Source of the DNA: Candidatus Bathyarchaeota archaeon
GTDB lineage: Archaea > Thermoproteota > Bathyarchaeia > Bathyarchaeales > Bathycorpusculaceae
Assembly: GCA_963717465.1 (NCBI GenBank)
Contig: OY970340.1
Location: 1,792,001 to 1,856,000, forward strand
Reading direction: 5' to 3'
Length of the DNA stretch: 64,000 bases
The notes beneath the pieces are model-generated. The model was not told where the DNA came from, ran no database searches, and saw only the letters and a list, made by a program, of their open reading frames with translations. Position numbers and translations under genes: made by a program. Positions 1 through 64,000 of the stretch are shown in pieces; within the stretch, counting starts at the first letter, position 1; each line of letters starts with the position of its first letter.

Positions 1-1232
1 ACCAACGGACGCCTTTAAGCTTGATTGGGCATCAGCGAGCGAACCCTCAACGTCTTTCAAGTCAACAATGGCGTTTGCTCGTTGATACTCCAACAAGGCA
101 AGATGAATCTTGTTATCCAAAACGTTTTCTGTAATTTTCTGGGTTGACTCCTCTAAATTCAAGGTTTTGGTCATGTTATCCTTTACTTTTTCGTTTATTT
201 TGCTGATTTGCAGACTTGAATTATCTATCATTTCTTTGAGCTTTGCGCTTGTGAAAATTTTAAAATCATTTCTGTTCTGGGATTTTGATTCAAAGGACTC
301 GGCTTCTCCGAGTAACTGCTCAATCAACTTCATTGTTGATTCATTTTGGGCTAAGTCATGCTCCAGACTTAATCGTTCGTTGAAAGAAGCTTTAATATCA
401 CTCTTCAGTTTTTCTTGCTGAAGCTGTCGGTCGTTTAGCTGGCTTGTTGAGACATTTTTTCTAGCTCGATTTTATTAATAATTTCTTGATTCTTGCCCTG
501 ATTCGCCAATAGCCCTTTTACGATACCTTCACGTCTTTCTACTTCTGCCCATGCAAGTTCGCGTTCCAAGAAGCGCCTTTTGATTTGCAACTGTTTTTTC
601 TCTTGATATTTCTGGTTTTGTTCTTGCCAGTACCTGAGGGTTTGCTCAGCGGACTCCAAAAGTTTGCTTACGGATTCTTCTTGACTTAAAATACGAGTTA
701 ATTTTGATTTTGCTTGAAGCACGTTGTCACGGAATGGTTCTAAACCAACTGCAGCTTCAACCATGCGGAGCTTATCCATGTTGGAGAGTACGCTGAATTG
801 CTCAACCATGTTCTGGTGCATGATAATTAACATGTTGTCAGGGTCAACACCGAACCTGCCCAATAAACGTTCAACATCCTGTTTTGTGGCAGCGTGATTT
901 TCAAGTTCAAACCAGTATTTGCCATCTCTGCGCAAAACGCGAGTAAGGAAAATCTGGTCCTTACTGTATTTTGGGGCAGGACGCTTATTGCCCATTTTAC
1001 TGTTATCCAGAATAAGCGTCACTCGGGCTTGATCGTTACCCCATCGAATTAAATCGCTAAGTTTACGGGAACGCTCTGTGTAAGATTGCCCAAGCGCCAC
1101 TGAAATAGCAAGTAAAAGCGAGGATTTTCCCGCGCCGTTTGGTCCGCCTATAACGTTGACACCTGGCTTAAACGGCACTCTAGCATACTCATAGCTCATG
1201 AAATTTTCCAGAATAACCTCTTGAATTAGCAT
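1..1232 (-). CDS. SMC-family ATPase (SMC5/6- or ClsN-like), N-terminal part; frameshift near 440-460; runs off the window edge
   Basis: ENFMSY start motif, Walker A GPNGAGKS, Q-loop HQNMV, then coiled coil. A coiled-coil-like frame (NDRQLQQEKLKSDIK...) continues from ~434 to 1 after a poly-T tract. Confidence 0.8.
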
Positions 1233-1757
1233 TACCCGCAGTTAGCCTCTTTTGATGTAGAGCCTTAGTTATATTTAACCGAATTGCTAAGAAAAGGCGC
1301 AAAATCGAGCATTTTTCCATTTTTCGGGATGTCTACCTTAGTTAGATCAAGTGGTAAGCTTCCCACTCCGAATTGTGGAATGGCTTAGAAACTTAAGAAT
1401 GGCTCCTATTTTTGCCTCTTTTCAATTCTTTACAGTCTTGTTTTCTTCATATCAAACATTCACATGTATACATAGATCCTTGCGTTTGAAAATCATTCGG
1501 GTTAATTTTAAAAAAAAATCCATTTTATATTTTATTTAGGATAGTTTTGAGATATTTGCTCATATTTTTGGCAAGCAATAAAGGAAATTCTTATATATTA
1601 CGATTCCATATTGTATTTAGCGATAACTTTAAGAGAGCCATCAGCATTTAAGTTTGCCTTCCAAAGGTACAAATCTGTGTGCGAATAGGAATACCATCCC
1701 ACACATGAGCCTTTGAATTAGCAAATTCGAATGATCAAATAATAGGAGGAAAAATAC

Positions 1758-1883
1758 GTGCTTTCAAGAGATTGCGACGGCTGCTCCCAGATGAAGCCAT
1801 GCAGCAAACGCTACATAGTAGTCGAAAAGGGTAACTGCGTCTACTGTCCCGACGGAACAGCCCATTTAGTTGACGGATTTTAA
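1758..1883 (+). CDS. Small Cys-rich putative metal-binding protein (41 aa; not in ORF track)
   Basis: AGGAGGA Shine-Dalgarno 7 nt before GTG. Translates MLSRDCDGCSQMKPCSKRYIVVEKGNCVYCPDGTAHLVDGF. Confidence 0.7.
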   Translation: MLSRDCDGCSQMKPCSKRYIVVEKGNCVYCPDGTAHLVDGF

Positions 1884-2089
1884 AACTAAAAAAGAATTTT
1901 TAATTGCAAAATCGTCAACCATTTTTTTATTTCTTGATTTTTTTTTCATTTAAATGTTATGTCAACTATGCGTCTTTGGATTTCCTTCTTGGGAAGTCAA
2001 AGGGTAAAAATAGTATTTGATTCTGTTTTACATGTTCAGCCAATGAATTTTAATATCCTAAGTCGCCCTATTTCTTTGAGCGAGATTAC

Positions 2090-3853
2090 ATGGATTATGA
2101 GCTTATTGCCCAAGAATACGAGAAAATTGAAGCAACCTCAAAACGGTTGGAAATGACTGATTTACTGGTTAATCTGCTTAAAAATACTCCCAAAAATGTC
2201 ATCGATAAAGTAGTCTATTTAACCCAGGGTAAAATATATCCTGATTTCGTTGGCATTGAAATTGGTATAGCAGAAAAACTCGCCATTAAAGCTTTATCAC
2301 GCGCTTCTGGGCGAAAAGAAAGTGAAATTCAATCTGACTTGCAAAAAAGCGGTGATATAGGTGTTACGGCAGAGAAGCTTTTGGCTAAACGCAAGCAGTC
2401 CACTTTCTATACTAAGACATTGTCTGTCGAGCATGTTTACGAGACGCTTGATAAAATGGCTAAAACTTCAGGCTCAGGCTCTGTTGACTCGAAAATGGCC
2501 CTTTTGTCCGGATTATTGTCTGATGCTTCCCCTAGAGAGGCGAAATTTATTGTTCGCACGGTAACAGGCAACCTGAGATTAGGCATTGCAGATATGACTG
2601 TGCTTGATGCGTTGGCGATAGCTTATGGTGACGGAAAAGAATCTCGTGAACCAATCGAGCGAGCATACAACATCTGTTCAGATCTTGGCCGAGTAGCAAG
2701 CATACTTGCACAGAATGGTCTAGATGCGGTAAAAGAGCTCCAAGTGCTTGTTTTTGAGCCTATTAGACCCATGCTAGCAGAGAGGCTTGCTTCGCCAGAA
2801 GAAATTCTTGACAAGCTTGGAGGAAAATGCGTTGCCGAATACAAGTATGACGGAGAACGAATACAACTGCACAAAAAAGGAAACGAGGTTAAACTTTTTT
2901 CCCGTCGCATGGAGAACATTTCAGACCAGTATCCAGACGCAATTCAACTAATCAGAGATAAAGTGGCTGGAAAAGAGGTTATTATGGAGGCTGAATGCGT
3001 CGCGATGGATTTGGAAACAGGTGACATGCGGCCATTTCAAGAATTGATGCATCGGCGACGTAAATACGGCGTTGAAGAGGCTGTAGTGCAGTATCCTGTC
3101 TCACTCTTTATGTTTGACGCCCTTTACGTTGATGGTAAAGACTTGACACGTGAAGTTTACCCTATCAGAAGAAAAATGCTTGAGAAAACACTAATACAGA
3201 ATGACCGAGCTAAACCAGCCATACAAAAACTGGCTAAGAATGCGAAGGAACTTGAGGATTTTTTTGAGGAAGCAATCGAGAAAGGCTGCGAAGGCTTAAT
3301 GTGCAAATCAATAGGCAAGGATTCCATTTATCAAGCTGGAAGTCGCGGTTGGCTATGGATTAAATATAAACGTGATTACAAGAGTGAAATGACTGATACT
3401 GTAGATTTGGTTGTAGTTGGCGCTTTGCATGGTAGAGGCAAACGTGCAGGAGCATATGGCGCTTTGCTGCTTGCTACTTATAATAAAGATAAGGACACTT
3501 TTGAGACTGTAACGAAGTGCGGAACAGGGTTTACAGATAAGGACCTTGCGAACCTTGTAGATGTGCTTCAGAAGCATATTATTCCGAAGAAGAATTCACG
3601 TGTTCAATCTTTGCTTGAAGCAGACGTATGGTTTGAGCCCTCATTGGTCTTGGAGATTTTAGGCGCTGAAATTACTCTTAGCCCAATTCACACTTGCTCA
3701 ATGGATTCAGTAAGGAAAGGCAGTGGTTTAGCCATTCGTTTTCCACGTTTCACAGGAAAATACAGGTCTGATAAAAGCCCTGAAGACGCAACATCTTCAA
3801 AGGAAATCGTAGAAATGTATCGGCGCCAACTCAAAAAAATAAGTGAATCTTAA
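2090..3853 (+). CDS. lig: ATP-dependent DNA ligase
   Basis: EYKYDGER adenylation motif, EGLMCK, WLWIKYKRDY, IRFPRF. Confidence 0.97.
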   Translation: MDYELIAQEYEKIEATSKRLEMTDLLVNLLKNTPKNVIDKVVYLTQGKIYPDFVGIEIGIAEKLAIKALSRASGRKESEIQSDLQKSGDIGVTAEKLLAKRKQSTFYTKTLSVEHVYETLDKMAKTSGSGSVDSKMALLSGLLSDASPREAKFIVRTVTGNLRLGIADMTVLDALAIAYGDGKESREPIERAYNICSDLGRVASILAQNGLDAVKELQVLVFEPIRPMLAERLASPEEILDKLGGKCVAEYKYDGERIQLHKKGNEVKLFSRRMENISDQYPDAIQLIRDKVAGKEVIMEAECVAMDLETGDMRPFQELMHRRRKYGVEEAVVQYPVSLFMFDALYVDGKDLTREVYPIRRKMLEKTLIQNDRAKPAIQKLAKNAKELEDFFEEAIEKGCEGLMCKSIGKDSIYQAGSRGWLWIKYKRDYKSEMTDTVDLVVVGALHGRGKRAGAYGALLLATYNKDKDTFETVTKCGTGFTDKDLANLVDVLQKHIIPKKNSRVQSLLEADVWFEPSLVLEILGAEITLSPIHTCSMDSVRKGSGLAIRFPRFTGKYRSDKSPEDATSSKEIVEMYRRQLKKISES

Positions 3854-3916
3854 ATTGTTTGACAAATAACCGTTGAAAAAGCTTAAACATGAAGCATAAA
3901 AATCTATTGTACGAGC

Positions 3917-4546
3917 GTGGAAGAGGCATTGTCGCAAGATTCAGAAAGGATGAAATCTTTGGTCGCTTTTAAAAAACGGCTTGAGAAAAAGCTTGAAAGA
4001 CTAAATGCTGAAACCAAAGAAATCCAAGCAGCCTTAGACTCTGTTAATTCAATATTACTCGAGAAGAGCTTCAAGCGTGGAGACATAAAGGAAGTGACTG
4101 CTTCAACCCCTATTCCTGCTGAAGTTATACTTCCAAAACCTGAAGCTGACGAATCAAATGAAAACATCCCTGTCACCCAACATGGCGTTGAACCTGAAAA
4201 CGTTATACCGCTAAGAACTATGGCGGATGAGCCATTAGCAATACTTTATCTTGATAATCAATCAGTGCATGTTATGCCTGATGAAAGCAAGAAATTTAGT
4301 GTCAATACGCCGCCTTTCGAGAACTTTTTAGTTGAAAAAGTCTTCGCTAAAATGGAAGAAAAAGATGACGAATTAGTGCAAAAAGGGCAGCTTAAACCTG
4401 AAAAAATGTTCTCCTATAACGTTATCCGTGAAAATAATCTAATTCGGGAAATAGTAATTAAAAATGTTGATGAGGAACGTCTAAAAGAGTTAAAGTCAAG
4501 TATTCGCTGGACTTTTGAGAAAATGTACGAGAAAATGAAAAGCTAA
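3917..4546 (+). CDS. Hypothetical protein with N-terminal coiled coil
   Basis: 209-aa ORF following lig; no recognisable motif. Confidence 0.7.
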   Translation: MEEALSQDSERMKSLVAFKKRLEKKLERLNAETKEIQAALDSVNSILLEKSFKRGDIKEVTASTPIPAEVILPKPEADESNENIPVTQHGVEPENVIPLRTMADEPLAILYLDNQSVHVMPDESKKFSVNTPPFENFLVEKVFAKMEEKDDELVQKGQLKPEKMFSYNVIRENNLIREIVIKNVDEERLKELKSSIRWTFEKMYEKMKS

Positions 4547-4552
4547 ATGCCT

Positions 4553-4879
4553 TTATTCAAGATGCTTTTTCAACAGTACATCAATGTTTCTTTTTGGGCA
4601 CAAGCCAACTAGTCTTTCAACTTCTTTGCCGTTCTTAAAAACTATCAACGTGGGTATGCTATAAACGCCGAAGCGTTCAGCAGTCAAAGGGTTTGCATCG
4701 ACATCCAGTTTGCCTATAAACGCTTTTCCATTATATTCCGCTGCTATTTCCTCTATTACTGGGGCCAGGGCTCTGCAGGGTCCGCACCATCCAGCCCAAA
4801 AATCAAGCAAAGCAATCTTATTGTTCTTGATTGTTTGCTCAAACTGTGCATCCGTAACATGACAAGGTTGAGAACTCAC
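4553..4879 (-). CDS. trxA: Thioredoxin
   Basis: WCGPC active site, cis-Pro motif SIPT. Confidence 0.95.
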   Translation of the reverse strand: MSSQPCHVTDAQFEQTIKNNKIALLDFWAGWCGPCRALAPVIEEIAAEYNGKAFIGKLDVDANPLTAERFGVYSIPTLIVFKNGKEVERLVGLCPKRNIDVLLKKHLE

Positions 4880-5051
4880 CTTTAATCAACTCCATTTTCT
4901 TATGAACAAAAGTTTTAGATTGATATAAACATTCGCAAGAAAGCATGCATCAATCATTCCCTATTTAGAAAATCAGTTTTGGTTATATTACTAAAACTAG
5001 AATAAGCGAGTTATATAGCCACACCATCAGTTTATTTGAGGATGAAACAAG

Positions 5052-5291
5052 TTGCAAGAACAATTAGCCTGTCTGCTTTTAATAACTGTCTCCATAGCGC
5101 TAATTGGTGTAGTAGCTGATTATGCAGTAAATTTAACCGCACAGACGCTTAATCCCGATTCTTCTCAAAACGCGAAAATAAGTGACTTAAGTGCACAACT
5201 TCTAAATCAAACAGAGAATCTGCTCAATCAAATTCCAAGCAGTAATTCAACAATAACGAGCAATTCAACACAGACCTCGACTTCCCCATAA
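5052..5291 (+). CDS. Small membrane-anchored hypothetical protein
   Basis: N-terminal hydrophobic segment, S/T/N-rich tail, TATA-like ttatata upstream. Confidence 0.5.
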   Translation: MQEQLACLLLITVSIALIGVVADYAVNLTAQTLNPDSSQNAKISDLSAQLLNQTENLLNQIPSSNSTITSNSTQTSTSP

Positions 5292-5408
5292 ATTCTCATC
5301 AACAATAAGTCGGTTGACATCTGACCCATCTTTCATAATAAGATAAATAGAAAGCGCTAATTTCCCGGTGGCAATTTTAAACGTTGCCGCAAGGAAAAAA
5401 ATGAAGTT

Positions 5409-6275
5409 TTAGGCTGCTTTTGGCTTTGCCTTCTCGGCAGCACTGTTTAAGCTTGTCATTTGCATGTTTGCCTTGCGTAATAAGTCGCCGATGGTTTCTT
5501 TTGTTGGAACAGCAGCATTTACTGAGAGTGCTAATGCTTTTTGGTGGGCTTGTTGCAATAATGGCTTAATGGTGTCTTTTGTTGTAAAAGTAATCGCCAA
5601 CGCCAAAGCGTATGCTAAAGCGTTGCTTTCTTCGATGCTTTTTTTCGTTGCGTCTATGTCAATTTTAAGTTGGTCCCCACTGATCATTAGTCCATTATCG
5701 AGTACAGCACGCATCGATAATCCTAATTCAACTGCTTTGATATTGAGCTTAGAGAGTACGCCGGCTAGACGTTCATTGATTACTTCACCTTTGCGTACAA
5801 CAAGTGTGTCTTTGCTGATCCATACACTGCCTGATTCGATTCGCGTAGGCAACCCGACGGCGTTCAATTGACTGATAACTGGTCCAGGTGCTTGTCCAGT
5901 GTTGCCTGCTGGAATGACCACATCCATTGCGGCGACATCACCCGACTTAGCTGTGGTTTTAACTTTGCCTCGTTCCAGCATGAGCGATAGCTTGAATGGG
6001 TTAAGATTCGTAAATAAGTAAACGTTCGAGCCTTCTAAGAAGTCCTCGAGCTTTTTCAGGTCCGTTTCGGGCATTCCTTCAATCGCAAACTTTACCAAAG
6101 AATTCTTCAAGACTCTGAAGTGTACTTTGCCACTCATGCTTTTCTTTAATTCTTGAAGCTGGGAAGCACGTACTTTCTGTAAACTAGCAATGCCGATCGA
6201 CTTGTATTCTTTCAAGATGCCTTTGATTTCGGCTACTTCATTTGATTTTTCTTCTAACACTTGTTGAGATGGCAT
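5409..6275 (-). CDS. rplP0: 50S ribosomal protein uL10 (P0)
   Basis: VIPAGNTGQAPGP motif, KNSL motif; position after rpl1. Confidence 0.95.
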   Translation of the reverse strand: MPSQQVLEEKSNEVAEIKGILKEYKSIGIASLQKVRASQLQELKKSMSGKVHFRVLKNSLVKFAIEGMPETDLKKLEDFLEGSNVYLFTNLNPFKLSLMLERGKVKTTAKSGDVAAMDVVIPAGNTGQAPGPVISQLNAVGLPTRIESGSVWISKDTLVVRKGEVINERLAGVLSKLNIKAVELGLSMRAVLDNGLMISGDQLKIDIDATKKSIEESNALAYALALAITFTTKDTIKPLLQQAHQKALALSVNAAVPTKETIGDLLRKANMQMTSLNSAAEKAKPKAA

Positions 6276-6291
6276 ACTCTTTCCTCTTCAA

Positions 6292-6941
6292 TTATGGTTT
6301 AATTTTAACGGGTTCACCCATTGATGTCTTGATGAAAGCGTATTTCACGTTCTTTAATCCACGTTTAAGCTTTCCATCAAGAACACGAAGAATAGCCTGC
6401 ATATTGTCAACCAGTTCTTCATCTTTCATCTGTTCAGCGCCAACGGAAACCTGAATAATCGGCTGATTACGCATACGTACAACCACAGTTTTTCGATGTT
6501 TAGTAAGCAGAGCTGTAATGTCTGCACCCGGGGGAACAGGAATAGGCATTTTACCCCTTGGACCCAAAACGGGACCTAAGACCTTGCCGACCAACGACAT
6601 TAACGGTGCTTCTGCGATGAAAACGTCATAATCGCTGGCTAATTTCCGTAGTTCTCTCTTTTTCCAGCTAACGCGTCTAGGTCAGCACGTTCAATGACCA
6701 TGTCAGCCTTAGCGTTTTTGGCCTTGACTGAGAACTCTCCCTGGGCAATAACGCAAATCTTGTTTGATTTGCCGGTTTCACGTGGAAGCTCAACAACTTC
6801 TTGAATCTTGCCTTCCGGTGCCTTCATGTCAATTTCTTGAATGTCCAAAATCAAATCTACAGTTTGGTTAAACTTTTTCTGACCTGACTTTGACTTAGCC
6901 GCTTTAACAGCCTCTAACAGTGTCTTGTTATCTAATGGCAT
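6292..6941 (-). CDS. rpl1: 50S ribosomal protein uL1; frameshift at poly-A near 6660 (probable assembly error)
   Basis: KFNQTVDL N-terminus and LGPVLGPRGKMP...KTSMG C-terminus are in two frames; one extra A restores GKKRELRKLA. Confidence 0.92.
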
Positions 6942-6997
6942 TTTTAAGCCTCGAACCAATGAGGGATTGGAACCCGATTATAAAAATATTCGCTTAT

Positions 6998-7489
6998 TTA
7001 TTCGCTTTTATTGAATAAATCCTCATAGTTTCCAGTATCAATGTCTTTTTGAACTTCACGTGGGTCCTTGCCTTCAACGGTGACGCCTAAACTTACGCAT
7101 GTTCCAAGCATCTCTTTAACAGCTTTCTTAAGCGTCGGTGCTAAAAGCTCAGGTCGCTTAATCTTTGCGATCCGAACCATCTGCTCCATGTTTAAGTCAC
7201 CAACCTTAACTGAATTCGGTGTTCCTGAGCCTTTCTCGATCTTTAGTTCAGCCACAATCAATGCTGACGAGGTTGGGGTTCCAACGGAAACTTCAAAGGT
7301 TTTATCCTCAGGATTAACAGATATTTTAACTGGAACCTTCATTCCAGCATAATCCTTAGTCAACTCGTTAATCTTGTTGACTACAGCCATAATGTTAATT
7401 CCTAATGGACCAAGAGCAGGACCCAATGGTGGACCTGCATTGGCTTGTCCCCCGTTTACGAGTAATTCAACGATTTTTTTCTCTGACAT
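6998..7489 (-). CDS. rpl11: 50S ribosomal protein uL11
   Basis: GQANAGPPLGPALGPLG motif. Confidence 0.97.
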   Translation of the reverse strand: MSEKKIVELLVNGGQANAGPPLGPALGPLGINIMAVVNKINELTKDYAGMKVPVKISVNPEDKTFEVSVGTPTSSALIVAELKIEKGSGTPNSVKVGDLNMEQMVRIAKIKRPELLAPTLKKAVKEMLGTCVSLGVTVEGKDPREVQKDIDTGNYEDLFNKSE

Positions 7490-7503
7490 GTTCTTTCACT
7501 TGT

Positions 7504-7980
7504 TTATTTTTTTGATTTTTCAACTAGTTTTACATAATCTGAATGAACAGTAATTGGTAAAGTAAACGTTGCCTCTAACAATTCAAGTGTTACTTCGCCC
7601 TTGGATTTGTCAAGCCTTGTGATTTTAGCTCTCATTCCCTTGAATGGTCCACCAGTAATCTCTACAACGTCATCTTCGCCTAGGTCTTCCATTACTGGTT
7701 TACGGACAATGTAACGTTCAATTTCGTTAAAGCTTACCAGACCAGGAATTCTGGAGCGCACATGGCGTACACCTGCTATGGCTTCCTCCACAAGATGGGG
7801 ACCATCTGCTTCAATGAACACATAACCTTTAAGCGTGTCTGGGACAAGAAGAGCTTTAATGGGGATATGTGTCATTTCCACTTTCGCGGCGATAAGCCTT
7901 GCAACATTGCGTTCTTGACCAGTTGTGGTCTTAACTACAAAGATTTTTGTTGCTGGCATTTGCTCTTCTTTTTTGTCCAT
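7504..7980 (-). CDS. spt5: Transcription elongation factor Spt5 (NusG)
   Basis: TTGQE and KGYVFIEA (NGN domain); KOW motif VEITGGPFKG. Confidence 0.96.
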   Translation of the reverse strand: MDKKEEQMPATKIFVVKTTTGQERNVARLIAAKVEMTHIPIKALLVPDTLKGYVFIEADGPHLVEEAIAGVRHVRSRIPGLVSFNEIERYIVRKPVMEDLGEDDVVEITGGPFKGMRAKITRLDKSKGEVTLELLEATFTLPITVHSDYVKLVEKSKK

Positions 7981-7992
7981 AAATATCACATT

Positions 7993-8481
7993 TTAGCCAA
8001 AATTTAAGGCGACTGCTATAAATTTAATTACGAACCCTACTAGGCCAATTACTACGATTCCTAAAAGACTGATTCTTATTGAGAGCCAAAGTTCTTCTCG
8101 TCCTGGTTTGACTGCTAATTTTAGGGTTCTTGCGCTTTGGGCTATGAATGATAGTTGCATGCCAAGGACTCCGCCCATTACGGCTAATACGCCGCCGACA
8201 ACTGTTATAGCTGTGCCTAAGAATGCTATTATGCCCATGAGCATGGTTATTGTTCCCCATCTGCGTGTTGATTGTTGACGATACATCATTATTGATCCAG
8301 CAATCATGACTGCTCCGACTATTCCGAATACTATTTCAAAGATGTATCCGTAACCATAGTCTTGACCTAAAATTAAGTAGTTCAGGATTTTTCCGTAGAT
8401 TGCCAGAACTACCGCACTTGCAACTGTGCATATTCCGCCAATTAATGAGAATATTACGGCAAATATGGGTTTATCGGTCAT
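7993..8481 (-). CDS. secE: Protein translocase SecE/Sec61-gamma with a multi-TM N-terminal extension
   Basis: C-terminal RTLKLAVKPGREELW...GLVGFVIK is SecE-like and lies directly upstream of spt5; ~105 extra hydrophobic N-terminal residues. Confidence 0.8.
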   Translation of the reverse strand: MTDKPIFAVIFSLIGGICTVASAVVLAIYGKILNYLILGQDYGYGYIFEIVFGIVGAVMIAGSIMMYRQQSTRRWGTITMLMGIIAFLGTAITVVGGVLAVMGGVLGMQLSFIAQSARTLKLAVKPGREELWLSIRISLLGIVVIGLVGFVIKFIAVALNFG

Positions 8482-8559
8482 TTTTTCGCCTGAGTAGTGC
8501 TTTTTGAACGTAACTTAACATTTAATCTTGCATAATAAATGTTACTGTGGCCTTTAATG

Positions 8560-9387
8560 CTAAATTTTTGCATAATTCAAATTTATGTCTTTTAGAACTT
8601 TCATGAGGTTTGGTTTATCTTTGCTTTGTATCCCTTTCCAGTCAAGAATTGCATGAGAAATCTTTTCATGGGTTTTATTTATGCATTGCATAAGCATCTT
8701 GAAATCTACCTGTGAAAGTGCATATTTAGGGATCATGTGACCAAAAACAGCCTTGTCGGCTAGTGCGAGTTCAGTAAATTTTTGGTTGTAATGTGGCCCT
8801 CCAATGCCAAGTGCTGCTGAGTTGCTTGCTTGCTTAAAACTGGTTACCGCACTAATCGCTGCATATGCCACAGCAAGGGCAGCTTTTGTGTTACTCCATT
8901 GTTTTTCGCAACTGCCTAATTCAACGAACATTGCAGGAATTTCCAACGATGGACCGTGATGTGTTGCTTCGTATGATACTTCATAGTCAAGATTCAATTC
9001 TTGCTTGTAATGGAGGAGCGTTTTCAGAGCTGCCTGCATTGCAATAGCCGGTGAAACTGACAACGTTTGAGGCAACCCTCCATATTCTGCTTTGTCAAAG
9101 TTTCCAGGCGTATGGACGGTTAGGGTTGGTTTTTCAGTTTGGCTGCTGTGTCTTGAAATAAACACGATTAATTTTGCTTCTGGGAAATCAATTGGAAGTT
9201 GCTGCGCATTAACTGATTCTTCATTCAAAGTGATGAAAAAAACTTGATTACCATTGATTTCTGCGGTGTAAATGGGATTTTCCTGATAGGCTGCGTCTTT
9301 TTTCTGGAATAAATTTAGGCTGTGGATCTGTTTGGCTATGTTTAAGCTTGCAGTATCTTTGTTTGATGCTGTGAGTAAGATCATCAT
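8560..9387 (-). CDS. dtdA: D-aminoacyl-tRNA deacylase (archaeal DTD2)
   Basis: SRHSS, LTVHTPGN, EATHHGP, FVELGS, GGPHY motifs. Confidence 0.93.
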   Translation of the reverse strand: MMILLTASNKDTASLNIAKQIHSLNLFQKKDAAYQENPIYTAEINGNQVFFITLNEESVNAQQLPIDFPEAKLIVFISRHSSQTEKPTLTVHTPGNFDKAEYGGLPQTLSVSPAIAMQAALKTLLHYKQELNLDYEVSYEATHHGPSLEIPAMFVELGSCEKQWSNTKAALAVAYAAISAVTSFKQASNSAALGIGGPHYNQKFTELALADKAVFGHMIPKYALSQVDFKMLMQCINKTHEKISHAILDWKGIQSKDKPNLMKVLKDINLNYAKI

Positions 9388-9659
9388 GCATATTAATGTA
9401 AGTGCAAGCTTTCCATAAAGTTTATTATAAAAACTTTTGATTTAGCAATAATTAAATGAACATTTTTCTTTTATTTCAAATTTTGTTTTTAGTTCTCCTG
9501 AAGGCGTCCCTCTAAACAATTAACCCATAATATTAGGCAAAATCAGTATAAAGAAATATTGATTATAAAGAAATATTGAGTCTATAAAAGTTTTATTAAC
9601 ACCGAAATGGAACAGAGGCTTCAACGGTTATTTAACGGAAAGAAGAAGAGGGAGCTAAA

Positions 9660-10841
9660 TTGAGTCAAGAAACGCCGAAGAAGAAAGGTCATTCTGTTTC
9701 TCTTGGAAATGTAATTAAAATTTCTGTTGTAGTCGCTTTAGTTTTCATGCTAGTTGGAGGGATATTAACTGTGGCTGTAATTATGCCCGCTTTGAGCAAT
9801 TTGCACTTATTCGGCTCAAACAGTAGCAACAATAATAACAGCAACAATAGCAATAATTCAAACAACAATAACAGTAGCAACAATAACAATAATAATGGAA
9901 ATAATCTGATGAGCTATAGCGGAAGTGGACAATTTAACCTTACTATCCCAGATAACGGCGATTTTGTTTCGGGAACAATGAATGCAACCATTAATTGCCA
10001 AGTTCAAGAAAATGAAGGCAATTTGAATCTAACTCTGCAGGCAACCGGCTTAAATGGCAATCTATCGCAACCGGTTTCAGGCTCGCCAGCGGTTTCAGAG
10101 GGAAATTCCTACAACTTTAACTTTTACAGCAACGGCTCTTTTGACAATTCACAATTTGACCTGAACTCTCAAGGCAATGTGTGGTTGGGGGCAAATTATA
10201 ATTTTGATCTGAACGGTTCATTTAGCTCGAACACTTTGACATTTACTTTGACTTCGGAGCCTAGTTCTCAGATTACCATCTTAACTCTGCAGGCACCAAT
10301 ATCCCTCAACGGCAATAACAATAACTCAAACAATAACTCAAACAATAGCAACAACGATAATACAAACAATACTAGTAGCAATACTAGTAGCAACAATTCC
10401 GTAAATAATACTAATCCAACGATAACCAACCCCACAGGCACTTACACCGCAACTAACGTTCAATTGCATCTAACGGTTCCAAATCAAAACGGGGGATCAG
10501 ATACAGGAACAATGCAGGCAAACGTTAACTGCACTGTTTCGCAAAGTGGCAACAGTATACAATTAGACTTGTATGTGGAGCCTTTAAGCGTTTCAAGCAG
10601 CTTGAGCAGCGATATTCAAACTAATGGCGGAACCGTTCAATTTAACTTCTTAGGTCAAACTTCAGGAACAACAATTACTAACGCGAATGCGCAAGGCACT
10701 ATGCCAGGGAACAGTGCCACCTTTAACATAAACCTAACCGGAATCATTGACACGAGTGAACTGAAAATCTCGTTGAGTCAGAACGCCAGTCCTGATGTTG
10801 TCATCTGGACAACAAGTCAAATAACTCTTAACTCCACATAA
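9660..10841 (+). CDS. Membrane-anchored Asn/Ser-rich surface protein with two homologous beta-rich domains
   Basis: N-terminal TM, two poly-Asn linkers, internal repeat (GTMNATINCQV / GTMQANVNCTV). Confidence 0.75.
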   Translation: MSQETPKKKGHSVSLGNVIKISVVVALVFMLVGGILTVAVIMPALSNLHLFGSNSSNNNNSNNSNNSNNNNSSNNNNNNGNNLMSYSGSGQFNLTIPDNGDFVSGTMNATINCQVQENEGNLNLTLQATGLNGNLSQPVSGSPAVSEGNSYNFNFYSNGSFDNSQFDLNSQGNVWLGANYNFDLNGSFSSNTLTFTLTSEPSSQITILTLQAPISLNGNNNNSNNNSNNSNNDNTNNTSSNTSSNNSVNNTNPTITNPTGTYTATNVQLHLTVPNQNGGSDTGTMQANVNCTVSQSGNSIQLDLYVEPLSVSSSLSSDIQTNGGTVQFNFLGQTSGTTITNANAQGTMPGNSATFNINLTGIIDTSELKISLSQNASPDVVIWTTSQITLNST

Positions 10842-11016
10842 GTGCTTAGCAATCAAGGGTTAAAATCCCTTTTCTATTTTGTTTTAGGATATAAAGCGAT
10901 TATTTTTTTCCATGTTGATTTTATGCACTGCGCTTTACTATCAATTCGTTTCTTTTTTAACTAGTAAAGCTTATTATTGCTTAAGTATTTGAGCAGTTTA
11001 TTGGACGGCTAAAAAA

Positions 11017-11928
11017 ATGCATCTGATTAATTTCAAAGAGTTATCTGATCAACAGCTTAACGCATTAATTAACTTGGGCATCGAAGCAAAAATTAACCCA
11101 AAAAAATTTAAGAAAACATTTGAAGGTAAGTCTGCCGCGTTGATTTTTCAAAAAACTTCCACGAGAACCCGTGTCGCTTTTGAAGTAGCAATGACTCAGC
11201 TTGGCGGTCATGGCTTGTTTATTGATTGGCGAACTACGAATTTTACGTTGGCGGACATTTCTGATGAAGTTCGCTACCTGTCGCGTAATGTCGATGTTAT
11301 TATGGCGAGGTTACTGTTTAATGCGGATTTGACGAAAATGGCGGCTGCTTCAAAAGTTCCCGTTATTAACGGTTGTGACGAGAAGTATCATCCAAGTCAA
11401 GCTATTGCTGATCTAATTACTATGAAGGAAAAGATGGGCAAGCTGAAAGGCTCCAAACTCGTTTACATAGGAGTTCATAACAACGTTTGCAACTCGCTTA
11501 TTGAAGGCTGCACAAAAACAGGTGTAAAACTAACAACTGTTACGCCGATTTTCAACGAGGCAGCAAGAGATGATGAATTGCTGAATACGGCTAAGACAAC
11601 TGGGCTTTGGGAGTCGACGTTGGATGTGAAGAAAGCGGTTAGCGATGCTGATTTTGTTTATACTGACACGTGGATTGATATGGAGTTTTTCACTGACCCA
11701 AAATTTGCAGCTGAAAAAGAGAAACGCGTCAAACTTATGATGCCATATCAAATTAACAGTGGCTTGCTCAAAGGAAGCAACGCGTACATTATGCATGACA
11801 TGCCAATTCACCGTGGATACGAAATAAGTGTAGATGCTATGGAAAACCCAAAATCAGTGATTTATGAGCAAGCTGAAAACAGGTTATACTCCGCTAAAGC
11901 GATTATGCTTAAGTTAGTTGACGTTTAA
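11017..11928 (+). CDS. argF: Ornithine carbamoyltransferase
   Basis: STRT, HPSQ, HDMP and QAENR motifs. Confidence 0.9.
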   Translation: MHLINFKELSDQQLNALINLGIEAKINPKKFKKTFEGKSAALIFQKTSTRTRVAFEVAMTQLGGHGLFIDWRTTNFTLADISDEVRYLSRNVDVIMARLLFNADLTKMAAASKVPVINGCDEKYHPSQAIADLITMKEKMGKLKGSKLVYIGVHNNVCNSLIEGCTKTGVKLTTVTPIFNEAARDDELLNTAKTTGLWESTLDVKKAVSDADFVYTDTWIDMEFFTDPKFAAEKEKRVKLMMPYQINSGLLKGSNAYIMHDMPIHRGYEISVDAMENPKSVIYEQAENRLYSAKAIMLKLVDV

Positions 11929-12051
11929 GCTACGATTTTTTGTTTATACCCATAATTTAAAAATACGGATAAGTACGCTTTTATTTTCCGGAAATTTGCT
12001 TTGAAAACTTAATTAACAAATAGCCATTTTTTGATGTAAATTCTAAGATAA

Positions 12052-12240
12052 CTACTCATCCTTTACCATAGACCCAATCCGCTCTTTAGAAATATATGCT
12101 AATTCAGGATGATGCAACTCAACATGCATCCTAACATGACCCGCGAGATCGCTCTCTCCAAAAGGAGATTTAACAATAAAACTGCACCTAGGGCAAGTAA
12201 AAACCTTCATTTTTCCCATCTGACCAACTTCAGTACCCAA
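12052..12240 (-). CDS. Small Zn-binding protein (CxxC...HxxxxH)
   Basis: GGAGGTGA SD before TTG; FTCPRC...HVRMHVELHH. Confidence 0.65.
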   Translation of the reverse strand: MGTEVGQMGKMKVFTCPRCSFIVKSPFGESDLAGHVRMHVELHHPELAYISKERIGSMVKDE

Positions 12241-12701
12241 CTGTTCACCTCCTAAACCAACTTTGGAAAACAAGAGTACCGAGGTTTTTTGGTCTCTTTA
12301 AGGGTTTGTTGTGGTTAGTTCACAGCAACTTGAAAATTTAATGATTTTCTTGATGTACATACGTAAGTCTATTTGCATAAACGTGTTTTCTCGATAAAGT
12401 GCTTAATAAAGGACGTGAAGTTTAGGTTTTTTCAGGCATCGATTGGGCTAGTGGTATGGCAAAAGGTAGGTTGCTTAGCCTTTTAGATGGTTAGGTAACA
12501 TTTATTTCCATCACAGCGGAATGTTTATATCAGTTGAATTCGCTTCTAAATGAATTCAGCTATAATTGCTAGCCCCGTAATTTTCACATGGCGGCGGCTC
12601 AACCCCTACCGTAACGGCGTAATGCCTTTCAGGGATGACGGAGTTGGCCTCCAATTGCGGGGACACGTATGTGGACCTGATTAATTGCTCAGTTAGGTCT
12701 G

Positions 12702-14385
<1,684 letters not shown>

Positions 14386-14601
14386 AATCAGAGCAATGAT
14401 TTTTGCGTTTTTGGTTATTGATGTTGTTTGGTTGTTACTGTTTTGTTTTGGAATTTGAACTTGGTTGTTCAATTTTTGAAATTTTTTTCAGTTTGAAACG
14501 TTTGTTTGTGGTTTGGCTGTGCATAAGGATAGTACTTATGTTCTCATTTAGAAACTTGGAATTACTATTTCAACCTACATAATAATTGAATCGTGTTAGG
14601 C

Positions 14602-14712
14602 TTTCGAGCAGGCGATATTTTAATTAAGGAAGTAATCAAAGACCATATCGTACTCTGCAACGCTGATTCGTTTGTAAGTCTGCGTTGGAGAAGCCATGTT
14701 GAGAGAGGGTAA
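14602..14712 (+). pseudogene. C-terminal remnant of a probable MNT nucleotidyltransferase (HEPN partner)
   Basis: FRAGDILIKEVIKDHIVLCNADSFVSLRWRSHVERG* overlaps the HEPN start; no N-terminus. Confidence 0.5.
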
Positions 14713-14923
14713 GCTATCTTGGTGTTTTAAACAGAAAAATGGCATTCGAATGGTTGAGCCCAACGGAGATTTGGCTAAAGCTTATTTGAAAAAGGCGATA
14801 GGCGCTCTAAACACTGTGACTGTTGCACTTAAAATCCATGAGACTGACTGGATAATTACCACCGCATACTACGCAAGATATTTCGCGTTATACAGCTTGC
14901 TTATGAAATTAAGCGTAAAATAA
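14696..14923 (+). pseudogene. HEPN-domain protein, N-terminal half
   Basis: WIITTAYYARYFALYSLLMKLSVK ends just before the expected SEIHDCT motif. Confidence 0.8.
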
Positions 14924-15603
14924 GAGTTCGGACGGCAACGTATATGAGTAACTTTTTCAGTCGTGAACCGACGATCCTGTTTCCACGACCTTTATTTCGT
15001 TCAATGTGACAAAATATAAAAATGCTAAGGTTTGTCTGGGATGGCTGAGCGCTCCTTCTTCCTTATGAAGAATCTCAGAAAATTGACGAGAATGCTTTTT
15101 TGGGAAGATTATTGGTATGCATTGAAATTCGGAATAAAGTTTATTGAACTCTTTTTTTAAATGTGTCCGGGGAAGGCAGTTGAATTTTAGTCCGAACAAA
15201 TGGTTTCGCACGTTTAAGAGTGACCTCGTAGCTGAGGTTTTAATTTATTATAATAGCATTTTTTCAAGAAAGAGTGGTCCGCCCATCTGCATCGCATTGT
15301 GCGTTCTAACAACAGTATCTTTTATTCTTTCTCGTCTTTGATTGCATAACAAATTAGTAAAGGGCATTTCCCCTACCAGAAAAGGTTCAAACGTCACGAA
15401 GATCATATAGTAACTCTGCCGCAAAATTTTCATGGCTAAATTTGCATCTTGACGAAGGACGATGGATGTTTTCTTGTAAAAATGAGGTGTCTATAAGCAT
15501 TCCACTATGCAGTCAGCATACTAAGACCAAATTGTGACTCAAAATTCAGATTTGGGCTTCATTAAAAATATAAGGAAATTTTGTAGATTCAACTTTTAAG
15601 GTA

Positions 15604-15656
15604 CACTTAGATGGAGCACTTAGATGAAGCACTAGAGGGATGCTTAGAAGGAGCAC
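15604..15656 (+). repeat. Degenerate 13-bp tandem direct repeats upstream of the giant surface-protein promoter
   Basis: CACTTAGATGGAG CACTTAGATGAAG CACTAGAGGGATG CTTAGAAGGAG CAC. Confidence 0.7.
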
Positions 15657-15752
15657 GACTTAATTTCAATCAATCATTTTATAGGCAGAATTTTCGAAAA
15701 CAATTTTTCAGCCAAAAAATCAGAAAAATAAAACTAACCGAGGAGATATTAA

Positions 15753-18700
15753 ATGAATAAAAAAAATCCAATAAATGCAATTTGCATAATATTGTTGGTT
15801 ATCTTAGCATTCTCAATGGCTACTAACACGGCCTTTGCATCAGTAGTTAACAATAATGCTCCAGTTGTGGCAAGGATTTGGACTGACAAGCCAGATTATC
15901 ATCCTGGGACTTTGGTGACTATTTATGGGTCCGGTTTCACTTCGAATGGTTACATTTTCTTAAGTGTGACCAAGGAGAAGGATGAGTCCGTTACGAACTT
16001 ACATGCAAGAGCGGATTTAAACGGGGATTTTGTGGCTCATTATCAAATTGACAAACAAGGAGCTCCTCTCTACAAGATAGTAGCCACAGACGGGAAAACA
16101 ACCGCAGAAACAGTATTCACAGACTCAATGACAATTTCAACGCAGCCAATTTCAGCCCACATCGATAGTGGGCAATCGGCGACTTTATTTAGTGTTGTGG
16201 CTGGTGGTAATAGTCCGTATACATGGCAATGGTATGACGATTACGGAGCTATCTCTGGCGCCTCTGGTTCAGGCGACACGGCATCTCTGACTGTTTCAAC
16301 AGCGGATACGGGCATCTACGTAGATTTCACTGACAATTCACAGGCGACTATTCAGTCTGACCCTGTGGGTGTTACAGTTAATCCAGCGTTGAGTGAGACT
16401 GCTTCTGCTTCGCCAGCTGCTGTGGACGATGGTCAACCCATCAGTTTAACTGTTACTCAGACTACAGGTACTGGGTCTTTCACGTATGAGTGGCAGTATA
16501 GTACTGATGGTTTTTCTTGGAGTGATATTCCGTTTGATTCTGGTGATCAGAATCCTTATTTTGATTCTGCGGGTTATGGTGGTTCAGCGTTGGAGTTTCA
16601 GGTTAACGTTACTGATGGTACTGGTGCTTCTCAGATTTTCAGCACCAGCTTTGTCACTGTGAATATTGCTTTGAGTGAGACTGCTTCTGTTTCGCCATCA
16701 ACGGTGGGCGCTGGTCAAATCATCAGTTTGTCGGTTACTCAGGGTACTGGTACTCCTCGTTTCACGTATGAGTGGCAGTATAGTACTGATGGTTCAACCT
16801 GGAATGATATTCCTTTTGGGTCTGGTGATCATAATCCCTCGTTTGATTCTATGGATTATGCGGGTTACACGTTATACTTCCAGGTTAACGTTACTGATGG
16901 TACTGGCGCTTCTCAAATTTTCAGTGCAGGCTCTGTTGCTGTGGGCAGCGTGCTTTCTCAGACTTCCGCTTCCGCCTTTCCTGGCGCTGTTGACGATGGT
17001 CAATCAATCAGTTTATCAGTAGACACCTACACCACTGTCAATAGTCCTTACACGTATGAATGGCAATACAGCACAGACGGCGTCAATTGGTACGACATTC
17101 CGTCTGGGTCTGCTGATCAGAATCCTTCTTTTGACTCTACGGGCTATGCGGGTTTCACGTTGGAGTTTCAGGTTAACGTTACTGATAGTACTGGCGCTTC
17201 TCAAATTTTCAGTGCAGGCTCCGTCACCGTGAATACCGCGGACACTGGAGGCTCCACCCCCCCGGATAGTGGGTTGAGTGAGACTGCTTCTGCTTCTCCT
17301 GATGTGGTGGATGTTGGTCAAAGCATCAGTTTGTCGGTTACTCAGACTACTGGTACTGGTCCTTTCACGTATGAGTGGCAATACAGCACTGATGGTTTTA
17401 CTTGGAATAATATTCCATCTTCTTCATTGCAGAATCCAAGTTTTGATACGTCTGATTTGACAGCTGGCACCTACTACTTCCAGGTTACAGTTACTGATAG
17501 TACTGAGGATTCTGCTACCTTCTATACGAGCTCTGTTACAGTGAATGCTGTGTTGAGTGAGACTGCTTCTGCTTCGCCATCAACGGTGGATGCTGGTCAA
17601 AGCATCAGTTTGTCTGTTACTCAAAACACCGGCACTAGTTCTTTCTCGTATGAGTGGCAGTACAGCACAGATGGCGCCACATGGCAGGACATTCCCTCTG
17701 CATCTGGTGATCAGAATCCCTCGTTTGATTCTACGGATTATGCGGGTTACACGTTATACTTCCAGGTTAACGTTACTGATGGTACTGGTGCTTCTCAAAC
17801 CTTCAGCACAAACTCTGTTACTGTTGGCAGCGCGTTTTCTTCAACTTCCGCTTCCCTCTCTCCTAGCACTGTTGACGATGGTCAAAGCATCAGTTTATCA
17901 GTTGACGCTCCTACCACTGGTACTGGTCCTTACACGTATGAATGGCAATACAGCACTGGCGCTAGCGGTGAATGGCAGGATATTCCGTTTTGGTCTGCTG
18001 ATCAGAATGCAACTTTTGATTCTACGGGTTATGCTGGTTCAACATTAGAGTTCCAGGTTATAGTTAATGATTCTGCGTCGGCTCAATTTACTGTGTATGC
18101 AGGTTCCGTCAATGTGAATAGTGCTTTGAGTGAGACTGCTTCTGCTTCGCCATCAACGGTGGATGCTGGTCAAAGCATCAGTTTGTCGGTTACTCAGACT
18201 ACTGGTACTGGTCCTTTCACGTATGAGTGGCAATACAGCACTGGTGGCAATAATTGGCAGAATATTCCGTCTGGGAATGCTTCTGCTGCTACATTTAACA
18301 GTACGGGTTATGGTGGCGGCGCTTTGAGTTTCCAAGTTATAGTGACTGACTCTGCAGGTGCGTCGATTACGGTTGGCGCTGGCTCTGTCACTGTTAACTA
18401 TGCTTTGAGCGAGACCGCTTCAGTTTCTCCACTTGAAGTTGATATTGGAGAAGACATCAGTTTGTCTGTTACGCAGACCACCGGCACTCCCACTTTCACG
18501 TATGACTGGCAATACAGCTACAATGGAGTTGATTGGTCTGATACTCCTCTCTTTTACTCGCAAAACCCTGGCTTCGGACTCGGCGAGGACTATTTCCTTG
18601 CGGGAACTTGTTACTTCCACGTTATAATCACCGATAATACTGGTGCGTCGATTACGGTTGGTGCTGGATCTGTCACAATAAATAACGCTTTATATGAGAC

Positions 18701-21700
18701 TGCTTCTGCCTCACCATCAACGGTCGATGTTGGCCAACCAATCAGTTTGTCCGTCACTGAAAACACGGGCACCGCGCCTTACACGTATGATTGGCAGGTT
18801 AGCTCTGACGGCGGCTACTCTTGGAGTAATGTTACATCGGCTACAGTGCAGAATCCGACCTTTGATACATCCAGTTTATTTGCGGGCACGTACGAGTTTC
18901 AAGTCATAATCACTGATGAAACAGGCGCTTCTGCTATTTTCTACACTGGCTCCGTCACCGTGAATAGCGCGTTGAGTGAGGTTGCTTCTGAATCACCAAC
19001 CACAGCAGAAGCTGGACAAACAATCAGCCTATCAGTCACCCAATCAACAGGCACTGCTCCCTACACTTACGAGTGGCAATACAGCACTAACAGTAGCGTG
19101 TCTTGGGCGGATATTCCATCCGATTCCAGTTATCAAAATCCCTCCTTTGACACCACAAACTATGGAGGCCAACTCTTAGAGTTCCAAGTCATTATCACAG
19201 ATGGCGCAGGCGCTTCTCAAACCTTTACCACAAGTACCGTCCTCATAAACCCTGCAACCAGTGGGTTAAGCGAGACTGCTTCAGTCTCTCAGAGCGTTGT
19301 GGACGCTGGACAAACTGTTAATTTAACGGTTACTCAGACAACAGGTACCGGTCCCTTCACTTACGAATGGCAAGTAAGCACTGACGAAACAAACTGGAAT
19401 AACATTCCATTGTACTCACTGCAGAACTCAAGTTTTGATACGTCTGATTTGGCTGCTGGCACCTACTTCTTCCAAGTTATCGTCACTGATTCCACTGGCG
19501 CAACTGGCACCTTTAGCGCTGGCTCGGTTACAGTAAATTCTGCCCTGAGTGAGGTTGCTTCTGAATCACCAACCACAGCAGAAGCTGGACAAACAATCAG
19601 CCTATCAGTCACCCAATCAACAGGCACTGCTCCCTACACTTACGAGTGGCAATACAGCACTAACAGTAGCGTGTCTTGGGCGGATATTCCATCCGACTTC
19701 AGTTATCAAAATCCCTCCTTTGACACCACAAACTATGGAGGCCAACTCTTAGAGTTCCAAGTCATTATCACAGATGGCGCAGGCGCTTCTCAAACCTTTA
19801 CCACAAGTACCGTCCTCATAAACCCTGCAACCAGTGGGTTAAGCGAGACTGCTTCAGTCTCTCAGAGCGTTGTGGACGCTGGACAAACTGTTAATTTAAC
19901 GGTTACTCAGACAACAGGTACCGGTCCCTTCACTTACGAATGGCAAGTAAGCACTGACGAAACAAACTGGAATAACATTCCATTGTACTCACTGCAGAAC
20001 TCAAGTTTTGATACGTCTGATTTGGCTGCTGGCACCTACTATTTCCAAGTGATTGTTAACGATTCTGCGGGTGCAACAGCCACCTTCAATGCTGGCTCTG
20101 TTACGGTGAATTCTGCTTTGAGTGAGTCTGCTTATGCATCACCCGGCATGGTGGATGTCGGTCAATCCATCAGTTTATCAGTTACTGATTCTACGGGTAC
20201 TGGTCCTTTCACGTATGAGTGGCAGTACAGCACTGACAACGGTGTAATTTGGAATAACATTCCGTCGTATTCGGAGCAGAGCCCGACTTTTGATACGTCA
20301 GGCCTAGGATGGGGTGTCTACAGCTTCCAAGTCATCATTACTGATCAAACAGATGCGTCACTCACGTTGAGCACGGACCAGGTGACAGTGAATCCCGCTG
20401 TTGAAGCAGCTATTACTCCAACCTCAATTACCATGGATGTTGGTCAATCTGAAATTTTCACTGCTTGGTCGATAGGCGGCGCTGACTGCATTGGTTTCCA
20501 ATGGTACGTGAACGGTGTACCCCAAAGCGGTCAGGTCGGATCTACATTTACCTTTACGGCAACTTCAACAGTCGCTCCGTCCATAACCGTAACAACAACC
20601 GATGATTTAGGTCAAACTTCACCTCAATCATCATCTCCAACTATCACAATAAACCCAGGTTTGAGTGAGATTGCTTCTGCATCGCCGAGTGTGGTGGATG
20701 TTGGTCAACCTGTCAGTTTATCAGTTACTGATTCTACGGGTACTGGTCCTTTCACGTATGAGTGGCAGTACAGCACTGACGGCATAAACTGGAATGATAT
20801 CCCATCCTCGTCATCACAGAACCCGAGCTTTGATGCGTCAGGTTTGACTGCTGGCACTTATTATTTCCAGGTGATTGTTAATGATTCTGCGGGTGCGTCT
20901 GCTACTTTCAGCACTGGCCAAGTAACGGTGAATGTTGATCCTTCAATTAATGTGCAACCCTCTGCAGCCACCATTGATAGTGGGCAGTCTATTACTTTGA
21001 CTTCAACTGTGCAGGATGGTACTGGTTCATACTCTTGGCAATGGTTCGACAGCAGCGGCATAATTACTGGTGCATCTGGTACAGGAGCAACTGCTTCACT
21101 GCCTGTTTCAGCCTCTGACACCGGCGTCTTACGTAGTCTTCACTGACACCGGAGTAGCACCAATGGTGAATGTTAATTCAACCAGTGTTGATGTCACAGT
21201 TGATGCTGCACCCACAATCATCACTCAGCCTTCTAGGGCGTATATCGAGAGTGGGCAGTCTATTACTTTGACTTCTACGGTTCAGGGTGGTTCTGGCTCG
21301 TTCTCTTGGGCTTGTTATGATCATACTGGTTCTCTTGTCGGATCTGGCTCGGGGACAACTGCCTCGCAGGTAATCACAACTTCTGACTTTTATGGCTACT
21401 ACTTCGTCTTCACTGACACCGGTGTAAGTGCTGGTGCGACTCCAGCGTCAGCGGCGACTGTTACTTCAAACGGTGCTCCCGTTGTTGTTCTTTCTGCGCC
21501 CTCCGTTTACATTCAGCCTTCTTCTGTAACGATTGATAGTGGGCAGTCTATTACTTTGTCTTCTTCCGTGGAGGGTGGTTCTGGCGATTTCTCTTGGCAA
21601 TGGTATGATCAGACTGGCGCTATAGTGGGCGCTTATGGCTCGGGTACCACGGCTTCCTACACGTTTAGTTCTTTGAGTAGTGATGATGGTGTCTACGTGG

Positions 21701-24700
21701 TGTTCACTGATGTTTACGTTTCTTCTGGTGCTACTCCATCGTCGTTGGCGAGTGTTTCTTCTAGTAGTGTTGATGTTACAGTTGATTCTGCACCCTTAGT
21801 TTCCACTTCGCTTAATAGTGCGACGATTGACAGTGGTCAGTCTATTACTTTGACTTCTACGGTGTCTGGTGGTTCTGGCTCGTTCTCTTGGGCTTGTTAT
21901 GATCATACTGGTTCTCTTGTCGGATCTGGCACGGGTGCTTTTGCTTCGCAGTCGGTCTCAAGTTCTGATGCAGGCTACTACTTCGTGTTCACTGACACGG
22001 GTGTTTCTTCTGATGCGGCTCCAGCGGTAACTGCGTCTTCAAACAGTATAGCCGTTTATGTTAATGCGGCGCCCTACGTGAGTATTCCGCCTTCTTCGGC
22101 GACGATTTACAGTGGGCAATCTGCAAATTTGACTTCAGTTGTATCTGGTGGCAGCGGCGATTTCAACTGGCAATGGTATGACAACAGCGGTGCTATATCG
22201 GGTGCTTATGGTTCGGGTTCAACGGCTTTCTACTTGGTTTCAAGTGGTGACACTGGAGTCTACGTGGTGTTTACTGACACTGGCTTAACTTCCGGTGCGA
22301 CTCCGGATTCAACGGCAACTGCTTCTTCTAATAGTGTTGATGTTTCGATTGGTACTGCGCCTTCGATTAGCATTCAGCCTTCTTCTGCAGTTATTGACAG
22401 TGGGCAATCTATTACTTTGACTTCAACTGTGCAGGATGGTAGCGGCTCATTCTCTTGGCAATGGTATGATCAGACTGGTGCATTATCTGACGCTTACGGT
22501 ACGGGCACAACGGCCACTTACGTGTTTGGCTCTTCGGGCAACGGCACCGGAATCTATGTAGTCTTCACTGACACTGGCGTAACTCCGGCGGTGAATGTGG
22601 CTTCAAACAGTGTTAATGTTACTGTTGATGTTGCGCCTTCAATCATCTCTCAGCCCTCTTCCGCAACGATCGACAGTGGACAGTCGATAACTTTAACTTC
22701 AACGGTGTCTGGTGGAACTGGAACTTTCACTTGGACATGCTATACTCACACGGGCACTCTAGTTGGTTCTGGCTCAGGGCAGTCTGCTTCTCAGGTAGTC
22801 TCAACTGCTGACTCGGGTTATTACTTTGCGTTCACTGACACGGGTGTATCTTCCGGCGCGACCCCCACGGCAACCGCTCAGTCAAGCGGTGCTCAAGTTA
22901 TAGTTGACTCTGCACCCCAAATTAGCTCTCAGCCCTCTTCCGCAACCATTGACAGTGGACAGTCGATAACTTTAACTTCAACCGTGACAGGTGGCACCGG
23001 CTCATTCACTTGGAAATGTTACACCCACACAGGTGCTCAAGTTGGCTCCGGCTCGGGAACGTCTGCCTCGCAGATAGTCTCAACTGCTGACGCGGGTTAT
23101 TACTTTGTGTTCACTGACACAGGCGTATCTTCCGGCGCAACTCCCACGGCAACCGCTCAGTCAAACAGTGCTCAGGCTAGGGAGGATTCTGCTCCGTCAG
23201 TCAGCTCTCAGCCTTCTTCTGCGACTATTGACAGCGGCCAGTCTATTACTTTGACTTCTACGGTTCAGGGTGGTACTGGATCATTCACTTGGCAGTGGTA
23301 TAATCATGCGGGTACTGCTGTTGGTAGTGGTTCTTCTGGTACGACTGCTTCGCTTTCTGTTTCATCTGCTGATTCGGGTTACTATGTTGTGTTCACTGAT
23401 TCTGGAACTGGTTCTGCCACTCCAACCAAGACTGCTACTTCAAGCAGTGTTCAAGTTACCGTTGATTCTGCTCCGTCAGTCAGCTCTCAGCCTTCTTCTG
23501 CGACTATTGACAGCGGCCAGTCTATTACTTTGACTTCTACGGTTCAGGGTGGTACTGGATCATTCACTTGGAAATGTTACACCCACACAGGTGCTCAAGT
23601 TGGCTCCGGCTCGGGAACGTCTGCCTCGCAGATAGTCTCAACTGCTGACGCGGGTTATTACTTTGTGTTCACTGACACAGGCGTATCTTCCGGCGCAACT
23701 CCCACGGCAACCGCTCAGTCAAACAGTGCTCAGGTTGCTGTTGATTCTGCTCCTTCAATTGGTGCACAACCTGTTTCTGCTACCTTGGACAGCGGCCAAT
23801 CAATAACGTTGTCGTCTACGGTTACGAGAGGCACTGGTTCATTCACGTGGCAATGGTACGATCACAATGGCGTTGTAACGGGCGCCTCTGGAACTGGCGT
23901 ATCCGCTTCTTATGTCGTTTCAAGCGGTGACACGGGAATTTACGTGGTCTTCACTGATGCTGGTGTTAGTGCAGGTGCTTCTGGATCAAAGACTGCAACT
24001 TCAAGCACTGTTGATGTTACAATGAATGTCGCTCTAACAGTTTCTGTCAGTCCAGCTGGTCCAGTGACAATGAACATTGGACAAACTGAGACTTTTACAG
24101 CCAATCCATCTGGAGGCTCCGATAGTTACTCAACGTACACTTGGTATGTGAATGGCATCTCACAGAGCGGATATGATACATCGATGTTTAATTATACAGC
24201 CAATTCGTTAGGTTCTCTATCCATAACTGCTACTGTCACCGATAGTTTAGGAGTGACTTCATCCCAATCATCGACTTGCGATGTTACAGTCAACGATGTT
24301 GCTCCAACTATCACTGCCCCGGTCAATGTAGTAGCGTTCGCTAACAGCGCAGCAGGAGCCAGTGATGTCTCGTTAGGTTCTCCAACTGTTGGCAGCATCG
24401 CTTATTCAACTGCAGACTTATCAGTTACCAACAACGCCACCGCCATATTCCCAGTAGGCACAGTGACAGTTCTCTGGACTGTAACGGACCCAAGTGGACT
24501 AACTGCAACAGCCCTTCAAACCGTTATAATAAACCCATACTCGCCAACATCTTCATCTTCGCCGACACCAACACTTACCCCAACACCGACCCCTACTACA
24601 ACCCCAACGCAATACCAAACTTACACTGTGACCGCAACGGCACCCAACGGCACGGTCGTCAACGTCACAATCTATGGAGACATCAACAGCAGCCAAATCT

Positions 24701-25120
24701 CAAACATGACGATCTCAACATGTCAATCTGCAGCAACAACGGCTGTCTCTTTCACAATAACTGGTCAAAGCGGAACACAAAGCTTCCTTAACATGACAAT
24801 TTCAAAGAACGACGTATTCTATGGAACAGTGCCGGCAGTGAGCATCGACGGCAAACAAGCTGTTAACCAAGGTTACGTGCAAGACGCAAACAACTATTAT
24901 GTGTGGTTCTCAACAAGCTCCGGTACAAACCAGGTCTCAATACTATTTGCAAGGGCGACTAGGCAGCACAACTCCAGCATCCGCCAATGAGCCAGCTTTG
25001 GACTCATTTGCCCAATATCTATCCGTAGCAGCAGCATTAATAATCTTGGCAGCTATAATTGTAGGACTATTCGTGAAAAGAAGAAAAGACAGACAAAGCG
25101 GCATCACGATCTTAAACTAA
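15753..25120 (+). CDS. Giant (~3100 aa) cell-surface protein with tandem Ig/PKD-like repeats, HYR-like domain, PT linker and C-terminal TM anchor; frameshifts near 21129 and ~24950
   Basis: Signal peptide and AGGAG SD. Repeats TYEWQYSTDG and QPSSATIDSGQSITLTSTV. ORFs 15753-21146, 21070-24990 and 24899-25120 join; an extra T breaks the repeat consensus DTGVYVVFTD. Confidence 0.88.
18973..20040 (+). repeat. Near-identical tandem duplication with 573-bp period inside the surface-protein gene
   Basis: Sequence from 18973 recurs at 19546 almost unchanged for ~495 bp. Confidence 0.92.
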
Positions 25121-25131
25121 CGCGCATAGAT

Positions 25132-25168
25132 GGAACCTGTGTTCCAACGCCTTTTTTTAGCCTTTTTT
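25132..25168 (+). terminator. Putative terminator of the surface-protein gene
   Basis: GGAAC-ctgt-GTTCC hairpin followed by two T-tracts. Confidence 0.5.
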
Positions 25169-25287
25169 GTTAGGCATTCACCCATTATAAAATCTGCATC
25201 TACTACTCTCGATATTTGCGCAAACGCTGGCTCAAAAGCTGTTCTTTTGCCATATCTATAGTTTGTCATTCATTTGCGTTAGAGAAA

Positions 25288-25556
25288 TCAGAGATACATG
25301 ACTGCACAATAATTCTGGGTGATTACCTATGCAAAATGGGCTTCTTGACAAAAAATTGATTGATGACATAGAAAAAGCCAAGCAAACCAGAGTTGACATG
25401 CAATACTACGTTGCCCAAGAACTCAGCGAACGAGAAATTAAACGCACTGTTGAAGCCTCACGTAAATTTGTGCTAGACGTTGAAAAAGAGATGATGAATC
25501 TTACTGTTGAACAGATTGAAAACATTAATAAAATACGTTTCTCACGTAATTTTTAA
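25288..25556 (+). pseudogene. HEPN-domain protein, C-terminal half
   Basis: SEIHDCTIILGDYL, then after a 1-nt shift ...KAKQTRVDMQYY (HEPN Rx4Y-like motif). Confidence 0.8.
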
Positions 25557-25824
25557 AAAATATTTTTTGCAAAACTGCGTTTTTTCGTTAACCTGATTGA
25601 TTTCACACGACTCTGTGTCTGGCATATCAAAGTTTTACAGACAATTTGAGAATATTATGCTGATGCATTTTTACTGCCCTGACTTGGGAAACCGTCGTTA
25701 GCGCGTGCGTGCTTGAAATTTTATAGGTCTGTTAGTATTATATAACCTGAGCGGTTAGTCAGAGCAGGAAGCGCGCCCAAGCGCGAGCAACTGGCTAAGG
25801 AAGTTTGAAAGGAGAGTAAGCCAT

Positions 25825-28071
25825 ATGTCTGAAATCAAGAATGTGATTTGTGCAGTCTGTGACAAAGGATGCCCGCTTAAGGTCAAAGTAAACAACAATA
25901 AAATGGTTAGCGCCCAGGGACTTATGGATTCCAAAGTTATATGCATGAAACCTCAATTTGCAAATGATTACATCAATCATCCGCAAAGATTATTGTATCC
26001 ACTGAAGAACGTAGGCTCAAGAAGAGGAGAGCAAAAATGGAAACGTATCACTTGGGAACAAGCATTAGATGAAATTGCATTTAAGCTGGAAAAAATTATA
26101 AAAAAATATGGACCGGAATCATTCGCCGTTTCTACATTGCCAGTTAATGCAGGGGTAGATCAGGGAATGGTTCGAAGATTAATGAATCTGCTTGGTAGTC
26201 CGAACTGGATGAGCGGTTTATCGATGTGTATGGGTAATACTGCGCAGGTTCACAGAACTACTTTAGGCTGGTTCCCAATGGGTGATTATACACATGCAAA
26301 ATGCATTGTATATATTGGTCATAATCCACATGAACAAAACTGGGTGATGGAATACTATCAGCTATTGCAGGCTAAGGAACGAGGTGCAAAACTCATTGTT
26401 CTTGATCCACGCAAGTCACAGTGTGCAAATCTTGCTGACCTCTATTTACCCCTCCGTTATGGCACAGATGCCGCGATGCTCTTAGGTTGGCTGAATATAA
26501 TTATTAACGAAGAGCTTTATGACAAAAAGTTTGTTAAAAAATGGACAATTGGCTTTGACGAACTTAAGGAAAGAGTGCAGGACTATCCATTGGAAAAGGT
26601 TGCCAAAATAACCGACTGCAAGGCTGAGGATATCAAAAAAGCAGCCATGATGTATGCGACACAAGGACCTTCAATCATCCCTTGGAGTGTTAATTTTGAC
26701 ATGAATGTAAACAGTACATCCCTTATCCGCTGTCATAGTATTCTGGCTGCCATCTGTGGATATCTAAACAAAAGCGAAATGCTGGGCTATCTAAATCCTG
26801 ATGTTGTGACAATTTCAGAAGTAGAAATGCATGAAGCATTGCCTGACGAAAAGAAAAAGATACAGTTGGGAACCAAGACTTATCCATTATTTACTTATGA
26901 AGGCTTGAAAAAACTGAATGAACCCTCTAAAAGAGTGTATGGACGGGAGTACTGCAATGTTATATCCAGTTTCATGGCGCACCCACCTACGGTATTTAAG
27001 GCAATGCGAACTGGATCGCCATATGCTGTTAAGGCATTTTTTATCTTGGGCGGAAATCCACTGATGGGATATGCCAATCAGCAAGGTGTTTTTGAGGCAA
27101 TGAAAAATCAGGAACTGATTGTGAGCTTTGATCACCTATTAAATCCGTCAGCTCAATTGGCTGATTATGTCTTGCCTGGGGATGCTTGGCTGGAAAGACC
27201 ATCCTTATTTCCGCTATTCGATTTAGCGCCAATAGCCATTCCTTTTCAGCAAGCCCTTGTGTCTCCTGGAGAGTGCAAAGACTTGTATTTCTTCATTAAG
27301 GGTTTAGCGGATCGGTTGGGGTTAAAGGAATATTTTCCATGGAATAATCTTGTTGAGTTTATGGAATACAGAATTCAAAAATCAGGACTGAAATGGGAAG
27401 CATATGAAGAAACGCCGTTGAAGGAGTTAATGACTATATCTCAATTGTTTTCGCCATTTATGATGAAAAAGCCCATTACGAATAAAGCGATTTCAAAGGT
27501 CGGATTCATGCTGTCGTTGCCTTTTACAAAAGGTGTAGGGGTTGCCACTCCTTCGGGAAAAGTTGAGTTGAAAAGTAGTATTCTCGAAGGGCTTGGATAT
27601 GATTCGTTGCCTTATTATAAAGAACCACAACAAACCCCGATTTCAAATCCAAAGCTGGCTAAAGAGTACCCGTTGACACTGTTCATAGGATTGAGAGAAG
27701 GACCATACTATAATACCAATCTGCGTCATGTTGAAGGTTTAAGAAAGCAGTTGCCTAATCCCCTTGCTCTGATTCACCCGTCGGATGCTGCAAAATATGA
27801 TATTCAAGCAGGCGATTGGATTTGGGTTGAAACCACTCATGGCAAGGTTAAAATGATGGCGCAGCTTGATGAAGTTCAACCGGCTGGAACAATTCGCGTC
27901 CCACATGGATGGTGGTTGCCTGAGTTGGAACCTGGAGAGAAAACCGGATTTTCAGGTGCCATGTGGCATAATGATGGGTTGGTCATCAGTGATGATGATT
28001 GGAATCTTGACCCTGAACAGGGATTGCCAAATCTGAGAGGCGGATTACTGGCCAAGGTTTCGAAAATATAA
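25825..28071 (+). CDS. Acetylene-hydratase-like W/Mo-bisPGD [4Fe-4S] enzyme
   Basis: C9xxC12-D13-xxC16...C40MK Fe-S motif; GSPNW...MCMGNTA metal ligand; LRYGTDAA; DDDWNLDPEQGLPNLRGG C-terminus. Confidence 0.92.
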   Translation: MSEIKNVICAVCDKGCPLKVKVNNNKMVSAQGLMDSKVICMKPQFANDYINHPQRLLYPLKNVGSRRGEQKWKRITWEQALDEIAFKLEKIIKKYGPESFAVSTLPVNAGVDQGMVRRLMNLLGSPNWMSGLSMCMGNTAQVHRTTLGWFPMGDYTHAKCIVYIGHNPHEQNWVMEYYQLLQAKERGAKLIVLDPRKSQCANLADLYLPLRYGTDAAMLLGWLNIIINEELYDKKFVKKWTIGFDELKERVQDYPLEKVAKITDCKAEDIKKAAMMYATQGPSIIPWSVNFDMNVNSTSLIRCHSILAAICGYLNKSEMLGYLNPDVVTISEVEMHEALPDEKKKIQLGTKTYPLFTYEGLKKLNEPSKRVYGREYCNVISSFMAHPPTVFKAMRTGSPYAVKAFFILGGNPLMGYANQQGVFEAMKNQELIVSFDHLLNPSAQLADYVLPGDAWLERPSLFPLFDLAPIAIPFQQALVSPGECKDLYFFIKGLADRLGLKEYFPWNNLVEFMEYRIQKSGLKWEAYEETPLKELMTISQLFSPFMMKKPITNKAISKVGFMLSLPFTKGVGVATPSGKVELKSSILEGLGYDSLPYYKEPQQTPISNPKLAKEYPLTLFIGLREGPYYNTNLRHVEGLRKQLPNPLALIHPSDAAKYDIQAGDWIWVETTHGKVKMMAQLDEVQPAGTIRVPHGWWLPELEPGEKTGFSGAMWHNDGLVISDDDWNLDPEQGLPNLRGGLLAKVSKI

Positions 28072-28184
28072 AATGAAATGATTTTGATAATCCAATAAAA
28101 CTTGCTGTTAAACTTTAATGAACAGTAACCCAAATGGAATTTTATGCAGCATCATTAAAATTTTAAATCAACCACTTTTTATTG

Positions 28185-28592
28185 TTATAGGTCTCTTTGT
28201 TCTAACAAATAAAGCGAGTTTACTGCAAAGGGAACATGCCAGTGTGAAAAGAACCCTCTAACAGTTGCAACTGCCCCAACAGCACTTTTCTGACTCAACG
28301 TATCATCTGGGTTTTTGTTCAATGGCTGTTTAAGCACCCATTGCTTGAATGACAAAACCTTATGCTCCCATTTGTAACGCTGCTCGTCATGGCTTGTCCC
28401 GATATTACGCGTTGAAGTAGGTTGGTGAGACCGCTTTATTGGGTCCCAAGCGCGTATGATTTCTTTTAGTGCTTCCACTTCGTTGGTTTGCGTTTTCTTT
28501 GCTATACAAAGTCCTGATGATGCGTATACGTTTCGGAGTTTATCCATTCCGATGCTTTGGATGTCGTGGTAGGTATCTACAGTGTGTCCCAT
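28185..28592 (-). pseudogene. Tyrosine recombinase/integrase remnant (rearranged fragments)
   Basis: MGHTVDTYHDIQ resembles the MGH...Y catalytic end of archaeal integrases; AVATVRGFFS resembles an N-terminal core-binding segment. Confidence 0.55.
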
Positions 28593-28603
28593 TAACGGTT
28601 CGA

Positions 28604-28635
28604 GGTGGGATTCCCAACCACCAACAGTTATATCT
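28604..28635 (+). promoter_or_regulatory. Palindromic operator plus TATA box
   Basis: GGTGGGATTCCCAACC, 8-nt spacer, TTATATCT. Confidence 0.7.
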
Positions 28636-28667
28636 AATTTGCGTTCTAAAATGATAGGTGTAATTAT

Positions 28668-29498
28668 TTGAAAAAACTAGCTTCAATTCTCTTCACTAGA
28701 ATTCCATTGGAGGGTAACACTAAAACAAGGCTCACATTAAAAGAAGAAGGTGGGATTCTAACGTCTGAAGAAGCTGCAACATTCTATAAGGCTTCAATGA
28801 TGGATGTAATTGAAGTCTTTATAAAAGTTATAAAATCATTTAATGAAGAAAAACCCAACTTGGAAAACAAGTTATTCATTGCTTATGAACCTAAAGAAAA
28901 AGAAGAAAATCTAAAAAGAATACTTGAAAAATCGGATCTGCAAGGTTTATCAAATGATTCGATAGAGCTTTTTGCAACGAGCGGCAACAATTTCAATGAG
29001 CGTATTGCTATGTCTTTTGAATATGTTTTCAAAAAGGGTTATGAATCGGCAGTTATGGTTGGAGGAGACCACCCGCTTATTCAGCCACGCGTTATTAAGG
29101 AAGCATTTGAGCATCTTGAAAGATTGGAGAGACAATACCATAGAGGAGCAATCGTTGCTGGGCCATGCATAGCAGCAGGTCTTTATTTAATTGCACAAAC
29201 AAGCAACGTGCCCATTGACTTCAGAGATGTCTTCTATAATACTCAGGGTATAACATCCTTGGAAGTTTATACCAAAAAAGCCATTGATACACAAGTTCCT
29301 TTTGCAATCCTCGAATTGGTTACCGACGTTGATGTGCCATCTGATTTAGCTGCTTTAGTAGTGAATCTTAGATCTATGGATTACGCTTCTGAATTTCAAC
29401 CAAGCCTCAATCTGCCACGGCATACACTATGGTTCATAAAAAAACTCAACCTTAGTATAATTACCCCTCCAAACCAAAGAGATATAACGCTTCATTAG
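28668..29498 (+). CDS. DUF2064 / TIGR04282-like CofC/MobA-fold transferase
   Basis: FTRIPLEGNTKTRL, MVGGDHP, GPCIAAGLYLI and DVDVPSDL motifs. Confidence 0.8.
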   Translation: MKKLASILFTRIPLEGNTKTRLTLKEEGGILTSEEAATFYKASMMDVIEVFIKVIKSFNEEKPNLENKLFIAYEPKEKEENLKRILEKSDLQGLSNDSIELFATSGNNFNERIAMSFEYVFKKGYESAVMVGGDHPLIQPRVIKEAFEHLERLERQYHRGAIVAGPCIAAGLYLIAQTSNVPIDFRDVFYNTQGITSLEVYTKKAIDTQVPFAILELVTDVDVPSDLAALVVNLRSMDYASEFQPSLNLPRHTLWFIKKLNLSIITPPNQRDITLH

Positions 29499-29616
29499 AG
29501 GGTAACAGATACTGGAATACACGCTTAAGACTTAGAATAATTGGCACTTAATGACCTTCAGAATTTAGCCTCGTATAAAAAGAACAAGAGAAAGGAAAAG
29601 CGAACGGTTTAAGGTA

Positions 29617-29886
29617 ATGCCTGAACAAAGAATAGTGGTAAAGGATGGCTGCATTACTTGAATCTCAGAGAAGTTAAAAACAGAACAAGAGATTCTTGAT
29701 TGGCTTAAGTCAAACTTTGGTGAGAGCTCGAATCTGTTTATCTCTGAACTGGATTTGTACTTTCCTCAAATTGATAAATATTTCCATTTTCTTGAATCTG
29801 TAAACGATCTCTTACTTTCAATGGATAAACTCTCAGAAGAAGCGTCTGAAATACTCAAAAATTATTATCCATTTTCAAGTTGTTAA
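29617..29886 (+). CDS. Candidate small selenoprotein (89 aa, CxxU at codons 12-15; not in ORF track)
   Basis: MPEQRIVVKDGCIT-TGA(29659)-ISEKLKTEQEILDW...PFSSC*; frame stays open for 74 codons after the TGA. Confidence 0.4.
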
Positions 29887-29974
29887 TAATATTTTTTGGA
29901 TATTTTTTCTTTGAGTTCTATTGCGCGCTGGCATTTCATAACTCTCAAAATTCTGCATAACGCAAGTGGTTTGC

Positions 29975-30006
29975 GGTAGGATTCCCAACCACCAACCATT
30001 ATATCT
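29975..30006 (+). promoter_or_regulatory. Palindromic operator plus TATA box
   Basis: GGTAGGATTCCCAACC, 8-nt spacer, TTATATCT; same spacing as the 28604 copy. Confidence 0.7.
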
Positions 30007-30089
30007 GATTGCCTGAATAGACCCCTTTGTAGGAGATAAGAACCTATTAAAAATATAAAAGGTGAAAAAAAACGAAAGACACTACTGAA

Positions 30090-32366
30090 ATGACTGAGCA
30101 AAAGAAGTTCTTATGTGCATTCTGTGGAGTTCAGTGTGAAATCCTTGCTACTGTTACAAAAGATGGATTCCTGACTGCTGTCGAGCCTCGGCCCGATCAT
30201 CCAATTAGCCCCGGAGCATATTGTCGAAGGTGGACTTATTATACAGAATACCTATACAAATCAGACCGCCTCAAATATCCTATGAAGAGAGTTGGAAAAC
30301 GAGGCGAAGGCAAGTGGCAGATAATTTCATGGGAACAAGCATTTGACGAAATAGGTGCTAGACTCAGGGAGATAATTGCGAAATACGGCTCAGAAGCAAT
30401 ATACGTTTGGCACGGAACATCCCGTGGAAACCCATATGCAGGAGATACAAAGTTCGTTCGCGCAATCGGAAGCCCAGCTATCGGAGCTCCTGGAGCTGAA
30501 ATCTGATTTGCGCCCAACGTCCGTAGTTTAGGGATAACTTACGGCGTTGGACAATGCCTATCTACAGTGATACCTGGCGTAACGAAATCCATGTATAGCA
30601 CGTTCAATCATACTGAATCAAGTGAATTTATCTGGCCGATGTATCTTCGCGCAATTGAAGCGGGAATGAAGCTTATAACACCAGACCCTAGATTCACTGA
30701 GGTTGTTCGTAATTCTGCCCTCTGGCTTCAGATAAGACCAGGTACGGATGCTGCACTCAACTTGGGCATAGCACATGTGCTCATCGAGGAAAATCTCTAT
30801 GACAAAGAGTTCGTGGAGAAATGGTGTTATGGTTTCGAGCAATTGAAGGAACGCGTCAAAAACTACACACCTGAGAAAGTTGAGGAGATCACTTGGGTTC
30901 CAGCGGACAAAATCAGAGAGGCAGCAAGGACACTGGCAAACAACAAACCACAGTCGGTTCCATTACTAAACTATGGACATACTGAGCCATTCTCAAATAG
31001 CTGGGGAATCAATCGTTCGCGGCACATTCTACCCGCGCTGCTCGGAACCGTTGACGAAGAAGCTGGCGAAACGATGCCAAGCAAACCAAAATGGCGCACT
31101 CTCGAAGATTTCGACGAGCCTGACATCATGCCCATGGGACAAAGAAAGAAATTCCTGAATACTTGGAAAAATCACAAATTCGGAATGGTAGGCTGGGAAG
31201 TTCAAGAATTAATTGGTCAAGCCCAAACCAGAGGATACTGGAAAGGAAACCCATATCTTGGATGCACAGAAGTACATGGATACTTAATGACTCCTTGGAA
31301 TCTAGTAACTCGGTCTGTTCTCGAAGGCAAACCCTACCCTATAAAAGCTTTCATAGGACATCAAGGTTCTGCTCTCAGATGCGGACCCAACCAGAAACAG
31401 GCTCTTGAAGCACTGAAACAAATCGAATTCTACGTTAACATGGACACTTCAGTCATGACTCCCGATGCGATGATGGCAGACTATGTATTACCAGCTGCAA
31501 GTACAGCTGAAAGACCCATGGTCGACCTTATGATTAGTAATGCTTCAGAAATGATCTTTAACGCAAGTGCAGACGCGGTTATTCCGAAGAAAATACCAGG
31601 TCTGTGGGATCACAAGGAAGACTATGAAATGTGGCGGGAATTTACAAAGGCAATCAAGGGTCAAAAATGGATAGATGAGCACTGGCCTCAAAAGAACTAT
31701 TACGAACATTATGAGTGGGTATTCAAACCGGCAGGTATGACGCTTAAAGAAGTCGCTGAGAAGACCCCTATCCTTCCAATATTGGAACCAAGAAGATACG
31801 CGTTGCCAGACTCAGAAACTGGTGAGCCAAGAGGATTCGGAACACCCTCTGGAAAGGTCGAACTATACTCAACAATAGCTGAGAAAGTCGGATGCGACCC
31901 AATGGGTAACCATACAGATCCAGCAGCAAGTCCTTACAGCACGCCAGATATCGCAGCGGAATATCCATTTATTCTGACAACTGGAGCTAGACATGGAGAA
32001 ATGTTCCACGGCGAATTATTCGAGATTAGTATGGCGCGTAAAATAAGACCAGACCCAATTGTACAGATTCATCCAATGGCTGCTAGACAGCTTGGCATAG
32101 CAGAGCACGACTGGGTTTGGATTGAGACACCAACAGGAAAAATCAGGATGAGAGCTAAACACTACGAAGGTCTTGATCCGAAAGTAATTGCATGTGAACA
32201 CGGCTGGTGGTTCCCAGAGGAATCAGGTGAACTTCCTAATCTATTCGGCGTCTCCAGATCAAACGCAAGCGTTCTTGTAGATGATGACCCATTGCATTGT
32301 GACCCAGCAACATCAGTATGGGCAAATAAAGCGATGCTTTGCAAGGTATACAAAGCACCATTTTAG
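30090..32366 (+). CDS. Mo/W-bisPGD oxidoreductase (acetylene hydratase/catechol dehydroxylase-like clade), probable selenoprotein with Sec139, 758 aa
   Basis: ORFs 30090-30506 and 30567-32366 are in the same frame, separated only by TGA 30504-30506 in GSPAIGAPGAEI-U-FAPN, which aligns with the Cys ligand of the neighbouring paralog. Confidence 0.85.
30514..30550 (+). promoter_or_regulatory. Bacterial-type SECIS-like hairpin in the coding sequence just 3' of the UGA
   Basis: CCAACG/CGTTGG, CCGTA/TACGG, GTT/AAC, bulged U, A-U, GGGA loop; 24 nt between UGA and loop. Confidence 0.7.
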
Positions 32367-32457
32367 ACAAAGAAGGCCCAATATCCCCCATTTTCTTTTG
32401 TTTCAAATAAAGAATGATTCCGTAAAAAGAATTAGGTGTAACGGTAGGTGATAAGAC

Positions 32458-32799
32458 ATGTCAGAAAAAGAAAAAAAAGCAGAAGAAGTTGCAAATGAAT
32501 TCAGTGCCAAACTTGCTAAACAAACTGAAAAACTCAAAGGCTGGGGCAAAGCAGTCCAGATCGACTTCACTGACGTAGGTGTTTCGTACTGGTATAAATT
32601 TGGCATGGATGGCAAAGTTGAAAAAAGAGAGAAAGCTGACAAGAGAAAAGAAGCCGAAGGAGTAATCAAGGCAACAACAGACATATTTAGAGATTTGATG
32701 AATAATAAAATTAACCCGATGACTGCAATTATGAAAGGCACTATAAAAGTTGAAGGAAGCGCGAATGCCATAATGAAAGTCGGCAAAACTCTAAGTTAG
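32458..32799 (+). CDS. SCP2 sterol/lipid-binding domain protein
   Basis: DIFRDLMNNKINPMTAIMKGTIKVEGS is typical of SCP2 domains; AGGTGA SD. Confidence 0.85.
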   Translation: MSEKEKKAEEVANEFSAKLAKQTEKLKGWGKAVQIDFTDVGVSYWYKFGMDGKVEKREKADKRKEAEGVIKATTDIFRDLMNNKINPMTAIMKGTIKVEGSANAIMKVGKTLS

Positions 32800-33122
32800 C
32801 TTGAAACAACATCACTTTTTTTTCTCATTTGAATAACTCACACTCTCGTCTTAATTGCATAAAGCATTGCAGAACAAGTAAATGGACGTAACTTTGAAAC
32901 CCCGGGCAAAAAGATAATTTCCTTTGGCATTCTTATTTTTGTCGCATCCTTAGGCAATAGATTTCTCTCCTAAAAACCAAATTGCTTTTCATCAGTGAAT
33001 GCATTCTGCTAGAAAATTAAAGGTCTCATCAAACAAGCGTGTGCGATAGAAAAACCGATTACTGCTTATATTTCTGATCAACTTGCAGTCTAACTTTCAT
33101 CAACATTTGAATCAATTTGAGA

Positions 33123-33464
33123 TCAAGGAGCCTTAATGAAATGCTGTACTTTTGCTCCCTCATTGGTCGCCACTCTGACGAAATATGTTTTACCGCTAAT
33201 CCAATCAAAAGTAGTTGTGCCACTAGAAACTGCATTTGGTGCAATTGATGATGAATTCCAAACAACATCAGCACCAATGTCGTCGAAAGTAGTTGATTCG
33301 CGTATGAAAACCTTGGACAACAAAGAACCAGCAACTGGACCCGTATTCTTTACACTAAACTTAAATTGTTTAGGAGAGCCTTCCGTGACAACAGCTTCTA
33401 AAGTCTCAAACACCAGAATGGGTTCTTTTCTCGTAGCCTGAATGCGGTTAAAACACAAATCCAA
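33123..33464 (-). CDS. Possible archaeal pilin-like C-terminal domain lacking the prepilin N-terminus
   Basis: VKNTG and W-x-SG-x-TY-x-V-x-V-x-T-xx-G...AP pattern; no class III signal peptide. Confidence 0.35.
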   Translation of the reverse strand: MDLCFNRIQATRKEPILVFETLEAVVTEGSPKQFKFSVKNTGPVAGSLLSKVFIRESTTFDDIGADVVWNSSSIAPNAVSSGTTTFDWISGKTYFVRVATNEGAKVQHFIKAP

Positions 33465-33509
33465 CCACCTGTTATATCTCTCATTTCCCCCCCATTTTTA
33501 AGGGTAAGC

Positions 33510-33525
33510 GGTGGGATTTCCATCC
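33510..33525 (+). promoter_or_regulatory. Third operator copy, upstream of the trmB-like gene
   Basis: GGTGGGATTTCCATCC. Confidence 0.6.
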
Positions 33526-33583
33526 GCAATACGAAGGATTTTAATGTAACCTGAGGTTATTTGAATGAAGGAGACTGCACAGA

Positions 33584-34411
33584 ATGATTTGGGAAGCTGT
33601 GCAAGATGAGGATGTCGATAATCTAATTAAAGCTGGACTTACATCGGGTCAAGCTAAGGTATACCTTGCACTAGTTCTATTGCAGAAAGCAACAATTTCA
33701 GAAATATCGAAAAAGGCGAAAGTAGATAGGGCTGACACGTATCGCTTAGTAACCGAGCTTGAAGAAATAGGATTAGTTGAAAGAATAATAGCCAAACCGA
33801 ATTTTTTAGTTGCTGTTCCTATAAAAGATGGGCTATCAACTTTGCTCGATAACAAAAAAAAGGAATACACCGAAATGAGCAATGCTGTGAGCGAATTACA
33901 GCAAAAGTTCAAAGCAATTGTGGATAAAAATAGAGATGGGAAAATAAGCCAATATATTCTGATTCCTCAAGGAAACCAAATTATTCGCAGGTTAAGAGAA
34001 ATAGTTGAGAAATGTCAGAAAAATATATGTTGTACTGTTACATGGAAAGAGTTCTCGAAGAATAACGCGCTTCATTTAGTTCTGGCTCTAGATATTGAGA
34101 GGGCAATGAAGCGAGGGATAAAGTTTCAATTTTTGGTTAATGAAAATAGTAAGTCATCATGGCCAAAGAGTACTAAAAGGTTAGCAAAAAATCCAAACTT
34201 TGAGATCCGAACCTTGTCTGCTGTGCCTTTCATGTTTGCAATGTGCGATAGTAGCGAAATCTATATACCTCAAACTCAAGGGGGACTTCAAGAATATCCT
34301 GCGCTTTGGTCAAATAACCCTATAATCGCAGGGCTTGCTAAAAGCTACTTTGATAAACTTTGGAATGAGGGTACCCCTGCTGATTTACGTTCTAAAACTG
34401 GCTCCAAATGA
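33584..34411 (+). CDS. TrmB-family transcriptional regulator
   Basis: GLTSGQAKVYLAL...YRLVTELEEIGLV wHTH; C-terminal YFDKLW effector domain. Confidence 0.9.
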   Translation: MIWEAVQDEDVDNLIKAGLTSGQAKVYLALVLLQKATISEISKKAKVDRADTYRLVTELEEIGLVERIIAKPNFLVAVPIKDGLSTLLDNKKKEYTEMSNAVSELQQKFKAIVDKNRDGKISQYILIPQGNQIIRRLREIVEKCQKNICCTVTWKEFSKNNALHLVLALDIERAMKRGIKFQFLVNENSKSSWPKSTKRLAKNPNFEIRTLSAVPFMFAMCDSSEIYIPQTQGGLQEYPALWSNNPIIAGLAKSYFDKLWNEGTPADLRSKTGSK

Positions 34412-34544
34412 GCTCGAAGCGCATGCGAGATGTAACCGTGAATCCTCTTTTTTCAAGTTATAATTTATAAAATTTTAGGTGCGCTTGGCTATGGGAAAAA
34501 TGAGATATATCTAATATTGGTTTCGAAATAATAAGTACAATTAT

Positions 34545-34813
34545 TTGAAGAAATTAACCTCAATTCTTTTCACTAGGGTTCCATTGCCAGGTTACACTAA
34601 AACACGGCTTGCACTAAAAGAAGAAGGTGGATTTCTTACACCTGAAGAAGCTGCAACATTCTACAAGGCTTCGTTGATAGATACAATTGAAGTCATTTTG
34701 AAAGCAAAATCATTCAAAGAAGAAAAATCCAACTTGGAAAACAAACTGTTTATTGCTTATGAACCAAAAGAACAAGAAGAAAAACTTGGAATTGCTTGAA
34801 AAATTGGATCTGC
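34545..34813 (+). pseudogene. Truncated paralog of the DUF2064-like gene at 28668
   Basis: MKKLTSILFTRVPLPGYTKTRL... is highly similar to 28668; nucleotide similarity ends at GGATCTGC (~34813). Confidence 0.85.
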
Positions 34814-34824
34814 GCCTATGTGAA

Positions 34825-34940
34825 GTCTGCTAATTAACCTTTCCTTCCTAAGCGCCCATGGCAGGGCTTCTTCAGACATCAGACATTCGGCTCAAAAGAA
34901 ACTCACCGCCTGAGCGTTTAAGTTTAGCGTTTGTCTGATG
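34825..34940 (-). ncRNA. Candidate structured RNA
   Basis: CATCAGACA/TGTCTGATG 9-bp stem enclosing GCTCA/TGAGC; second domain GTCTG/CAGAC enclosing GCCC/GGGC; TATA-like element ~30 nt upstream on the minus strand. Confidence 0.35.
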
Positions 34941-35073
34941 GTTTTTTTACTTAATACTTCAACTCTTGCCAAAATATATTTAATAATATCCGCTTATGCG
35001 TTATTTATAGGTCTTAAAACAATTTTTCCATCCATCGCTTTTATTTTGCTTCAAAAAATTTTTTGTTTTTTAG

Positions 35074-35241
35074 TTATCTTTTTTCTTGCGGGTTGTGGTT
35101 TTTTTCTTCTTGTTGTTTTAGTTGGTATACTGCGTATTCTATGGCGTGGCTTACGTCTTTGAAGCGTTTTTGTTGTATTTGTTTGGCGATCCAGTTCATT
35201 AGTTCTTTGTCGATGCTTATTGATCTTCGGATTTTGGGCAT
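35074..35241 (-). CDS. Ribbon-helix-helix (CopG-like) DNA-binding protein, 55 aa (not in ORF track)
   Basis: MPKIRRSISIDKELMNWIAKQIQQKRFKDVSHAIEYAVYQLK. Confidence 0.8.
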   Translation of the reverse strand: MPKIRRSISIDKELMNWIAKQIQQKRFKDVSHAIEYAVYQLKQQEEKNHNPQEKR

Positions 35242-35331
35242 GTACCATGCAGTTTACGTTTAAATTATTTATGTTTATTGTAAAATAATATGCGAAAGTA
35301 TTATAAGAGGTTATGTTGTAACACTAGTTAA

Positions 35332-35505
35332 ATGAGAACAGCCAAGCGATTGTATGTAGATGTTACGGCCAAACCACACGTGGAACGCCAAAAAATATTC
35401 AGAATGAACATGCAACAGATCGGTTTCGAAAAATTTATAAAAATCAATAATACCGATGCGAGAAAAGAAACGACATTTTACGTTTTTTGTTACAGCAAAG
35501 ATTAA
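35332..35505 (+). CDS. Small hypothetical protein (57 aa), probably leaderless
   Basis: TTATAAG ~30 nt upstream of ATG; divergent from the RHH gene. Confidence 0.45.
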   Translation: MRTAKRLYVDVTAKPHVERQKIFRMNMQQIGFEKFIKINNTDARKETTFYVFCYSKD

Positions 35506-36089
35506 ACTTGTAAAGACGCTTTATTAAAGAAGAAAATGCCATATCTCTTAACAGGCACCATTTTTTCAAGCTTAAACTTGCCCTTCTCTACTTCTGCTGT
35601 TATCGCTTGAGGATTTTGAATAGGCGCTCCTGGCAATACTCCTTTTCTTACAACTTCAACTATTACCAGTTTGCCCTCAGCCTTCAAAACCCTGCCAAAT
35701 TCCCTCAGAACCACTTGTTTATCGCCAACTTCATGAAAAACTGTAACAAGAAAGATCATATCAACAGTCCCATCTTCAACTTGAAGACTTTTCCCATCAC
35801 TTTGAACAAATTTAATATTCTTAATAGCAGATTTTTCAGCTTTCGTTTGTGCCTTCTTAAGCATTTCAGACGAAAGATCAACTGCCATCACTGACTTGGT
35901 TTTCCTTGCAAGCTCTATAGTGTAATAGCCTGGTCCACAACCGAAATCCATAACTACATCTGTCTGGTGGATACCCAGTTTCTCTATTAATTCGAAAGGC
36001 GGTTGAAGCCAACGTCTTATAGCATTATCCAAGAGCCAGGCACCTGACGCTGGATACGCGTGTTCCTCATGTGGCATAAATATTCCCAA
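35502..36089 (-). CDS. Class I SAM-dependent methyltransferase
   Basis: VMDFGCGPG motif I, AVDLSSEML. Confidence 0.9.
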   Translation of the reverse strand: MGIFMPHEEHAYPASGAWLLDNAIRRWLQPPFELIEKLGIHQTDVVMDFGCGPGYYTIELARKTKSVMAVDLSSEMLKKAQTKAEKSAIKNIKFVQSDGKSLQVEDGTVDMIFLVTVFHEVGDKQVVLREFGRVLKAEGKLVIVEVVRKGVLPGAPIQNPQAITAEVEKGKFKLEKMVPVKRYGIFFFNKASLQV

Positions 36090-36214
36090 ATTAACCTAAT
36101 TCAACTAACAAAGCTTATACTGCTTCGTATTTAAGTATTAAGCCGTGATTGACGAAGATAGTAAAATATAGAAACTAAATAGAAACACGAAAAAACAAGT
36201 GAAATAATATAAAT

Positions 36215-37201
36215 TTGGAATTCACAAGTTTATTAAAGGTAGAAGAGAAGGACTCGATTGTGGAAGAGCAAGAAAAAATCCAAATAGCAACGCTTAGTCA
36301 GCAAATTGCGAAGAATAAGGATGAAATCGTGAAAATAGAGGCTGAATCTAAAAAGAACGTTGAAGCAAGAGATCAACTTAACATTAAGGTAAAGGATGCT
36401 TGGCAAGAAATCCAAAAAATGAAAGAGCAACGAGACAGCATTAACGAGAAAGTCAAATCATTAAAAGAACAAAGAGAAGGCATGCGAACAAAAAATGTCG
36501 AGGTCTCAAGCAAGATAACTGAAAGAAAAGAAAAAGTGACTGAGCTACAATCTAAATTGCCTCGGGTTAGTCAACATGAACTTCAAGAGGAGCTCGACGC
36601 TATTGAATGGAAAATCCAGACTACGTCGCTTGACCTGCAAGAAGAGAAGCGCCTAATTGAAAGAGTGAAACAGCTTGAAATCCTCCTCAGTGGATATAAG
36701 AAAATCGATAAGCAATACCAGAAAATTAAGGAGCTTCAAAATGAACGCAAACCCTTCCAGACAAGTGCAGATTCACTTCATCAAGAACTAACCGAGCTTG
36801 CCAAAAAAAGCCAAGAACTACATTTAGAAATCATTAGTAAAATCGAGCAAGCAAAGAAAGATAAAGCGGAAGCCGATAATCATCATGAAGCTTATATTCA
36901 AGGAAAAGAGCAAACAAACCAGTTGCTTGTAGAAATAGCAGTATTAACTGGACAAATAAAAGGCTTAAAAACCTCGATCATCGAACGAAATAATAAAATC
37001 AGAGAAAAGAACCAAGCGGAAAAAGCGATTGCACAAGCAAAAATGACCGAGGAGAAAACCAAAAAGAAACTTAACAACGAGAATCTTAGGGAAACACTTA
37101 GCTCTCAAGCCAAAGATAAGCTTCAACGTGGAGAAAAACTAAGCTGGAATGAGTTTCAACTTCTTGATGACCAGACTGAAGATGACCCGGATCAAGAATA
37201 G
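36215..37201 (+). CDS. Archaeal coiled-coil protein (COG1340-like)
   Basis: IEWKIQTTSLDLQEEKRLI and KLQRGEKLSWNEF motifs. Confidence 0.8.
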   Translation: MEFTSLLKVEEKDSIVEEQEKIQIATLSQQIAKNKDEIVKIEAESKKNVEARDQLNIKVKDAWQEIQKMKEQRDSINEKVKSLKEQREGMRTKNVEVSSKITERKEKVTELQSKLPRVSQHELQEELDAIEWKIQTTSLDLQEEKRLIERVKQLEILLSGYKKIDKQYQKIKELQNERKPFQTSADSLHQELTELAKKSQELHLEIISKIEQAKKDKAEADNHHEAYIQGKEQTNQLLVEIAVLTGQIKGLKTSIIERNNKIREKNQAEKAIAQAKMTEEKTKKKLNNENLRETLSSQAKDKLQRGEKLSWNEFQLLDDQTEDDPDQE

Positions 37202-37245
37202 TAAAGTTAAATTTAACGCACCAAGAAAAAGAGTAGAAATAAAAC

Positions 37246-38512
37246 ATGGCAGAAACAGAAACGCCGCAAGCAACCAACGGAAAAACGCATTTTAATTCTG
37301 TGCGTAGATAGAGATGGCGATTTAGAATTAAAGACTAAGATTAAGACGCCTCTTTTAGGAAGAACTGCAAATTTGGATGCTGCCGTTTCATTAGCTTTAA
37401 ATGACCCTGAAGAAGCTGACGCTAACGCCATGTTTGAAGCTATTCGCCTTTATGATCGACTTCAAAACGAGAAACAGCCTGAAGAAATGTTTGAAGTAGC
37501 GACTATTTCAGGTTCAGAGTTGGGTGGAGTAAGCGCTGACAGGAAACTTGTTGCGGAACTAGGCAATTTACTGGACACTTACAATGCGCACGAAGTTATC
37601 TTGGTGTCTGATGGATATTCTGATGAGGCAATTCTGCCACTAGTACAATCTAGGGTTCCCGTTTCATCAATTAGACGAATAGTAATTAAACACAGTGAAT
37701 CCATCGAGGAAACAGCCGCACTCTTTTCAAAATACTCCCGTTTACTTTTAGAAAATCCTCGTTACTCACGCATTACGCTAGGAGTACCTGGAATCTTGGT
37801 TTTAATTTTTGGAATATTTTGGGCCATGAACTTCTTCATTCCCGGAGCAATCTACTATTACGGCATCGCCATCGTAATTGTTTTAGGCGGCTTACTGCTC
37901 ATAAAAGGTTTCGGCATTGATAAAGCCTTAAAGGACGTATACCATTGGGCTAAGGAATACTCGCCTCCGCCTCTTCCCATGCAAATCGCAAGCTTTACCC
38001 TTTTCGCTGGAATACTCTGTATAGCAGTAAGCATCTTTTTAGGAGCGCAAAATGTAAGCGTTAATGTCTACCCCTTTCCTTCAAACGCACTGAGCAACGT
38101 CAGTGATGTTGGAACTATCATTGGATACTTCATCGAAGGTATGATTAACTTAGCAATTATTGGAGTAGCTCTCATATTTGTCGGACGAAGCATAAGATGG
38201 TACATTGAAAGAGACGCTCGTTTACTTAGAAACGTCGCGTTTATAGTACTTGTAGTTTGGTGCAGATGGATTCTTTATGAAACTGCAAACTTGCTAATCA
38301 ATCCGGAGGCACCTTTTTCAAACTTTATCTTCTCAATAATTATAGGTATACTTATTGGCATAGCATCTGTCTTGATAATTTACGTGGTTCATAAGTCAAA
38401 CAAGGATTTCTTTATCAAGTCAGAGGAAAAGCCAAAAGAGGAAAAGCCGAAAACTCAACATTTCAAAAGAAATCGAGTTGATGATATTAAAAATGATCGG
38501 GGTAAGCTTTAA
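37246..38512 (+). CDS. DUF373 family membrane protein; frameshift near the start
   Basis: ILCVDRDGD upstream in frame with DPEEADAN and VSDGYSDE; C-terminal TMs. Confidence 0.85.
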
Positions 38513-38590
38513 TTGATGCAATTAAACTTTTTACTTTTTGAACAAAATCGCACTAATTCATGCAGGTTATCCTAAGAGGTTTGTACTGTA

Positions 38591-39391
38591 GTGTCAAAGA
38601 ACTCTCTTTCGCTAAAGAACTTTCTTTCAGTAATCGGTGCCTACAAGTTTTATGAAAGATGGCTATGGATGCAGGTTAAAAATGGGGCAAAAGTTGAACA
38701 CATAGCGATAATCTTGGATGGAAATAGAAGATGGGCTTCAGCAAAAGAACTTAATCCATGGCTAGGGCACAAGAAGGGTGCCGATACAGTTGAACAACTT
38801 TTAGAATGGTGCGATAAGCTTAGTGTAAAATATATCACTCTTTATACGTTTTCAACTGAGAATTTTACTCGCAAACCAGCCGAGATAATTGAGATAATGA
38901 AAATAACTGAAGAAAAATTTCGTAAATTACTCGCTGACCCGCGCATCCATCGTAACCAAATTAACGTTAGAGTTATCGGTAGAACAAGTCTTCTTCCTGA
39001 AAGCCTTCAACAAGTAATCAGTGAACTAGAAAAAGTCACAGCTGGATACAGCAATCAATTCTTAAATTTTGCTGTAGCATACGGAGGAAGAGCAGAAATT
39101 GTTGATGTCACGAAAACGATTGCGAAAAAAGTGAAAGAAGGCAAACTGGACTTAGAAGACATTGACGAGAAAACAATTGAGAAATACCTGTATACTTCCC
39201 ACATGACTAAACAAGACCCCGACCTGATCATTAGAACCTCAGGCGAAGAAAGGCTAAGCGGTTTTCTTCTCTGGCAATCAGCCTATAGTGAACTTGCATT
39301 CTTAGACGTTTATTGGCCTGACTTTCGATTCATTGATCTATTAAGGGCAATTCGAACATTTCAGAAGCGAAAACGCCGTTTCGGCGGCTAA
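38591..39391 (+). CDS. uppS: cis-Prenyltransferase (polyprenyl diphosphate synthase)
   Basis: HIAIILDGNRRW, FSTENF, IRTSGEERLSGFLLWQ. Confidence 0.96.
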   Translation: MSKNSLSLKNFLSVIGAYKFYERWLWMQVKNGAKVEHIAIILDGNRRWASAKELNPWLGHKKGADTVEQLLEWCDKLSVKYITLYTFSTENFTRKPAEIIEIMKITEEKFRKLLADPRIHRNQINVRVIGRTSLLPESLQQVISELEKVTAGYSNQFLNFAVAYGGRAEIVDVTKTIAKKVKEGKLDLEDIDEKTIEKYLYTSHMTKQDPDLIIRTSGEERLSGFLLWQSAYSELAFLDVYWPDFRFIDLLRAIRTFQKRKRRFGG

Positions 39392-40615
39392 TTAAGCCCG
39401 TTTTTTAGCGCTTACAATTGAAATAACTTCTCTATCCCTAAGCTTTGCGTCTTCACCAATCCTTCTTTTGTCACGGGCATCCACAGCATAAAGGAAACTT
39501 TCACCAAGCTCAGTGTGGATCAAGTACGCGAATTGATGCGCCGTAATGCCGTTAGGCACAAGATACACGTCAGGTAGCACCATGCCATCATGATTAGAAA
39601 GATGTTCTAAATCTTCAACAGGATAAACAGTAATCATATCTAACAGCTTGAAGTAAGCCGTGTTAATCGCTTCTTGAACTCCAGTTGAACCATTAACGGC
39701 AAGAATTTTTTCTCGTACCGCTTCCAATGCTTTCAGTTGACCCGAAGTCAGTTTTTGCGGCTCAGTAACGTTGAAGGTTGAGTCGCCTGGCTTGTAATCG
39801 ATTAATTGCTTTTCCGCTGCACGCCTAAGAACAAGTTCAGCTTCAGCAGAGCAAGCAATAACAGTGTAATCAAGTTTTTTAAGCCTTTCAAGATTGGTTT
39901 TCGCCGCTGGCAAATCAATTTTGTTTGCAACAATCAGCATAGGCTTGGAGATTTTTCTAATTGTATCCACGAAATTGTAGAAGTCTTCTTCACTCCAAGT
40001 GCTCGGTTTATCAGCATTTAAATTAGTCTTTTTAGTTGCTTCAAAAATGTGGCTACGTCTTATTCCTAAACCAGTTAAGTGTTCTTCAAGAGGTCCAAAA
40101 ATACCCTTCTTGTCAGCTTCAGCAGTTCGAGCAATTCTGGGCCAATCTCTTTTTATTAGCGAAACTATCCACATGGTTATTTCTCGCTCTAAGAATTTTA
40201 CATCTTCAATTGGGTCATGTTCCCCAGGTTTGCATGTTCGCCCCTCGCAATCTGTGCCCCCTGAAGCGTCAACAATGTGGATAAGTGCGTCAGCTCTTCG
40301 AATTTCATCTAGAAACTGATTTCCCAAGCCACGTCCTTCCCAAGCGCCAGGAACCAAGCCAGCGACATCGATGAGTTCGATTGGGACTAATCGGACACCA
40401 TTTAAGCAAACGGAGTTTTTCGGGTTATCTTTTACTTTAAATTCTTCATGAACGCATTGCGTCCTAACGTAACCGACCCCACGGTTCGGCTTTATGGTTG
40501 TAAATGGATAGTTGGCTATTTCAGCTGGCGCTAAGGTTGCTGCACTGAAAAACGTTGATTTTCCAGTGTTAGGTTTTCCAATTACGCCCAGCAATCGTGA
40601 GTACGATCTTTGCAT
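39392..40615 (-). CDS. ychF: Obg-family YchF ATPase/GTPase with TGS domain
   Basis: GKPNTGKST, YPFTTIKPN, DVAGLV, NKID. Confidence 0.92.
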   Translation of the reverse strand: MQRSYSRLLGVIGKPNTGKSTFFSAATLAPAEIANYPFTTIKPNRGVGYVRTQCVHEEFKVKDNPKNSVCLNGVRLVPIELIDVAGLVPGAWEGRGLGNQFLDEIRRADALIHIVDASGGTDCEGRTCKPGEHDPIEDVKFLEREITMWIVSLIKRDWPRIARTAEADKKGIFGPLEEHLTGLGIRRSHIFEATKKTNLNADKPSTWSEEDFYNFVDTIRKISKPMLIVANKIDLPAAKTNLERLKKLDYTVIACSAEAELVLRRAAEKQLIDYKPGDSTFNVTEPQKLTSGQLKALEAVREKILAVNGSTGVQEAINTAYFKLLDMITVYPVEDLEHLSNHDGMVLPDVYLVPNGITAHQFAYLIHTELGESFLYAVDARDKRRIGEDAKLRDREVISIVSAKKRA

Positions 40616-40724
40616 TATTTTTCACGCAACTATTGTTTGCTGAAAAAAGACTATATTTTTTGTGCTTATAAAATGATGTATTTTTAAATGTCATATGCTA
40701 AGTTTACTGAACGTGAATTAAATC

Positions 40725-41981
40725 ATGGCTAACTTAGCTTGGCGCCGAACAACTCTATCAAATGGTTTAACAGTGTTAAAATTTCCTAAGCCATCTGACA
40801 ATACAGCTCAAATGTCAGTCGTCGTAAAATACGGTTCCAACAATGAAACTCAAAAAACTGTGGGAACCGCTCATTTCATCGAGCATATGCTTGCCGGCGG
40901 CTCAACAGAACGAATCAACCTATCGCGCAGTATAGAAGGCGATGGTGGAGTTATTGATTTTTACACTGACCACGAGTACACTATGAGCATGGCAGATGTG
41001 CTTCCTGAAAATTTAGCAAAGGCATCCGACATACTTTATGCGTTGCTTTTGGGTAAATTTCCATTTGAAAAGGAAAAATTCGCCGCTGAAGCGCAAATAA
41101 TCCTCAATGAACTCGCTGAAATGTCTGATGATCCTGCGCAAAAGGTTAACGAGTTATTCCTCAATTGCCTTTATAGAGATCACCCTTTAAAATGGCCCGT
41201 CGGGGGCTATCCTAAAAACATCCGAAGTTTAACTATCGAGCAACTTGAAAAGACTTATCAACAACAGTATACTCCACAAAACGCTTTACTGATTTTCACG
41301 GGAAACGTATCTGATTCAGATATTGAAAAAGCAACTAGAACTTTTGAAGCGGAAAGGAATACCATGCCTAACATTGCACATCCCAAAAGAAACCATTCAG
41401 AAACGGAAAGCAAGAAGCCAGCAACTGAAGTGAGACGGAAAAAAGCAGGCATTTCTCAAACTTACCTTAGCGTTGGAGCAAAAACTGTTCCCTCCAAAAA
41501 TCCTGGTGCCCCCACGCTTGATTTACTGAGCATCCTAATGGGGAATGGTGCAAGTTCACGTCTTTTCATTTCTTTGCGAGAAGAAAATGCATTAACTTAC
41601 GATATAAGCTCGGTTCACAGTAAAGGGTTAGACTTTGGTTATTTCAGCGTTGATTGTGCAATTAAGAATAAGAATGTTGTAAAGGCTAAGACACTTATTT
41701 TGAAAGAATTTGAAAAGTTGCGGTCACAAATGATTAGTGATGAGGAACTAATAAAAGCAAAGAATATGATGTTGGGTGGAATACTTAGAGAAATTGACGA
41801 TCCAGAACAGTGTCATGATATAATTACTTTCATGGAAATGCAGTTCCAAAAAGAAACGGCGCTTGCCGATTATTGCGAAAAAATCAAATCAGTTTCCGCC
41901 AGGGATATTTTGGATGCTGCAAACCGATATTTCAAGGAAGATGCTTTTTCAACTGCAATTTTAGCTCCCAAAAACGAATAG
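40725..41981 (+). CDS. M16 family Zn-peptidase
   Basis: HFIEH inverted zincin motif; SSRLF..LRE. Confidence 0.9.
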   Translation: MANLAWRRTTLSNGLTVLKFPKPSDNTAQMSVVVKYGSNNETQKTVGTAHFIEHMLAGGSTERINLSRSIEGDGGVIDFYTDHEYTMSMADVLPENLAKASDILYALLLGKFPFEKEKFAAEAQIILNELAEMSDDPAQKVNELFLNCLYRDHPLKWPVGGYPKNIRSLTIEQLEKTYQQQYTPQNALLIFTGNVSDSDIEKATRTFEAERNTMPNIAHPKRNHSETESKKPATEVRRKKAGISQTYLSVGAKTVPSKNPGAPTLDLLSILMGNGASSRLFISLREENALTYDISSVHSKGLDFGYFSVDCAIKNKNVVKAKTLILKEFEKLRSQMISDEELIKAKNMMLGGILREIDDPEQCHDIITFMEMQFQKETALADYCEKIKSVSARDILDAANRYFKEDAFSTAILAPKNE

Positions 41982-42601
41982 CAAAATGCCTTTTTATCAA
42001 ATTGGGTTACAAAGTTTTTAGAATTAGCTTCTTTTACATCTTTCAAAAGCTCAAAAAACAAAATAAGAATCGTAAAAAAATATTCTTGTGGTCATCTTTC
42101 AAGCACTTGTTAAGTGCCCACAGGTATTAAGGGTATCCACGAGTTTTTTAGTGTGCCCGCAGTTAGTGCAATAAACTGAAACAGCTGTCCGTTCTTATTC
42201 ACTAAAAGGGTTTACGTGTTACCGCATTTCTCACAATCATATTGGCGGTGTCTAATCGAAATGATTTTTCTGGGTCATTAAAAAAAGAACATGACTGTTT
42301 TGTTTAAAAGCTTTGTTCTCCATCACCGATTAGAAGACTGGTGAAAAATCAGACAAACTCCATTTGGTGTCGTGTTTGGAAACAATGAAATGCCTTGGCT
42401 AGTATGTTAAGGTATTTTCTACCAAAAGACCGTTAGACCATTCAGTTGGAAATTAGCAAGTAGAGTTTTCATAAAGCTAATGTTATTTGATTTGAAAGAA
42501 CATAAAACCTCGGATTACTCCCAAATTATAACCTCCTTATTATTCTGTTTAATTGTCGTTAAAAAAAGCTTATAATGTGCCTGAAGTACATACGCTCAAG
42601 T

Positions 42602-44440
42602 ATGAAGCTCGCTCGATTGGAAATATCAAATTATCGCAGCATTAAGCAATTAGATATGGATTTTGGTGCCTCTACTATAATAGTCGGCAAGAATAACACA
42701 GGCAAATCAAATATCCTGAGAGCTATTGATATTGTTTTAGGAGAGCGCTTTTTTAAGCCGACTAAAAACGATTTTTTCGATGGTGATGAAACTCGAACTA
42801 TACAGATAATTTTGCATTTTGATGATTTCACTGATGAAGAAATTAACGAAATTACATCAAAAATAAAATACCCTTGCTATGTTGAACATAATTATTACAG
42901 GGCAATCGATTACACCGGGTTTCTGTATGCTACACGCTCGGCTCGTCTTGAAATAGAAATGTCCAATGTTGGACTTGAAAAGAAACTTTACCTTGGAGGC
43001 GTTTACTACAAGTACCTTTCTACTGAGCTTAAGAATGCCATAATCACTTCAGTACATATTCCATCAGTTCGTGACCATACGCAGATTCTAAAGACAACGG
43101 ATTACTCGTTTTTGGGAAAATTGCTTGCAAAGCTTTATGATGGCGCAGACGCAACAAAGAAAACTGAGCTTAATCAGAAACTAAGCGAAGGCAATGATGT
43201 TTGTAATGATATTTTCTTGAAATACCAGAATAGACTTAATGAGATTAGTTCAGCCATTATTAGTCACAACGGGGTTAAGTTTTCCTTTTTGCCAAGTAAC
43301 CCTCGCGAAAGTTATAGAAAACTTGAGATTCTTCTCGATGACGGGATAGAAACTGGATTGGACTTTAAAGGCTCAGGTATTCAAAGCGTTATCATAATTT
43401 CATTATTCAAATTGTATAGCGAAGTCAAGGCAGGACAAGCACTAATTCTAATCGAAGAACCAGAGCTGTTTCTGCATCCTCACGCCAACCGCCACATGGC
43501 AAGCGTTTTAAAGGACTTTTGTACTTCTGAAGGAGTCCAGCTTATAATCACTACTCACTCTCCCCAATACTTGTTAGACAGAGACATTTCCGAGATAGTA
43601 TTAGTAAGGAAAGTTGGCAAAGAAACTTCAGTCAAGAGAGCAACTGGTGCTATTGATGAAGTGAAACTCAAAAAAGAACTTTCTGAATCTAACCTTGAAT
43701 TGTTCTTTTCCGAAAAAGTGGTTCTTGTTGAAGGTCAAAGCGATAAAATAATGTTACAGGCTTTCGCCAAATCCATTGACGACAAATTTGATTTTGATGC
43801 AAAGAACATTGGTGTTATCGAAACGGGTAGCAAAGCTAACTTAGACATTTTCATCGATTTATTGGAAGCCTTTGAGGTTCCTTGGTTGGCTGTTGTTGAT
43901 AAAGACTTGCTTGATGACAAAGGAACTTTGGGACGAATGAATACACATTTCAATTTAGGCATTGTCGACACCGATTCAAGTGCTCAGAAATCAGATACGC
44001 TAAAAGCTAAGGGTATAAATGTTCTACAGTTTGGAGAGATAGAAAACTATTACAACAAAGATTGGCTGTATAATGTTTTGTATGACTTCATCGACGAAAC
44101 GAACCTTCCTCAAAAAACCGATATCAAGACTTTGATACAAAACATGACTAGCTCTGACGATTCAGCCTCGCTGAAGCGACAATTAGGAACTAGCGGCTGG
44201 TTAACCCTCGATATCGATGATGTAGTAAACAGAGTAATTAATTGTAAGGTTGGCTTAATTCCTGTTAACATGGAAGCGCAAAGACTCGGAAATAAGCTGC
44301 AAGATGAAATATTTAGTTGCTTCCAACTAACCAAACCAAAAATTGCTTTGAAAATTAAGAAGTATGTCAACGTGAATAGTTTACCTGATAACAAGAAAGA
44401 GGAGCTAACCGAATTATTATCTAGAGTTTTTGCTACATAA
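42602..44440 (+). CDS. OLD-family ATP-dependent nuclease (ABC ATPase + TOPRIM)
   Basis: GKNNTGKS, GSGIQS, IEEPELFLHP, TTHSP; TOPRIM LVEGQSD and VDKD. Confidence 0.9.
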   Translation: MKLARLEISNYRSIKQLDMDFGASTIIVGKNNTGKSNILRAIDIVLGERFFKPTKNDFFDGDETRTIQIILHFDDFTDEEINEITSKIKYPCYVEHNYYRAIDYTGFLYATRSARLEIEMSNVGLEKKLYLGGVYYKYLSTELKNAIITSVHIPSVRDHTQILKTTDYSFLGKLLAKLYDGADATKKTELNQKLSEGNDVCNDIFLKYQNRLNEISSAIISHNGVKFSFLPSNPRESYRKLEILLDDGIETGLDFKGSGIQSVIIISLFKLYSEVKAGQALILIEEPELFLHPHANRHMASVLKDFCTSEGVQLIITTHSPQYLLDRDISEIVLVRKVGKETSVKRATGAIDEVKLKKELSESNLELFFSEKVVLVEGQSDKIMLQAFAKSIDDKFDFDAKNIGVIETGSKANLDIFIDLLEAFEVPWLAVVDKDLLDDKGTLGRMNTHFNLGIVDTDSSAQKSDTLKAKGINVLQFGEIENYYNKDWLYNVLYDFIDETNLPQKTDIKTLIQNMTSSDDSASLKRQLGTSGWLTLDIDDVVNRVINCKVGLIPVNMEAQRLGNKLQDEIFSCFQLTKPKIALKIKKYVNVNSLPDNKKEELTELLSRVFAT

Positions 44441-44520
44441 TACCTCGCAAGATTATACCAAGAACTTGATTTAAGCTGCTTAGCCCCAAACTTTTATCCC
44501 TGCTTTGCTATCCTTGTTTT

Positions 44521-45268
44521 ATGATTCGGATTAAAGAATTGCCCGATGGCAATCCCTTCATCTTGTCCGCTGTAACAGAATTCTCGGATTCGATGGGGTA
44601 TTGCGAATTCAAGATTAAACACTTACTGCGAGGAATCAAGCCTCCGCAAACTAGAATAACAATTGAAGGAACAAAATCGCACGAAAAAGAGGTTGAATAT
44701 GAGAAAGAACACTTCAAATTTGTTCCAGTTACTTCTGAAGAGGTTGCTGACTTCACGAAGGATATTGAGTTTGCTCGTGAAGCAATTTTTACAAGATTCC
44801 TAACGAAGATACCTTTTGGCGATAAAACTGTAACAATGCTGCTAATCGGTCAATCTGATAAGGTTGCAAGAAGTAAAGGTATGTTAATAGTTGAAGACAC
44901 CAAGTTCCCGCAAGACACTAGTAAATACACTGAGCTAAGCAAGCCTTATGACGACCAGATATTGCAGACTCTTTTGTATCTGAATTCCAGTTTTTCTACT
45001 ACCGATTCTTTGGAACCTAAGGATTGGTTTACTATTTCACATGAGGAAAAGGTCTGGATTGTAAACATCAAGGATAAGCAGACAAGGCAGAGTGTTAGAG
45101 TCTTTAAGGGTTCTCAGACAGAAGAGGCTAAAAATTTTCTTAACGGTAAGCTTAGCAAGTTTGCCTTGATAAGTTTAGGTATTCAAGAACCAGACCATCA
45201 TAACAGTGTTAGAAAATGCCGGAAGCTGCAGGTACTTTGGCGATTGCGAGTATAAAGTGACTTCTTAA
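44521..45268 (+). CDS. Cas4/AddB-like PD-(D/E)XK nuclease with Fe-S Cys; frameshift near 45220
   Basis: N-terminal YCE, GTKSHE, GQSD, EDTK, QTLLY; shifted frame ends KCRSCRYFGDCEY. Confidence 0.75.
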
Positions 45269-45552
45269 AACCTCACCCTCTGTGGAAGTGAGCAGTTAAT
45301 TACTACTAAGTCTGCAAGGGATAAAGAATAAGGATAGGGCTGCGACTTTGGCGGATAATGTCTTGAATCAAGCTTTTTTTTGGTTTGTATGAATTCTTCG
45401 CAAACATAATTCTTGGACGCATTGTTTTGCGACTATTTCACTGATTTCTTAGTTCAACTTGTTCTCTTTTTGCTTCGTTGTCGGTGAATTTATTTAGGAT
45501 TTGTGGTAAACCCGATGTAATTTTGACAGGCGTCTACCAATGTCTTAATTAG

Positions 45553-47064
45553 GTGTTTACATATCAGAATGATTACATGAACCATCAAGAGCTAGTATCC
45601 CTGAATCCTTGGTGGGACGACCCTAAACTAATTTTACGGGACAAAAATTTAGTCAGAAGAGCCGAATCAAATTTCAACTGGATACCACGTTTACTATTCT
45701 TTTTCAAAATCGATGAAGATGCCATTTACACCGTAAGAGGACCACGACAAGTCGGCAAAACCACATTTGTAAAACTGATGATACAAAAAATACTTGATTC
45801 AAAGGTTCAGTCTAACCAGGTTTTCTTTTGGGCATGTGATTTGGTAGAGAACCCAAAGGAATTAGTGGCTGTGATTAACAGTTACTTGAATTATGCGAGA
45901 GAAAAACATGATGAAAGGTTATACATTTTTCTTGATGAAATCTCGTCCGTAAAAGACTGGCAAAAAGGAATAAAATTTCTTGTCGATTCTGGTTCTTTAA
46001 AGAATTGTACCTTGATACTTACAGGCTCTCACAGTTTAGACATAAAAACTTCAGCTGAGCGGCTTCCTGGGAGGAGAGGAAACGTTGAGGATGTTTTGGA
46101 CAAGGTTTTCCTTCCAATGAAATTTTCCGAGTTTGTTGACGTTAGAAGCGACAACTTACGAAAAGCAATTCGTTTCCTTAACCTTCTGAAAAGGGTAAGG
46201 CGTGACGAGATTATCTTGCAGCTTGCTAAAGCCAAGATTCCAAAAGAACTTGAAAAACTTAATACCTATTCAAAAGAACTTTCAAAACTATTTCAGGAGT
46301 ATCTGATAACTGGCGGTATACCCTCTGCTATAGATGCATACATTGCAAATGGAGAAATTCCAGCAAATGTCTACGAGATTTATGTAAGCTCCATGTTGGG
46401 AGACTTAGCACGTTGGAAACAGAACCAACGACGAATGACCCAGATAGTTCAGCGCCTCGTAGAATGCCTCTCTATTCAAGTGAATTGGAATTCACTGTGC
46501 AAGCAAACAGATATGACTCCTCAAACCATGCAAGAATATGTGGACGCCTTGCAATCTGCCTTTGTTGTGTCAACGGTATACCGTCTTGACCGAAACAAGG
46601 CTGCTCCAAGTTTTGAAAAAGATAAAAAGGTCTATTTCGAAGACCCATTCATTTTCCACGCTTTAAGAGGCTGGGCTTTCTCTATACCTCAATATCTTAG
46701 CGCACTTGAATTTTTGGGCAATCCTGAAGCTTGCTCAAAACTGGTTGAATCCGTAGTATGCGACCATATCATAAGACTAACATTCAATATGTTCCCCAGC
46801 TCATCTTATGAATACACAAACAGAGTTTTTTATTGGGAAGATTCGAGTAAAAAGGAAGTGGATTTCGTAGTTAAGCTAGACGGAACATATATCCCGATTG
46901 AAGTAAAGTTTCGATCTGACGTTAAAACCGATGACCTTAATGGGCTTCATAACTTCATGGAAGGCGGTTCGTGCAATGGGGGAATAGTCATAACCAAAAA
47001 TCAACTGAAAACTGAGCAAGGCATTGCTTATGTACCTTATTACTTATTCCTTGCTTTGATTTAA
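45553..47064 (+). CDS. AAA+ ATPase with C-terminal DUF4143 nuclease-like domain (COG1373)
   Basis: NPWW, GPRQVGKT, FLDEI, LTGS, YLITGGIP, EVDFV...IEVK. Confidence 0.9.
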   Translation: MFTYQNDYMNHQELVSLNPWWDDPKLILRDKNLVRRAESNFNWIPRLLFFFKIDEDAIYTVRGPRQVGKTTFVKLMIQKILDSKVQSNQVFFWACDLVENPKELVAVINSYLNYAREKHDERLYIFLDEISSVKDWQKGIKFLVDSGSLKNCTLILTGSHSLDIKTSAERLPGRRGNVEDVLDKVFLPMKFSEFVDVRSDNLRKAIRFLNLLKRVRRDEIILQLAKAKIPKELEKLNTYSKELSKLFQEYLITGGIPSAIDAYIANGEIPANVYEIYVSSMLGDLARWKQNQRRMTQIVQRLVECLSIQVNWNSLCKQTDMTPQTMQEYVDALQSAFVVSTVYRLDRNKAAPSFEKDKKVYFEDPFIFHALRGWAFSIPQYLSALEFLGNPEACSKLVESVVCDHIIRLTFNMFPSSSYEYTNRVFYWEDSSKKEVDFVVKLDGTYIPIEVKFRSDVKTDDLNGLHNFMEGGSCNGGIVITKNQLKTEQGIAYVPYYLFLALI

Positions 47065-47276
47065 TATATTTCTCGGATTTCTTAAGTAAACCAAAACCTG
47101 CCTAGATTTTACACCATTGCTTTTACAATTTTACAACTTTTACATTTTTAGAGTTAAAAGCAAGGTAAAACATCATTTCCAGAGCACTTTGTTATTCACA
47201 TCATCAGCATGCTTTTATTTGTGGGTTAAGAACTATTGATTTACAAAAACAAAAAGATGTTACGAAGGCAAATTTC

Positions 47277-48806
47277 ATGGTTGAGCTTAGGGTGCATGAG
47301 CAAAAGATTCTTTCTGCTTTGGAGAAGCTTGGCCAAAAGGCTTCAGTGGAACAATTAATCGAAGCCTGTGGTTTTCCAGATGCTGCAATCATGCGTTCCG
47401 CTTTAGTTTTGCAGGAAGAAGGATTAGTTGAAGTGCACGCTGAGCATAAAAACATAGTCAAATTAACAGTTGAGGGCGAACAATACGCAAAAAATGGTTT
47501 GCCCGAACGCAACCTGATCAAATCCGTCGCTTTACTCGGCGGAAGCTCTGATTTGCAGAAAGCAGCCAAAGAAGCAGGATTGTCACCACAATTTATTCAG
47601 ATTGCGCTCGGTTGGACGCTTAGGAAAAAATGGGCAGTTTTCCTTTCAGATTCAAATACAATTCGCATAGCTGAGGCTTTTCTGCATCAGGCGTTCATTC
47701 CAGAAGGAACTGATGAAAAACTGCTAAGTTACTTATGCGATAAGTCACAGGCTTCTTTGGATGATTTAAGTAAGGAACTTCAGGAAGCCGCTGAAACACT
47801 AAAAAAACGAAAGCTTCTAACAGTTGACCCGAAAACCCGCAGAATCCTTCAAATCACTTCTGAAGGTAAAAAAGCCGTAACAGAAAGCAAAATAGCTATT
47901 CAAGAAGTTACGCAACTTACTCCGGAACTAATTATTTCAGGCAAGTGGCGCGCGACAAAGCTTCAAAAATACAACATTCAAGCGCCAGTAGCGAAGACTT
48001 GGGCTGGGAAAAAGCATCCGTACTTGAGCTTTTTAGATGAAGTTAGAGCGAAACTTGTCACTTTGGGCTTCAAAGAGATGACTGGGACAAACGTTGAGAC
48101 TTGCTTGTTCAACTTTGATGCACTATACACTCCCCAAGATCACCCAGCACGGGAACTGAGCGATATTTATTACATTAAAGAACCCAAATACGGCGACGTA
48201 AGCAAGCATGAGAAAATCGTTGAGCAAATAAAGAGAACACATGAGACCGGTTGGAAAACAGGTTCAACGGGCTGGGGATACAAATATAGTTCCGATGTTG
48301 CTAAGCGATTAATTCTGCGTGGACACGGAACGTGCCTTAGTGCAAGAACGTTAGCTAATAAAAATCTTGAAGTTCCAAGTAAATACTTCTCGATAGCGCG
48401 TGTTTATAGACCAGAACTTATTGATAAAACTCATCTTTCAGAATTTAACCAAGTTGAAGGAATAGTTGTTGACAAAGACTTAACGCTAAAAGATCTTCTA
48501 GGCGTCCTGGGAAAATTCGCCTTAGAAATTGCTGAAGCTGACAAAATACGCTTCAAACCCGACTACTTCCCATTCACTGAACCCAGCGTTGAATTAAGCG
48601 CTTACAAAGAAGGTTACGGCTGGGTTGAATTCGGCGGCTCAGGAATCTTCCGTCCAGAAGTAACCATGCCTCTAGGCGTAAAAGTGCCCGTCATAGCTTG
48701 GGGTTTAGGCGTCGATCGACTGTTCATGATGCGAGCAGGAATGCAAGACATCCGCTGCATTTTCAGTCAAGACCTTGATTGGCTACGAAAAAAGCAGGTG
48801 ACATAA
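47277..48806 (+). CDS. pheS: Phenylalanine-tRNA ligase alpha subunit
   Basis: QDHPARE, HLSEFNQVEG, YFPFTEPS, AWGLGVDR. Confidence 0.97.
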   Translation: MVELRVHEQKILSALEKLGQKASVEQLIEACGFPDAAIMRSALVLQEEGLVEVHAEHKNIVKLTVEGEQYAKNGLPERNLIKSVALLGGSSDLQKAAKEAGLSPQFIQIALGWTLRKKWAVFLSDSNTIRIAEAFLHQAFIPEGTDEKLLSYLCDKSQASLDDLSKELQEAAETLKKRKLLTVDPKTRRILQITSEGKKAVTESKIAIQEVTQLTPELIISGKWRATKLQKYNIQAPVAKTWAGKKHPYLSFLDEVRAKLVTLGFKEMTGTNVETCLFNFDALYTPQDHPARELSDIYYIKEPKYGDVSKHEKIVEQIKRTHETGWKTGSTGWGYKYSSDVAKRLILRGHGTCLSARTLANKNLEVPSKYFSIARVYRPELIDKTHLSEFNQVEGIVVDKDLTLKDLLGVLGKFALEIAEADKIRFKPDYFPFTEPSVELSAYKEGYGWVEFGGSGIFRPEVTMPLGVKVPVIAWGLGVDRLFMMRAGMQDIRCIFSQDLDWLRKKQVT

Positions 48807-48809
48807 AAA

Positions 48810-50531
48810 ATGCCCACAATCGATGTTGACTATTCCGAACTTGAAAATTTACTCAAATTAAATCTTCAAGGAAACATGGAGAAACTCGACGAGATTTTAG
48901 CGTATGTGAAAGCTGAAGTTAAAGGATACAATCAACAAGATAACAATTTAACCATAGAAATGAAAGATACGAATCGCCCAGATCTTTGGAGCGTTGAAGG
49001 TCTCGCAAGGGGACTACGAGGTTATCTTAATCAAGAAAAAGGATTGAAGCAGTATTCTGCTGGAAAATCAATTGTTAAAGTGAACGTTAACCCGAAGCTT
49101 TTCAATATTCGGCCATATATTTGTTGTTCAATTGTAAAAGATGTTCACTTGAATGATAAATCCATCCGTGGACTTATGCACCTGCAAGATAAACTGGACA
49201 AAACGTATGGGCGAAGCCGCCAAAAAACCTCTATTGGAATTTACGATTTTAACTTGATAACGCCCCCTTTGGAATATACAGTGGCGAAGCCTGACCAAGT
49301 GAGCTTTGTTCCATTAGGATTTACTGAAAAGTTGACTTTAAATGAGATGTTAGAGCGTCATCCAAAAGGAATCGAATACGGGCATATTGTGAAGAACCAG
49401 AGCGTCTATCCTATTCTGCTTGATTCAAATAATAAGCCGCTTTCTTTTCCACCGATAATTAACTCAAATGATTTAGGAAAGATCACTGAAGATACAAAAG
49501 ACTTACTAGTGGAAGTAACGGGCACAATTCATCAGACTGTTCTTAATACACTTAATTTAGTGACACTAAACTTAATCGACGTTGGCGGGAAAGCTTTTTC
49601 AGCAACAATTAATTATCCAAAAAGCAATTACAAACAAAAAAACGTTGGAACACCCAACTTTAACAACCGATGCATGCAGTTAAGCGTTGATTATACTAAT
49701 CAACTATTGGGCTTAAAACTTACAGCAAAAAAAATATCTGAATTACTCTGCATTGCAGGTTTTAGCGTTAAAAAGATCACTCAAGAAAAAGTCTTTGTTC
49801 TTGTTCCCTGCTACCGAATTGATGTCATGCATCAAGTTGACTTGATTGAAGACGTGGCAATTGCGTACGGATACAACAACATGGAACCGCTCTGGCGTGA
49901 CTTGCCAACGACTGGATGCGCAAAGCCCGATCAACGACTAATTAATGTAGCCAGAGATTTCATGGTTGGTTTAGGATTCCAAGAAGTTTTAAATTATACG
50001 TTGACTAATCCGGAGAATCTCTTCGATAAAATGAATGCTGAAAGACAAACTGTAGTCGAGCTGTATAATCCTAAAATCGTAACCATGACTTGCCTTAGAA
50101 ACTGGTTGCTTCCAAGCCTGATTGAATTTTTAAGCAACAATCAATCAGTCGAGTTTCCACAAAAAATCTTTGAACTTGGCAAAGTTACATTACACGATGA
50201 GGAGAGCGAAACTAAAACCAGAAATGAAGAATGGCTTTCGGCAGTGTCAACACATGCAACGGCAGGTTTCAGTGAAGCAAAATCGGCCTTAGACTCATTT
50301 TTCATGAATTTTGGAGTTGACTGGCAGATAAAAGAGTCAAGTCATCCGAGCTTTATTGAAGGAAGAGCTGGCAACATAATCGTTGATAATCAAGTTGTGG
50401 GCATTGTAGGCGAAATAAGTCCGAAAGTACTGGAAGTCTGGAAACTTGAGAATCCAGTCGCAGGTTTTGAAGTCAACTTGCAGAAAATAATCGATGGTAA
50501 GCTCTTAAGTAAAGCGTCTTTGAAAGCGTAA
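48810..50531 (+). CDS. pheT: Phenylalanine-tRNA ligase beta subunit
   Basis: NRPDLWSVEG, SFPPIINS, DLIEDVAIAYGY. Confidence 0.97.
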   Translation: MPTIDVDYSELENLLKLNLQGNMEKLDEILAYVKAEVKGYNQQDNNLTIEMKDTNRPDLWSVEGLARGLRGYLNQEKGLKQYSAGKSIVKVNVNPKLFNIRPYICCSIVKDVHLNDKSIRGLMHLQDKLDKTYGRSRQKTSIGIYDFNLITPPLEYTVAKPDQVSFVPLGFTEKLTLNEMLERHPKGIEYGHIVKNQSVYPILLDSNNKPLSFPPIINSNDLGKITEDTKDLLVEVTGTIHQTVLNTLNLVTLNLIDVGGKAFSATINYPKSNYKQKNVGTPNFNNRCMQLSVDYTNQLLGLKLTAKKISELLCIAGFSVKKITQEKVFVLVPCYRIDVMHQVDLIEDVAIAYGYNNMEPLWRDLPTTGCAKPDQRLINVARDFMVGLGFQEVLNYTLTNPENLFDKMNAERQTVVELYNPKIVTMTCLRNWLLPSLIEFLSNNQSVEFPQKIFELGKVTLHDEESETKTRNEEWLSAVSTHATAGFSEAKSALDSFFMNFGVDWQIKESSHPSFIEGRAGNIIVDNQVVGIVGEISPKVLEVWKLENPVAGFEVNLQKIIDGKLLSKASLKA

Positions 50532-50552
50532 GAAATGGTTTTTCAATGATTT

Positions 50553-50789
50553 CTATAACTTCGCTTCAAAACCAGTATTAGAGTTTGCAGAATTAGCAAT
50601 CATGTTTTCTTGAATTTTCTTAATTAATTCTGAATTGATTCCAAAGTCTTTAAGAACTGTGAATAATTGCTCGGCGTCGATGTAGCCGCAATCAGGATTT
50701 TCACAAACGAAGACGTCAGCAGTTCTTTTTGAGGTACGTCCACCACATTCAGGACAATTCTTAAGAATTTTAATTATGGTCATTCCCAT
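50553..50789 (-). CDS. Small zinc-ribbon protein
   Basis: CPECGG...CENPDCG. Confidence 0.65.
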   Translation of the reverse strand: MGMTIIKILKNCPECGGRTSKRTADVFVCENPDCGYIDAEQLFTVLKDFGINSELIKKIQENMIANSANSNTGFEAKL

Positions 50790-50974
50790 AACATTTCAAC
50801 TAATTTATAGATGCATTTCATAAAATTAATTCGTTTCTCTTACTCTTTAATGCTGCAAGAAAGTTTTGTTTTAACAGAAATTCAGATTGTTTTTTTCACG
50901 AAAATAAAGAATTGTGTGAATCGTCAAGCTTTTTCTTGAAGCTTGTTTGCTTTGATGTGTGTTCAACTTAAGTT

Positions 50975-51772
50975 TTAGAACCATGATAAGGTTCCATTTT
51001 TCCTTGCGCTCTTCAAACATTGCGAGTAAACGGTATAACCTAAAGGCACCATAACTGCGCACATAAGTGCTAAGATTAAAAGTTGTGGCAAGATCATTTG
51101 TACCGTCCAACCTGTCAGCATTAACCTTATGCAAGTGAAGAAATAGTATTGTGGAAGAACGTAAGAGATAACTTGAAGTGCAGCGGGCATAACTTGAGGT
51201 GGAAAAAGAACATTCCCAAATAAACTGGTTGTTAGAGTAATAAGGGCTGTCACAGGGTCACCTTGCTTAGTTACAATTAAAATTCCTGCACCAATCATGC
51301 TGAAACCAAGAAAAGTGCCAACTCCTAAAGCAAGAACGATTAAAGTTCCGATGACGTTGATGCTTAACGAAACTCCGAACCCTAAGACGCCTACTCCAAG
51401 AAAAACAATAACGACGCCAGTGCTCCAAACAAAGCCCCAAATTGAGCTGCCAATGATAAACGTGGATAAGCGTGTTGGGGAAACCAGGACTTCTTCAAGA
51501 GCCCACGGATTGATAGTTTTCTGAACTAACGTTAGGCTCTGGCTCAGGTAAGTGCTAAAGGCTAACCCGATAAGCAGATATGTTGTAAAATTTAAATGGT
51601 ACTGATTGAGATAACTTTGCATTGTGACACTCTGACCCAGAAAAGCGAATGTTAACGCACCAAAAAGCGAAGTAAACACCAATAAGAGCATGTTAGTTTT
51701 ATAAGTTGCAAAGGAAATCATGTCGCGCTTCATGAAATAATAAATTTTTTCTATTTCACCTAGAATCGTCAT
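50975..51772 (-). CDS. ABC-2 type exporter permease
   Basis: Multiple TMs; LFPPQVMP...LPQYY. Confidence 0.88.
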   Translation of the reverse strand: MTILGEIEKIYYFMKRDMISFATYKTNMLLLVFTSLFGALTFAFLGQSVTMQSYLNQYHLNFTTYLLIGLAFSTYLSQSLTLVQKTINPWALEEVLVSPTRLSTFIIGSSIWGFVWSTGVVIVFLGVGVLGFGVSLSINVIGTLIVLALGVGTFLGFSMIGAGILIVTKQGDPVTALITLTTSLFGNVLFPPQVMPAALQVISYVLPQYYFFTCIRLMLTGWTVQMILPQLLILALMCAVMVPLGYTVYSQCLKSARKNGTLSWF

Positions 51773-52801
51773 TTATTCTCTCTTCCGTGTTAACTCGATA
51801 AACGCTTCTTCCAACGTCGGCTCAGCACGCTCAAAATTTAAAAGTCTAATTTTTTCCGAAAACAAGAAGCTAAATATCAAAGGCACCTGATCTAAGCTCT
51901 TTAATTGAATATCTAATTTCTTTTGACCAGATAGCAAATTCTCATTTTTCTCAGTTACGCCAATTACACTTTCAATTTTTTGCAGTTGCTCAATCTGTTT
52001 TTGAGTTATTTTTTCGACAATTATGCAAATTAACTCTGCCTTCTTTATCCTGTTTTTTATGGCATTGGGAGAATCACAAATTATCAATCTTCCTTTGCTC
52101 ATAATTCCTATTTTGTCGCAAATTTGAGATGCTTCTTCAATATAATGCGTAGTGTAAACAACTGTTTTTCCAAATTCTTTAATTACTGTATTTTTAATGA
52201 AATCGCGAATGTTTCTGGAGGATATTACATCTAGACCAGTTGTTGGTTCATCTAAAAGCAGCACTGGCGGGTCTGGAAGCAGTGTTCTTGCTAAAGCCAA
52301 TTTTCGTTTCATTCCTCCTGAATACTTTTGGTAAAGTTCACAAGCGTTGTTTTCTAACCCTACCAGTTTTACAACTTCTTTAATTCGTTCTTGCCTTTTT
52401 GCTCTTGGAACATTGCTGATTGCAGCGAAAAATTCCAGGTTCTGGTAGCCGTTGAGTCTCCAAAAAAATCCCCTTTCACCAACACTGAAAAGAGTGCCAA
52501 TTGACTGTTTCACTTTCATCGGTTCAGTATTTATATCAAACCCGTTAACTTGCGCAGTTCCTTCGTCAGGTGGAAGAAGCGTGCAGAGCATTTTCACAAG
52601 CGTAGTTTTTCCAGCACCGTTCGGGCCAAGTAAACCAAAAAGTTCACCTTTTTTGATTTCCAAATTCAGGTTATCAATTGCTTTTACCGCTATCGTTTTT
52701 TTCCACGACAAGAATCCTATTTTACTCTCTTGATTGTTGTTTAGTTTCGTCTTGAAAGTTTTCGTTAGATTAAACGTTTCAATCGCGTTTTCGTTGACCA
52801 A
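51773..52801 (-). CDS. ABC transporter ATP-binding protein
   Basis: GPNGAGKT, YSGGMKRK, LLDEPTTGLD. Confidence 0.95.
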   Translation of the reverse strand: MVNENAIETFNLTKTFKTKLNNNQESKIGFLSWKKTIAVKAIDNLNLEIKKGELFGLLGPNGAGKTTLVKMLCTLLPPDEGTAQVNGFDINTEPMKVKQSIGTLFSVGERGFFWRLNGYQNLEFFAAISNVPRAKRQERIKEVVKLVGLENNACELYQKYSGGMKRKLALARTLLPDPPVLLLDEPTTGLDVISSRNIRDFIKNTVIKEFGKTVVYTTHYIEEASQICDKIGIMSKGRLIICDSPNAIKNRIKKAELICIIVEKITQKQIEQLQKIESVIGVTEKNENLLSGQKKLDIQLKSLDQVPLIFSFLFSEKIRLLNFERAEPTLEEAFIELTRKRE

Positions 52802-52892
52802 TTTTTCATCTCTAATTTAATCAAAGTTAACCCGTGCTATTGTTAATTCATGAATAATTCTGCGATAATCTTGGTTATCTAAGTAAAGTTAC

Positions 52893-53825
52893 TCACAAAC
52901 CAAATACTCCTGCATGTGCTAATGCCTCACTAATTAAAAGCAAACTGTAGATCAAAACACCGACCAAGAATAAAATCAAGCTTTTTTCTCGTTTCACTGA
53001 AGGAATTTCATTTCGAATAGAATTATACAATATTGCACCTGAAATGAACGCTAAAAGAACGTAAGCTTCCGCAATTCTTTCAGGAAACCAAATTGAAGCA
53101 GCCCAGCCAGCAAGTGGAATAAAACCTGTAACATAGCGCCCAATTTTTGCTTGAAGTTCCTTGTATTGTTCAAAAATTGAACCTTCAAAGATGAAAAGGT
53201 GTAAAGATACTGCGATGGTGTACAGCAACCCTACAATTATTCCTGTTTGATACTGGAATAGAAGAACAAAACTTAAGATAAAACTCAAGAAAGAAAAAGT
53301 GAATAGGTGAACTGCAAAAATGCCTTTTTCAGCATGAGAAATGTTTGAGTCTCTGCTGATTTCGGCTGTCCTCTTATCGCGAAAGCTTATGGTCATATGC
53401 TCTAGGATAAAATAGACCAGAAAACCAACGAAAGCGACTAGAAAAATTGCATCTTCATAAAGCGCCGTAAGGGAACTGTTGATTGTTGTTAAGAATTGAC
53501 TTGAGATTTGAAGGCTTGGCAACAAGTCGAGAAAAACGTAGCTTGCTGTTATGCCTCCGAATAGTGAAAGCACTGCTCCTTTATATTTGCCTAAAAAAAC
53601 TATGATTTTATAAGAAAAAATATTTATCGCGGCAAATAGGATAGCCGCCAATAAAGAGTAGAAAATCAATATAGAATTTGTTTCGTTTAATGTTGACGCT
53701 GATGATTCCTCATTTTCCCTAGCATAGGAATGAATATTGTAAGAAAATGTTATGGTTATTCTGAAAAGCTGTAGGTTAGAAGCTTGTATAAAGACTTGTG
53801 ACTGTGCAAGGGTAACTACAAGCAA
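52893..53825 (-). CDS. Multi-pass membrane protein (ZIP-like); true start probably further downstream
   Basis: GGITASYVFLDLLP, AFISGAILYN...EIP. Confidence 0.7.
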   Translation of the reverse strand: MLVVTLAQSQVFIQASNLQLFRITITFSYNIHSYARENEESSASTLNETNSILIFYSLLAAILFAAINIFSYKIIVFLGKYKGAVLSLFGGITASYVFLDLLPSLQISSQFLTTINSSLTALYEDAIFLVAFVGFLVYFILEHMTISFRDKRTAEISRDSNISHAEKGIFAVHLFTFSFLSFILSFVLLFQYQTGIIVGLLYTIAVSLHLFIFEGSIFEQYKELQAKIGRYVTGFIPLAGWAASIWFPERIAEAYVLLAFISGAILYNSIRNEIPSVKREKSLILFLVGVLIYSLLLISEALAHAGVFGL

Positions 53826-53932
53826 AGGCTTGTTTTAAGAAAAGGGAAAAATCGAGCTTTGGTTAAGGGGGAAGCAAATCATGCTGCGGCCCAAGAGTTT
53901 ACATGTGAAAGGCTCCGAATAGCAATTGAAAA

Positions 53933-54268
53933 TTAAGTATTCATCAGTTCCGCTAACGTTTCAATGAACATTTCAATGCGATCTTTTGTTCGCCCAAAAT
54001 CAGCAACTGAAGTAATTGTGGTGACAGGTGTTTCAGCCTTAATCATCATACGAGTTGTTTTTTCATCCACTTTTGATAAGTCGATGAGTAAATCGGAACC
54101 GTACGATAAAAAGGCACCCGTGGTTTTAGCTTTTACATGATGAGTTTTCTGGTCGGTTTCTCTATTTTCCATTTTAGTTTTGAAATGGCGTTTGGGATGG
54201 TCAGCCCAGATTTTTTCAATGGGATAAGATACTTCAATATTTTCTTTTTCTGTCCGTAGATAAGCCAT
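53933..54268 (-). CDS. Hypothetical protein, possibly with compensating indels
   Basis: ORF of plausible composition apart from an aberrant internal stretch (DHPKRHFKTKMENR). Confidence 0.6.
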   Translation of the reverse strand: MAYLRTEKENIEVSYPIEKIWADHPKRHFKTKMENRETDQKTHHVKAKTTGAFLSYGSDLLIDLSKVDEKTTRMMIKAETPVTTITSVADFGRTKDRIEMFIETLAELMNT

Positions 54269-54367
54269 GATAAATCAATCTTTTTAGAAATAATTATACT
54301 TAACTCTTTCAACTTCGGAAAAATGAAAATATGACGGTAAGCTGCTTGAACGAATTTCGTTCTGGAC

Positions 54368-54748
54368 TTATTTTATAGATTCCTTAAGGTTTGAAAGATA
54401 TGACATAACTTGCTCGATTTGAGACGCTGACATACTTAAAATAGCTTTAAGCGAAGCAGACTGCTTTGCCGTTGGCGCCACATTTATTGTCGTTAATGCA
54501 TAATCTAAGCTTGTGAAGAGTGGTTCCCAAGGTATCTTCACTTTCTGCCCGTGAAGAGTGTACAATGCCAAGATGAACGCGCTGGTTCGGCTTAAGCCAT
54601 CTTTAAAAGCTTGCAGGCTTTCGGCGACTTGTAATATGTCATATTCAGGGCTTGAAAGAAATTTCTTAATTACTGCGTAGTTACTTTCTAAAGCCTGAAT
54701 TTCAACAAGTAAATCCTTTTTTAATTTCGTCTCAGTTCCTTTTTGCAT
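54368..54748 (-). CDS. Hypothetical protein
   Basis: ORF from MQKGTETK. Confidence 0.6.
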   Translation of the reverse strand: MQKGTETKLKKDLLVEIQALESNYAVIKKFLSSPEYDILQVAESLQAFKDGLSRTSAFILALYTLHGQKVKIPWEPLFTSLDYALTTINVAPTAKQSASLKAILSMSASQIEQVMSYLSNLKESIK

Positions 54749-54832
54749 AAGTATCGCCTTCTTGTATGTCTTAGGAGTAAATAAGACTTTATTTAATCCA
54801 CGAAATAATTTGTGTGGCAAATCAATAATAAT

Positions 54833-55024
54833 TTATGACACGGTTTTTTTCAAGCTGTTTGCAGACTTGCATTTTACGCACAAAACACAATTTTTTTGTT
54901 TTTCAACTTCTTGCACGGTCATTATTCTATTGCCTATGTATTGCTTGCACTTGTCGCAGGACATGCGTACTTCAACGACGTTTGCTTTCGCGTTTATGAT
55001 TTCTATCGGCAAGCTTTTTGTCAT
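54833..55024 (-). CDS. Small zinc-finger protein
   Basis: CDKC...CVKC; SD-like AGGACGG upstream. Confidence 0.65.
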   Translation of the reverse strand: MTKSLPIEIINAKANVVEVRMSCDKCKQYIGNRIMTVQEVEKQKNCVLCVKCKSANSLKKTVS

Positions 55025-55152
55025 ACCGTCCTGAAAAGTATTTTTCGAGGAGAAGCTGTTATTTTAACGAAATATTTATGGATTTCCTTCTTTTCCTTCC
55101 AAACACTTGAAAACAATTAATAGTTCAATAATAGCTTCAAAAGTGGATGGCT

Positions 55153-55302
55153 ATGTCAGAGCGAATAATGCGAGTTAGCAAAGTAACGTCTAACCGACAA
55201 GTCACGATTCCAGTTGAAATAATGAAAAAACTGAAAATTACTGCTGGAGACAAAATAATTTGGATTGAAAACAAAGGCGATATTATAGTGAGACGAATCT
55301 AA
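55153..55302 (+). CDS. AbrB/MazE/SpoVT-family DNA-binding protein (49 aa; not in ORF track)
   Basis: SKVTSNRQVTIPVEIMKKLKITAGDKI. Confidence 0.85.
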   Translation: MSERIMRVSKVTSNRQVTIPVEIMKKLKITAGDKIIWIENKGDIIVRRI

Positions 55303-55370
55303 CTTTTAAATTTGCGCCCCTAATTTTCTGCAGTTTTGTGGCTGAGGAGGTAAGCTTAATGCATGTTTTA

Positions 55371-56285
55371 TTAAATTTTGGAAAACAGCTTTAGCCCTTC
55401 ACTAATGGTTGAGAAGTTCAGCTCGTACAATGCTGACATTTCTGCTCCCATGCCGTAGCCGCATTTATCACAAATACCTTCAGCCGCTCCGATGCATTGA
55501 GAATATCTTTTTCCGTCTGGTAAAACAAAGTCAGTTATCCAACATTGTTTGCTATACTGGTTTTCGCGCAGTCTCTTTAGCCCTTCCGTAGAGTTTATGA
55601 TGGGATAGCCATCTTTTTTATATTTAAGAGTTTTATCGACAACTATCCGGCGTTTATCCCACGGCAGGAACATATCTTCCGTTCCCGCGTGCGGGGTGTG
55701 GAAATTTACAGAAATTCCTTTAATTTTGGGTGTTTCAGCTACAAGTTTCATTAAGTCGTCTAAACATTCCCAATTGATGACGTTGGCGACGAAGTTGACG
55801 CTGATATGAGAGTAAGCAGATTCTTTGATGTGCGTCATCAATTTATCGAATGAGCCTTCTCCTCTGACAGCATCGTGATACTTTTTAGTGCCGTCTAGGC
55901 TGACGAAGATGCGATCAGTGCTGCTCGCTGGTATCGGTAACGTCCCGTTAGTGCTGTAGCTGGTGGAAAGAAAGCCCATACGTTTTGCTTCCTGAACCAA
56001 GTATTCGATGTCATAATTACCATCACGCCAGAGCAAAGGTTCGCCACCTTCAAAAGTCACCATACGAGAGCCTGCATCATAGCATTGCTGCAAGAGATCC
56101 TTAACTTTAGCAAGCGGGAAATGTTCCTGGGGTATTTTGCCTTCATCCACCTGTTTTTCGATGGCACAGTGGCGGCAACGTAAATTACAATATGAGGTGA
56201 TGAAAATCACGGACTGCAAAGGCTTCCTTTTACCTAGAACACGACATTGCAGATACCAACCGGCATAATGAAATACTTCAAACAT
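55371..56285 (-). CDS. Radical SAM protein
   Basis: CNLRCRHC, FEGGEP, STNGT, VSLDG; C-terminal Cys cluster. Confidence 0.92.
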   Translation of the reverse strand: MFEVFHYAGWYLQCRVLGKRKPLQSVIFITSYCNLRCRHCAIEKQVDEGKIPQEHFPLAKVKDLLQQCYDAGSRMVTFEGGEPLLWRDGNYDIEYLVQEAKRMGFLSTSYSTNGTLPIPASSTDRIFVSLDGTKKYHDAVRGEGSFDKLMTHIKESAYSHISVNFVANVINWECLDDLMKLVAETPKIKGISVNFHTPHAGTEDMFLPWDKRRIVVDKTLKYKKDGYPIINSTEGLKRLRENQYSKQCWITDFVLPDGKRYSQCIGAAEGICDKCGYGMGAEMSALYELNFSTISEGLKLFSKI

Positions 56286-56297
56286 TTTTTTGACATC

Positions 56298-57314
56298 CTA
56301 CAAGATTAAATATACTGCATAGATAACATTGGCGGCGACTATAAGGAGCGTAGTGGTGATCATCACATTACGAGCTAACAGCCATCGCACCATGAACCAA
56401 TCGTGCCCTTCGACTTTCTGCTCCATTGGTCCCATCCACCAACGGGGTTTTTCCTCGCCGTAATCGCCTCTACTCAAACGGCGCATCATCATAACCAGTT
56501 TAACGGCCATGGGCAACGTTAGAAACAGCAAAACATAAGTCAAAGGCAATATCTTGAACAAAATGCCGGCGACAACTATCCCGTATACTATAAAGAAAAT
56601 CACCGGTAGCACGCTCGTAGCCGCTTTAGCGCCGCCAAGATAAGCAACAGAGGTTTTTTTCTCAACTGCGATATCGGGTTTGTAATCCATGATGGAATGG
56701 ACGAAGAGAATCAACCCAATAAGGCATCCGAGGACTATGCCGACGAACAACGGTGCCCAATCAAACCTTTGAGCGACAGCGTAATAAGTACCAACACATA
56801 TTCCTGGTCCCATCGCTGCCCCGACCACAAGCTCACCTAGACCACGGTAGCATAACTTTACAGGTGGCATGGAGTAGAAAAAGCAAATAAGTGCACCGAA
56901 CGCTGCAATGGCGATAACTGGCCATCCGGAAACGATCGTCAGGTAAGCTCCGGCGGCAGCGCCGGCCGCAAACAGAGCCATGGAAACATAGAACACGTTT
57001 TGCAGCCGGATTGTCCCGTTGACGACATAGGGAGCTTTGACTGTACGGATGCCTTCACCTTTAGATTCCCTAATTTTATTGCGGTGGAAAAAACCGGCAA
57101 TTTTCAAGTCGGCATAATCATCCAACAAGTTCGTGCCTGCGTGCACGGCTATGATACCTAAGAAAGCAATAATAAAGCGGCTCCAATCGAAGAAGCCGTT
57201 GGTAAAAGCTGTAAGGCCGCCCAGAATTACTGGCATGGCGGAATTCGGCAGGGAAATCCATCGGGAAGAATCAATCCATATCTTGGTCCGCTGTAAATTA
57301 GTAATGTTTGCCAT
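56298..57314 (-). CDS. UbiA/MenA-family prenyltransferase
   Basis: NLLDDYAD, YSMPPVKLCYRGLGE, MDYKPDIAVEKKT. Confidence 0.88.
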   Translation of the reverse strand: MANITNLQRTKIWIDSSRWISLPNSAMPVILGGLTAFTNGFFDWSRFIIAFLGIIAVHAGTNLLDDYADLKIAGFFHRNKIRESKGEGIRTVKAPYVVNGTIRLQNVFYVSMALFAAGAAAGAYLTIVSGWPVIAIAAFGALICFFYSMPPVKLCYRGLGELVVGAAMGPGICVGTYYAVAQRFDWAPLFVGIVLGCLIGLILFVHSIMDYKPDIAVEKKTSVAYLGGAKAATSVLPVIFFIVYGIVVAGILFKILPLTYVLLFLTLPMAVKLVMMMRRLSRGDYGEEKPRWWMGPMEQKVEGHDWFMVRWLLARNVMITTTLLIVAANVIYAVYLIL

Positions 57315-57450
57315 TCATTGCCCCCCATTAACGATACCATTTGGTACCTTAACCCAGATTAATATAGCTTCGTAACAAGTGACTGTTAATGTTTTATGTG
57401 GTTTCTGAACCTAAAACAAGCGAAACTTGAACAATTTGATGTTTCTTTTA

Positions 57451-57538
57451 TGGTGCAGAGGGTGGGATTCGAACCCACGAACCCCTACAGGATAGGCTCC
57501 TGAAGCCTACGCCTTTGACCAGGCTCGGCGACCTCTGC
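57451..57538 (-). tRNA. tRNA-Leu(CAG), CCA encoded
   Basis: GCAGAGG acceptor stem; anticodon arm TAGGC-TTCAGGA-GCCTA; long variable arm; GGTTCGAATCC; ACCA end. Confidence 0.95.
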
Positions 57539-57791
57539 ACTCAATATGCAATTGAGCAGTAATTCAAAATAATCCTTACTGATAAATACTGCTGCCAATT
57601 TGCCACCAATATTTGGAAATGCAATAGGTTTTATCTAATCATTCTTCAAATACCAGATTTGAGTTAAAATGACTCCGCAGCAAATTGCCAAAGCATCCAA
57701 ACCCACTATTTCATTAAATTCTGTATTCTATATAGCTTATTTGTGGAAGACTTAAGAACTGACACGCTACTTTGACGTTGAGGTTAACACT

Positions 57792-57917
57792 TTGGTTGAG
57801 CTATTCTTCAAAAGTCCAAAATGCAATGCCGAATTGAGTGACCCAAAACAACTTCAAGAACACAGAATGAGCGCACACAAAAACGTTGTTGCCGAATTGA
57901 AACGAGTACAACATTAA
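57792..57917 (+). CDS. Small C2H2-like zinc-finger peptide (first Cys replaced by Ser)
   Basis: GAGGT SD before TTG; FKSPKCNAELSDPKQLQEHRMSAH. Confidence 0.55.
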   Translation: MVELFFKSPKCNAELSDPKQLQEHRMSAHKNVVAELKRVQH

Positions 57918-58113
57918 GTGCAAGGTTCAAGGAACTTTTTCCCTGTGCTTTGTGTTACTCTAACCGTGTTTAAGTGTAAGAAATTCAAACCCAAGTTTTC
58001 CTAACTAAATGGTTTATAGAGCTTCAATTAGTAACAAGGAATCATTCTGTATTAGAATTTCTAACCAGCATGCTTTTATCAAATGACGCTTGCTATTTTC
58101 AGGGAAAGAAGTA

Positions 58114-58704
58114 ATGGATTACACGTTCACAGCCGGCTTAGCCCAAGCTGTAATAGCCTTATTCGTAGTTGTCGATCCATTAGGAAACATTCCAATTTTT
58201 ATCGGGTTAACCCAAACCTTGAACGCCAAACAAAAAAGAAAAGTTTACAATACTGCAGTTCTTGTGGGTTTCATTTTGCTTTTGATCTTCGCGTTAACGG
58301 GCCAAGCAATCTTTTATCTTCTCGGCATAACACTCTCAAGTTTTGAGATAGCCGGAGGAATATTACTTCTAATAATTTCAGTGAGAATATTAGTTACAGG
58401 CAGCATGCACGAAAACGTTGAATCACCTGAAAGTTTAGGTGCTGTCCCAATAGCGATTCCTCTCCTTGTAGGGCCCGGAGCAATAACCGCTACCATCATC
58501 AACCTTCAAACCTTCGACATTATTATAACAGTCCTGTCAGTGGTAATTGTGTTAGCAATAACATGGGTTGTTCTAAGGTTCATTGATAGAATTTACAAAT
58601 TCTTGGGAACAACCGGAACTTTGGTTATAGCAAGAGTAATGGCGCTCTTTATAGCAGCCATCGCAGTTGAATACATAATACACGGGATAACTGCTCTGTT
58701 TTAA
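58114..58704 (+). CDS. MarC family membrane protein
   Basis: VVDPLGNIPIF, VPIAIPLLVGPGAI. Confidence 0.92.
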   Translation: MDYTFTAGLAQAVIALFVVVDPLGNIPIFIGLTQTLNAKQKRKVYNTAVLVGFILLLIFALTGQAIFYLLGITLSSFEIAGGILLLIISVRILVTGSMHENVESPESLGAVPIAIPLLVGPGAITATIINLQTFDIIITVLSVVIVLAITWVVLRFIDRIYKFLGTTGTLVIARVMALFIAAIAVEYIIHGITALF

Positions 58705-59119
58705 TAGTTAATTTGGAAAATTAAACTTTTTATTTGACCAGAAAACACTATCAAAGACTTCAGAGTTCCTTCTTGGTTCTTAAGAAGGAAACCTTATAAG
58801 CGATTAAAAAGTTGATATATAACTAACTATTCTTGAAAATTTTGAACGGATTTGCAAAAAGAAAGAAGAATTGGCATTTGTTATCTATAAGAATAGGCAT
58901 TGTTCTAAGTGAAAAAAGATTTTGTAAATACAATATTTAAACAGTTGCAGAAAAGGTAATTAGTTTTTAGTTAACAGTTAAATCATTCATCCCTACTGTT
59001 TAAATACTTCAACTGAGAAAGTAATTATATGAGGGAAAGCCTCACGCTTGTTTTAGTGAATTATTATTGAACTAGCATGTTTTTTCTATCCACTTCTGTT
59101 AGGGAGGGAACGATTAGCT

Positions 59120-59500
59120 TTGAGTATAAATCAAAAAGAAATTGTTGACGAATTAAAAGTTGAGTGGAAAAAACTTTGGCGAGAGAGAGTCGATGATAAA
59201 GTCAGAGCTGAAGGCATAGCAATCAACGACTACTCAACATTGTTTGTTGACAAGGGAACAATCATTCATGCAACTAGAGACTATAAAGCATTAAGCTTCA
59301 AAGAGATTTTAGAAGGACACAAGGTTCTAAACACGGAAAGATACATTCCGCCGGATCCTCAAGTTGGCGGATGGACTAAATTTATTAAAACAAACATTTC
59401 AAACAAACATTTAGAAAAAAAACAAGAAGTACTTTATGTGAAAGAAAAAAAATTGAATCGGCAACCAAAGAAGGGTGGCCGAGGCTGGCTTCACGTTTAA
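59120..59500 (+). CDS. Hypothetical protein
   Basis: GGAGG SD; 126-aa ORF. Confidence 0.7.
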   Translation: MSINQKEIVDELKVEWKKLWRERVDDKVRAEGIAINDYSTLFVDKGTIIHATRDYKALSFKEILEGHKVLNTERYIPPDPQVGGWTKFIKTNISNKHLEKKQEVLYVKEKKLNRQPKKGGRGWLHV

Positions 59501-59559
59501 ACTTTTTTTGAAATTGAATTTCTATCTTTAGCATCTCTTTTTTAGTTAGCTTAGAGGAA

Positions 59560-59898
59560 ATGCTCTTGGGCAATTATAGAGGAAAACTCGACATTATCGC
59601 TGACATTCTAGTGGCTGCAAGTCGAGACGCTAAGAAAACACAGATAATGTACCAGGCAAACTTAAGTTACAAGGTTCTGATGCGTTATCTAGAGGAAACA
59701 ATTGGTGCTTCTTTAATTAGATTTGAACATGGAAGACAATGCTACATGTTGACTTCAAAGGGGCAAGAATATTTGGATGCTTACCGAGAATATTCTCGGA
59801 CAAACAAGACCATCGAAAAACGTCTTAATGATTTTTCAACAAAAAAGAAAATTTTGGAAGACTTATGCTCAAGGGGCTCTTTTCAGACAACAAACTAA
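59560..59898 (+). CDS. Winged-helix transcriptional regulator (COG3432-like)
   Basis: YRGKLDIIADIL...KTQIMYQANLSY...YMLTSKG. Confidence 0.88.
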   Translation: MLLGNYRGKLDIIADILVAASRDAKKTQIMYQANLSYKVLMRYLEETIGASLIRFEHGRQCYMLTSKGQEYLDAYREYSRTNKTIEKRLNDFSTKKKILEDLCSRGSFQTTN

Positions 59899-59978
59899 AC
59901 ATTTTGTGAAAGCGAAAAAAAAGATTAGACTTCAAATTATTGGCCCCGTTTTAATGAAAAAATTGAGGAGAGCTGAAT

Positions 59979-60570
59979 ATGAATTTGGGACAGTATAAAA
60001 TACTCGCAGTTATTATCGCTGCTACTGTAGTGTTGTTTTTTGCTTCCCCTGTTTTGTCTCAACTTTTAACAGCTACTCAAACTACCAGTTTTACTGAATT
60101 TTCACTTTTAGGGTCAGATCATAACACGTCATCTTACCCTTATTCAATCAAAAGCGGACAAAGCTTCACCTTATATCTTGAAGTTGACAACCATTTGGGG
60201 TCTGTTGGAAATTATCTTATTCAAGTAAAATTCAGGGATCCATCTGACTCAGCGCCTGACAGCTTCAGCAAGACAAGTAGTACAATGCCCTCTTTGTATA
60301 ATATACCAGCCACAGTTGATAATCAAAAAAACCTTGAGATACCATTGATTATTTCATTAAATTACGTTGCAGGTTCTTCCACAGCAACTTTGGTAAGCAT
60401 AACTGTAAACGGCGATACCGTCAATGGCAATTCAATAGTCGTGAGTCATGATTCAACTACTAGGCGGATGCTTCGGAAATTTATTTTTCGAACTTTGGCT
60501 ATTCAACAGTACGACCAACACTTACGAGTATAATCAACGATACGTAAGTTTATGGCTTAACCTATCTTAA
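59979..60570 (+). CDS. DUF1616-like membrane-anchored protein; frameshift near 60465
   Basis: FTEFSLLG...YP, VDNHLG; second frame ends FIFELWLFN...YVSLWLNLS. Confidence 0.7.
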
Positions 60571-60637
60571 ACTTCATTTAGATCCAATCTAACGATTGCT
60601 TTCTCACAATCTTAAAAAATACTCAAAGGGGAAGTAA

Positions 60638-61270
60638 ATGGTTTTTAAATCTGATGTAATCCTCGCTGTAGGCGCGCATCCCGATGATATTGAATTGGGC
60701 TGCGGAGGGACTATTAGTGCTGCCTCTAAACTTGGGAAAAAAGTTATCGCCGTGTTTTTAAGCAAGGGTGAACGAAGTGGCAATCCTGAAATTAGACCTA
60801 AAGAAAGCATTGAGGCGCTTGCAACTCTAGGCGTGAAAGAAGTATATTTTGGAGATTTTCCTGACACTGAAATTCCCTGCTCTCGACAGGCAATTGATTT
60901 TCTTGAAGCCTTCTTCATTGCAAATAAACCTGACACAATCTTAACCCATACAGTTAATGATATACATCAAGATCATCGCCAAGTAGGTTGGCTTTCAATG
61001 TCAGCCTTCAGGAATGCGCCAAGGCTTTTAGCGTATGAAACTCCAAGGGTTACACCAGCTTTTTCACCAACTTACTTTGTGGATATTACGAACTGCGTCG
61101 ACGATAAATGGACAGCGCTGAAATGCCATTTTTCCCAGAAAGCAAAAAGATACATTGCTTACGAGTCAATGGTTAATTTGGCATCTTTTAGGGGCAGTCA
61201 AGTAAGTCTTTCAGCAGCTGAAGCTTTTGAAGTAGTTCGATACATAGAAAAACTTGAAAAAATCCAATAA
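60638..61270 (+). CDS. PIG-L family deacetylase
   Basis: AHPDDIELGCGG, DIHQDH, HFSQ. Confidence 0.92.
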   Translation: MVFKSDVILAVGAHPDDIELGCGGTISAASKLGKKVIAVFLSKGERSGNPEIRPKESIEALATLGVKEVYFGDFPDTEIPCSRQAIDFLEAFFIANKPDTILTHTVNDIHQDHRQVGWLSMSAFRNAPRLLAYETPRVTPAFSPTYFVDITNCVDDKWTALKCHFSQKAKRYIAYESMVNLASFRGSQVSLSAAEAFEVVRYIEKLEKIQ

Positions 61271-61275
61271 ATTGG

Positions 61276-61980
61276 GTGGTGACACGATTGATCGTTTCAG
61301 GTCATCAACCCAACTATTTACCTTGGCTGGGTTTTTTTGATAAAATTAATCGATCAGATGTCTTCATAATAGAAGACAATGTCCAATTTGAAAAACAAGG
61401 TTTTACAAATAGAAATAAAATAAAAACTTCTGATGGCGCCAGATGGCTAAGTGTGCCCATAAAACATGTCAACGGACCATTAAATATCAACCAAGTCAGA
61501 ATAGCCAATAAAGAAGAGCCAGACTGGGCACAACGACACTGGCTAACACTTAAACACAGTTACTGCAAAGCGCCATATTGGCGTGACTTCAGCGAATATT
61601 TCGAAGATGGCTACAGCAGGCAATGGACTTTACTTATAGATTTGAATATGCATTTCATAAAAGGCATCATGCATTTTCTGGAAATATCCACCCCGCTAGT
61701 AATGGCTTCATCACTGGAAGCTACTGGAAGAAAAAACGAGTTAATAATTGCTCAATGCAAAGCACTTGGTGCCGACATTCAACTCGCCGGAATTGGTGGA
61801 CGTGAATACATTGATCCAACACGATTCGAAAAAGAAGGAATAAAAGTAGTTTTTCAGAATTTCCATCATCCAGTTTATAACCAATTGCATGGTCGATTCA
61901 CGCCAAATCTATCCATAGTCGATTATCTTTTTTGTACTGGCGCAAAAGATTGGAACCAAAAATTATCAATTAAAAACTAG
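61276..61980 (+). CDS. WbqC-family protein
   Basis: HQPNYLPWLGFF, NRNKIKT, YNQLHG...LSIVDYLF. Confidence 0.92.
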   Translation: MVTRLIVSGHQPNYLPWLGFFDKINRSDVFIIEDNVQFEKQGFTNRNKIKTSDGARWLSVPIKHVNGPLNINQVRIANKEEPDWAQRHWLTLKHSYCKAPYWRDFSEYFEDGYSRQWTLLIDLNMHFIKGIMHFLEISTPLVMASSLEATGRKNELIIAQCKALGADIQLAGIGGREYIDPTRFEKEGIKVVFQNFHHPVYNQLHGRFTPNLSIVDYLFCTGAKDWNQKLSIKN

Positions 61981-61990
61981 GTGAATAAAC

Positions 61991-63147
61991 TTGAAAGAAA
62001 TTCTGTCTTCAGCTCCATTTTTCCCAGAAGAAAGCTTGTCAACCATTCTTAAAGAAATTGAATCGACACTAAAGAGCGGTAAATTAACGGATGGCCCGCA
62101 AGCAAAAGATTTTGAAGAGAAATTTGCTCAATATAACAATGTGAAATATGCAGTTTCAGTAAATTCTGGAACAGCAGCGCTTGAAGTCGCTATTGCGACA
62201 TTTTAAGGTAAAGGGCAAAGAGGTCATCGTTCCCACAAACACTTTTATATCTACACCCAACTCGGTTATTTTTGCCGGCGGCAAACCTGTTTTTGCAGAC
62301 ATGTGCGCTGACACTCTATGCATTGACCCTGAAGATGTAAAAAGAAAACTCTCAACAAAAACCGCAGGCTTAATCGTTGTGCACATAGCAGGGCTTATTT
62401 GTCCTCAAATAAATGAGCTTAAACAGTTTTGCGAGGAAAATAACCTGTTTCTCATGGAGGATGCAGCTCACGCGCATGGTGCAACGCTAAATGGACAAAA
62501 GGCAGGTACATTTGGGGATGCGGGTTGTTTTTCATTTTATCCAACGAAAGTCATGACTTCCTGCGAAGGTGGAATGATAATAACAAATGATGCTACATTA
62601 GATCAAGACGCACGCTGCTTGCGAACGGTTGGCCAAAACCAGCAGAAGCAAGCAGTAATGCTAGGACACAATTGGCGATTAAATGAAGTTGCTGCCATTA
62701 TTGGAAAGAATCAGCTTGAAAATCTTGAAAAATTCCTAAACAAACGAAATGAATTGGCACGTTACTACGAAAATGCTTTAATACACATTGACGGGTTAAC
62801 CCTATTTGAAGCTCCGAAAAACGGTCGACACAGTTACTACAAGTATCCTGTAAAACTTGCAGATGGAATTGACCGTGAAAAACTAAGCAATAGACCTAAA
62901 GGAAAAATATGGTATTGAAACCGGGCATGTTTACTATCCGCCATGCCATATGCAACCATTATACCTTGAGAGTTTTGGTACTCGCCTTGGAGATTTTCCA
63001 GTCGCAGAAAAAGTGCTTAAACAAGTTTTGTGTTTGCCAATGCGTTATGACTTGACTTTTGAGGATATTGACTATATTCGAGACGCAATAGTTGATTGCA
63101 TCGGCGAGTATGCAATTGTTGATTCTATTGGCGAGGTTTTTAATTAG
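61991..63147 (+). CDS. DegT/DnrJ/EryC1/StrS sugar aminotransferase; two frameshifts (~62190, ~62895)
   Basis: NSGTAAL, EDAAHAHG, FSFYPTKVMTSCEGG and LCLPM are spread over three consecutive ORFs. Confidence 0.88.
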
Positions 63148-63184
63148 TTTCAAATTGAACTAAGCTGTTTTGCAGTGGTAGAAT

Positions 63185-63806
63185 GTGCCTAAAAATATGA
63201 AAATTGAATCCAGATTTTATGGTGGAACGCTTCAGCGTGTTCCAGTTCGACCATCGGAGTTAGACCGTTTCAAGCTTGGAAAAAAGAAATATTATGAAAT
63301 TGCAAGTTTAACTCAGAATGATGCACCTTTTTGTCTTGACATAGCTTGCGGTGCAAATCCTTTTCCTCATGCAAACATTCTCTGTGATCTCCATGCAACT
63401 CCAGTTCCTGATAGGCGCATGAAAAATCTCGTCACAAATGGAAAGCCCTTTGTTTTATGCAGCTGCAGTTTTCTTCCTTTTAAGGGAAAAGCGTTTGATT
63501 TTGTTACCAGCTATTATCTAATTGAGCATGTAGATGATCCTTGGAGTTTATTTAGGGAATTAAACCGCGTCTCGAAACACGGGTACATTCAATGTCCATC
63601 CTGGTTCAATGAACTTTTCTATGGCGAAGATGTGCATTCTTGGTTAGTGTTTAACCGAAAAGGCAAATTATTCGTGAAACCTATCAATGGTTCACTTCAT
63701 TTTGGTTTTATATTTAACAAATTGTATCAAGAATAAATCATGGCAAGTCTTACATGCAATCCTTGATGAAACTTTTCACCTATTCACGATTGGCTACAGC
63801 TTTTAA
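63185..63806 (+). CDS. Class I SAM-dependent methyltransferase; frameshift near 63730
   Basis: LDIACGANP, LPFKGKAFDFV, IEHVDDP. Confidence 0.8.
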
Positions 63807-63820
63807 AGAGTTGACTGTGT

Positions 63821-64000
63821 TTGAGCGAGTACATTAGATCTTCACGGCCATTTTTTCCAAAAGAAGATACAATGCAAACATTTTGGCTGAAATCAACGCT
63901 GTTTTAGAAAATGGCCAACTTAGAAACGGCAAAAACGTTGAGCTTTTTGAAAAATTAGTTGCTCAATATGTAGGAATCAAGAATGCTGTTGCTTTTGATT
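63821..64000 (+). CDS. Second DegT-family aminotransferase, N-terminus (partial, frameshifted)
   Basis: SSRPFFP...VLENGQLRNGKNVELFEKLVAQYVGIKNAVAF parallels the N-terminus of 61991. Confidence 0.7.

Follow-up and report, generated by a model that had tools for sequence, protein, structure and literature searches.

Acetylene hydratase (AH) of Syntrophotalea (Pelobacter) acetylenica (Q71EW5, PDB 2E7Z, EC 4.2.1.112) is described as the only enzyme of its subfamily to have been studied, and its mechanism is disputed, according to the available text of PMC12096430 and PMC6013536. An N-terminal Fe-S motif of four cysteines that includes Asp13 is presented in PMC12096430 as a feature of this subfamily of uncharacterised proteins, and Asp13 as specific to it. 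The active-site residues that have been named for AH comprise Ile113, Ile142, Trp179, Trp293, Trp472, Ala137, Met138 and Phe611 (available part of PMC7970554). Acetylene use has been deduced from the presence of AH homologues, both in genomes and for the early Earth (PMC10100899, in the part available). Archaeal sequences make up 5.95% of the AH family as delimited in the available text of that paper, with seven in Asgard genomes, a family that is broader than the Asp13 group. The branch nearest to AH holds the catechol dehydroxylases of Eggerthella and Gordonibacter (Dadh, Hcdh, Cadh, Dodh and Cldh), which are described as Cys-ligated bis-MGD enzymes that act on varied organic substrates (available text of PMC7028382). 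The uncharacterised proteins of the AH subfamily share an Asp13-Cys141-Trp179-Trp293 core, vary in their pocket and are usually encoded by a single gene beside a regulator.

A member of the acetylene hydratase subfamily in a Bathyarchaeon

Here, we analysed a stretch of 64,000 nucleotides (the window) from the genome of a Candidatus Bathyarchaeota archaeon (contig OY970340.1, positions 1,792,001 to 1,856,000). It contains an AH-like gene, an intact single ORF that encodes a protein of 748 amino acids, referred to here as P0001 (Table 1). P0001 belongs to the DMSO reductase (MopB) superfamily, as shown by matches to PF00384 and PF01568 above cut-off and by its fold. Its best match in the PDB was 2E7Z, with 875 bits (runner-up, 198 bits), and it shares 52.3% identity with Syntrophotalea AH (Q71EW5, P0152 in our set) over 757 columns. 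This is far above the cut-off of >30% that was used to gather catechol dehydroxylases (available part of PMC7028382). The N-terminus has no extension relative to cytoplasmic AH. An AlphaFold model made from a 30-row alignment had a mean pLDDT of 90.4 and matched 2E7Z with a TM of 0.93 in a fold search, and an alternative model from a 14-row alignment (mean pLDDT 53) was set aside. An ESM Atlas search returned generic family clusters only.

All ten motifs quoted in a preliminary description of this DNA are present in P0001, as are the features that define the AH subfamily: the Fe-S motif with Asp13, the ligand C135, W173 and W287. P0001 resembles S. acetylenica AH in fold, in being a stand-alone subunit and in its catalytic residues, and differs from it by an insertion of 25 residues, seven changed pocket or active-site residues, a separate clade and an archaeal host. 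The genes that flank it are archaeal (Spt5, SecE, L10, L11 and DNA ligase), which marks the host as an archaeon, most likely of the class Bathyarchaeia; its genome is a single contig of 3.05 Mb, 88% complete. The class is indicated indirectly, by the tight grouping of P0258, a protein labelled Candidatus Bathyarchaeia, with two loci of the host's order (L096 and L097), and by the selenocysteine machinery described below. The identity to AH and these flanking genes bear out the proposal that a close AH-subfamily protein with Asp13 occurs in an archaeon, and such an occurrence is rare, judging from the sequence surveys described below. A literature search, which extended to papers outside subscription journals, found, among the papers listed, neither work on an archaeal enzyme with Asp13 nor work on a variant with Lys14.

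Table 1. Features of the AH-like gene and its surroundings, in window positions
Positions	Strand	Feature	Remarks
25738..25745	+	Possible TATA-box-like archaeal element	Sequence inspection against the archaeal consensus
25810..25816	+	Candidate Shine-Dalgarno-like purine-rich stretch, 8 bases 5' of ATG	Sequence inspection
25825..28071	+	Gene of AH-subfamily W/Mo-bis-PGD, [4Fe-4S] enzyme	Single open frame, ATG to TAA
25849..25872	+	Fe-S motif C9, C12, C16	Includes Asp13 (25861-25863) and Lys14 (25864-25866; AH Ile14)
25942..25950	+	C40, fourth Fe-S ligand (AH Cys46), and K42 (AH Lys48)	
26143..26145	+	V107 (AH Ile113)	Altered pocket position
26227..26232	+	C135, metal ligand (AH Cys141), and M136 (AH Ile142)	Cysteine codon TGT, not TGA
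26341..26343	+	W173 (AH Trp179)	Retained
26683..26685	+	W287 (AH Trp293)	Retained
27217..27219	+	F465 (AH Trp472)	Altered pocket position; Met in other Lys14 members
27433..27516	+	Insertion region, residues ~537-564, net 25 aa	Common to all Lys14-subclade members
28668..29498	+	DUF2064/TIGR04282-like protein	Below NCBIfam cut-off; context only
30090..32366	+	Distant family member, selenocysteine gene, 31-32% identity	In-frame TGA at 30504-30506
32458..32799	+	SCP2 lipid-binding domain protein	3' of selenocysteine gene; context only

A conserved catalytic core and a variable pocket

In AH numbering, P0001 retains Cys9, Cys12, Cys16, Cys46, Asp13, Lys48, Cys141, Trp179 and Trp293, as well as the equivalents of Asp298, Arg606, His676 and Asp699. 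The tungsten ligand had been cited earlier as Cys141; it is conserved, although its own number in P0001 is C135. The hydrophobic pocket ring of AH (Ile14, Ile113, Ile142, Trp179, Trp293 and Trp472) is unmatched in P0001, where it reads Lys, Val, Met, Trp, Trp and Phe, so that four of the six positions are altered. Ile14 was reportedly found by Seiffert in 2007 to complete this six-residue ring. Further changes relative to AH are Ala137 to Gly, Met138 to Leu and Phe611 to Tyr. The preliminary description had listed two of these differences, Ile142 to Met (M136) and a Trp to Phe (Trp472, F465 in P0001), and the alignment upholds both, but the other five, including the lysine at position 14, had been overlooked. 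From the aligned sequences, the replacement of Ile14 by lysine is the sole non-conservative change in the pocket; those to Val, Met and Phe are conservative.

An insertion of about 25 residues before the GVGVATPSGK block had likewise been noted, and its net length counted from the alignments is 25 residues. It was modelled with a confidence below 50. An assembly error was ruled out as its source, as the insertion is present in every Lys14 member. A membrane-binding helix is unsupported: the best 11-residue hydrophobic moments were 0.32-0.58 and fell in differing places, in a region of model confidence below 50.

To place these residues in the subfamily, we scored 8000 candidate homologues, 1455 of which had E <=1e-50, and analysed the best 120, the query included. 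Asp13 is present in 116 of these best 120 of 1455 (the remaining four are without the N-terminus), and Cys141, Trp179 and Trp293 in all 120. The complete AH pocket ring was found in a single one of the best 120 of 1455, the AH cluster itself, and Lys14 in three of them. Named genome loci gave the same picture: the Asp13-Cys141-Trp179-Trp293 core is present in 76 of the best 80 of at least 567 relatives (the other four are shortened sequences), the full ring in none, and none of the 80 is labelled archaeal. Core-bearing loci among these best 80 include aerobic Proteobacteria and gut and rumen Bacillota. P0019, which lies in the true AH clade and shares 82% identity with AH, also departs from the ring, with Tyr113 and Cys472. 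A search for shorter proteins found no identity above 64% among the 63 matches listed. Metagenome scans confirmed no homologue among 31 stretches and found one distant locus among 172.

As 116 of the best 120 homologues keep Asp13 and one of them has the full ring, Asp13 cannot mark acetylene use, and we reject it as such a marker: it is near-universal in the subfamily, aerobic Proteobacteria and gut Bacillota included. The preliminary description had reasoned from Asp13 to acetylene use by the archaeon. This step is not supported, in view of the retention of the core across nearly the whole subfamily and also of the best tree and the gene neighbourhood (see below), in which P0001 is not nested in the AH clade and has no aldehyde-processing neighbour. 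Inference of acetylene use from Asp13 is therefore unsafe.

The alternative offered at the time was that another substrate is hydrated, and this we prefer: with a probability of about 0.6, P0001 would be an AH-type hydratase that acts on something other than acetylene. It is favoured because the core is kept while the pocket varies across the subfamily, and because AH is described as inactive on acetylene derivatives and nitriles and as losing much of its activity upon a pocket Ile to Ala change (available text of PMC6013536). The enzyme would be monomeric and cytoplasmic, encoded by a single gene acquired from anaerobic bacteria, and would have retained AH chemistry. By analogy with AH, it would hold a bis-MGD tungsten (or molybdenum) centre that is kept reduced and a [4Fe-4S] cluster; Asp13, hydrogen-bonded to a metal-bound water, would serve as acid/base, and water would be added over a triple bond to yield an aldehyde or ketone. 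Lys14, Val107, Met136 and Phe465 may leave the site roomier and more polar than the tight, hydrophobic acetylene pocket. As substrate we would guess at an alkyne that carries a substituent or a negative charge, for instance a short alkynoate, for which Lys14 could be a counter-ion and the insertion a lid. The product could pass to general aldehyde oxidoreductases and dehydrogenases that are encoded elsewhere in the host genome.

Some points speak against an altered substrate. The Val, Met and Phe swaps are conservative, the ring varies within the true AH clade too (P0019), and divergent AH homologues from an enrichment fed with acetylene have been put forward as acetylene hydratases, a proposal that argues for acetylene and that stands without biochemical proof in the available part of PMC7858054. 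A true acetylene hydratase, which would convert acetylene to acetaldehyde and on to acetate via a tungsten aldehyde oxidoreductase, with part going to ethanol, nevertheless appears unlikely. Its 52% identity to AH makes P0001 ninth by score among the 124 sequences compared and one of the closest non-Syntrophotalea relatives, and both the retention of all catalytic residues and the structural match to 2E7Z are in keeping with such a function, whereas four of the six ring positions have changed, one of them to a charged residue. P0001 offers a naturally altered pocket in which a lysine adjoins the catalytic aspartate. If it were active on acetylene, acetylene use would extend to archaea and the six-residue pocket would be dispensable for the reaction; if it were active on something else, the AH subfamily would gain a second reaction.

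Phylogeny and origin of the gene

Trees were built with FastTree for 111 rows and with IQ-TREE (LG+G4) for 43 of those rows, and their topologies are concordant. Proteins with Asp13 formed a 73-row clade in the FastTree phylogeny (support 100), and P0001 groups with AH in these sequence trees, apart from the wider Cys-ligated family. In the IQ-TREE phylogeny, the Syntrophotalea enzymes (P0147, P0148, P0150, P0151 and P0152, taken from a cluster look-up) and P0019 formed the true AH clade, with support 100/100 and a stem of 0.4. P0001 formed a second clade with L001 (= P0002), P0003 and P0135, again with support 100/100. Lys14 and the insertion mark this subclade of four 90% clusters (P0001, P0002, P0003 and P0008/P0135) and set it apart from other AH-subfamily proteins. 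The Lys14 clade sits within a group of 23 rows (83/93), the named members of which belong to Bacillota and Actinomycetota of gut, rumen and digester type. This group and the true AH clade share a clade of 26 rows (100/100). One member of the surrounding clade, P0013, carries a fusion to a flavodoxin-like domain.

The preliminary description had held that a place outside the bona fide AH clade would speak against its proposal. The best IQ-TREE topology does show P0001 adjoining the true AH clade and not nested inside it, but a constrained tree that unites the Lys14 and true AH clades was 19.6 log units worse and was not rejected by the AU test (p-AU 0.205). The separation of the two clades in the IQ-TREE phylogeny favours an altered substrate, as does the occurrence of its kin in bacteria of gut, rumen and digester type; the joint clade that the AU test keeps and the 83/93 support of the separating branch count against it. 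For a true acetylene hydratase the weights are reversed: the 26-row clade and the AU result fit it, and the position of P0001 outside the true AH clade does not.

To assess how widely such proteins occur in archaea, we surveyed 401 genomes of the class, 27 of which, the host included, matched at 1e-60. At the same threshold, 0/39 genomes of the same genus matched. The best match among the 400 other class genomes has 41% identity, and the four-residue core was present in one of the 24 class loci examined (L098, 37% identical to AH). When AH was used as the query against 401 genomes of the phylum, 12 matched at 1e-120: P0001 with 52% identity and the other 11 genomes with 37-41%. Asp13 is present in none of the 12 other phylum loci that match AH.

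The nearest relative of P0001 is L001, from an uncultured Clostridiaceae genome, with 76% identity. Its gene lies isolated between TetR regulators, and the orthologue is sporadic in Clostridiaceae (1/284 scored genomes of the family; 17 more were unscored). DNA similarity between the host and the Clostridiaceae locus is 71.5% and confined to the coding sequence. At third codon positions, GC is 0.386 for the P0001 gene, 0.373 for the host median and 0.247 for the Clostridiaceae gene, and in codon-use deviation the P0001 gene ranks 80th among 91 genes of similar length, which places it with the more deviant ones. As no orthologue was found in 39 genomes of the same genus and 400 of the same class, the gene was probably imported singly from bacteria, long enough ago for partial adaptation. 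By its sequence, P0001 belongs to a small variant subclade within a recognised subfamily, in which its gene would be a further case of sporadic transfer.

It is very improbable that the gene was imported and is now silent or decaying, or that a piece of bacterial DNA was misassembled into an archaeal contig. Such an origin would agree with its absence from the other class genomes searched, its rank in codon-use deviation and the many split genes in the assembly. However, the frame is full-length with every core residue retained, the third-position GC is near that of the host and far from that of Clostridiaceae, GC is even across the region, and the flanking genes have paralogues in the same genome.

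Gene neighbourhood, host metabolism and selenocysteine paralogues

Among the genes beside that of P0001, no dehydrogenase, aldehyde-processing, Fe-S or membrane partner was found. The lack of an adjoining dehydrogenase, which holds for L001 as well, favours a substrate other than acetylene. The DUF2064-like protein has a 69% paralogue elsewhere in the host genome. The short ORF at 28185-28592 was considered as a phage or integrase product, and it matched nothing in Pfam or PHROGs. A metal-cofactor riboswitch or structured leader was likewise discounted, as an Rfam scan of 24500-35500 gave no match at cut-off and the leader had a z-score of 0.08.

Matches to the acetaldehyde-consuming AOR and ADH genes that the preliminary description had proposed to look for are present in the host genome, but none lies beside the P0001 gene. 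The tungstate-binding protein WtpA was found above cut-off, which fits a hydratase for acetylene or for another substrate. AOR gave nine matches at about five loci, and there were four Zn-ADH-domain matches and one clear aldehyde dehydrogenase, all unlinked to the P0001 gene; the Fe-ADH family gave one weak match. The seven NTP-transferase matches may include MobA. From these sequence matches, the host could supply an enzyme with tungsten and dispose of an aldehyde. AOR and ADH genes are not diagnostic of acetylene use, as they are frequent in control genomes not known as acetylene users. The WtpA, AOR, Zn-ADH-domain and aldehyde dehydrogenase matches would serve a true acetylene hydratase; against this, the gene stands alone without an aldehyde-processing neighbour, the families are not diagnostic and Fe-ADH is represented by one weak match only. 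It is doubtful that this Bathyarchaeon gained acetylene fermentation via one gene transfer, with its own tungsten AORs acting downstream.

An HxlR regulator is the most frequent neighbour across 81 homologue loci and is present at 20 of them. SDR (8), CoA ligase (6), enoyl-CoA hydratase (6) and thiolase (4) recur in distant Proteobacterial loci, which hints at acyl-CoA chemistry for those homologues, not for P0001. For the near clade, no conserved neighbour that names a substrate was found in the 81 loci, where the scan covered 15 of the 31 neighbour clusters seen most often.

P0001 could also be a redox enzyme that resembles the catechol dehydroxylases and carries out a reductive dehydroxylation or another two-electron step, in which Asp13 would donate a proton and a soluble carrier would bring the electrons; we consider this decidedly unlikely. 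Catechol dehydroxylases, which are reductive and are compared with P0001 here by description only, are presented as the nearest characterised relatives of AH (available text of PMC7028382), and AH itself has been suggested to work by a redox-type mechanism (available text of PMC12096430). The flavodoxin-like fusion of P0013 would fit a redox role, as would the selenocysteine paralogues of the host, which adjoin corrinoid methyltransferases and flavin oxidoreductases. Yet the Asp13-Trp179-Trp293 core, missing from most of the wider family, is intact in P0001, no Fe-S or membrane partner gene adjoins it, and the flavodoxin fusion could serve reductive activation only. The Asp13 core points toward AH, not the catechol dehydroxylases, in so far as sequence can tell.

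The window contains one of these paralogues. The ORFs at 30090-30506 and 30567-32366 form one gene of 758 amino acids, in which codon 139, equivalent to Cys141, is a TGA and Asp13 is lacking. Eleven host genes have a TGA at the metal-ligand codon, three of them also frameshifted, and Asp13 was found in none of the eight selenocysteine paralogues aligned. The cysteine is kept in the P0001 gene alone, against TGA in 11 host relatives, which fits a separate origin of this gene. The host encodes SelD, two PSTK-SelB fusions, SepSecS and two tRNA-Sec; no SelA was found above cut-off in its genome. The tRNA-Sec acceptor stem has a U-U mismatch, and both this mismatch and the PSTK-SelB fusion are described for Bathyarchaeota in the available text of PMC8762117 and PMC9499178. 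SepSecS was found above cut-off in 12/401 genomes of the class. When the 11 others were queried with a paralogue, nine had no match and two had distant ones, with no TGA listed.

A hairpin lies within the coding sequence 6-7 bases 3' of each TGA. For the eleven genes, 0 to 21 of 300 synonymous randomisations fold as well as the natural sequence. The MvhD-like gene gave 0/300, and selD, with 95/300, is out of pattern. At the Cys135 codon of the P0001 gene, used as a control, 273/300 randomisations fold as well.

A selenocysteine molybdopterin-enzyme gene in the window and its hairpin

The window contains a single molybdopterin-enzyme gene with selenocysteine readthrough (see table), which is represented in the protein database by only a 575-aa piece (P0166). 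It is the most divergent of the eleven selenocysteine paralogues of the host genome. The UGA is followed after 6–7 bases by a hairpin that lies within the coding sequence, and the same arrangement was found in the other ten paralogues. No 3' element was seen downstream of the eight intact paralogues, where AT-rich sequence and T runs occur soon past the stop codon. A hairpin of this kind is absent at selD.

The host genome also encodes archaeal-type selenocysteine machinery, the second set of which adjoins an SCP2 protein, a corrinoid protein and a RACo-type activator. Two further candidates, each followed by a strong hairpin, are likely selenocysteine codons as well.

Features of the window and of the host genome (contig C1 of G000)
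Feature	Position	Strand	Remark
Ribosomal protein L1 gene	window 6292-6959	-	split
Two very long Ig/PKD-repeat ORFs	window 15753-24990	+	1797 and 1306 aa; overlapping, different frames
DUF2064 / TIGR04282-like gene	window 28668-29498	+	one flank of selenocysteine gene
Selenocysteine molybdopterin-enzyme gene	window 30090-32366	+	TGA readthrough; TGA 30504-30506 = metal-ligand codon
Hairpin within coding sequence	window 30514-30550	+	after TGA of 30090-32366 gene
Fragment of DUF2064 / TIGR04282-like gene	window 34545-34799	+	78% identical; other flank
OLD-family ATPase with TOPRIM domain	window 42575-44440	+	
Selenocysteine machinery, archaeal type	C1 845695-847067, 951672-954670, 2827783-2829723		two PSTK-SelB fusions, two tRNA-Sec genes
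Candidate selenocysteine codon, MvhD-like motif	C1 1520441	-	strong hairpin after codon
Candidate selenocysteine codon, unidentified ORF	C1 2823439	-	near second PSTK-SelB; strong hairpin after codon
AOR-family matches (two)	C1 937961-938950, 1264863-1265378		one TGA inside each, possibly a selenocysteine codon or a frameshift

Neighbours of the selenocysteine paralogues

Six paralogue loci (L117, L121, L122, L124, L125 and L126) adjoin MttB- and MtmB-like methyltransferases and corrinoid proteins, together with NADH:flavin oxidoreductases and SDRs. These gene neighbourhoods may link reductive dehydroxylation of aromatic compounds to demethylation. In the window, SCP2 and TrmB genes are located between the DUF2064 / TIGR04282-like gene and its fragment, and a third copy of this gene is found at C1 735701-736529.

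Relatives of the acetylene hydratase (AH) subfamily in other genomes

In a Lachnospiraceae locus (L003:2678-5434, P0013 cluster), an AH-subfamily protein is fused to a flavodoxin-like / FMN-reductase domain, possibly a built-in reductive activator. Proteobacterial AH-subfamily genes have a CoA ligase nearby at L033, L034, L054, L059, L060 and L070, with a thiolase in four of these six loci, which offers a lead towards alkynoate breakdown. A very divergent protein from the same class as the host (L098, genome G035; 37% to AH) also has Asp13, Cys141, Met142, Trp179 and Trp293.

Assembly and other genes of the window

As the L1 gene, a ClpB-like gene and the UvrB gene (the latter two at L120 and L123) are each split, indel errors are probably numerous in the assembly. 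The Ig/PKD-repeat ORF pair probably represents a single giant surface protein whose reading frame is interrupted by a frameshift. The combination of OLD-family ATPase and TOPRIM domain is also found in some anti-phage systems.

Follow-up and report, generated by a model that had tools for sequence, protein, structure and literature searches.

Is an in-frame TGA codon that falls on the metal ligand of a molybdenum- or tungsten-type enzyme read as selenocysteine (Sec), and, if so, what in the message would direct the recoding? The locus that raises this question lies in a 64,000-nucleotide stretch of DNA (hereafter, the window), in which we translated positions 30090..32366 of the + strand. This gave a single frame of 758 codons followed by TAG at 32364-32366, the sole internal stop being the TGA at 30504-30506 (codon 139; context GSPAIGAPGAEI-TGA-FAPNVRSLGITYG). 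The list of open reading frames holds the gene as two pieces of the same frame, 30090-30506 (138 aa) and 30567-32366 (599 aa), and translation confirmed the statement of the first-pass annotation that the TGA alone interrupts them. From the TGA to the next start there are 20 codons, which keep the frame and are conserved. In a second public assembly these genes likewise appear as C-terminal pieces, of 560-607 aa; two public DNA runs hold parts of the 64-kb stretch (shares of 0.15 and 0.07), with contigs that lie outside 30420-30543.

Codon 139 aligned to Cys141, the tungsten ligand of acetylene hydratase (PDB 2e7z), a residue strictly conserved in the acetylene hydratase subfamily (PMC12096430, from which the numbering is taken). 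BLASTP likewise placed residue 139, across the one-residue gap already noted from the letters, on the Cys of GLSMCMGN in a paralogue at 25825-28071 (30% identity, E 2e-94). The homologue column, which the first-pass annotation had proposed to inspect, is Cys in all 36 rows of alignment A1 (34 of the 120 homologues listed plus the two window proteins, with the query U written as C), and in 79/80 and 77/80 of the best 80 loci from protein-guided scans of genome and metagenome contigs, respectively. All 56 residues that are invariant in the family in A1 are retained in the 758-aa protein. The codons of its four [4Fe-4S] cysteines lie at 30114..30224 (+): C9, C12 and C16 (CAFCGVQC) and C45, the first nearly invariant and the other three invariant in A1.

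The protein carries the Pfam domains Molybdop_Fe4S4, Molybdopterin and Molydop_binding, and its best sequence match is 2e7z (E 3.2e-105, residues 5-755, 31% identity). An AlphaFold model folds as one unit (pLDDT 88.3, pTM 0.92), and its top structural match is again 2e7z (TM 0.89/0.93, rmsd 2.7 Å). Both the Mo/W-bisPGD fold and the N-terminal cluster Cys motif of the acetylene hydratase subfamily are thus present. As Sec, UGA139 would replace the Cys that ligates tungsten (or molybdenum) in what would be a cytoplasmic enzyme with an N-terminal [4Fe-4S] cluster; by inspection, there is no twin-arginine signal at the N-terminus (MTEQKKFLCAFC). The genome also encodes a WtpA tungstate-binding protein (309.7 bits).

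The window gene has company. TGA stands at the homologous codon in all eleven TGA paralogues of the genome, of which eight are full length and three broken, the others being 42-49% identical to the window copy. In a quick tree search the Sec copies formed one clade (SH-aLRT 96) with the window copy on a long branch (1.12); judged from this tree, the window gene is the earliest-branching and most divergent of the eleven, and a single switch from Cys to Sec followed by duplication would therefore be the simplest history. The family was found in this one species of the 120 in the genus and in none of the 119 others. No TGA form appeared among the best 80 genome-contig loci and the best 80 metagenome-contig loci of the protein-guided scans, and metagenome contigs gave 0 matches to the hairpin of the subfamily (described below) when its DNA pattern was searched exactly. 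A domain search identified a TrmB-family winged-helix regulator downstream of the window gene (33584..34411, +), and winged-helix (wHTH) regulators adjoin the other paralogues too; each paralogue would then have its own.

The genome also holds the components for making and inserting Sec, the search for which the first-pass annotation had suggested. We found two tRNA-Sec genes with the anticodon UCA (71.8 and 61.8 bits) and a 9/4 acceptor/T fold, in which the eighth pair of the acceptor stem is mismatched; we take this pair to be U6:U67. SepSecS (489 bits) adjoins tRNA-Sec, SelD (240 bits) has a TGA of its own in the motif VHG-U-SCK, and PSTK is fused to aSelB in two proteins of 732 and 730 aa, each encoded by a single open reading frame. 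The genome thus encodes every component expected of a Sec user, from tRNA-Sec and SelD to a route for Sec synthesis and an elongation factor specific for Sec, and ten genomes of the genus are positive for SepSecS. Decoding would follow the archaeal/eukaryal-type route through tRNA-Sec, PSTK fused to aSelB, SepSecS and SelD. The named PSTK-aSelB relatives among those listed are from Bathyarchaeota or Bathyarchaeia in five of seven cases and from Nitrososphaerota in one of seven, which supports the earlier guess that the host is a bathyarchaeon. An Asgard origin was considered and set aside, since the fusion of PSTK to aSelB and the names of its relatives indicate Bathyarchaeia. The accompanying doubt whether Sec use is established for Bathyarchaeia needs correction: for Bathyarchaeota, Sec use has been published, together with PSTK fused to aSelB and a tRNA-Sec with U6:U67 (Mukai et al., Front Genet 2022, PMC8762117), and a review treats the same subject (PMC9499178). 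Together, the ligand alignment, the structural match, the machinery and the eleven TGA paralogues support the initial proposal of a 758-aa Sec139 bisPGD enzyme, and we conclude that UGA139 is almost certainly decoded as Sec and that this Sec is the residue by which an acetylene-hydratase-like enzyme binds its metal.

How would the ribosome tell this UGA from a stop? PMC9499178 treats the means by which aSelB of archaea recognizes its UGA as an unsettled matter. Immediately downstream of the window UGA, the coding sequence can form a hairpin at 30514..30550 (+), which begins 7 nt past the UGA and has arms 30514-30530 and 30535-30550 and an apical loop GGGA (30531-30534) placed 24 nt 3' of the UGA. 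Its energy is -20 kcal/mol (z -2.22; 2/200 shuffles were equally stable), and it satisfies all four constraints of the bacterial SECIS (bSECIS) model, as these are given in PMC13188914. The lowest-energy 55-nt segment of the gene (-22.7) begins 45 nt upstream of the UGA; segments containing the hairpin come next in rank.

The hairpin, from 6-7 nt past the UGA, recurs in all eleven TGA paralogues. In alignment A3 its pairs formed in 89% of cells, versus 83.9% in shuffles, with 0/500 shuffles reaching 89%, and five pairs had changed on both sides, as in only 1/500 shuffles; these statistics overstate independence, because all eleven sequences come from paralogous genes within a single genome. 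Slid controls of the same pairing gave 23-47%. Energies at the eleven sites run from -16.0 to -22.2, whereas the 1334 in-frame TGA candidates of the genome average -7.6 (sd 3.7). Single-copy z-scores are moderate, from -1.3 to -3.45 in the Sec copies, compared with a mean of -0.41 in 80 Cys homologues (7/80 below -2). The original notion of a hidden selenoprotein holds; its treatment as a lone case does not, since the gene is one of eleven, and it overlooked the conserved hairpin, which is a more surprising feature than the TGA itself. As a cis signal, a hairpin inside the reading frame 6-7 nt past the UGA would have bacterial placement rather than that of the archaeal 3'UTR.

An alternative, which we regard as unlikely but the most serious of those considered, is that UGA139 is Sec and the hairpin is not a SECIS: it would be a by-product of a conserved peptide, or a local enhancer, and the element that recruits aSelB would lie in a UTR or act in trans. 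In eukaryotes, certain mRNAs for selenoproteins (that of SEPN1, for example) carry a 'Sec redefinition element' shortly past the UGA. Published archaeal SECIS elements sit in UTRs (PMC11227280 and PMC13188914), a location that fits this alternative. The 3'UTRs here count against it. The AT-rich 3' intergenic stretch after the window gene (32367..32457, +) has no stable structure when folded against shuffles (-7.7 kcal/mol, z +1.91; 199/200 shuffles fold at least as well), and none of the eight full-length paralogues shows excess structure in its 3'UTR (z -0.73 to +1.72). No SECIS family of Rfam had a match at E <= 10 over 29900-33000, where only a chance snoRNA match (E 2.6) appeared, and the archaeal type of SECIS (3'UTR, GAA_A bulge) was not detected by folding or with the general Rfam models. 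Among 5'UTRs, z was below -2 in two of eight, and we saw no element common to them.

The elongation factor also bears on this alternative, as the winged-helix domains by which bacterial SelB binds its SECIS were not found in PSTK-aSelB. So does the UGA of SelD, where we found no similar hairpin starting at +6 and where five congeners have TGC instead; a local hairpin is therefore not found at every UGA. The stems overlap the codons of conserved residues, P142 and Y151-G152-V153-G154, and part of the hairpin conservation could therefore reflect constraint on the protein. Three further observations go against the alternative. Synonymous codons in the stems are fixed even though they are rare, CCC in 11/11 copies (genome usage 0.15), ACG in 10/10 (0.15) and GTG in 10/11 (0.16), and the window copy shows a compensatory change, its GTT being paired to the A of an AAC codon. 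Cys homologues have no such hairpin at the same position of the gene; in the paralogue at 25825-28071, z after the Cys codon is +1.32. Finally, the unrelated HdrA and MvhD genes have hairpins of their own: both UGAs of the HdrA-MvhD selenoprotein are followed by the same kind of hairpin at the same spacing, with stems identical in all five Sec-using congeners and loops variable, and codon identity is 23/30 after the UGAs versus 312/615 elsewhere (one-sided p 0.004). The hairpin is, on these sequence comparisons, most likely a cis recoding signal.

Much less probable, in our estimate, is that the UGA is recoded as something other than, or not only as, Sec, for example as Cys placed on tRNA-Sec through crosstalk of Sep-tRNA-Sec with SepCysS, which would make the protein effectively a Cys enzyme. 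PMC8762117 discusses Sec/Cys crosstalk in archaea and proposes that the PSTK-aSelB fusion safeguards against it; moreover, all the close homologues function with Cys. However, the genome has the complete set for Sec synthesis, maintaining eleven UGA copies and a hairpin in each would be an expensive means of specifying Cys, and the one Cys-type paralogue uses TGT. That the TGA is a true stop, in a pseudogene or in a split gene whose products would be an Fe-S piece of 138 aa and a second piece of 599 aa, or else an assembly error, we dismiss as having a negligible chance: gene callers do split the gene there and 3/11 paralogues are broken elsewhere, but the same TGA occurs in 11/11 copies as divergent as these, the genes are split alike in a second assembly, the codons past the TGA are conserved in frame, a split would lose the metal ligand, and no family-invariant residue is missing.

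Which reaction would such an enzyme catalyse? In acetylene hydratase the cluster motif comprises Cys9/12/16/46, and Asp13, beside Cys12, is essential for activity (PMC12096430). The window copy has Gly at position 13, so that the first-pass annotation was correct in reporting the Asp as missing (CAFCGVQC), and seven other full-length copies have Ser there; UGA/Sec stands in place of Cys141. In the alignment to acetylene hydratase, Trp179 of the acetylene pocket is replaced by an invariant Glu176, Ile142 by Phe and Ile113 by Thr. Because Gly13 stands for Asp13 and Glu176 for Trp179, the window enzyme is probably not an acetylene hydratase. Formate dehydrogenase alpha-subunit models stayed below their cut-offs (TIGR01591, 257.8 versus 666 bits; TIGR01553, 102.8 versus 814), and the motif U-H-x-P of formate dehydrogenases and FwdB is absent; the window copy has U-F-A-P and the other copies U-x-G-P, and the catalytic His is therefore missing. 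Some sources name homologues as PsrA/PhsA polysulfide/thiosulfate reductases, an identity that we rejected for the window enzyme, which scores below the family cut-off (NF012032, 236 versus 694) and has no twin-arginine signal for export to the periplasm, as judged by inspection.

The neighbouring genes were also considered. The paralogue at 25825..28071 (+; P0002, 748 aa) has Asp13 (CAVCDKGC) and a Cys ligand (SMCMGN, codon TGT), matches 2e7z at E 2.8e-262 (875 bits) and is a probable true acetylene hydratase. Between the two paralogues lies a DUF2064/TIGR04282-like gene of nucleotide-sugar-transferase fold (28668..29498, +; PF09837 E 1.9e-13; TIGR04282 77 bits, under the cut-off of 134), and 91 nt downstream of the window gene is that of a 113-aa SCP2-domain protein (32458..32799, +; PF02036 E 1.1e-10), which may carry a hydrophobic ligand. 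We take the window enzyme to be a putative hydratase, hydroxylase or reductase for some other small organic substrate, probably unsaturated or hydrophobic, a proposal drawn from the missing residues and these neighbouring genes; like the substrate, the metal, tungsten or molybdenum, is something we infer.

We therefore favour, and consider likely, the combined reading of a 758-aa enzyme with Sec139 from the acetylene hydratase branch of the DMSO reductase superfamily (Mo/W-bisPGD enzymes), decoded by archaeal-type machinery with a hairpin signal inside the reading frame and probably acting on a substrate other than acetylene. In a bolder form, to which we give an even chance, the eleven copies would represent a third, independent Sec branch of Mo/W-bisPGD enzymes with new chemistry, and the hairpins an undescribed archaeal mode of Sec decoding that is shared by Sec-using congeners, in which PSTK-aSelB or another partner would read the local signal. 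The literature that we searched contained neither a Sec enzyme of the acetylene-hydratase-like type nor an archaeal gene with a hairpin for recoding in its reading frame. Formate dehydrogenase and FwdB are the only Mo/W-bisPGD selenoproteins that term searches of Table 1 of a 2026 review turned up (PMC13188914).

If the favoured reading is true, ligation of tungsten or molybdenum by Sec extends beyond formate and formylmethanofuran dehydrogenases to an enzyme type whose only characterized relative performs non-redox chemistry, and would provide a natural Se-W centre for comparison with synthetic models (PMC11220754). There are practical consequences as well. Standard gene calling halves eleven enzymes of one genome, and searches for archaeal selenoproteins restricted to a SECIS in the 3'UTR would overlook these genes. 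The hairpin would offer a short, portable element for studying recognition of the UGA by aSelB, and a reporter system exists in Methanococcus (PMC9622424). Eleven Sec copies in one of 120 species of a genus also pose an evolutionary puzzle, which concerns gene transfer and duplication as well as the advantage that Sec would have over Cys.

In comparison with known systems, the window enzyme resembles acetylene hydratase of Pelobacter (Syntrophotalea) acetylenicus (2e7z) in being of monomer type and cytoplasmic-looking, in its four Fe-S Cys and in the position of the metal ligand, and differs from it in having Sec for Cys141, Gly13 for Asp13 and Glu176 for Trp179. With Sec formate dehydrogenases and FwdB (FdhH, 1aa6; FdhA) it shares the superfamily, the N-terminal [4Fe-4S] domain and a predicted Sec ligand to Mo/W-bisPGD, but it belongs to a different branch and is without U-H-x-P. 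Its hairpin is like the bSECIS of E. coli fdhF and fdnG, lying within the reading frame after the UGA, with a 4-nt loop that starts with GG, 24 nt from UGA to loop and -20 kcal/mol; unlike those systems, it occurs in an archaeal host that has PSTK, SepSecS and aSelB and whose elongation factor is without the winged-helix domains at the C-terminus with which bacteria bind the bSECIS. A further counterpart is the system described for Bathyarchaeota and Archaeoglobi in PMC8762117, which has the same PSTK-aSelB fusion frame and the mismatch at the eighth acceptor pair of tRNA-Sec. In term searches of that article 'SECIS' was absent and 'selenoprotein' occurred once; what the present analysis adds to it is a predicted Sec-containing acetylene-hydratase-like family and the hairpins within its reading frames.

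We analysed the gene at 30090-32366 (+) of the window. It reads as one frame, 758 sense codons long and closed by TAG, with one internal in-frame stop, a TGA at codon 139 (30504-30506, +). The first-pass annotation had described two open reading frame pieces in one frame with this TGA as the sole break, and the mechanical list indeed gives 30090-30506 (138 aa) and 30567-32366 (599 aa); re-translation also returned the sequence context quoted for the TGA. The read-through protein contains all three Pfam domains of a Mo/W-bisPGD enzyme (Molybdop_Fe4S4, Molybdopterin and Molydop_binding), and no curated NCBIfam model matched it at cut-off, the top ones being Fdh-alpha (257.8 bits, cut-off 666) and PhsA (236, cut-off 694). 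The closest solved relative is acetylene hydratase (PDB 2e7z; E 3.2e-105, residues 5-755), in whose alignment residue 139 stands opposite the Cys of MYMCIGN. Once the numbering of the deposited chain is shifted by its offset, that Cys is Cys141, the tungsten ligand of acetylene hydratase (numbering and role from an excerpt of PMC12096430). AlphaFold modelled the read-through protein as one compact fold (pTM 0.92; mean pLDDT 88.3, with no stretch under 50), with 2e7z as its top structural match (TM 0.89/0.93, rmsd 2.7 Å) and polysulfide reductase as the second (TM 0.78).

BLASTP against the paralogue at 25825-28071 (+) placed codon 139, with the one-residue gap proposed earlier, opposite the ligand Cys of GLSMCMGN. 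The same column was Cys in 36/36 rows (C standing in for U in the query) of an alignment of the two window proteins and 34 of 120 homologues among the matches listed. Among species-representative genomes, the ligand codon of the best 80 loci was TGC in 55, TGT in 24 and GGC in 1; in metagenomes, the best 80 gave TGC 50, TGT 27, TAT 1, one gap and one uncovered site. In our judgement UGA139 is very probably read as selenocysteine.

When the read-through protein was searched against the six-frame translation of the window's own genome, eleven copies emerged, each with one TGA, and in 11/11 this TGA lies at the homologous codon. Eight of these Sec copies are full length (758-779 aa); the others, at G000:C1:130853-133094 (C1:130853/132774), G000:C1:616675-618925 (C1:616675/617864) and G000:C1:2797295-2799536 (C1:2797295/2798703), are split or have extra stops outside the TGA site. 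A second public assembly (contigs of 75-201 kb) contains six C-terminal pieces, each 560-607 aa long and sharing 65-91% identity with one paralogue, such as a shared TGA would yield independently. Three of the six cluster at 90% or more with the window genome's own pieces, and no partner for the window copy was seen in the homologue listing. Since the same TGA occurs in eleven copies, with matching pieces in the second assembly, neither a sequencing error nor an isolated nonsense mutation can be its cause.

The seven other full-length Sec copies share 73-78% identity with one another and 42-45% with the window copy. All eight full-length copies group in one clade (SH-aLRT 96) of a quick-search maximum-likelihood tree, with the window copy as first branch on a long branch (1.12) and two metagenome Cys proteins (P0004 and P0005) as sister of the clade (support 100). 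Of the clade's members, the window copy branches deepest and diverges most, and it adjoins the sole Cys-type true acetylene-hydratase-like gene. The family was absent from 119/119 other species of the genus and from 16/16 genomes of its order; an 86-residue match (E 7.6e-8) came from one congener.

The window lies within one 3,053,889-bp contig, on which the selenocysteine machinery was sought; tRNA-Sec, SepSecS, SelD and PSTK-aSelB (a kinase fused to the Sec elongation factor) were all found there. Two tRNA-Sec genes have UCA anticodons (Rfam 71.8 and 61.8 bits; ARAGORN also calls tRNA-SeC), and for both the consensus is drawn with nine acceptor and four T-stem pairs, the eighth acceptor pair being mismatched. 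SepSecS (489 bits) adjoins the first tRNA-Sec and was over cut-off in 10/120 genomes of the genus, the window's included. The sole SelD over cut-off in the genome (G000:C1:951672-952682, locus L012) has its own TGA, in VHG-U-SCK, a position that is TGC in 5/5 Sec-using congeners. Two PSTK-aSelB ORFs (732 and 730 aa) combine PSTK (KTI12 domain) with GTP_EFTU, domain 2 and aSelB_III, and bacterial SelB winged-helix domains were found in neither. Full-length relatives are frequent in public data; the seven organism-named ones among the matches listed are five Bathyarchaeota/Bathyarchaeia, one Nitrososphaerota and one Nanoarchaeia. The second PSTK-aSelB copy (G000:C1:2827363-2829555, -; locus L018 1081-3273) is 54% identical to the first. 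We noted that its GTPase motifs are altered (GHCKHGKT, EMPGN, SKID) and that the second tRNA-Sec (C1:2829638-2829725) adjoins it.

A hairpin follows the UGA in 11/11 Sec copies, starting at +6 nt, or at +7 nt in the window copy, where RNA folding places the arms at 30514-30530 and 30535-30550 (+) and a GGGA loop at 30531-30534. Its energy is -20 kcal/mol (z -2.22; 2/200 dinucleotide shuffles were equally stable). With the eleven sites aligned without gaps, 89% of cells paired versus 83.9% in shuffles (0/500 reached 89%), and five pairs had double-sided changes (1/500), counts that overstate independence because the rows are paralogues. Sliding the partner by 1-3 columns lowered pairing to 23-47%. 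In the eleven copies the 55 nt 3' of the TGA have folding energies of -16.0 to -22.2, versus a mean of -7.6 (sd 3.7) over 1334 candidate in-frame TGAs of the genome. Values of z after the UGA were -1.3 to -3.45; for the corresponding stretch behind the Cys codon in 80 Cys homologues the mean was -0.41 (sd 1.12; 7/80 below -2), with +1.32 for the window's Cys paralogue and -0.70 for a Bathyarchaeia Cys homologue (L055).

Stem codons are fixed though rare in this genome of 40% G+C: Pro CCC in 11/11 (usage 0.15), Thr ACG in 10/10 (0.15), Gly GGC in 11/11 (0.34) and Val GTG in 10/11 (0.16). The sole GTG exception is the window copy, in which GTT pairs with the A of AAC, itself replacing ACG, a compensatory change that keeps the hairpin. 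The window hairpin fits the bacterial in-ORF model bSECIS on all four constraints (an apical loop spanning 3-9 nt, G at the first two loop positions, a UGA-to-loop distance of 16-37 nt, here 24 nt, and MFE <= -7.5; from an excerpt of PMC13188914). Among 55-nt windows of the gene, those containing the hairpin rank fourth to eighth by energy; the lowest (-22.7) begins 45 nt 5' of the UGA, and another also outranks them. On balance we favour, with moderate confidence, a role of the hairpin as recoding signal.

Archaeal SECIS elements are located in UTRs according to parts of two reviews (PMC13188914, PMC11227280). The 3'UTR of the window gene folded less stably than its shuffles (z +1.91), none of the 3'UTRs of the 8/8 full-length Sec copies had excess structure (z -0.73 to +1.72), and 5' regions fell below z -2 in only 2/8, with no common 5' element seen. 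No Rfam SECIS family matched 29900-33000 at E <= 10. In these analyses the UTRs of the Sec copies showed no alternative recoding signal.

Other selenoprotein genes of the genome also have such hairpins. The two strongest of the 1334 candidates (-25.8 and -22.8 kcal/mol) follow the two Sec codons, in DCSI-U-IEGP and FMCNW-U-GYAG, of an 854-aa HdrA-MvhD fusion (G000:C1:1519920-1522484, -; locus L138 221-2785). Orthologues with both TGAs occur in 5/5 Sec-using congeners examined (four had intact matches, at 85-86% identity), and across the five the stems are identical while loops and flanking synonymous sites vary. Identical codons in five species made up 23/30 usable ones within 16 codons after the UGAs versus 312/615 elsewhere (one-sided Fisher p 0.004, a rough figure because the species are related). 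The SelD TGA of the window's genome was the exception among the Sec sites examined, with no hairpin at +6. We also observed two further in-frame TGAs in one coding frame (G000:C1:2823437 and 2823617, -), with downstream hairpins of -19.6 and -16.7 kcal/mol.

Judged by its residues, the window enzyme would not be a canonical acetylene hydratase. Ile113 and Ile142 of 2e7z, which we take to be parts of the acetylene pocket, correspond to Thr110 and Phe140 in the window copy, and Trp179 to Glu176, a Glu invariant in the eight Sec copies. Asp13, in an excerpt of PMC12096430 highly conserved, specific to the acetylene hydratase subfamily and needed for activity, is missing, as first annotated: the 2e7z alignment has Gly13, and the seven other full-length Sec copies have Ser. 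The enzyme is likewise predicted to be no formate dehydrogenase, because its U-F-A-P has no His after Sec, in contrast to the U-H-x-P motif of that type (Table 1 of PMC13188914, seen as an excerpt). No export signal was seen in the window protein. The Cys paralogue at 25825-28071 (+), 2 kb upstream, carries both Asp13 and the ligand Cys, matches 2e7z at 875 bits (E 2.8e-262) and probably represents a genuine bathyarchaeal acetylene hydratase.

Genes near the window copy encode a DUF2064/TIGR04282-like protein, a TrmB-type regulator and, 91 nt downstream, an SCP2-domain protein. A winged-helix regulator of ~200 aa adjoins most other Sec copies, whose recurrent neighbours are FadH/OYE-type Fe-S flavoenzymes, corrinoid proteins and MttB- and MtmB-like methyltransferases. 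The genome encodes a WtpA-type tungstate/molybdate-binding protein (G000:C1:820294-821154, +; 309.7 bits, over cut-off), consistent with tungsten use. The Sec copies might be substrate-inducible cytoplasmic W (or Mo) enzymes whose substrates are perhaps various small organic compounds, unsaturated or hydrophobic, and whose metal centre may be tuned by selenocysteine. Elsewhere in the window, two huge tandem ORFs at 15753-24990 (+; 1797 and 1306 aa) have many immunoglobulin-like and PKD domains and probably encode surface proteins, and an OLD-family nuclease (AAA_15 and TOPRIM; 42575-44440, +) is a candidate defence gene.

The literature searched contained neither a Sec form of the acetylene-hydratase branch nor a recoding hairpin inside an archaeal gene. 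In the accessible portions, PMC13188914 does not use 'acetylene' and has 'molybdopterin' only for MoeB, and PMC10100899, PMC11220754 and PMC12016498 describe no natural Sec acetylene hydratase; term searches of such portions found no 'SECIS' in PMC8762117 and PMC5424206, and no 'Bathyarchae' in PMC13188914 and PMC11227280. Already known are Sec ligands in Mo/W-bisPGD enzymes (Fdh, Fwd) and the Bathyarchaeota Sec system, whose PSTK-aSelB fusion and U6:U67-mismatch tRNA-Sec (wetland lineage) are in print (excerpts of PMC8762117 and the review PMC9499178). The initial doubt that Sec use is established for Bathyarchaeia had therefore been settled by publication, and Sec use as such is not new in the window's genome.

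Follow-up and report, generated by a model that had tools for sequence, protein, structure and literature searches.

A hairpin that begins 7 nt past an in-frame UGA in a Mo/W enzyme gene of a Candidatus Bathyarchaeota genome is probably a cis-acting recoding signal, placed inside the gene and close to the UGA, that is used with archaeal selenocysteine (Sec) machinery. The gene lies in a 64,000-nt stretch of contig OY970340.1 (the window), whose relevant features are given below with strand and basis of assignment.

25825..28071, forward strand: Cys-type paralogue with 30% identity, ligand-site codon TGT, not followed by a hairpin
30047..30062, forward strand: TATA-like A/T-rich stretch ttaaaaatataaaagg, about 30-40 nt 5' of the ATG, read from the sequence
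30090..32366, forward strand: Sec-containing Mo/W bis-MGD enzyme gene (predicted) of the acetylene-hydratase branch, 758 codons with one in-frame UGA
30504..30506, forward strand: UGA as predicted Sec codon, residue 139, at the metal-ligand Cys position, from alignment with homologues
30514..30550, forward strand: UGA-proximal hairpin, candidate in-gene Sec recoding signal, from folding, recoding and paralogue covariation
32367..32457, forward strand: 3' intergenic region of 91 nt with an oligo-T tract at 32391-32403, no stable structure and no SECIS candidate

The UGA codon and the Sec machinery of the genome

Gene callers divide the enzyme gene into two pieces, a 138-aa ORF and a 599-aa ORF. 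The product read through the UGA aligns with acetylene hydratase (PDB code 2e7z; E 3e-105) over residues 5-755, unbroken across the UGA, and presents the Pfam domains Molybdop_Fe4S4, Molybdopterin and Molydop_binding. The UGA stands opposite the Cys of the MYMCIGNT motif in 2e7z. In three sets of homologue sites, Cys occupies the equivalent position in 24 of 27, 81 of 84 and 77 of 79 cases, while all 11 paralogues of the Sec clade in this genome have TGA at the ligand position. An in-frame UGA at a ligand site, Cys in the homologues and a genome with Sec machinery are the marks of a selenoprotein gene; together with the continuous frame, they show that the UGA at 30504-30506, which a preliminary description of this DNA had read as a Sec codon, is the predicted Sec codon at the metal-ligand Cys position. 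Upstream, the stretch at 30047..30062 is consistent with an archaeal promoter by its resemblance to the consensus.

The genome encodes SepSecS (488.9 bits), two tRNA-Sec genes with the anticodon TCA and two PSTK-aSelB fusion ORFs of 732 and 730 aa, which contain KTI12 (PSTK-like), GTP_EFTU, D2 and aSelB_III domains. This gene set fits the Bathyarchaeota-type fusion system, in which PSTK and aSelB share one ORF and SepSecS and tRNA-Sec are present. In the sections of their paper that deal with it, Mukai et al. (Front Genet 2022, PMC8762117) report this fusion system from Bathyarchaeota and one Archaeoglobus and interpret it as protection from Sec/Cys cross-talk; their main text never uses the word SECIS. 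Among 301 class genomes sampled, the PSTK-aSelB arrangement is present in 9 of the 9 that are SepSecS-positive, this one included, with the frame split by a TAA in G232.

Bacterial-type Sec decoding, which the preliminary description had offered as one explanation, is contradicted by this gene content. No family of the SelB winged-helix type is found by Pfam in either SelB gene, where aSelB_III is found instead, and the match to the selB model covers only its positions 2-338 of 581. In copy 1, the SelB part and M. maripaludis aSelB (PDB code 4ac9; residues 20-478 of 482) can be aligned from end to end, which leaves no room for a C-terminal extension. SelA was not found in the genome (estimated completeness 88%), the best match reaching 20.5 bits against a cut-off of 267.9. 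Archaeal SelB did not bind the archaeal SECIS in vitro, according to two reviews (PMC9499178, PMC8211752).

The hairpin and its covariation among paralogues

The hairpin lies inside the continuous frame, that is, in the CDS at the position usual for bacteria, where the preliminary description had placed it. Its lower stem (CCAACG/CGUUGG, 30514-19 paired with 30545-50) is followed by a bulged U at 30520 and by 9 bp above the bulge. These are divided by a U/C mismatch at 30527/30538 into a middle stem (CCGUAG/UUACGG, 30521-26 paired with 30539-44, the last pair being G-U) and an upper stem (UUA/UAA, 30528-30 paired with 30535-37), which carries the apical loop GGGA at 30531-34. The total is 15 bp and the distance from UGA to loop is 24 nt. 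The stem of about 15 bp, the bulged U, the G-first tetraloop and the distance all agree with the structure first described, but the part around the U/C mismatch had been drawn slightly differently.

The 37 nt of the hairpin fold alone at -16.2 kcal/mol, compared with a mean of -6.83 (sd 2.06) for dinucleotide shuffles (z -4.55; 0 of 200 shuffles fold as well), so the folding expected from the first description is borne out. The signal is weaker in an 81-nt context (-21.6 kcal/mol, z -1.93, 5 of 200 shuffles as good). When the same peptide was recoded with synonymous codons drawn from this genome's codon usage, none of 300 recodings gave an equally stable anchored hairpin (mean -5.0, best -13.6). 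The stem uses minor codons, whose shares of their synonymous sets are 0.13 for GCG, 0.15 for CCC, 0.17 for GTC, 0.13 for CGT and 0.09 for GGG.

The covariation that the preliminary description had put forward as a test is found among the paralogues. All 11 UGA-bearing paralogues in the genome present an anchored hairpin of -14 kcal/mol or lower at +6/+7, whereas in-frame positions picked at random in these genes reach that value in 11 of 990 cases; the paralogues, like the related genomes considered below, are non-independent observations. In the 11-row alignment 89% of the cells pair, compared with 23-47% when the partners are slid, both sides change in 5 of 14 pairs, and the covariation score exceeds that of all 500 shuffles. 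Two paralogues replace a U-A pair by C-G through two synonymous Leu changes. In the window's copy the register of the hairpin is shifted by 1 nt, and Val is encoded by GTT where the 10 other paralogues use GTG; replacing GTT by GTG would cost this copy a predicted 1.7-3.4 kcal/mol. The anchored hairpin energy of the Cys-type paralogue at 25825..28071 is 0. These comparisons, computational throughout, show that the predicted hairpin is under selection as RNA.

In the tree, the intact Sec paralogues, 8 in number, group as a single clade in which the window's copy branches first, and the sister group is bacterial with weak support (89). The 11-copy Sec clade was found only in this genome among the genomes searched and is, by its phylogeny and distribution, a lineage-specific expansion.

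UGA and Cys sites in other genes and genomes

Stops that interrupt a dominant open frame in this genome are followed by such a hairpin in 14 of 71 cases for TGA, 0 of 141 for TAA and 1 of 54 for TAG, counts that depend on an open-frame dominance filter which doubtful rows, e.g., 1284627 and 556764, still pass. Two other measures were dropped, an energy-only screen of the genome because it was too noisy, and a codon-usage coding score because it was too weak and lost most true paralogues. The 14 TGA codons include those of HdrA (-24.3 kcal/mol), an MvhD domain (-20.8 kcal/mol) and an MtaA-like gene (-16.6 kcal/mol), all with the hairpin at +6. The HdrA-MvhD gene has two UGAs and one hairpin for each.

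The contrast between UGA and Cys forms rests on HdrA, because neither Cys nor UGA orthologues close to the Mo/W enzyme were found in 300 class genomes, genome contigs and metagenome contigs; the best matches there have at most 42% identity and none has a TGA at the site. The sole class match with a TGA (G181:C50) was rejected, as it has Cys at the ligand site. For HdrA, the TGA forms of four genomes all fold (4/4) at -19 to -25 kcal/mol at +6, and a fifth genome with an HdrA TGA (G187) has the same hairpin, whereas 0 of 26 Cys forms, which are 71-79% identical and encode nearly the same peptide, fold beyond -8.7 kcal/mol. The loss of the hairpin from Cys homologues, suggested in the preliminary description as a means of checking it, is therefore clear in HdrA, but not in the Mo/W family, where 20% of 158 Cys sites reach -14 kcal/mol compared with 9.4% of random in-frame positions in the Cys homologues' own genes, which are mostly GC-richer. 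One Syntrophales-type group of Cys homologues folds at -20 to -23 kcal/mol at +5 to +7.

Two distant Sec-using relatives (G103 and G110) present hairpins of -14 to -20 kcal/mol at +6/+7 after in-frame TGAs that adjoin the Sec gene cluster of each genome. The UGA of SelD is followed in the present genome by a weak hairpin only (about -9.6 kcal/mol over 70 nt, not at +6), as it is in G103 (-11.9) and G037 (-5.6), and the first UGA of the MtaA-like gene is similar (-7.6); the hairpin rule is thus not universal, or another signal exists. Inspection by eye revealed no convincing loop or bulge motif common to hairpins of different families, an absence as compatible with a purely physical role as with specific recognition. 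Taken together, the sites compared show that the predicted hairpin goes with Sec-UGA codons in several genomes and in genes that are unrelated, while close Cys forms lack it.

Proposed action of the hairpin, alternatives and known systems

In the reading that we prefer, the hairpin 6-7 nt past the UGA would make ribosomes insert Sec instead of terminating. It would be the functional counterpart of the bacterial SECIS in position and shape, served by tRNA-Sec, PSTK, SepSecS and the PSTK-fused aSelB. With the UGA in the A site, the base of the hairpin should be located where mRNA enters the ribosome. In this position the hairpin may recruit the PSTK-aSelB/GTP/Sec-tRNA complex or an unknown adaptor; alternatively, it may hold the ribosome and hinder aRF1 until aSelB delivers the Sec-tRNA.

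It is conceivable, if on the unlikely side, that the hairpin is a stimulator that needs no Sec-specific factor, a physical barrier that slows the ribosome or disfavors aRF1 in the manner of the SEPN1 SRE or of viral read-through structures, with Sec specificity arising only through aSelB/Sec-tRNA at the paused UGA. This overlaps with the preferred reading and differs only in the hairpin's mode of action. Hairpins of different families share position (+6/+7) and stability with no obvious sequence motif, aSelB has no extra RNA-binding domain, and the SEPN1 SRE is described, in the relevant part of PMC2248747, as a stem-loop 3' of the UGA that stimulates UGA and UAG read-through. A barrier alone, however, would favor near-cognate read-through too, gives no reason for the co-occurrence of the PSTK-aSelB fusion with hairpins, and is at odds with SelD, which is presumably recoded despite its weak hairpin.

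A true SECIS elsewhere, in the 3' or 5' UTR or as a shared distant element, is improbable; the in-gene hairpin would then be an accessory enhancer or serve mRNA stability or the pacing of translation for cofactor insertion. The archaeal SECIS elements known so far do belong to UTRs, in one case to a 5' UTR (PMC9499178, in its account of these elements), and SelD lacks a strong local hairpin. The flanks of the gene argue otherwise. The 3' intergenic region, at -7.7 kcal/mol, is less stable than its shuffles (mean -12.7; 199 of 200 fold at least as well), its T-tract starts 25 nt past the stop, and the 5' region is unremarkable (z -1.1). Oligo-T tracts follow the stop within about 20-40 nt in 9 of 9 intact copies, none with a GAA_A-type hairpin. 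A simple, strict GAA_A-type pattern of our own matched nowhere in the flanks, 5' or 3', of the 11 paralogues and 20 times in the whole genome, and no Rfam SECIS family matched the surroundings of the gene or 14 loci that total 48 kb, although a divergent element could be missed by so simple a pattern and by Rfam models that matched no SECIS at all. For a kink-turn SECIS on the 3' side, folding and Rfam, used in place of a dedicated kink-turn search, gave neither a stable structure nor a SECIS match. The earlier observation that the 3' UTR has no convincing GAA/A SECIS stands, and of the combination that had been named as fatal to the in-gene signal, archaeal SelB plus 3'-UTR SECIS, only the archaeal-type SelB is present, with no UTR SECIS candidate. 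The hairpin also tracks the UGA and not the gene, as the two UGAs of the HdrA-MvhD gene demonstrate.

The hairpin is very unlikely to be a by-product of the conserved peptide (GP.../..YGVG) or of chance: its stems fall on conserved residues and a fifth of the Cys homologue sites fold too, but the recodings of the same peptide, the compensatory synonymous changes and the excess of folding at UGA sites over background positions all stand against it. We dismiss as extremely unlikely a bacterial-type SelB with winged-helix domains, or the recent acquisition of the gene and its bSECIS from a bacterium that the preliminary description had entertained, since, for all that the hairpin falls within four published bSECIS shape ranges (PMC13188914, in part), that the enzyme family is common in bacteria and that the weakly supported sister of the Sec clade is bacterial, the genome has neither SelA nor winged-helix domains beside a SelB that is archaeal end to end in copy 1, TGA is absent from all 163 homologue sites outside the class (84 genome and 79 metagenome sites; bacteria and others), the 8 intact Sec copies form one deep clade, the GC3 of the gene is 0.40 against 0.39 for the genome's long ORFs, and the archaeal HdrA/MvhD genes follow the same hairpin rule.

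A hairpin that acts as an in-gene recoding signal would be new for archaea. No published description of an in-gene archaeal SECIS was found in a literature search whose scope excluded most subscription-journal papers and supplements, and in what we found in print the arrangement of an in-gene hairpin after the Sec UGA is described so far only for bacteria. Reviews, in the parts that concern location, assign archaeal SECIS elements to UTRs, in the words of one review "instead of the coding region", and a 2026 review, in its outline of the distribution, recognizes Sec use among archaea only in Methanococcales, Methanopyrales and Asgard archaea. If our reading is right, a local signal working with archaeal aSelB would reopen the evolution of SECIS elements across the three domains, and would provide a compact, testable RNA-factor pair for the archaeal machinery, for which no SECIS reader is known. 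It would also account for the annotation of selenoprotein genes as split ORFs in these abundant sediment archaea and for the failure of UTR-searching tools to detect them, and it would bring to light a Mo/W enzyme family that depends on Sec and has 11 copies in a single genome. We tentatively raise the possibility that the Sec-using Bathyarchaeia represent a third kind of Sec decoding, in which PSTK-aSelB or a partner reads a hairpin at each UGA with no UTR SECIS. UGA-proximal signals would then be no bacterial speciality and may be older, the UTR elements of methanogens, Asgard archaea and eukaryotes being derived, and the gene would represent the deepest lineage within a new branch of acetylene-hydratase-like W/Mo enzymes that depends on Sec.

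Comparison with known systems places the hairpin between them. The prototype of the bSECIS is that of E. coli fdhF. Published bSECIS criteria (PMC13188914, Fig. 2 legend) are an apical loop of 3-9 nt with G in position 1 or 2, an upper stem of 4-16 bp, a UGA-to-loop distance of 16-37 nt and an MFE of -7.5 kcal/mol or lower. The hairpin agrees with these in shape (loop of 4 nt, 9 bp above the bulge, 24 nt, -16.2 kcal/mol) and with the bSECIS in location, in the CDS immediately 3' of the Sec UGA; it has the same small G-first apical loop and an MFE well below the threshold. Unlike the bacterial system, the genome has no winged-helix SelB and no SelA pathway as reader, but a PSTK-aSelB fusion and SepSecS, and its stems start at a fixed +6/+7.

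The euryarchaeal SECIS consists of two stems around a GAA_A bulge, with three G/C pairs above the bulge. The kink-turn SECIS of Asgard archaea and eukaryotes is a 3'-UTR hairpin characterized by an AAR motif and a non-Watson-Crick quartet, AUGA/GA. The euryarchaeal GAA_A elements and the eSECIS-like elements of Asgard archaea perform the same task in the same aSelB/PSTK/SepSecS pathway. As described in parts of PMC9499178 and PMC13188914, they lie in the 3' UTR (rarely the 5' UTR), 70-1500 nt from the UGA, and are built around a GAA_A bulge or a kink-turn core; a single element may serve two UGAs. In the present case, a separate hairpin adjoins each UGA and the UTRs are short; neither the UTR location nor the GAA_A bulge was found when the flanks were scanned and the in-gene hairpin, which has no such bulge, was inspected.

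Howard et al. in 2005 reportedly placed the SEPN1 SRE 6 nt from its UGA. Like the hairpin, the SRE is a CDS stem-loop just 3' of a Sec UGA that works with EFSec-type machinery (PMC2248747, in part). It acts jointly with a 3'-UTR SECIS and is confined to some genes, whereas the present hairpin is the rule in one gene family after another and has no visible UTR SECIS beside it. The closest solved protein is the acetylene hydratase of Pelobacter acetylenicus (2e7z), which aligns over the full length of the product and shares with it the N-terminal 4Fe-4S motif; its metal-ligand Cys lies opposite the UGA, where the product is predicted to have Sec, and the identity is only moderate. In its machinery the genome resembles the fusion system of Mukai et al., since it and 8 other SepSecS-positive class genomes carry PSTK-aSelB.

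The Sec-type gene and the hairpin behind its UGA

The genome (G000; 40% GC) is assembled as one 3.05-Mb contig, on which the window occupies G000:C1:1792001-1856000. The Mo/W enzyme gene at issue consists of two same-frame ORFs of 138 and 599 aa with a TGA and 60 nt between them. Its 758-residue read-through product contains the Pfam domains Molybdop_Fe4S4, Molybdopterin and Molydop_binding, and among solved structures it comes closest to acetylene hydratase (2e7z, E 3e-105). The alignment with 2e7z covers residues 5-755, unbroken across the TGA, which stands opposite the Cys of MYMCIGNT. Cys occupies this column in 24 of 27 same-class genome sites (remainder 2 Ala and 1 Ser), 81 of 84 public-genome sites (the other three, in part second paralogues, have Gly twice and Trp once) and 77/79 metagenome-contig sites. 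Because it aligns with the Cys of 2e7z and homologues mostly present Cys there, the TGA is predicted to encode selenocysteine (Sec) in the place of the metal-ligand Cys. The gene belongs to a small cluster.

Features of the Sec gene and its cluster
25825-28071: Cys-type Mo/W paralogue
28668-29498: DUF2064 protein
30090-32366 (+): Sec-type Mo/W enzyme gene, TGA at 30504-30506
30514-30550 (+): hairpin, CCAACG-U-CCGUAG-U-UUA-GGGA-UAA-C-UUACGG-CGUUGG
32458-32799: SCP2 sterol-carrier-like protein, directly downstream of the Sec gene
33584-34411: TrmB-type regulator

The enzyme's substrate might be hydrophobic, to go by the SCP2 gene next to it. At 21070-24990 (+) the window also holds a 1306-aa ORF, probably a surface protein; it is rich in immunoglobulin-like repeats (Ig_3 E 2e-45) and matches CVNH weakly.

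The hairpin after the UGA, noted in the preliminary description for its likeness to a bacterial SECIS (bSECIS), was confirmed. Its 15 bp are interrupted by a bulged U (30520) and a U/C mismatch (30527/30538) and capped by a GGGA loop (30531-34); the stem starts 7 nt and the loop 24 nt from the UGA. The isolated element folds at -16.2 kcal/mol (z -4.55; equalled by 0/200 shuffles), and the signal is weaker in an 81-nt context (z -1.93; 5/200). None of 300 synonymous recodings drawn from genome codon usage matched its stability (mean -5.0, best -13.6); the hairpin does not simply follow from the encoded peptide. The stem makes use of several minor codons (GCG, CCC, GTC, CGT and GGG), whose shares within their synonymous sets are 0.09-0.17.

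Conservation in paralogues and in other genes

Eleven TGA-bearing copies of the enzyme occur in the genome, in addition to the Cys-type neighbour. The others share 41-50% identity with the window's copy over aligned pieces, and 44-45% where full-length. A hairpin follows the TGA in all eleven, starting 6 nt after it (+6) in ten (CCCACG...CGUGGG). In the window's copy it starts at +7, with Asn AAC in place of Thr ACG and the 5' arm thereby displaced by 1 nt. With an anchored hairpin defined by a stem start 4-9 nt past the codon and an energy of at most -14 kcal/mol, 11/11 TGA sites scored, compared with 11 of 990 in-frame positions picked at random from these genes; the Cys neighbour scored 0. 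In the gap-free 11-row alignment 89% of cells are paired (23-47% with slid partners), both sides have changed in 5 of 14 pairs, and the covariation score was reached by none of 500 shuffles. Two copies exchange a U-A for a C-G pair through two synonymous Leu codons, and these are close kin, hence one event. At one Val codon the window's copy reads GTT; the GTG of the ten others would cost its hairpin 1.7-3.4 kcal/mol. Three of the eleven paralogues, with two-piece alignments or early stops that suggest frameshift or truncation, retain both TGA and hairpin:

G000:C1:130853-133097: broken Sec-type paralogue
G000:C1:616675-618925: broken Sec-type paralogue
G000:C1:2797295-2799536: broken Sec-type paralogue

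In a FastTree tree of 110 rows (rough, with flagged long branches and no outgroup), the eight intact Sec copies form one clade with support 100, within which the window's copy branches earliest. On this reading of the tree, UGA and hairpin would have been retained together since the family's deepest split.

The association extends beyond the enzyme family. A genome-wide scan for stop codons that break a dominant open frame placed hairpins after 14/71 TGA (one of the 14, row 1284627, is doubtful for its poor coding score), 0/141 TAA and 1/54 TAG codons. Outside the paralogues, +6 hairpins follow TGAs in HdrA (-24.3 kcal/mol), in the MvhD-like domain that this gene also encodes (-20.8) and in an MtaA-like gene (-16.6). 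The expectation that the hairpin should accompany TGA and be lost in Cys forms was borne out among 30 close class homologues of HdrA: each of the four TGA forms (four genomes) has a +6 hairpin of -19 to -25 kcal/mol, and none of 26 Cys forms goes beyond -8.7 kcal/mol. The two forms encode nearly the same peptide (IEGPKMVDV.RHPNIEI against IEGPRMVEV.RHPKVQV), and the residues that differ are those building the stem. A fifth genome, G187, has the HdrA hairpin and the MvhD hairpin too. Two more distant Sec users carry +6/+7 hairpins at in-frame TGAs near their Sec gene clusters, three in G103 (-18 to -20 kcal/mol) and one in G110 (-14.4). The Sec-HdrA of the window's genome is 83-88% identical to that of another genus and only 73% to its own Cys-HdrA (1503673-1504848).

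Several observations argue against a simple rule. At the in-frame UGA of SelD (VHG-U-SCK; G000:C1:951702, position 903 of record L064) the hairpin is weak and differently placed, with no strong +6 element; SelD hairpins in the relatives G103 and G037 are likewise weak and differently placed (-11.9 and -5.6 kcal/mol), and the MtaA-like gene also has a weak one at its first UGA. Of 158 Cys sites in the Mo/W family, 20% fold at -14 kcal/mol or below, compared with 9.4% of 1196 background positions. Five bacterial or metagenome Cys homologues (L205, L221, L223, L128 and L209; peptide CHAPREITG.HTCGFYPV, Syntrophales-like) have hairpins of -20 to -23 kcal/mol 5-7 nt past the ligand Cys codon. Such Cys-site hairpins may reflect GC-rich codons or descend from a bacterial SECIS that has since been lost. 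By inspection, the hairpins showed no sequence motif in common.

An archaeal Sec machinery

The genome encodes SepSecS (488.9 bits), two tRNA-Sec genes with anticodon TCA, and two genes with PSTK and aSelB in one frame (732 and 730 aa). This arrangement adjoins SepSecS in all 8 other SepSecS-positive genomes (TAA-split in G232), and the fusion is described for Bathyarchaeota and one Archaeoglobus in PMC8762117 and PMC9499178. The Sec trait is unevenly distributed in the class: SepSecS itself was found in 9 of 301 sampled genomes and, within the genus to which the window belongs, in 2 of 15. The second fusion lies outside the window:

G000:C1:2827783-2829725 (minus strand of record L002, 1081-3273; also L016): second PSTK-aSelB gene

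It is 54% identical to the first, with altered GTPase motifs (GHCKHGKT for GHVDHGKT, EMPGN for DLPGH, SKID for NKID), and is adjoined by the second, near-identical tRNA-Sec, which has compensatory changes in the acceptor stem. No such second copy was detected in the 8 other SepSecS-positive genomes at E <= 1e-30.

Of two explanations offered earlier for the hairpin, recent gain from a bacterium is rejected: the gene is the earliest branch of a Sec clade specific to its lineage and found in this genome only (14 same-genus genomes gave no match at E <= 1e-40), its GC3 is native (0.40, genome 0.39), and no bacterial UGA relative occurs among 163 sites (84 public-genome and 79 metagenome). Decoding by a bacterial-type SelB/SelA system fails on the machinery, which is archaeal. 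In copy 1, the SelB portion aligns with M. maripaludis aSelB over residues 20-478 of 482 and therefore has no C-terminal extension. The bacterial selB model matches over no more than the first 338 of its 581 positions, Pfam assigns aSelB_III but no SelB family of the winged-helix type, and SelA was not found in this genome, estimated 88% complete (best 20.5 bits, cut-off 267.9).

The hairpin and known SECIS elements

The reported lack of a convincing archaeal SECIS in the 3' UTR also stands. The 91-nt 3' intergenic region folds worse than its shuffles (-7.7 versus -12.7 kcal/mol; 199/200 at least as good), and the 5' region is unremarkable. Archaeal transcripts end at T-tracts; an oligo-T tract lies 25 nt past the stop, and T-tracts lie within ~20-40 nt of the stop in 9/9 intact paralogues. 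GAA_A-type patterns number 20 genome-wide, none of them flanking the 11 copies, and neither around the gene nor across 48 kb of selenoprotein loci did Rfam give a SECIS match.

Taken at sequence level, our best reading is that the hairpin is quite probably a UGA-proximal, in-gene Sec recoding signal working with the PSTK-aSelB machinery. It could be bound by PSTK-aSelB or an adaptor, or could act as a barrier like the eukaryotic SRE described in PMC2248747.

A literature search of openly available main texts returned no published placement of a SECIS inside an archaeal coding sequence. Archaeal SECIS elements are assigned to UTRs in PMC9499178, PMC8211752, PMC13188914 and PMC11227280, the last with the wording "instead of the coding region", and the passages of PMC13188914 on Sec-using archaea name only Methanococcales, Methanopyrales and Asgard archaea. 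The likeness to bSECIS is real: all four of its shape criteria in PMC13188914 are present in the hairpin at 30514-30550.
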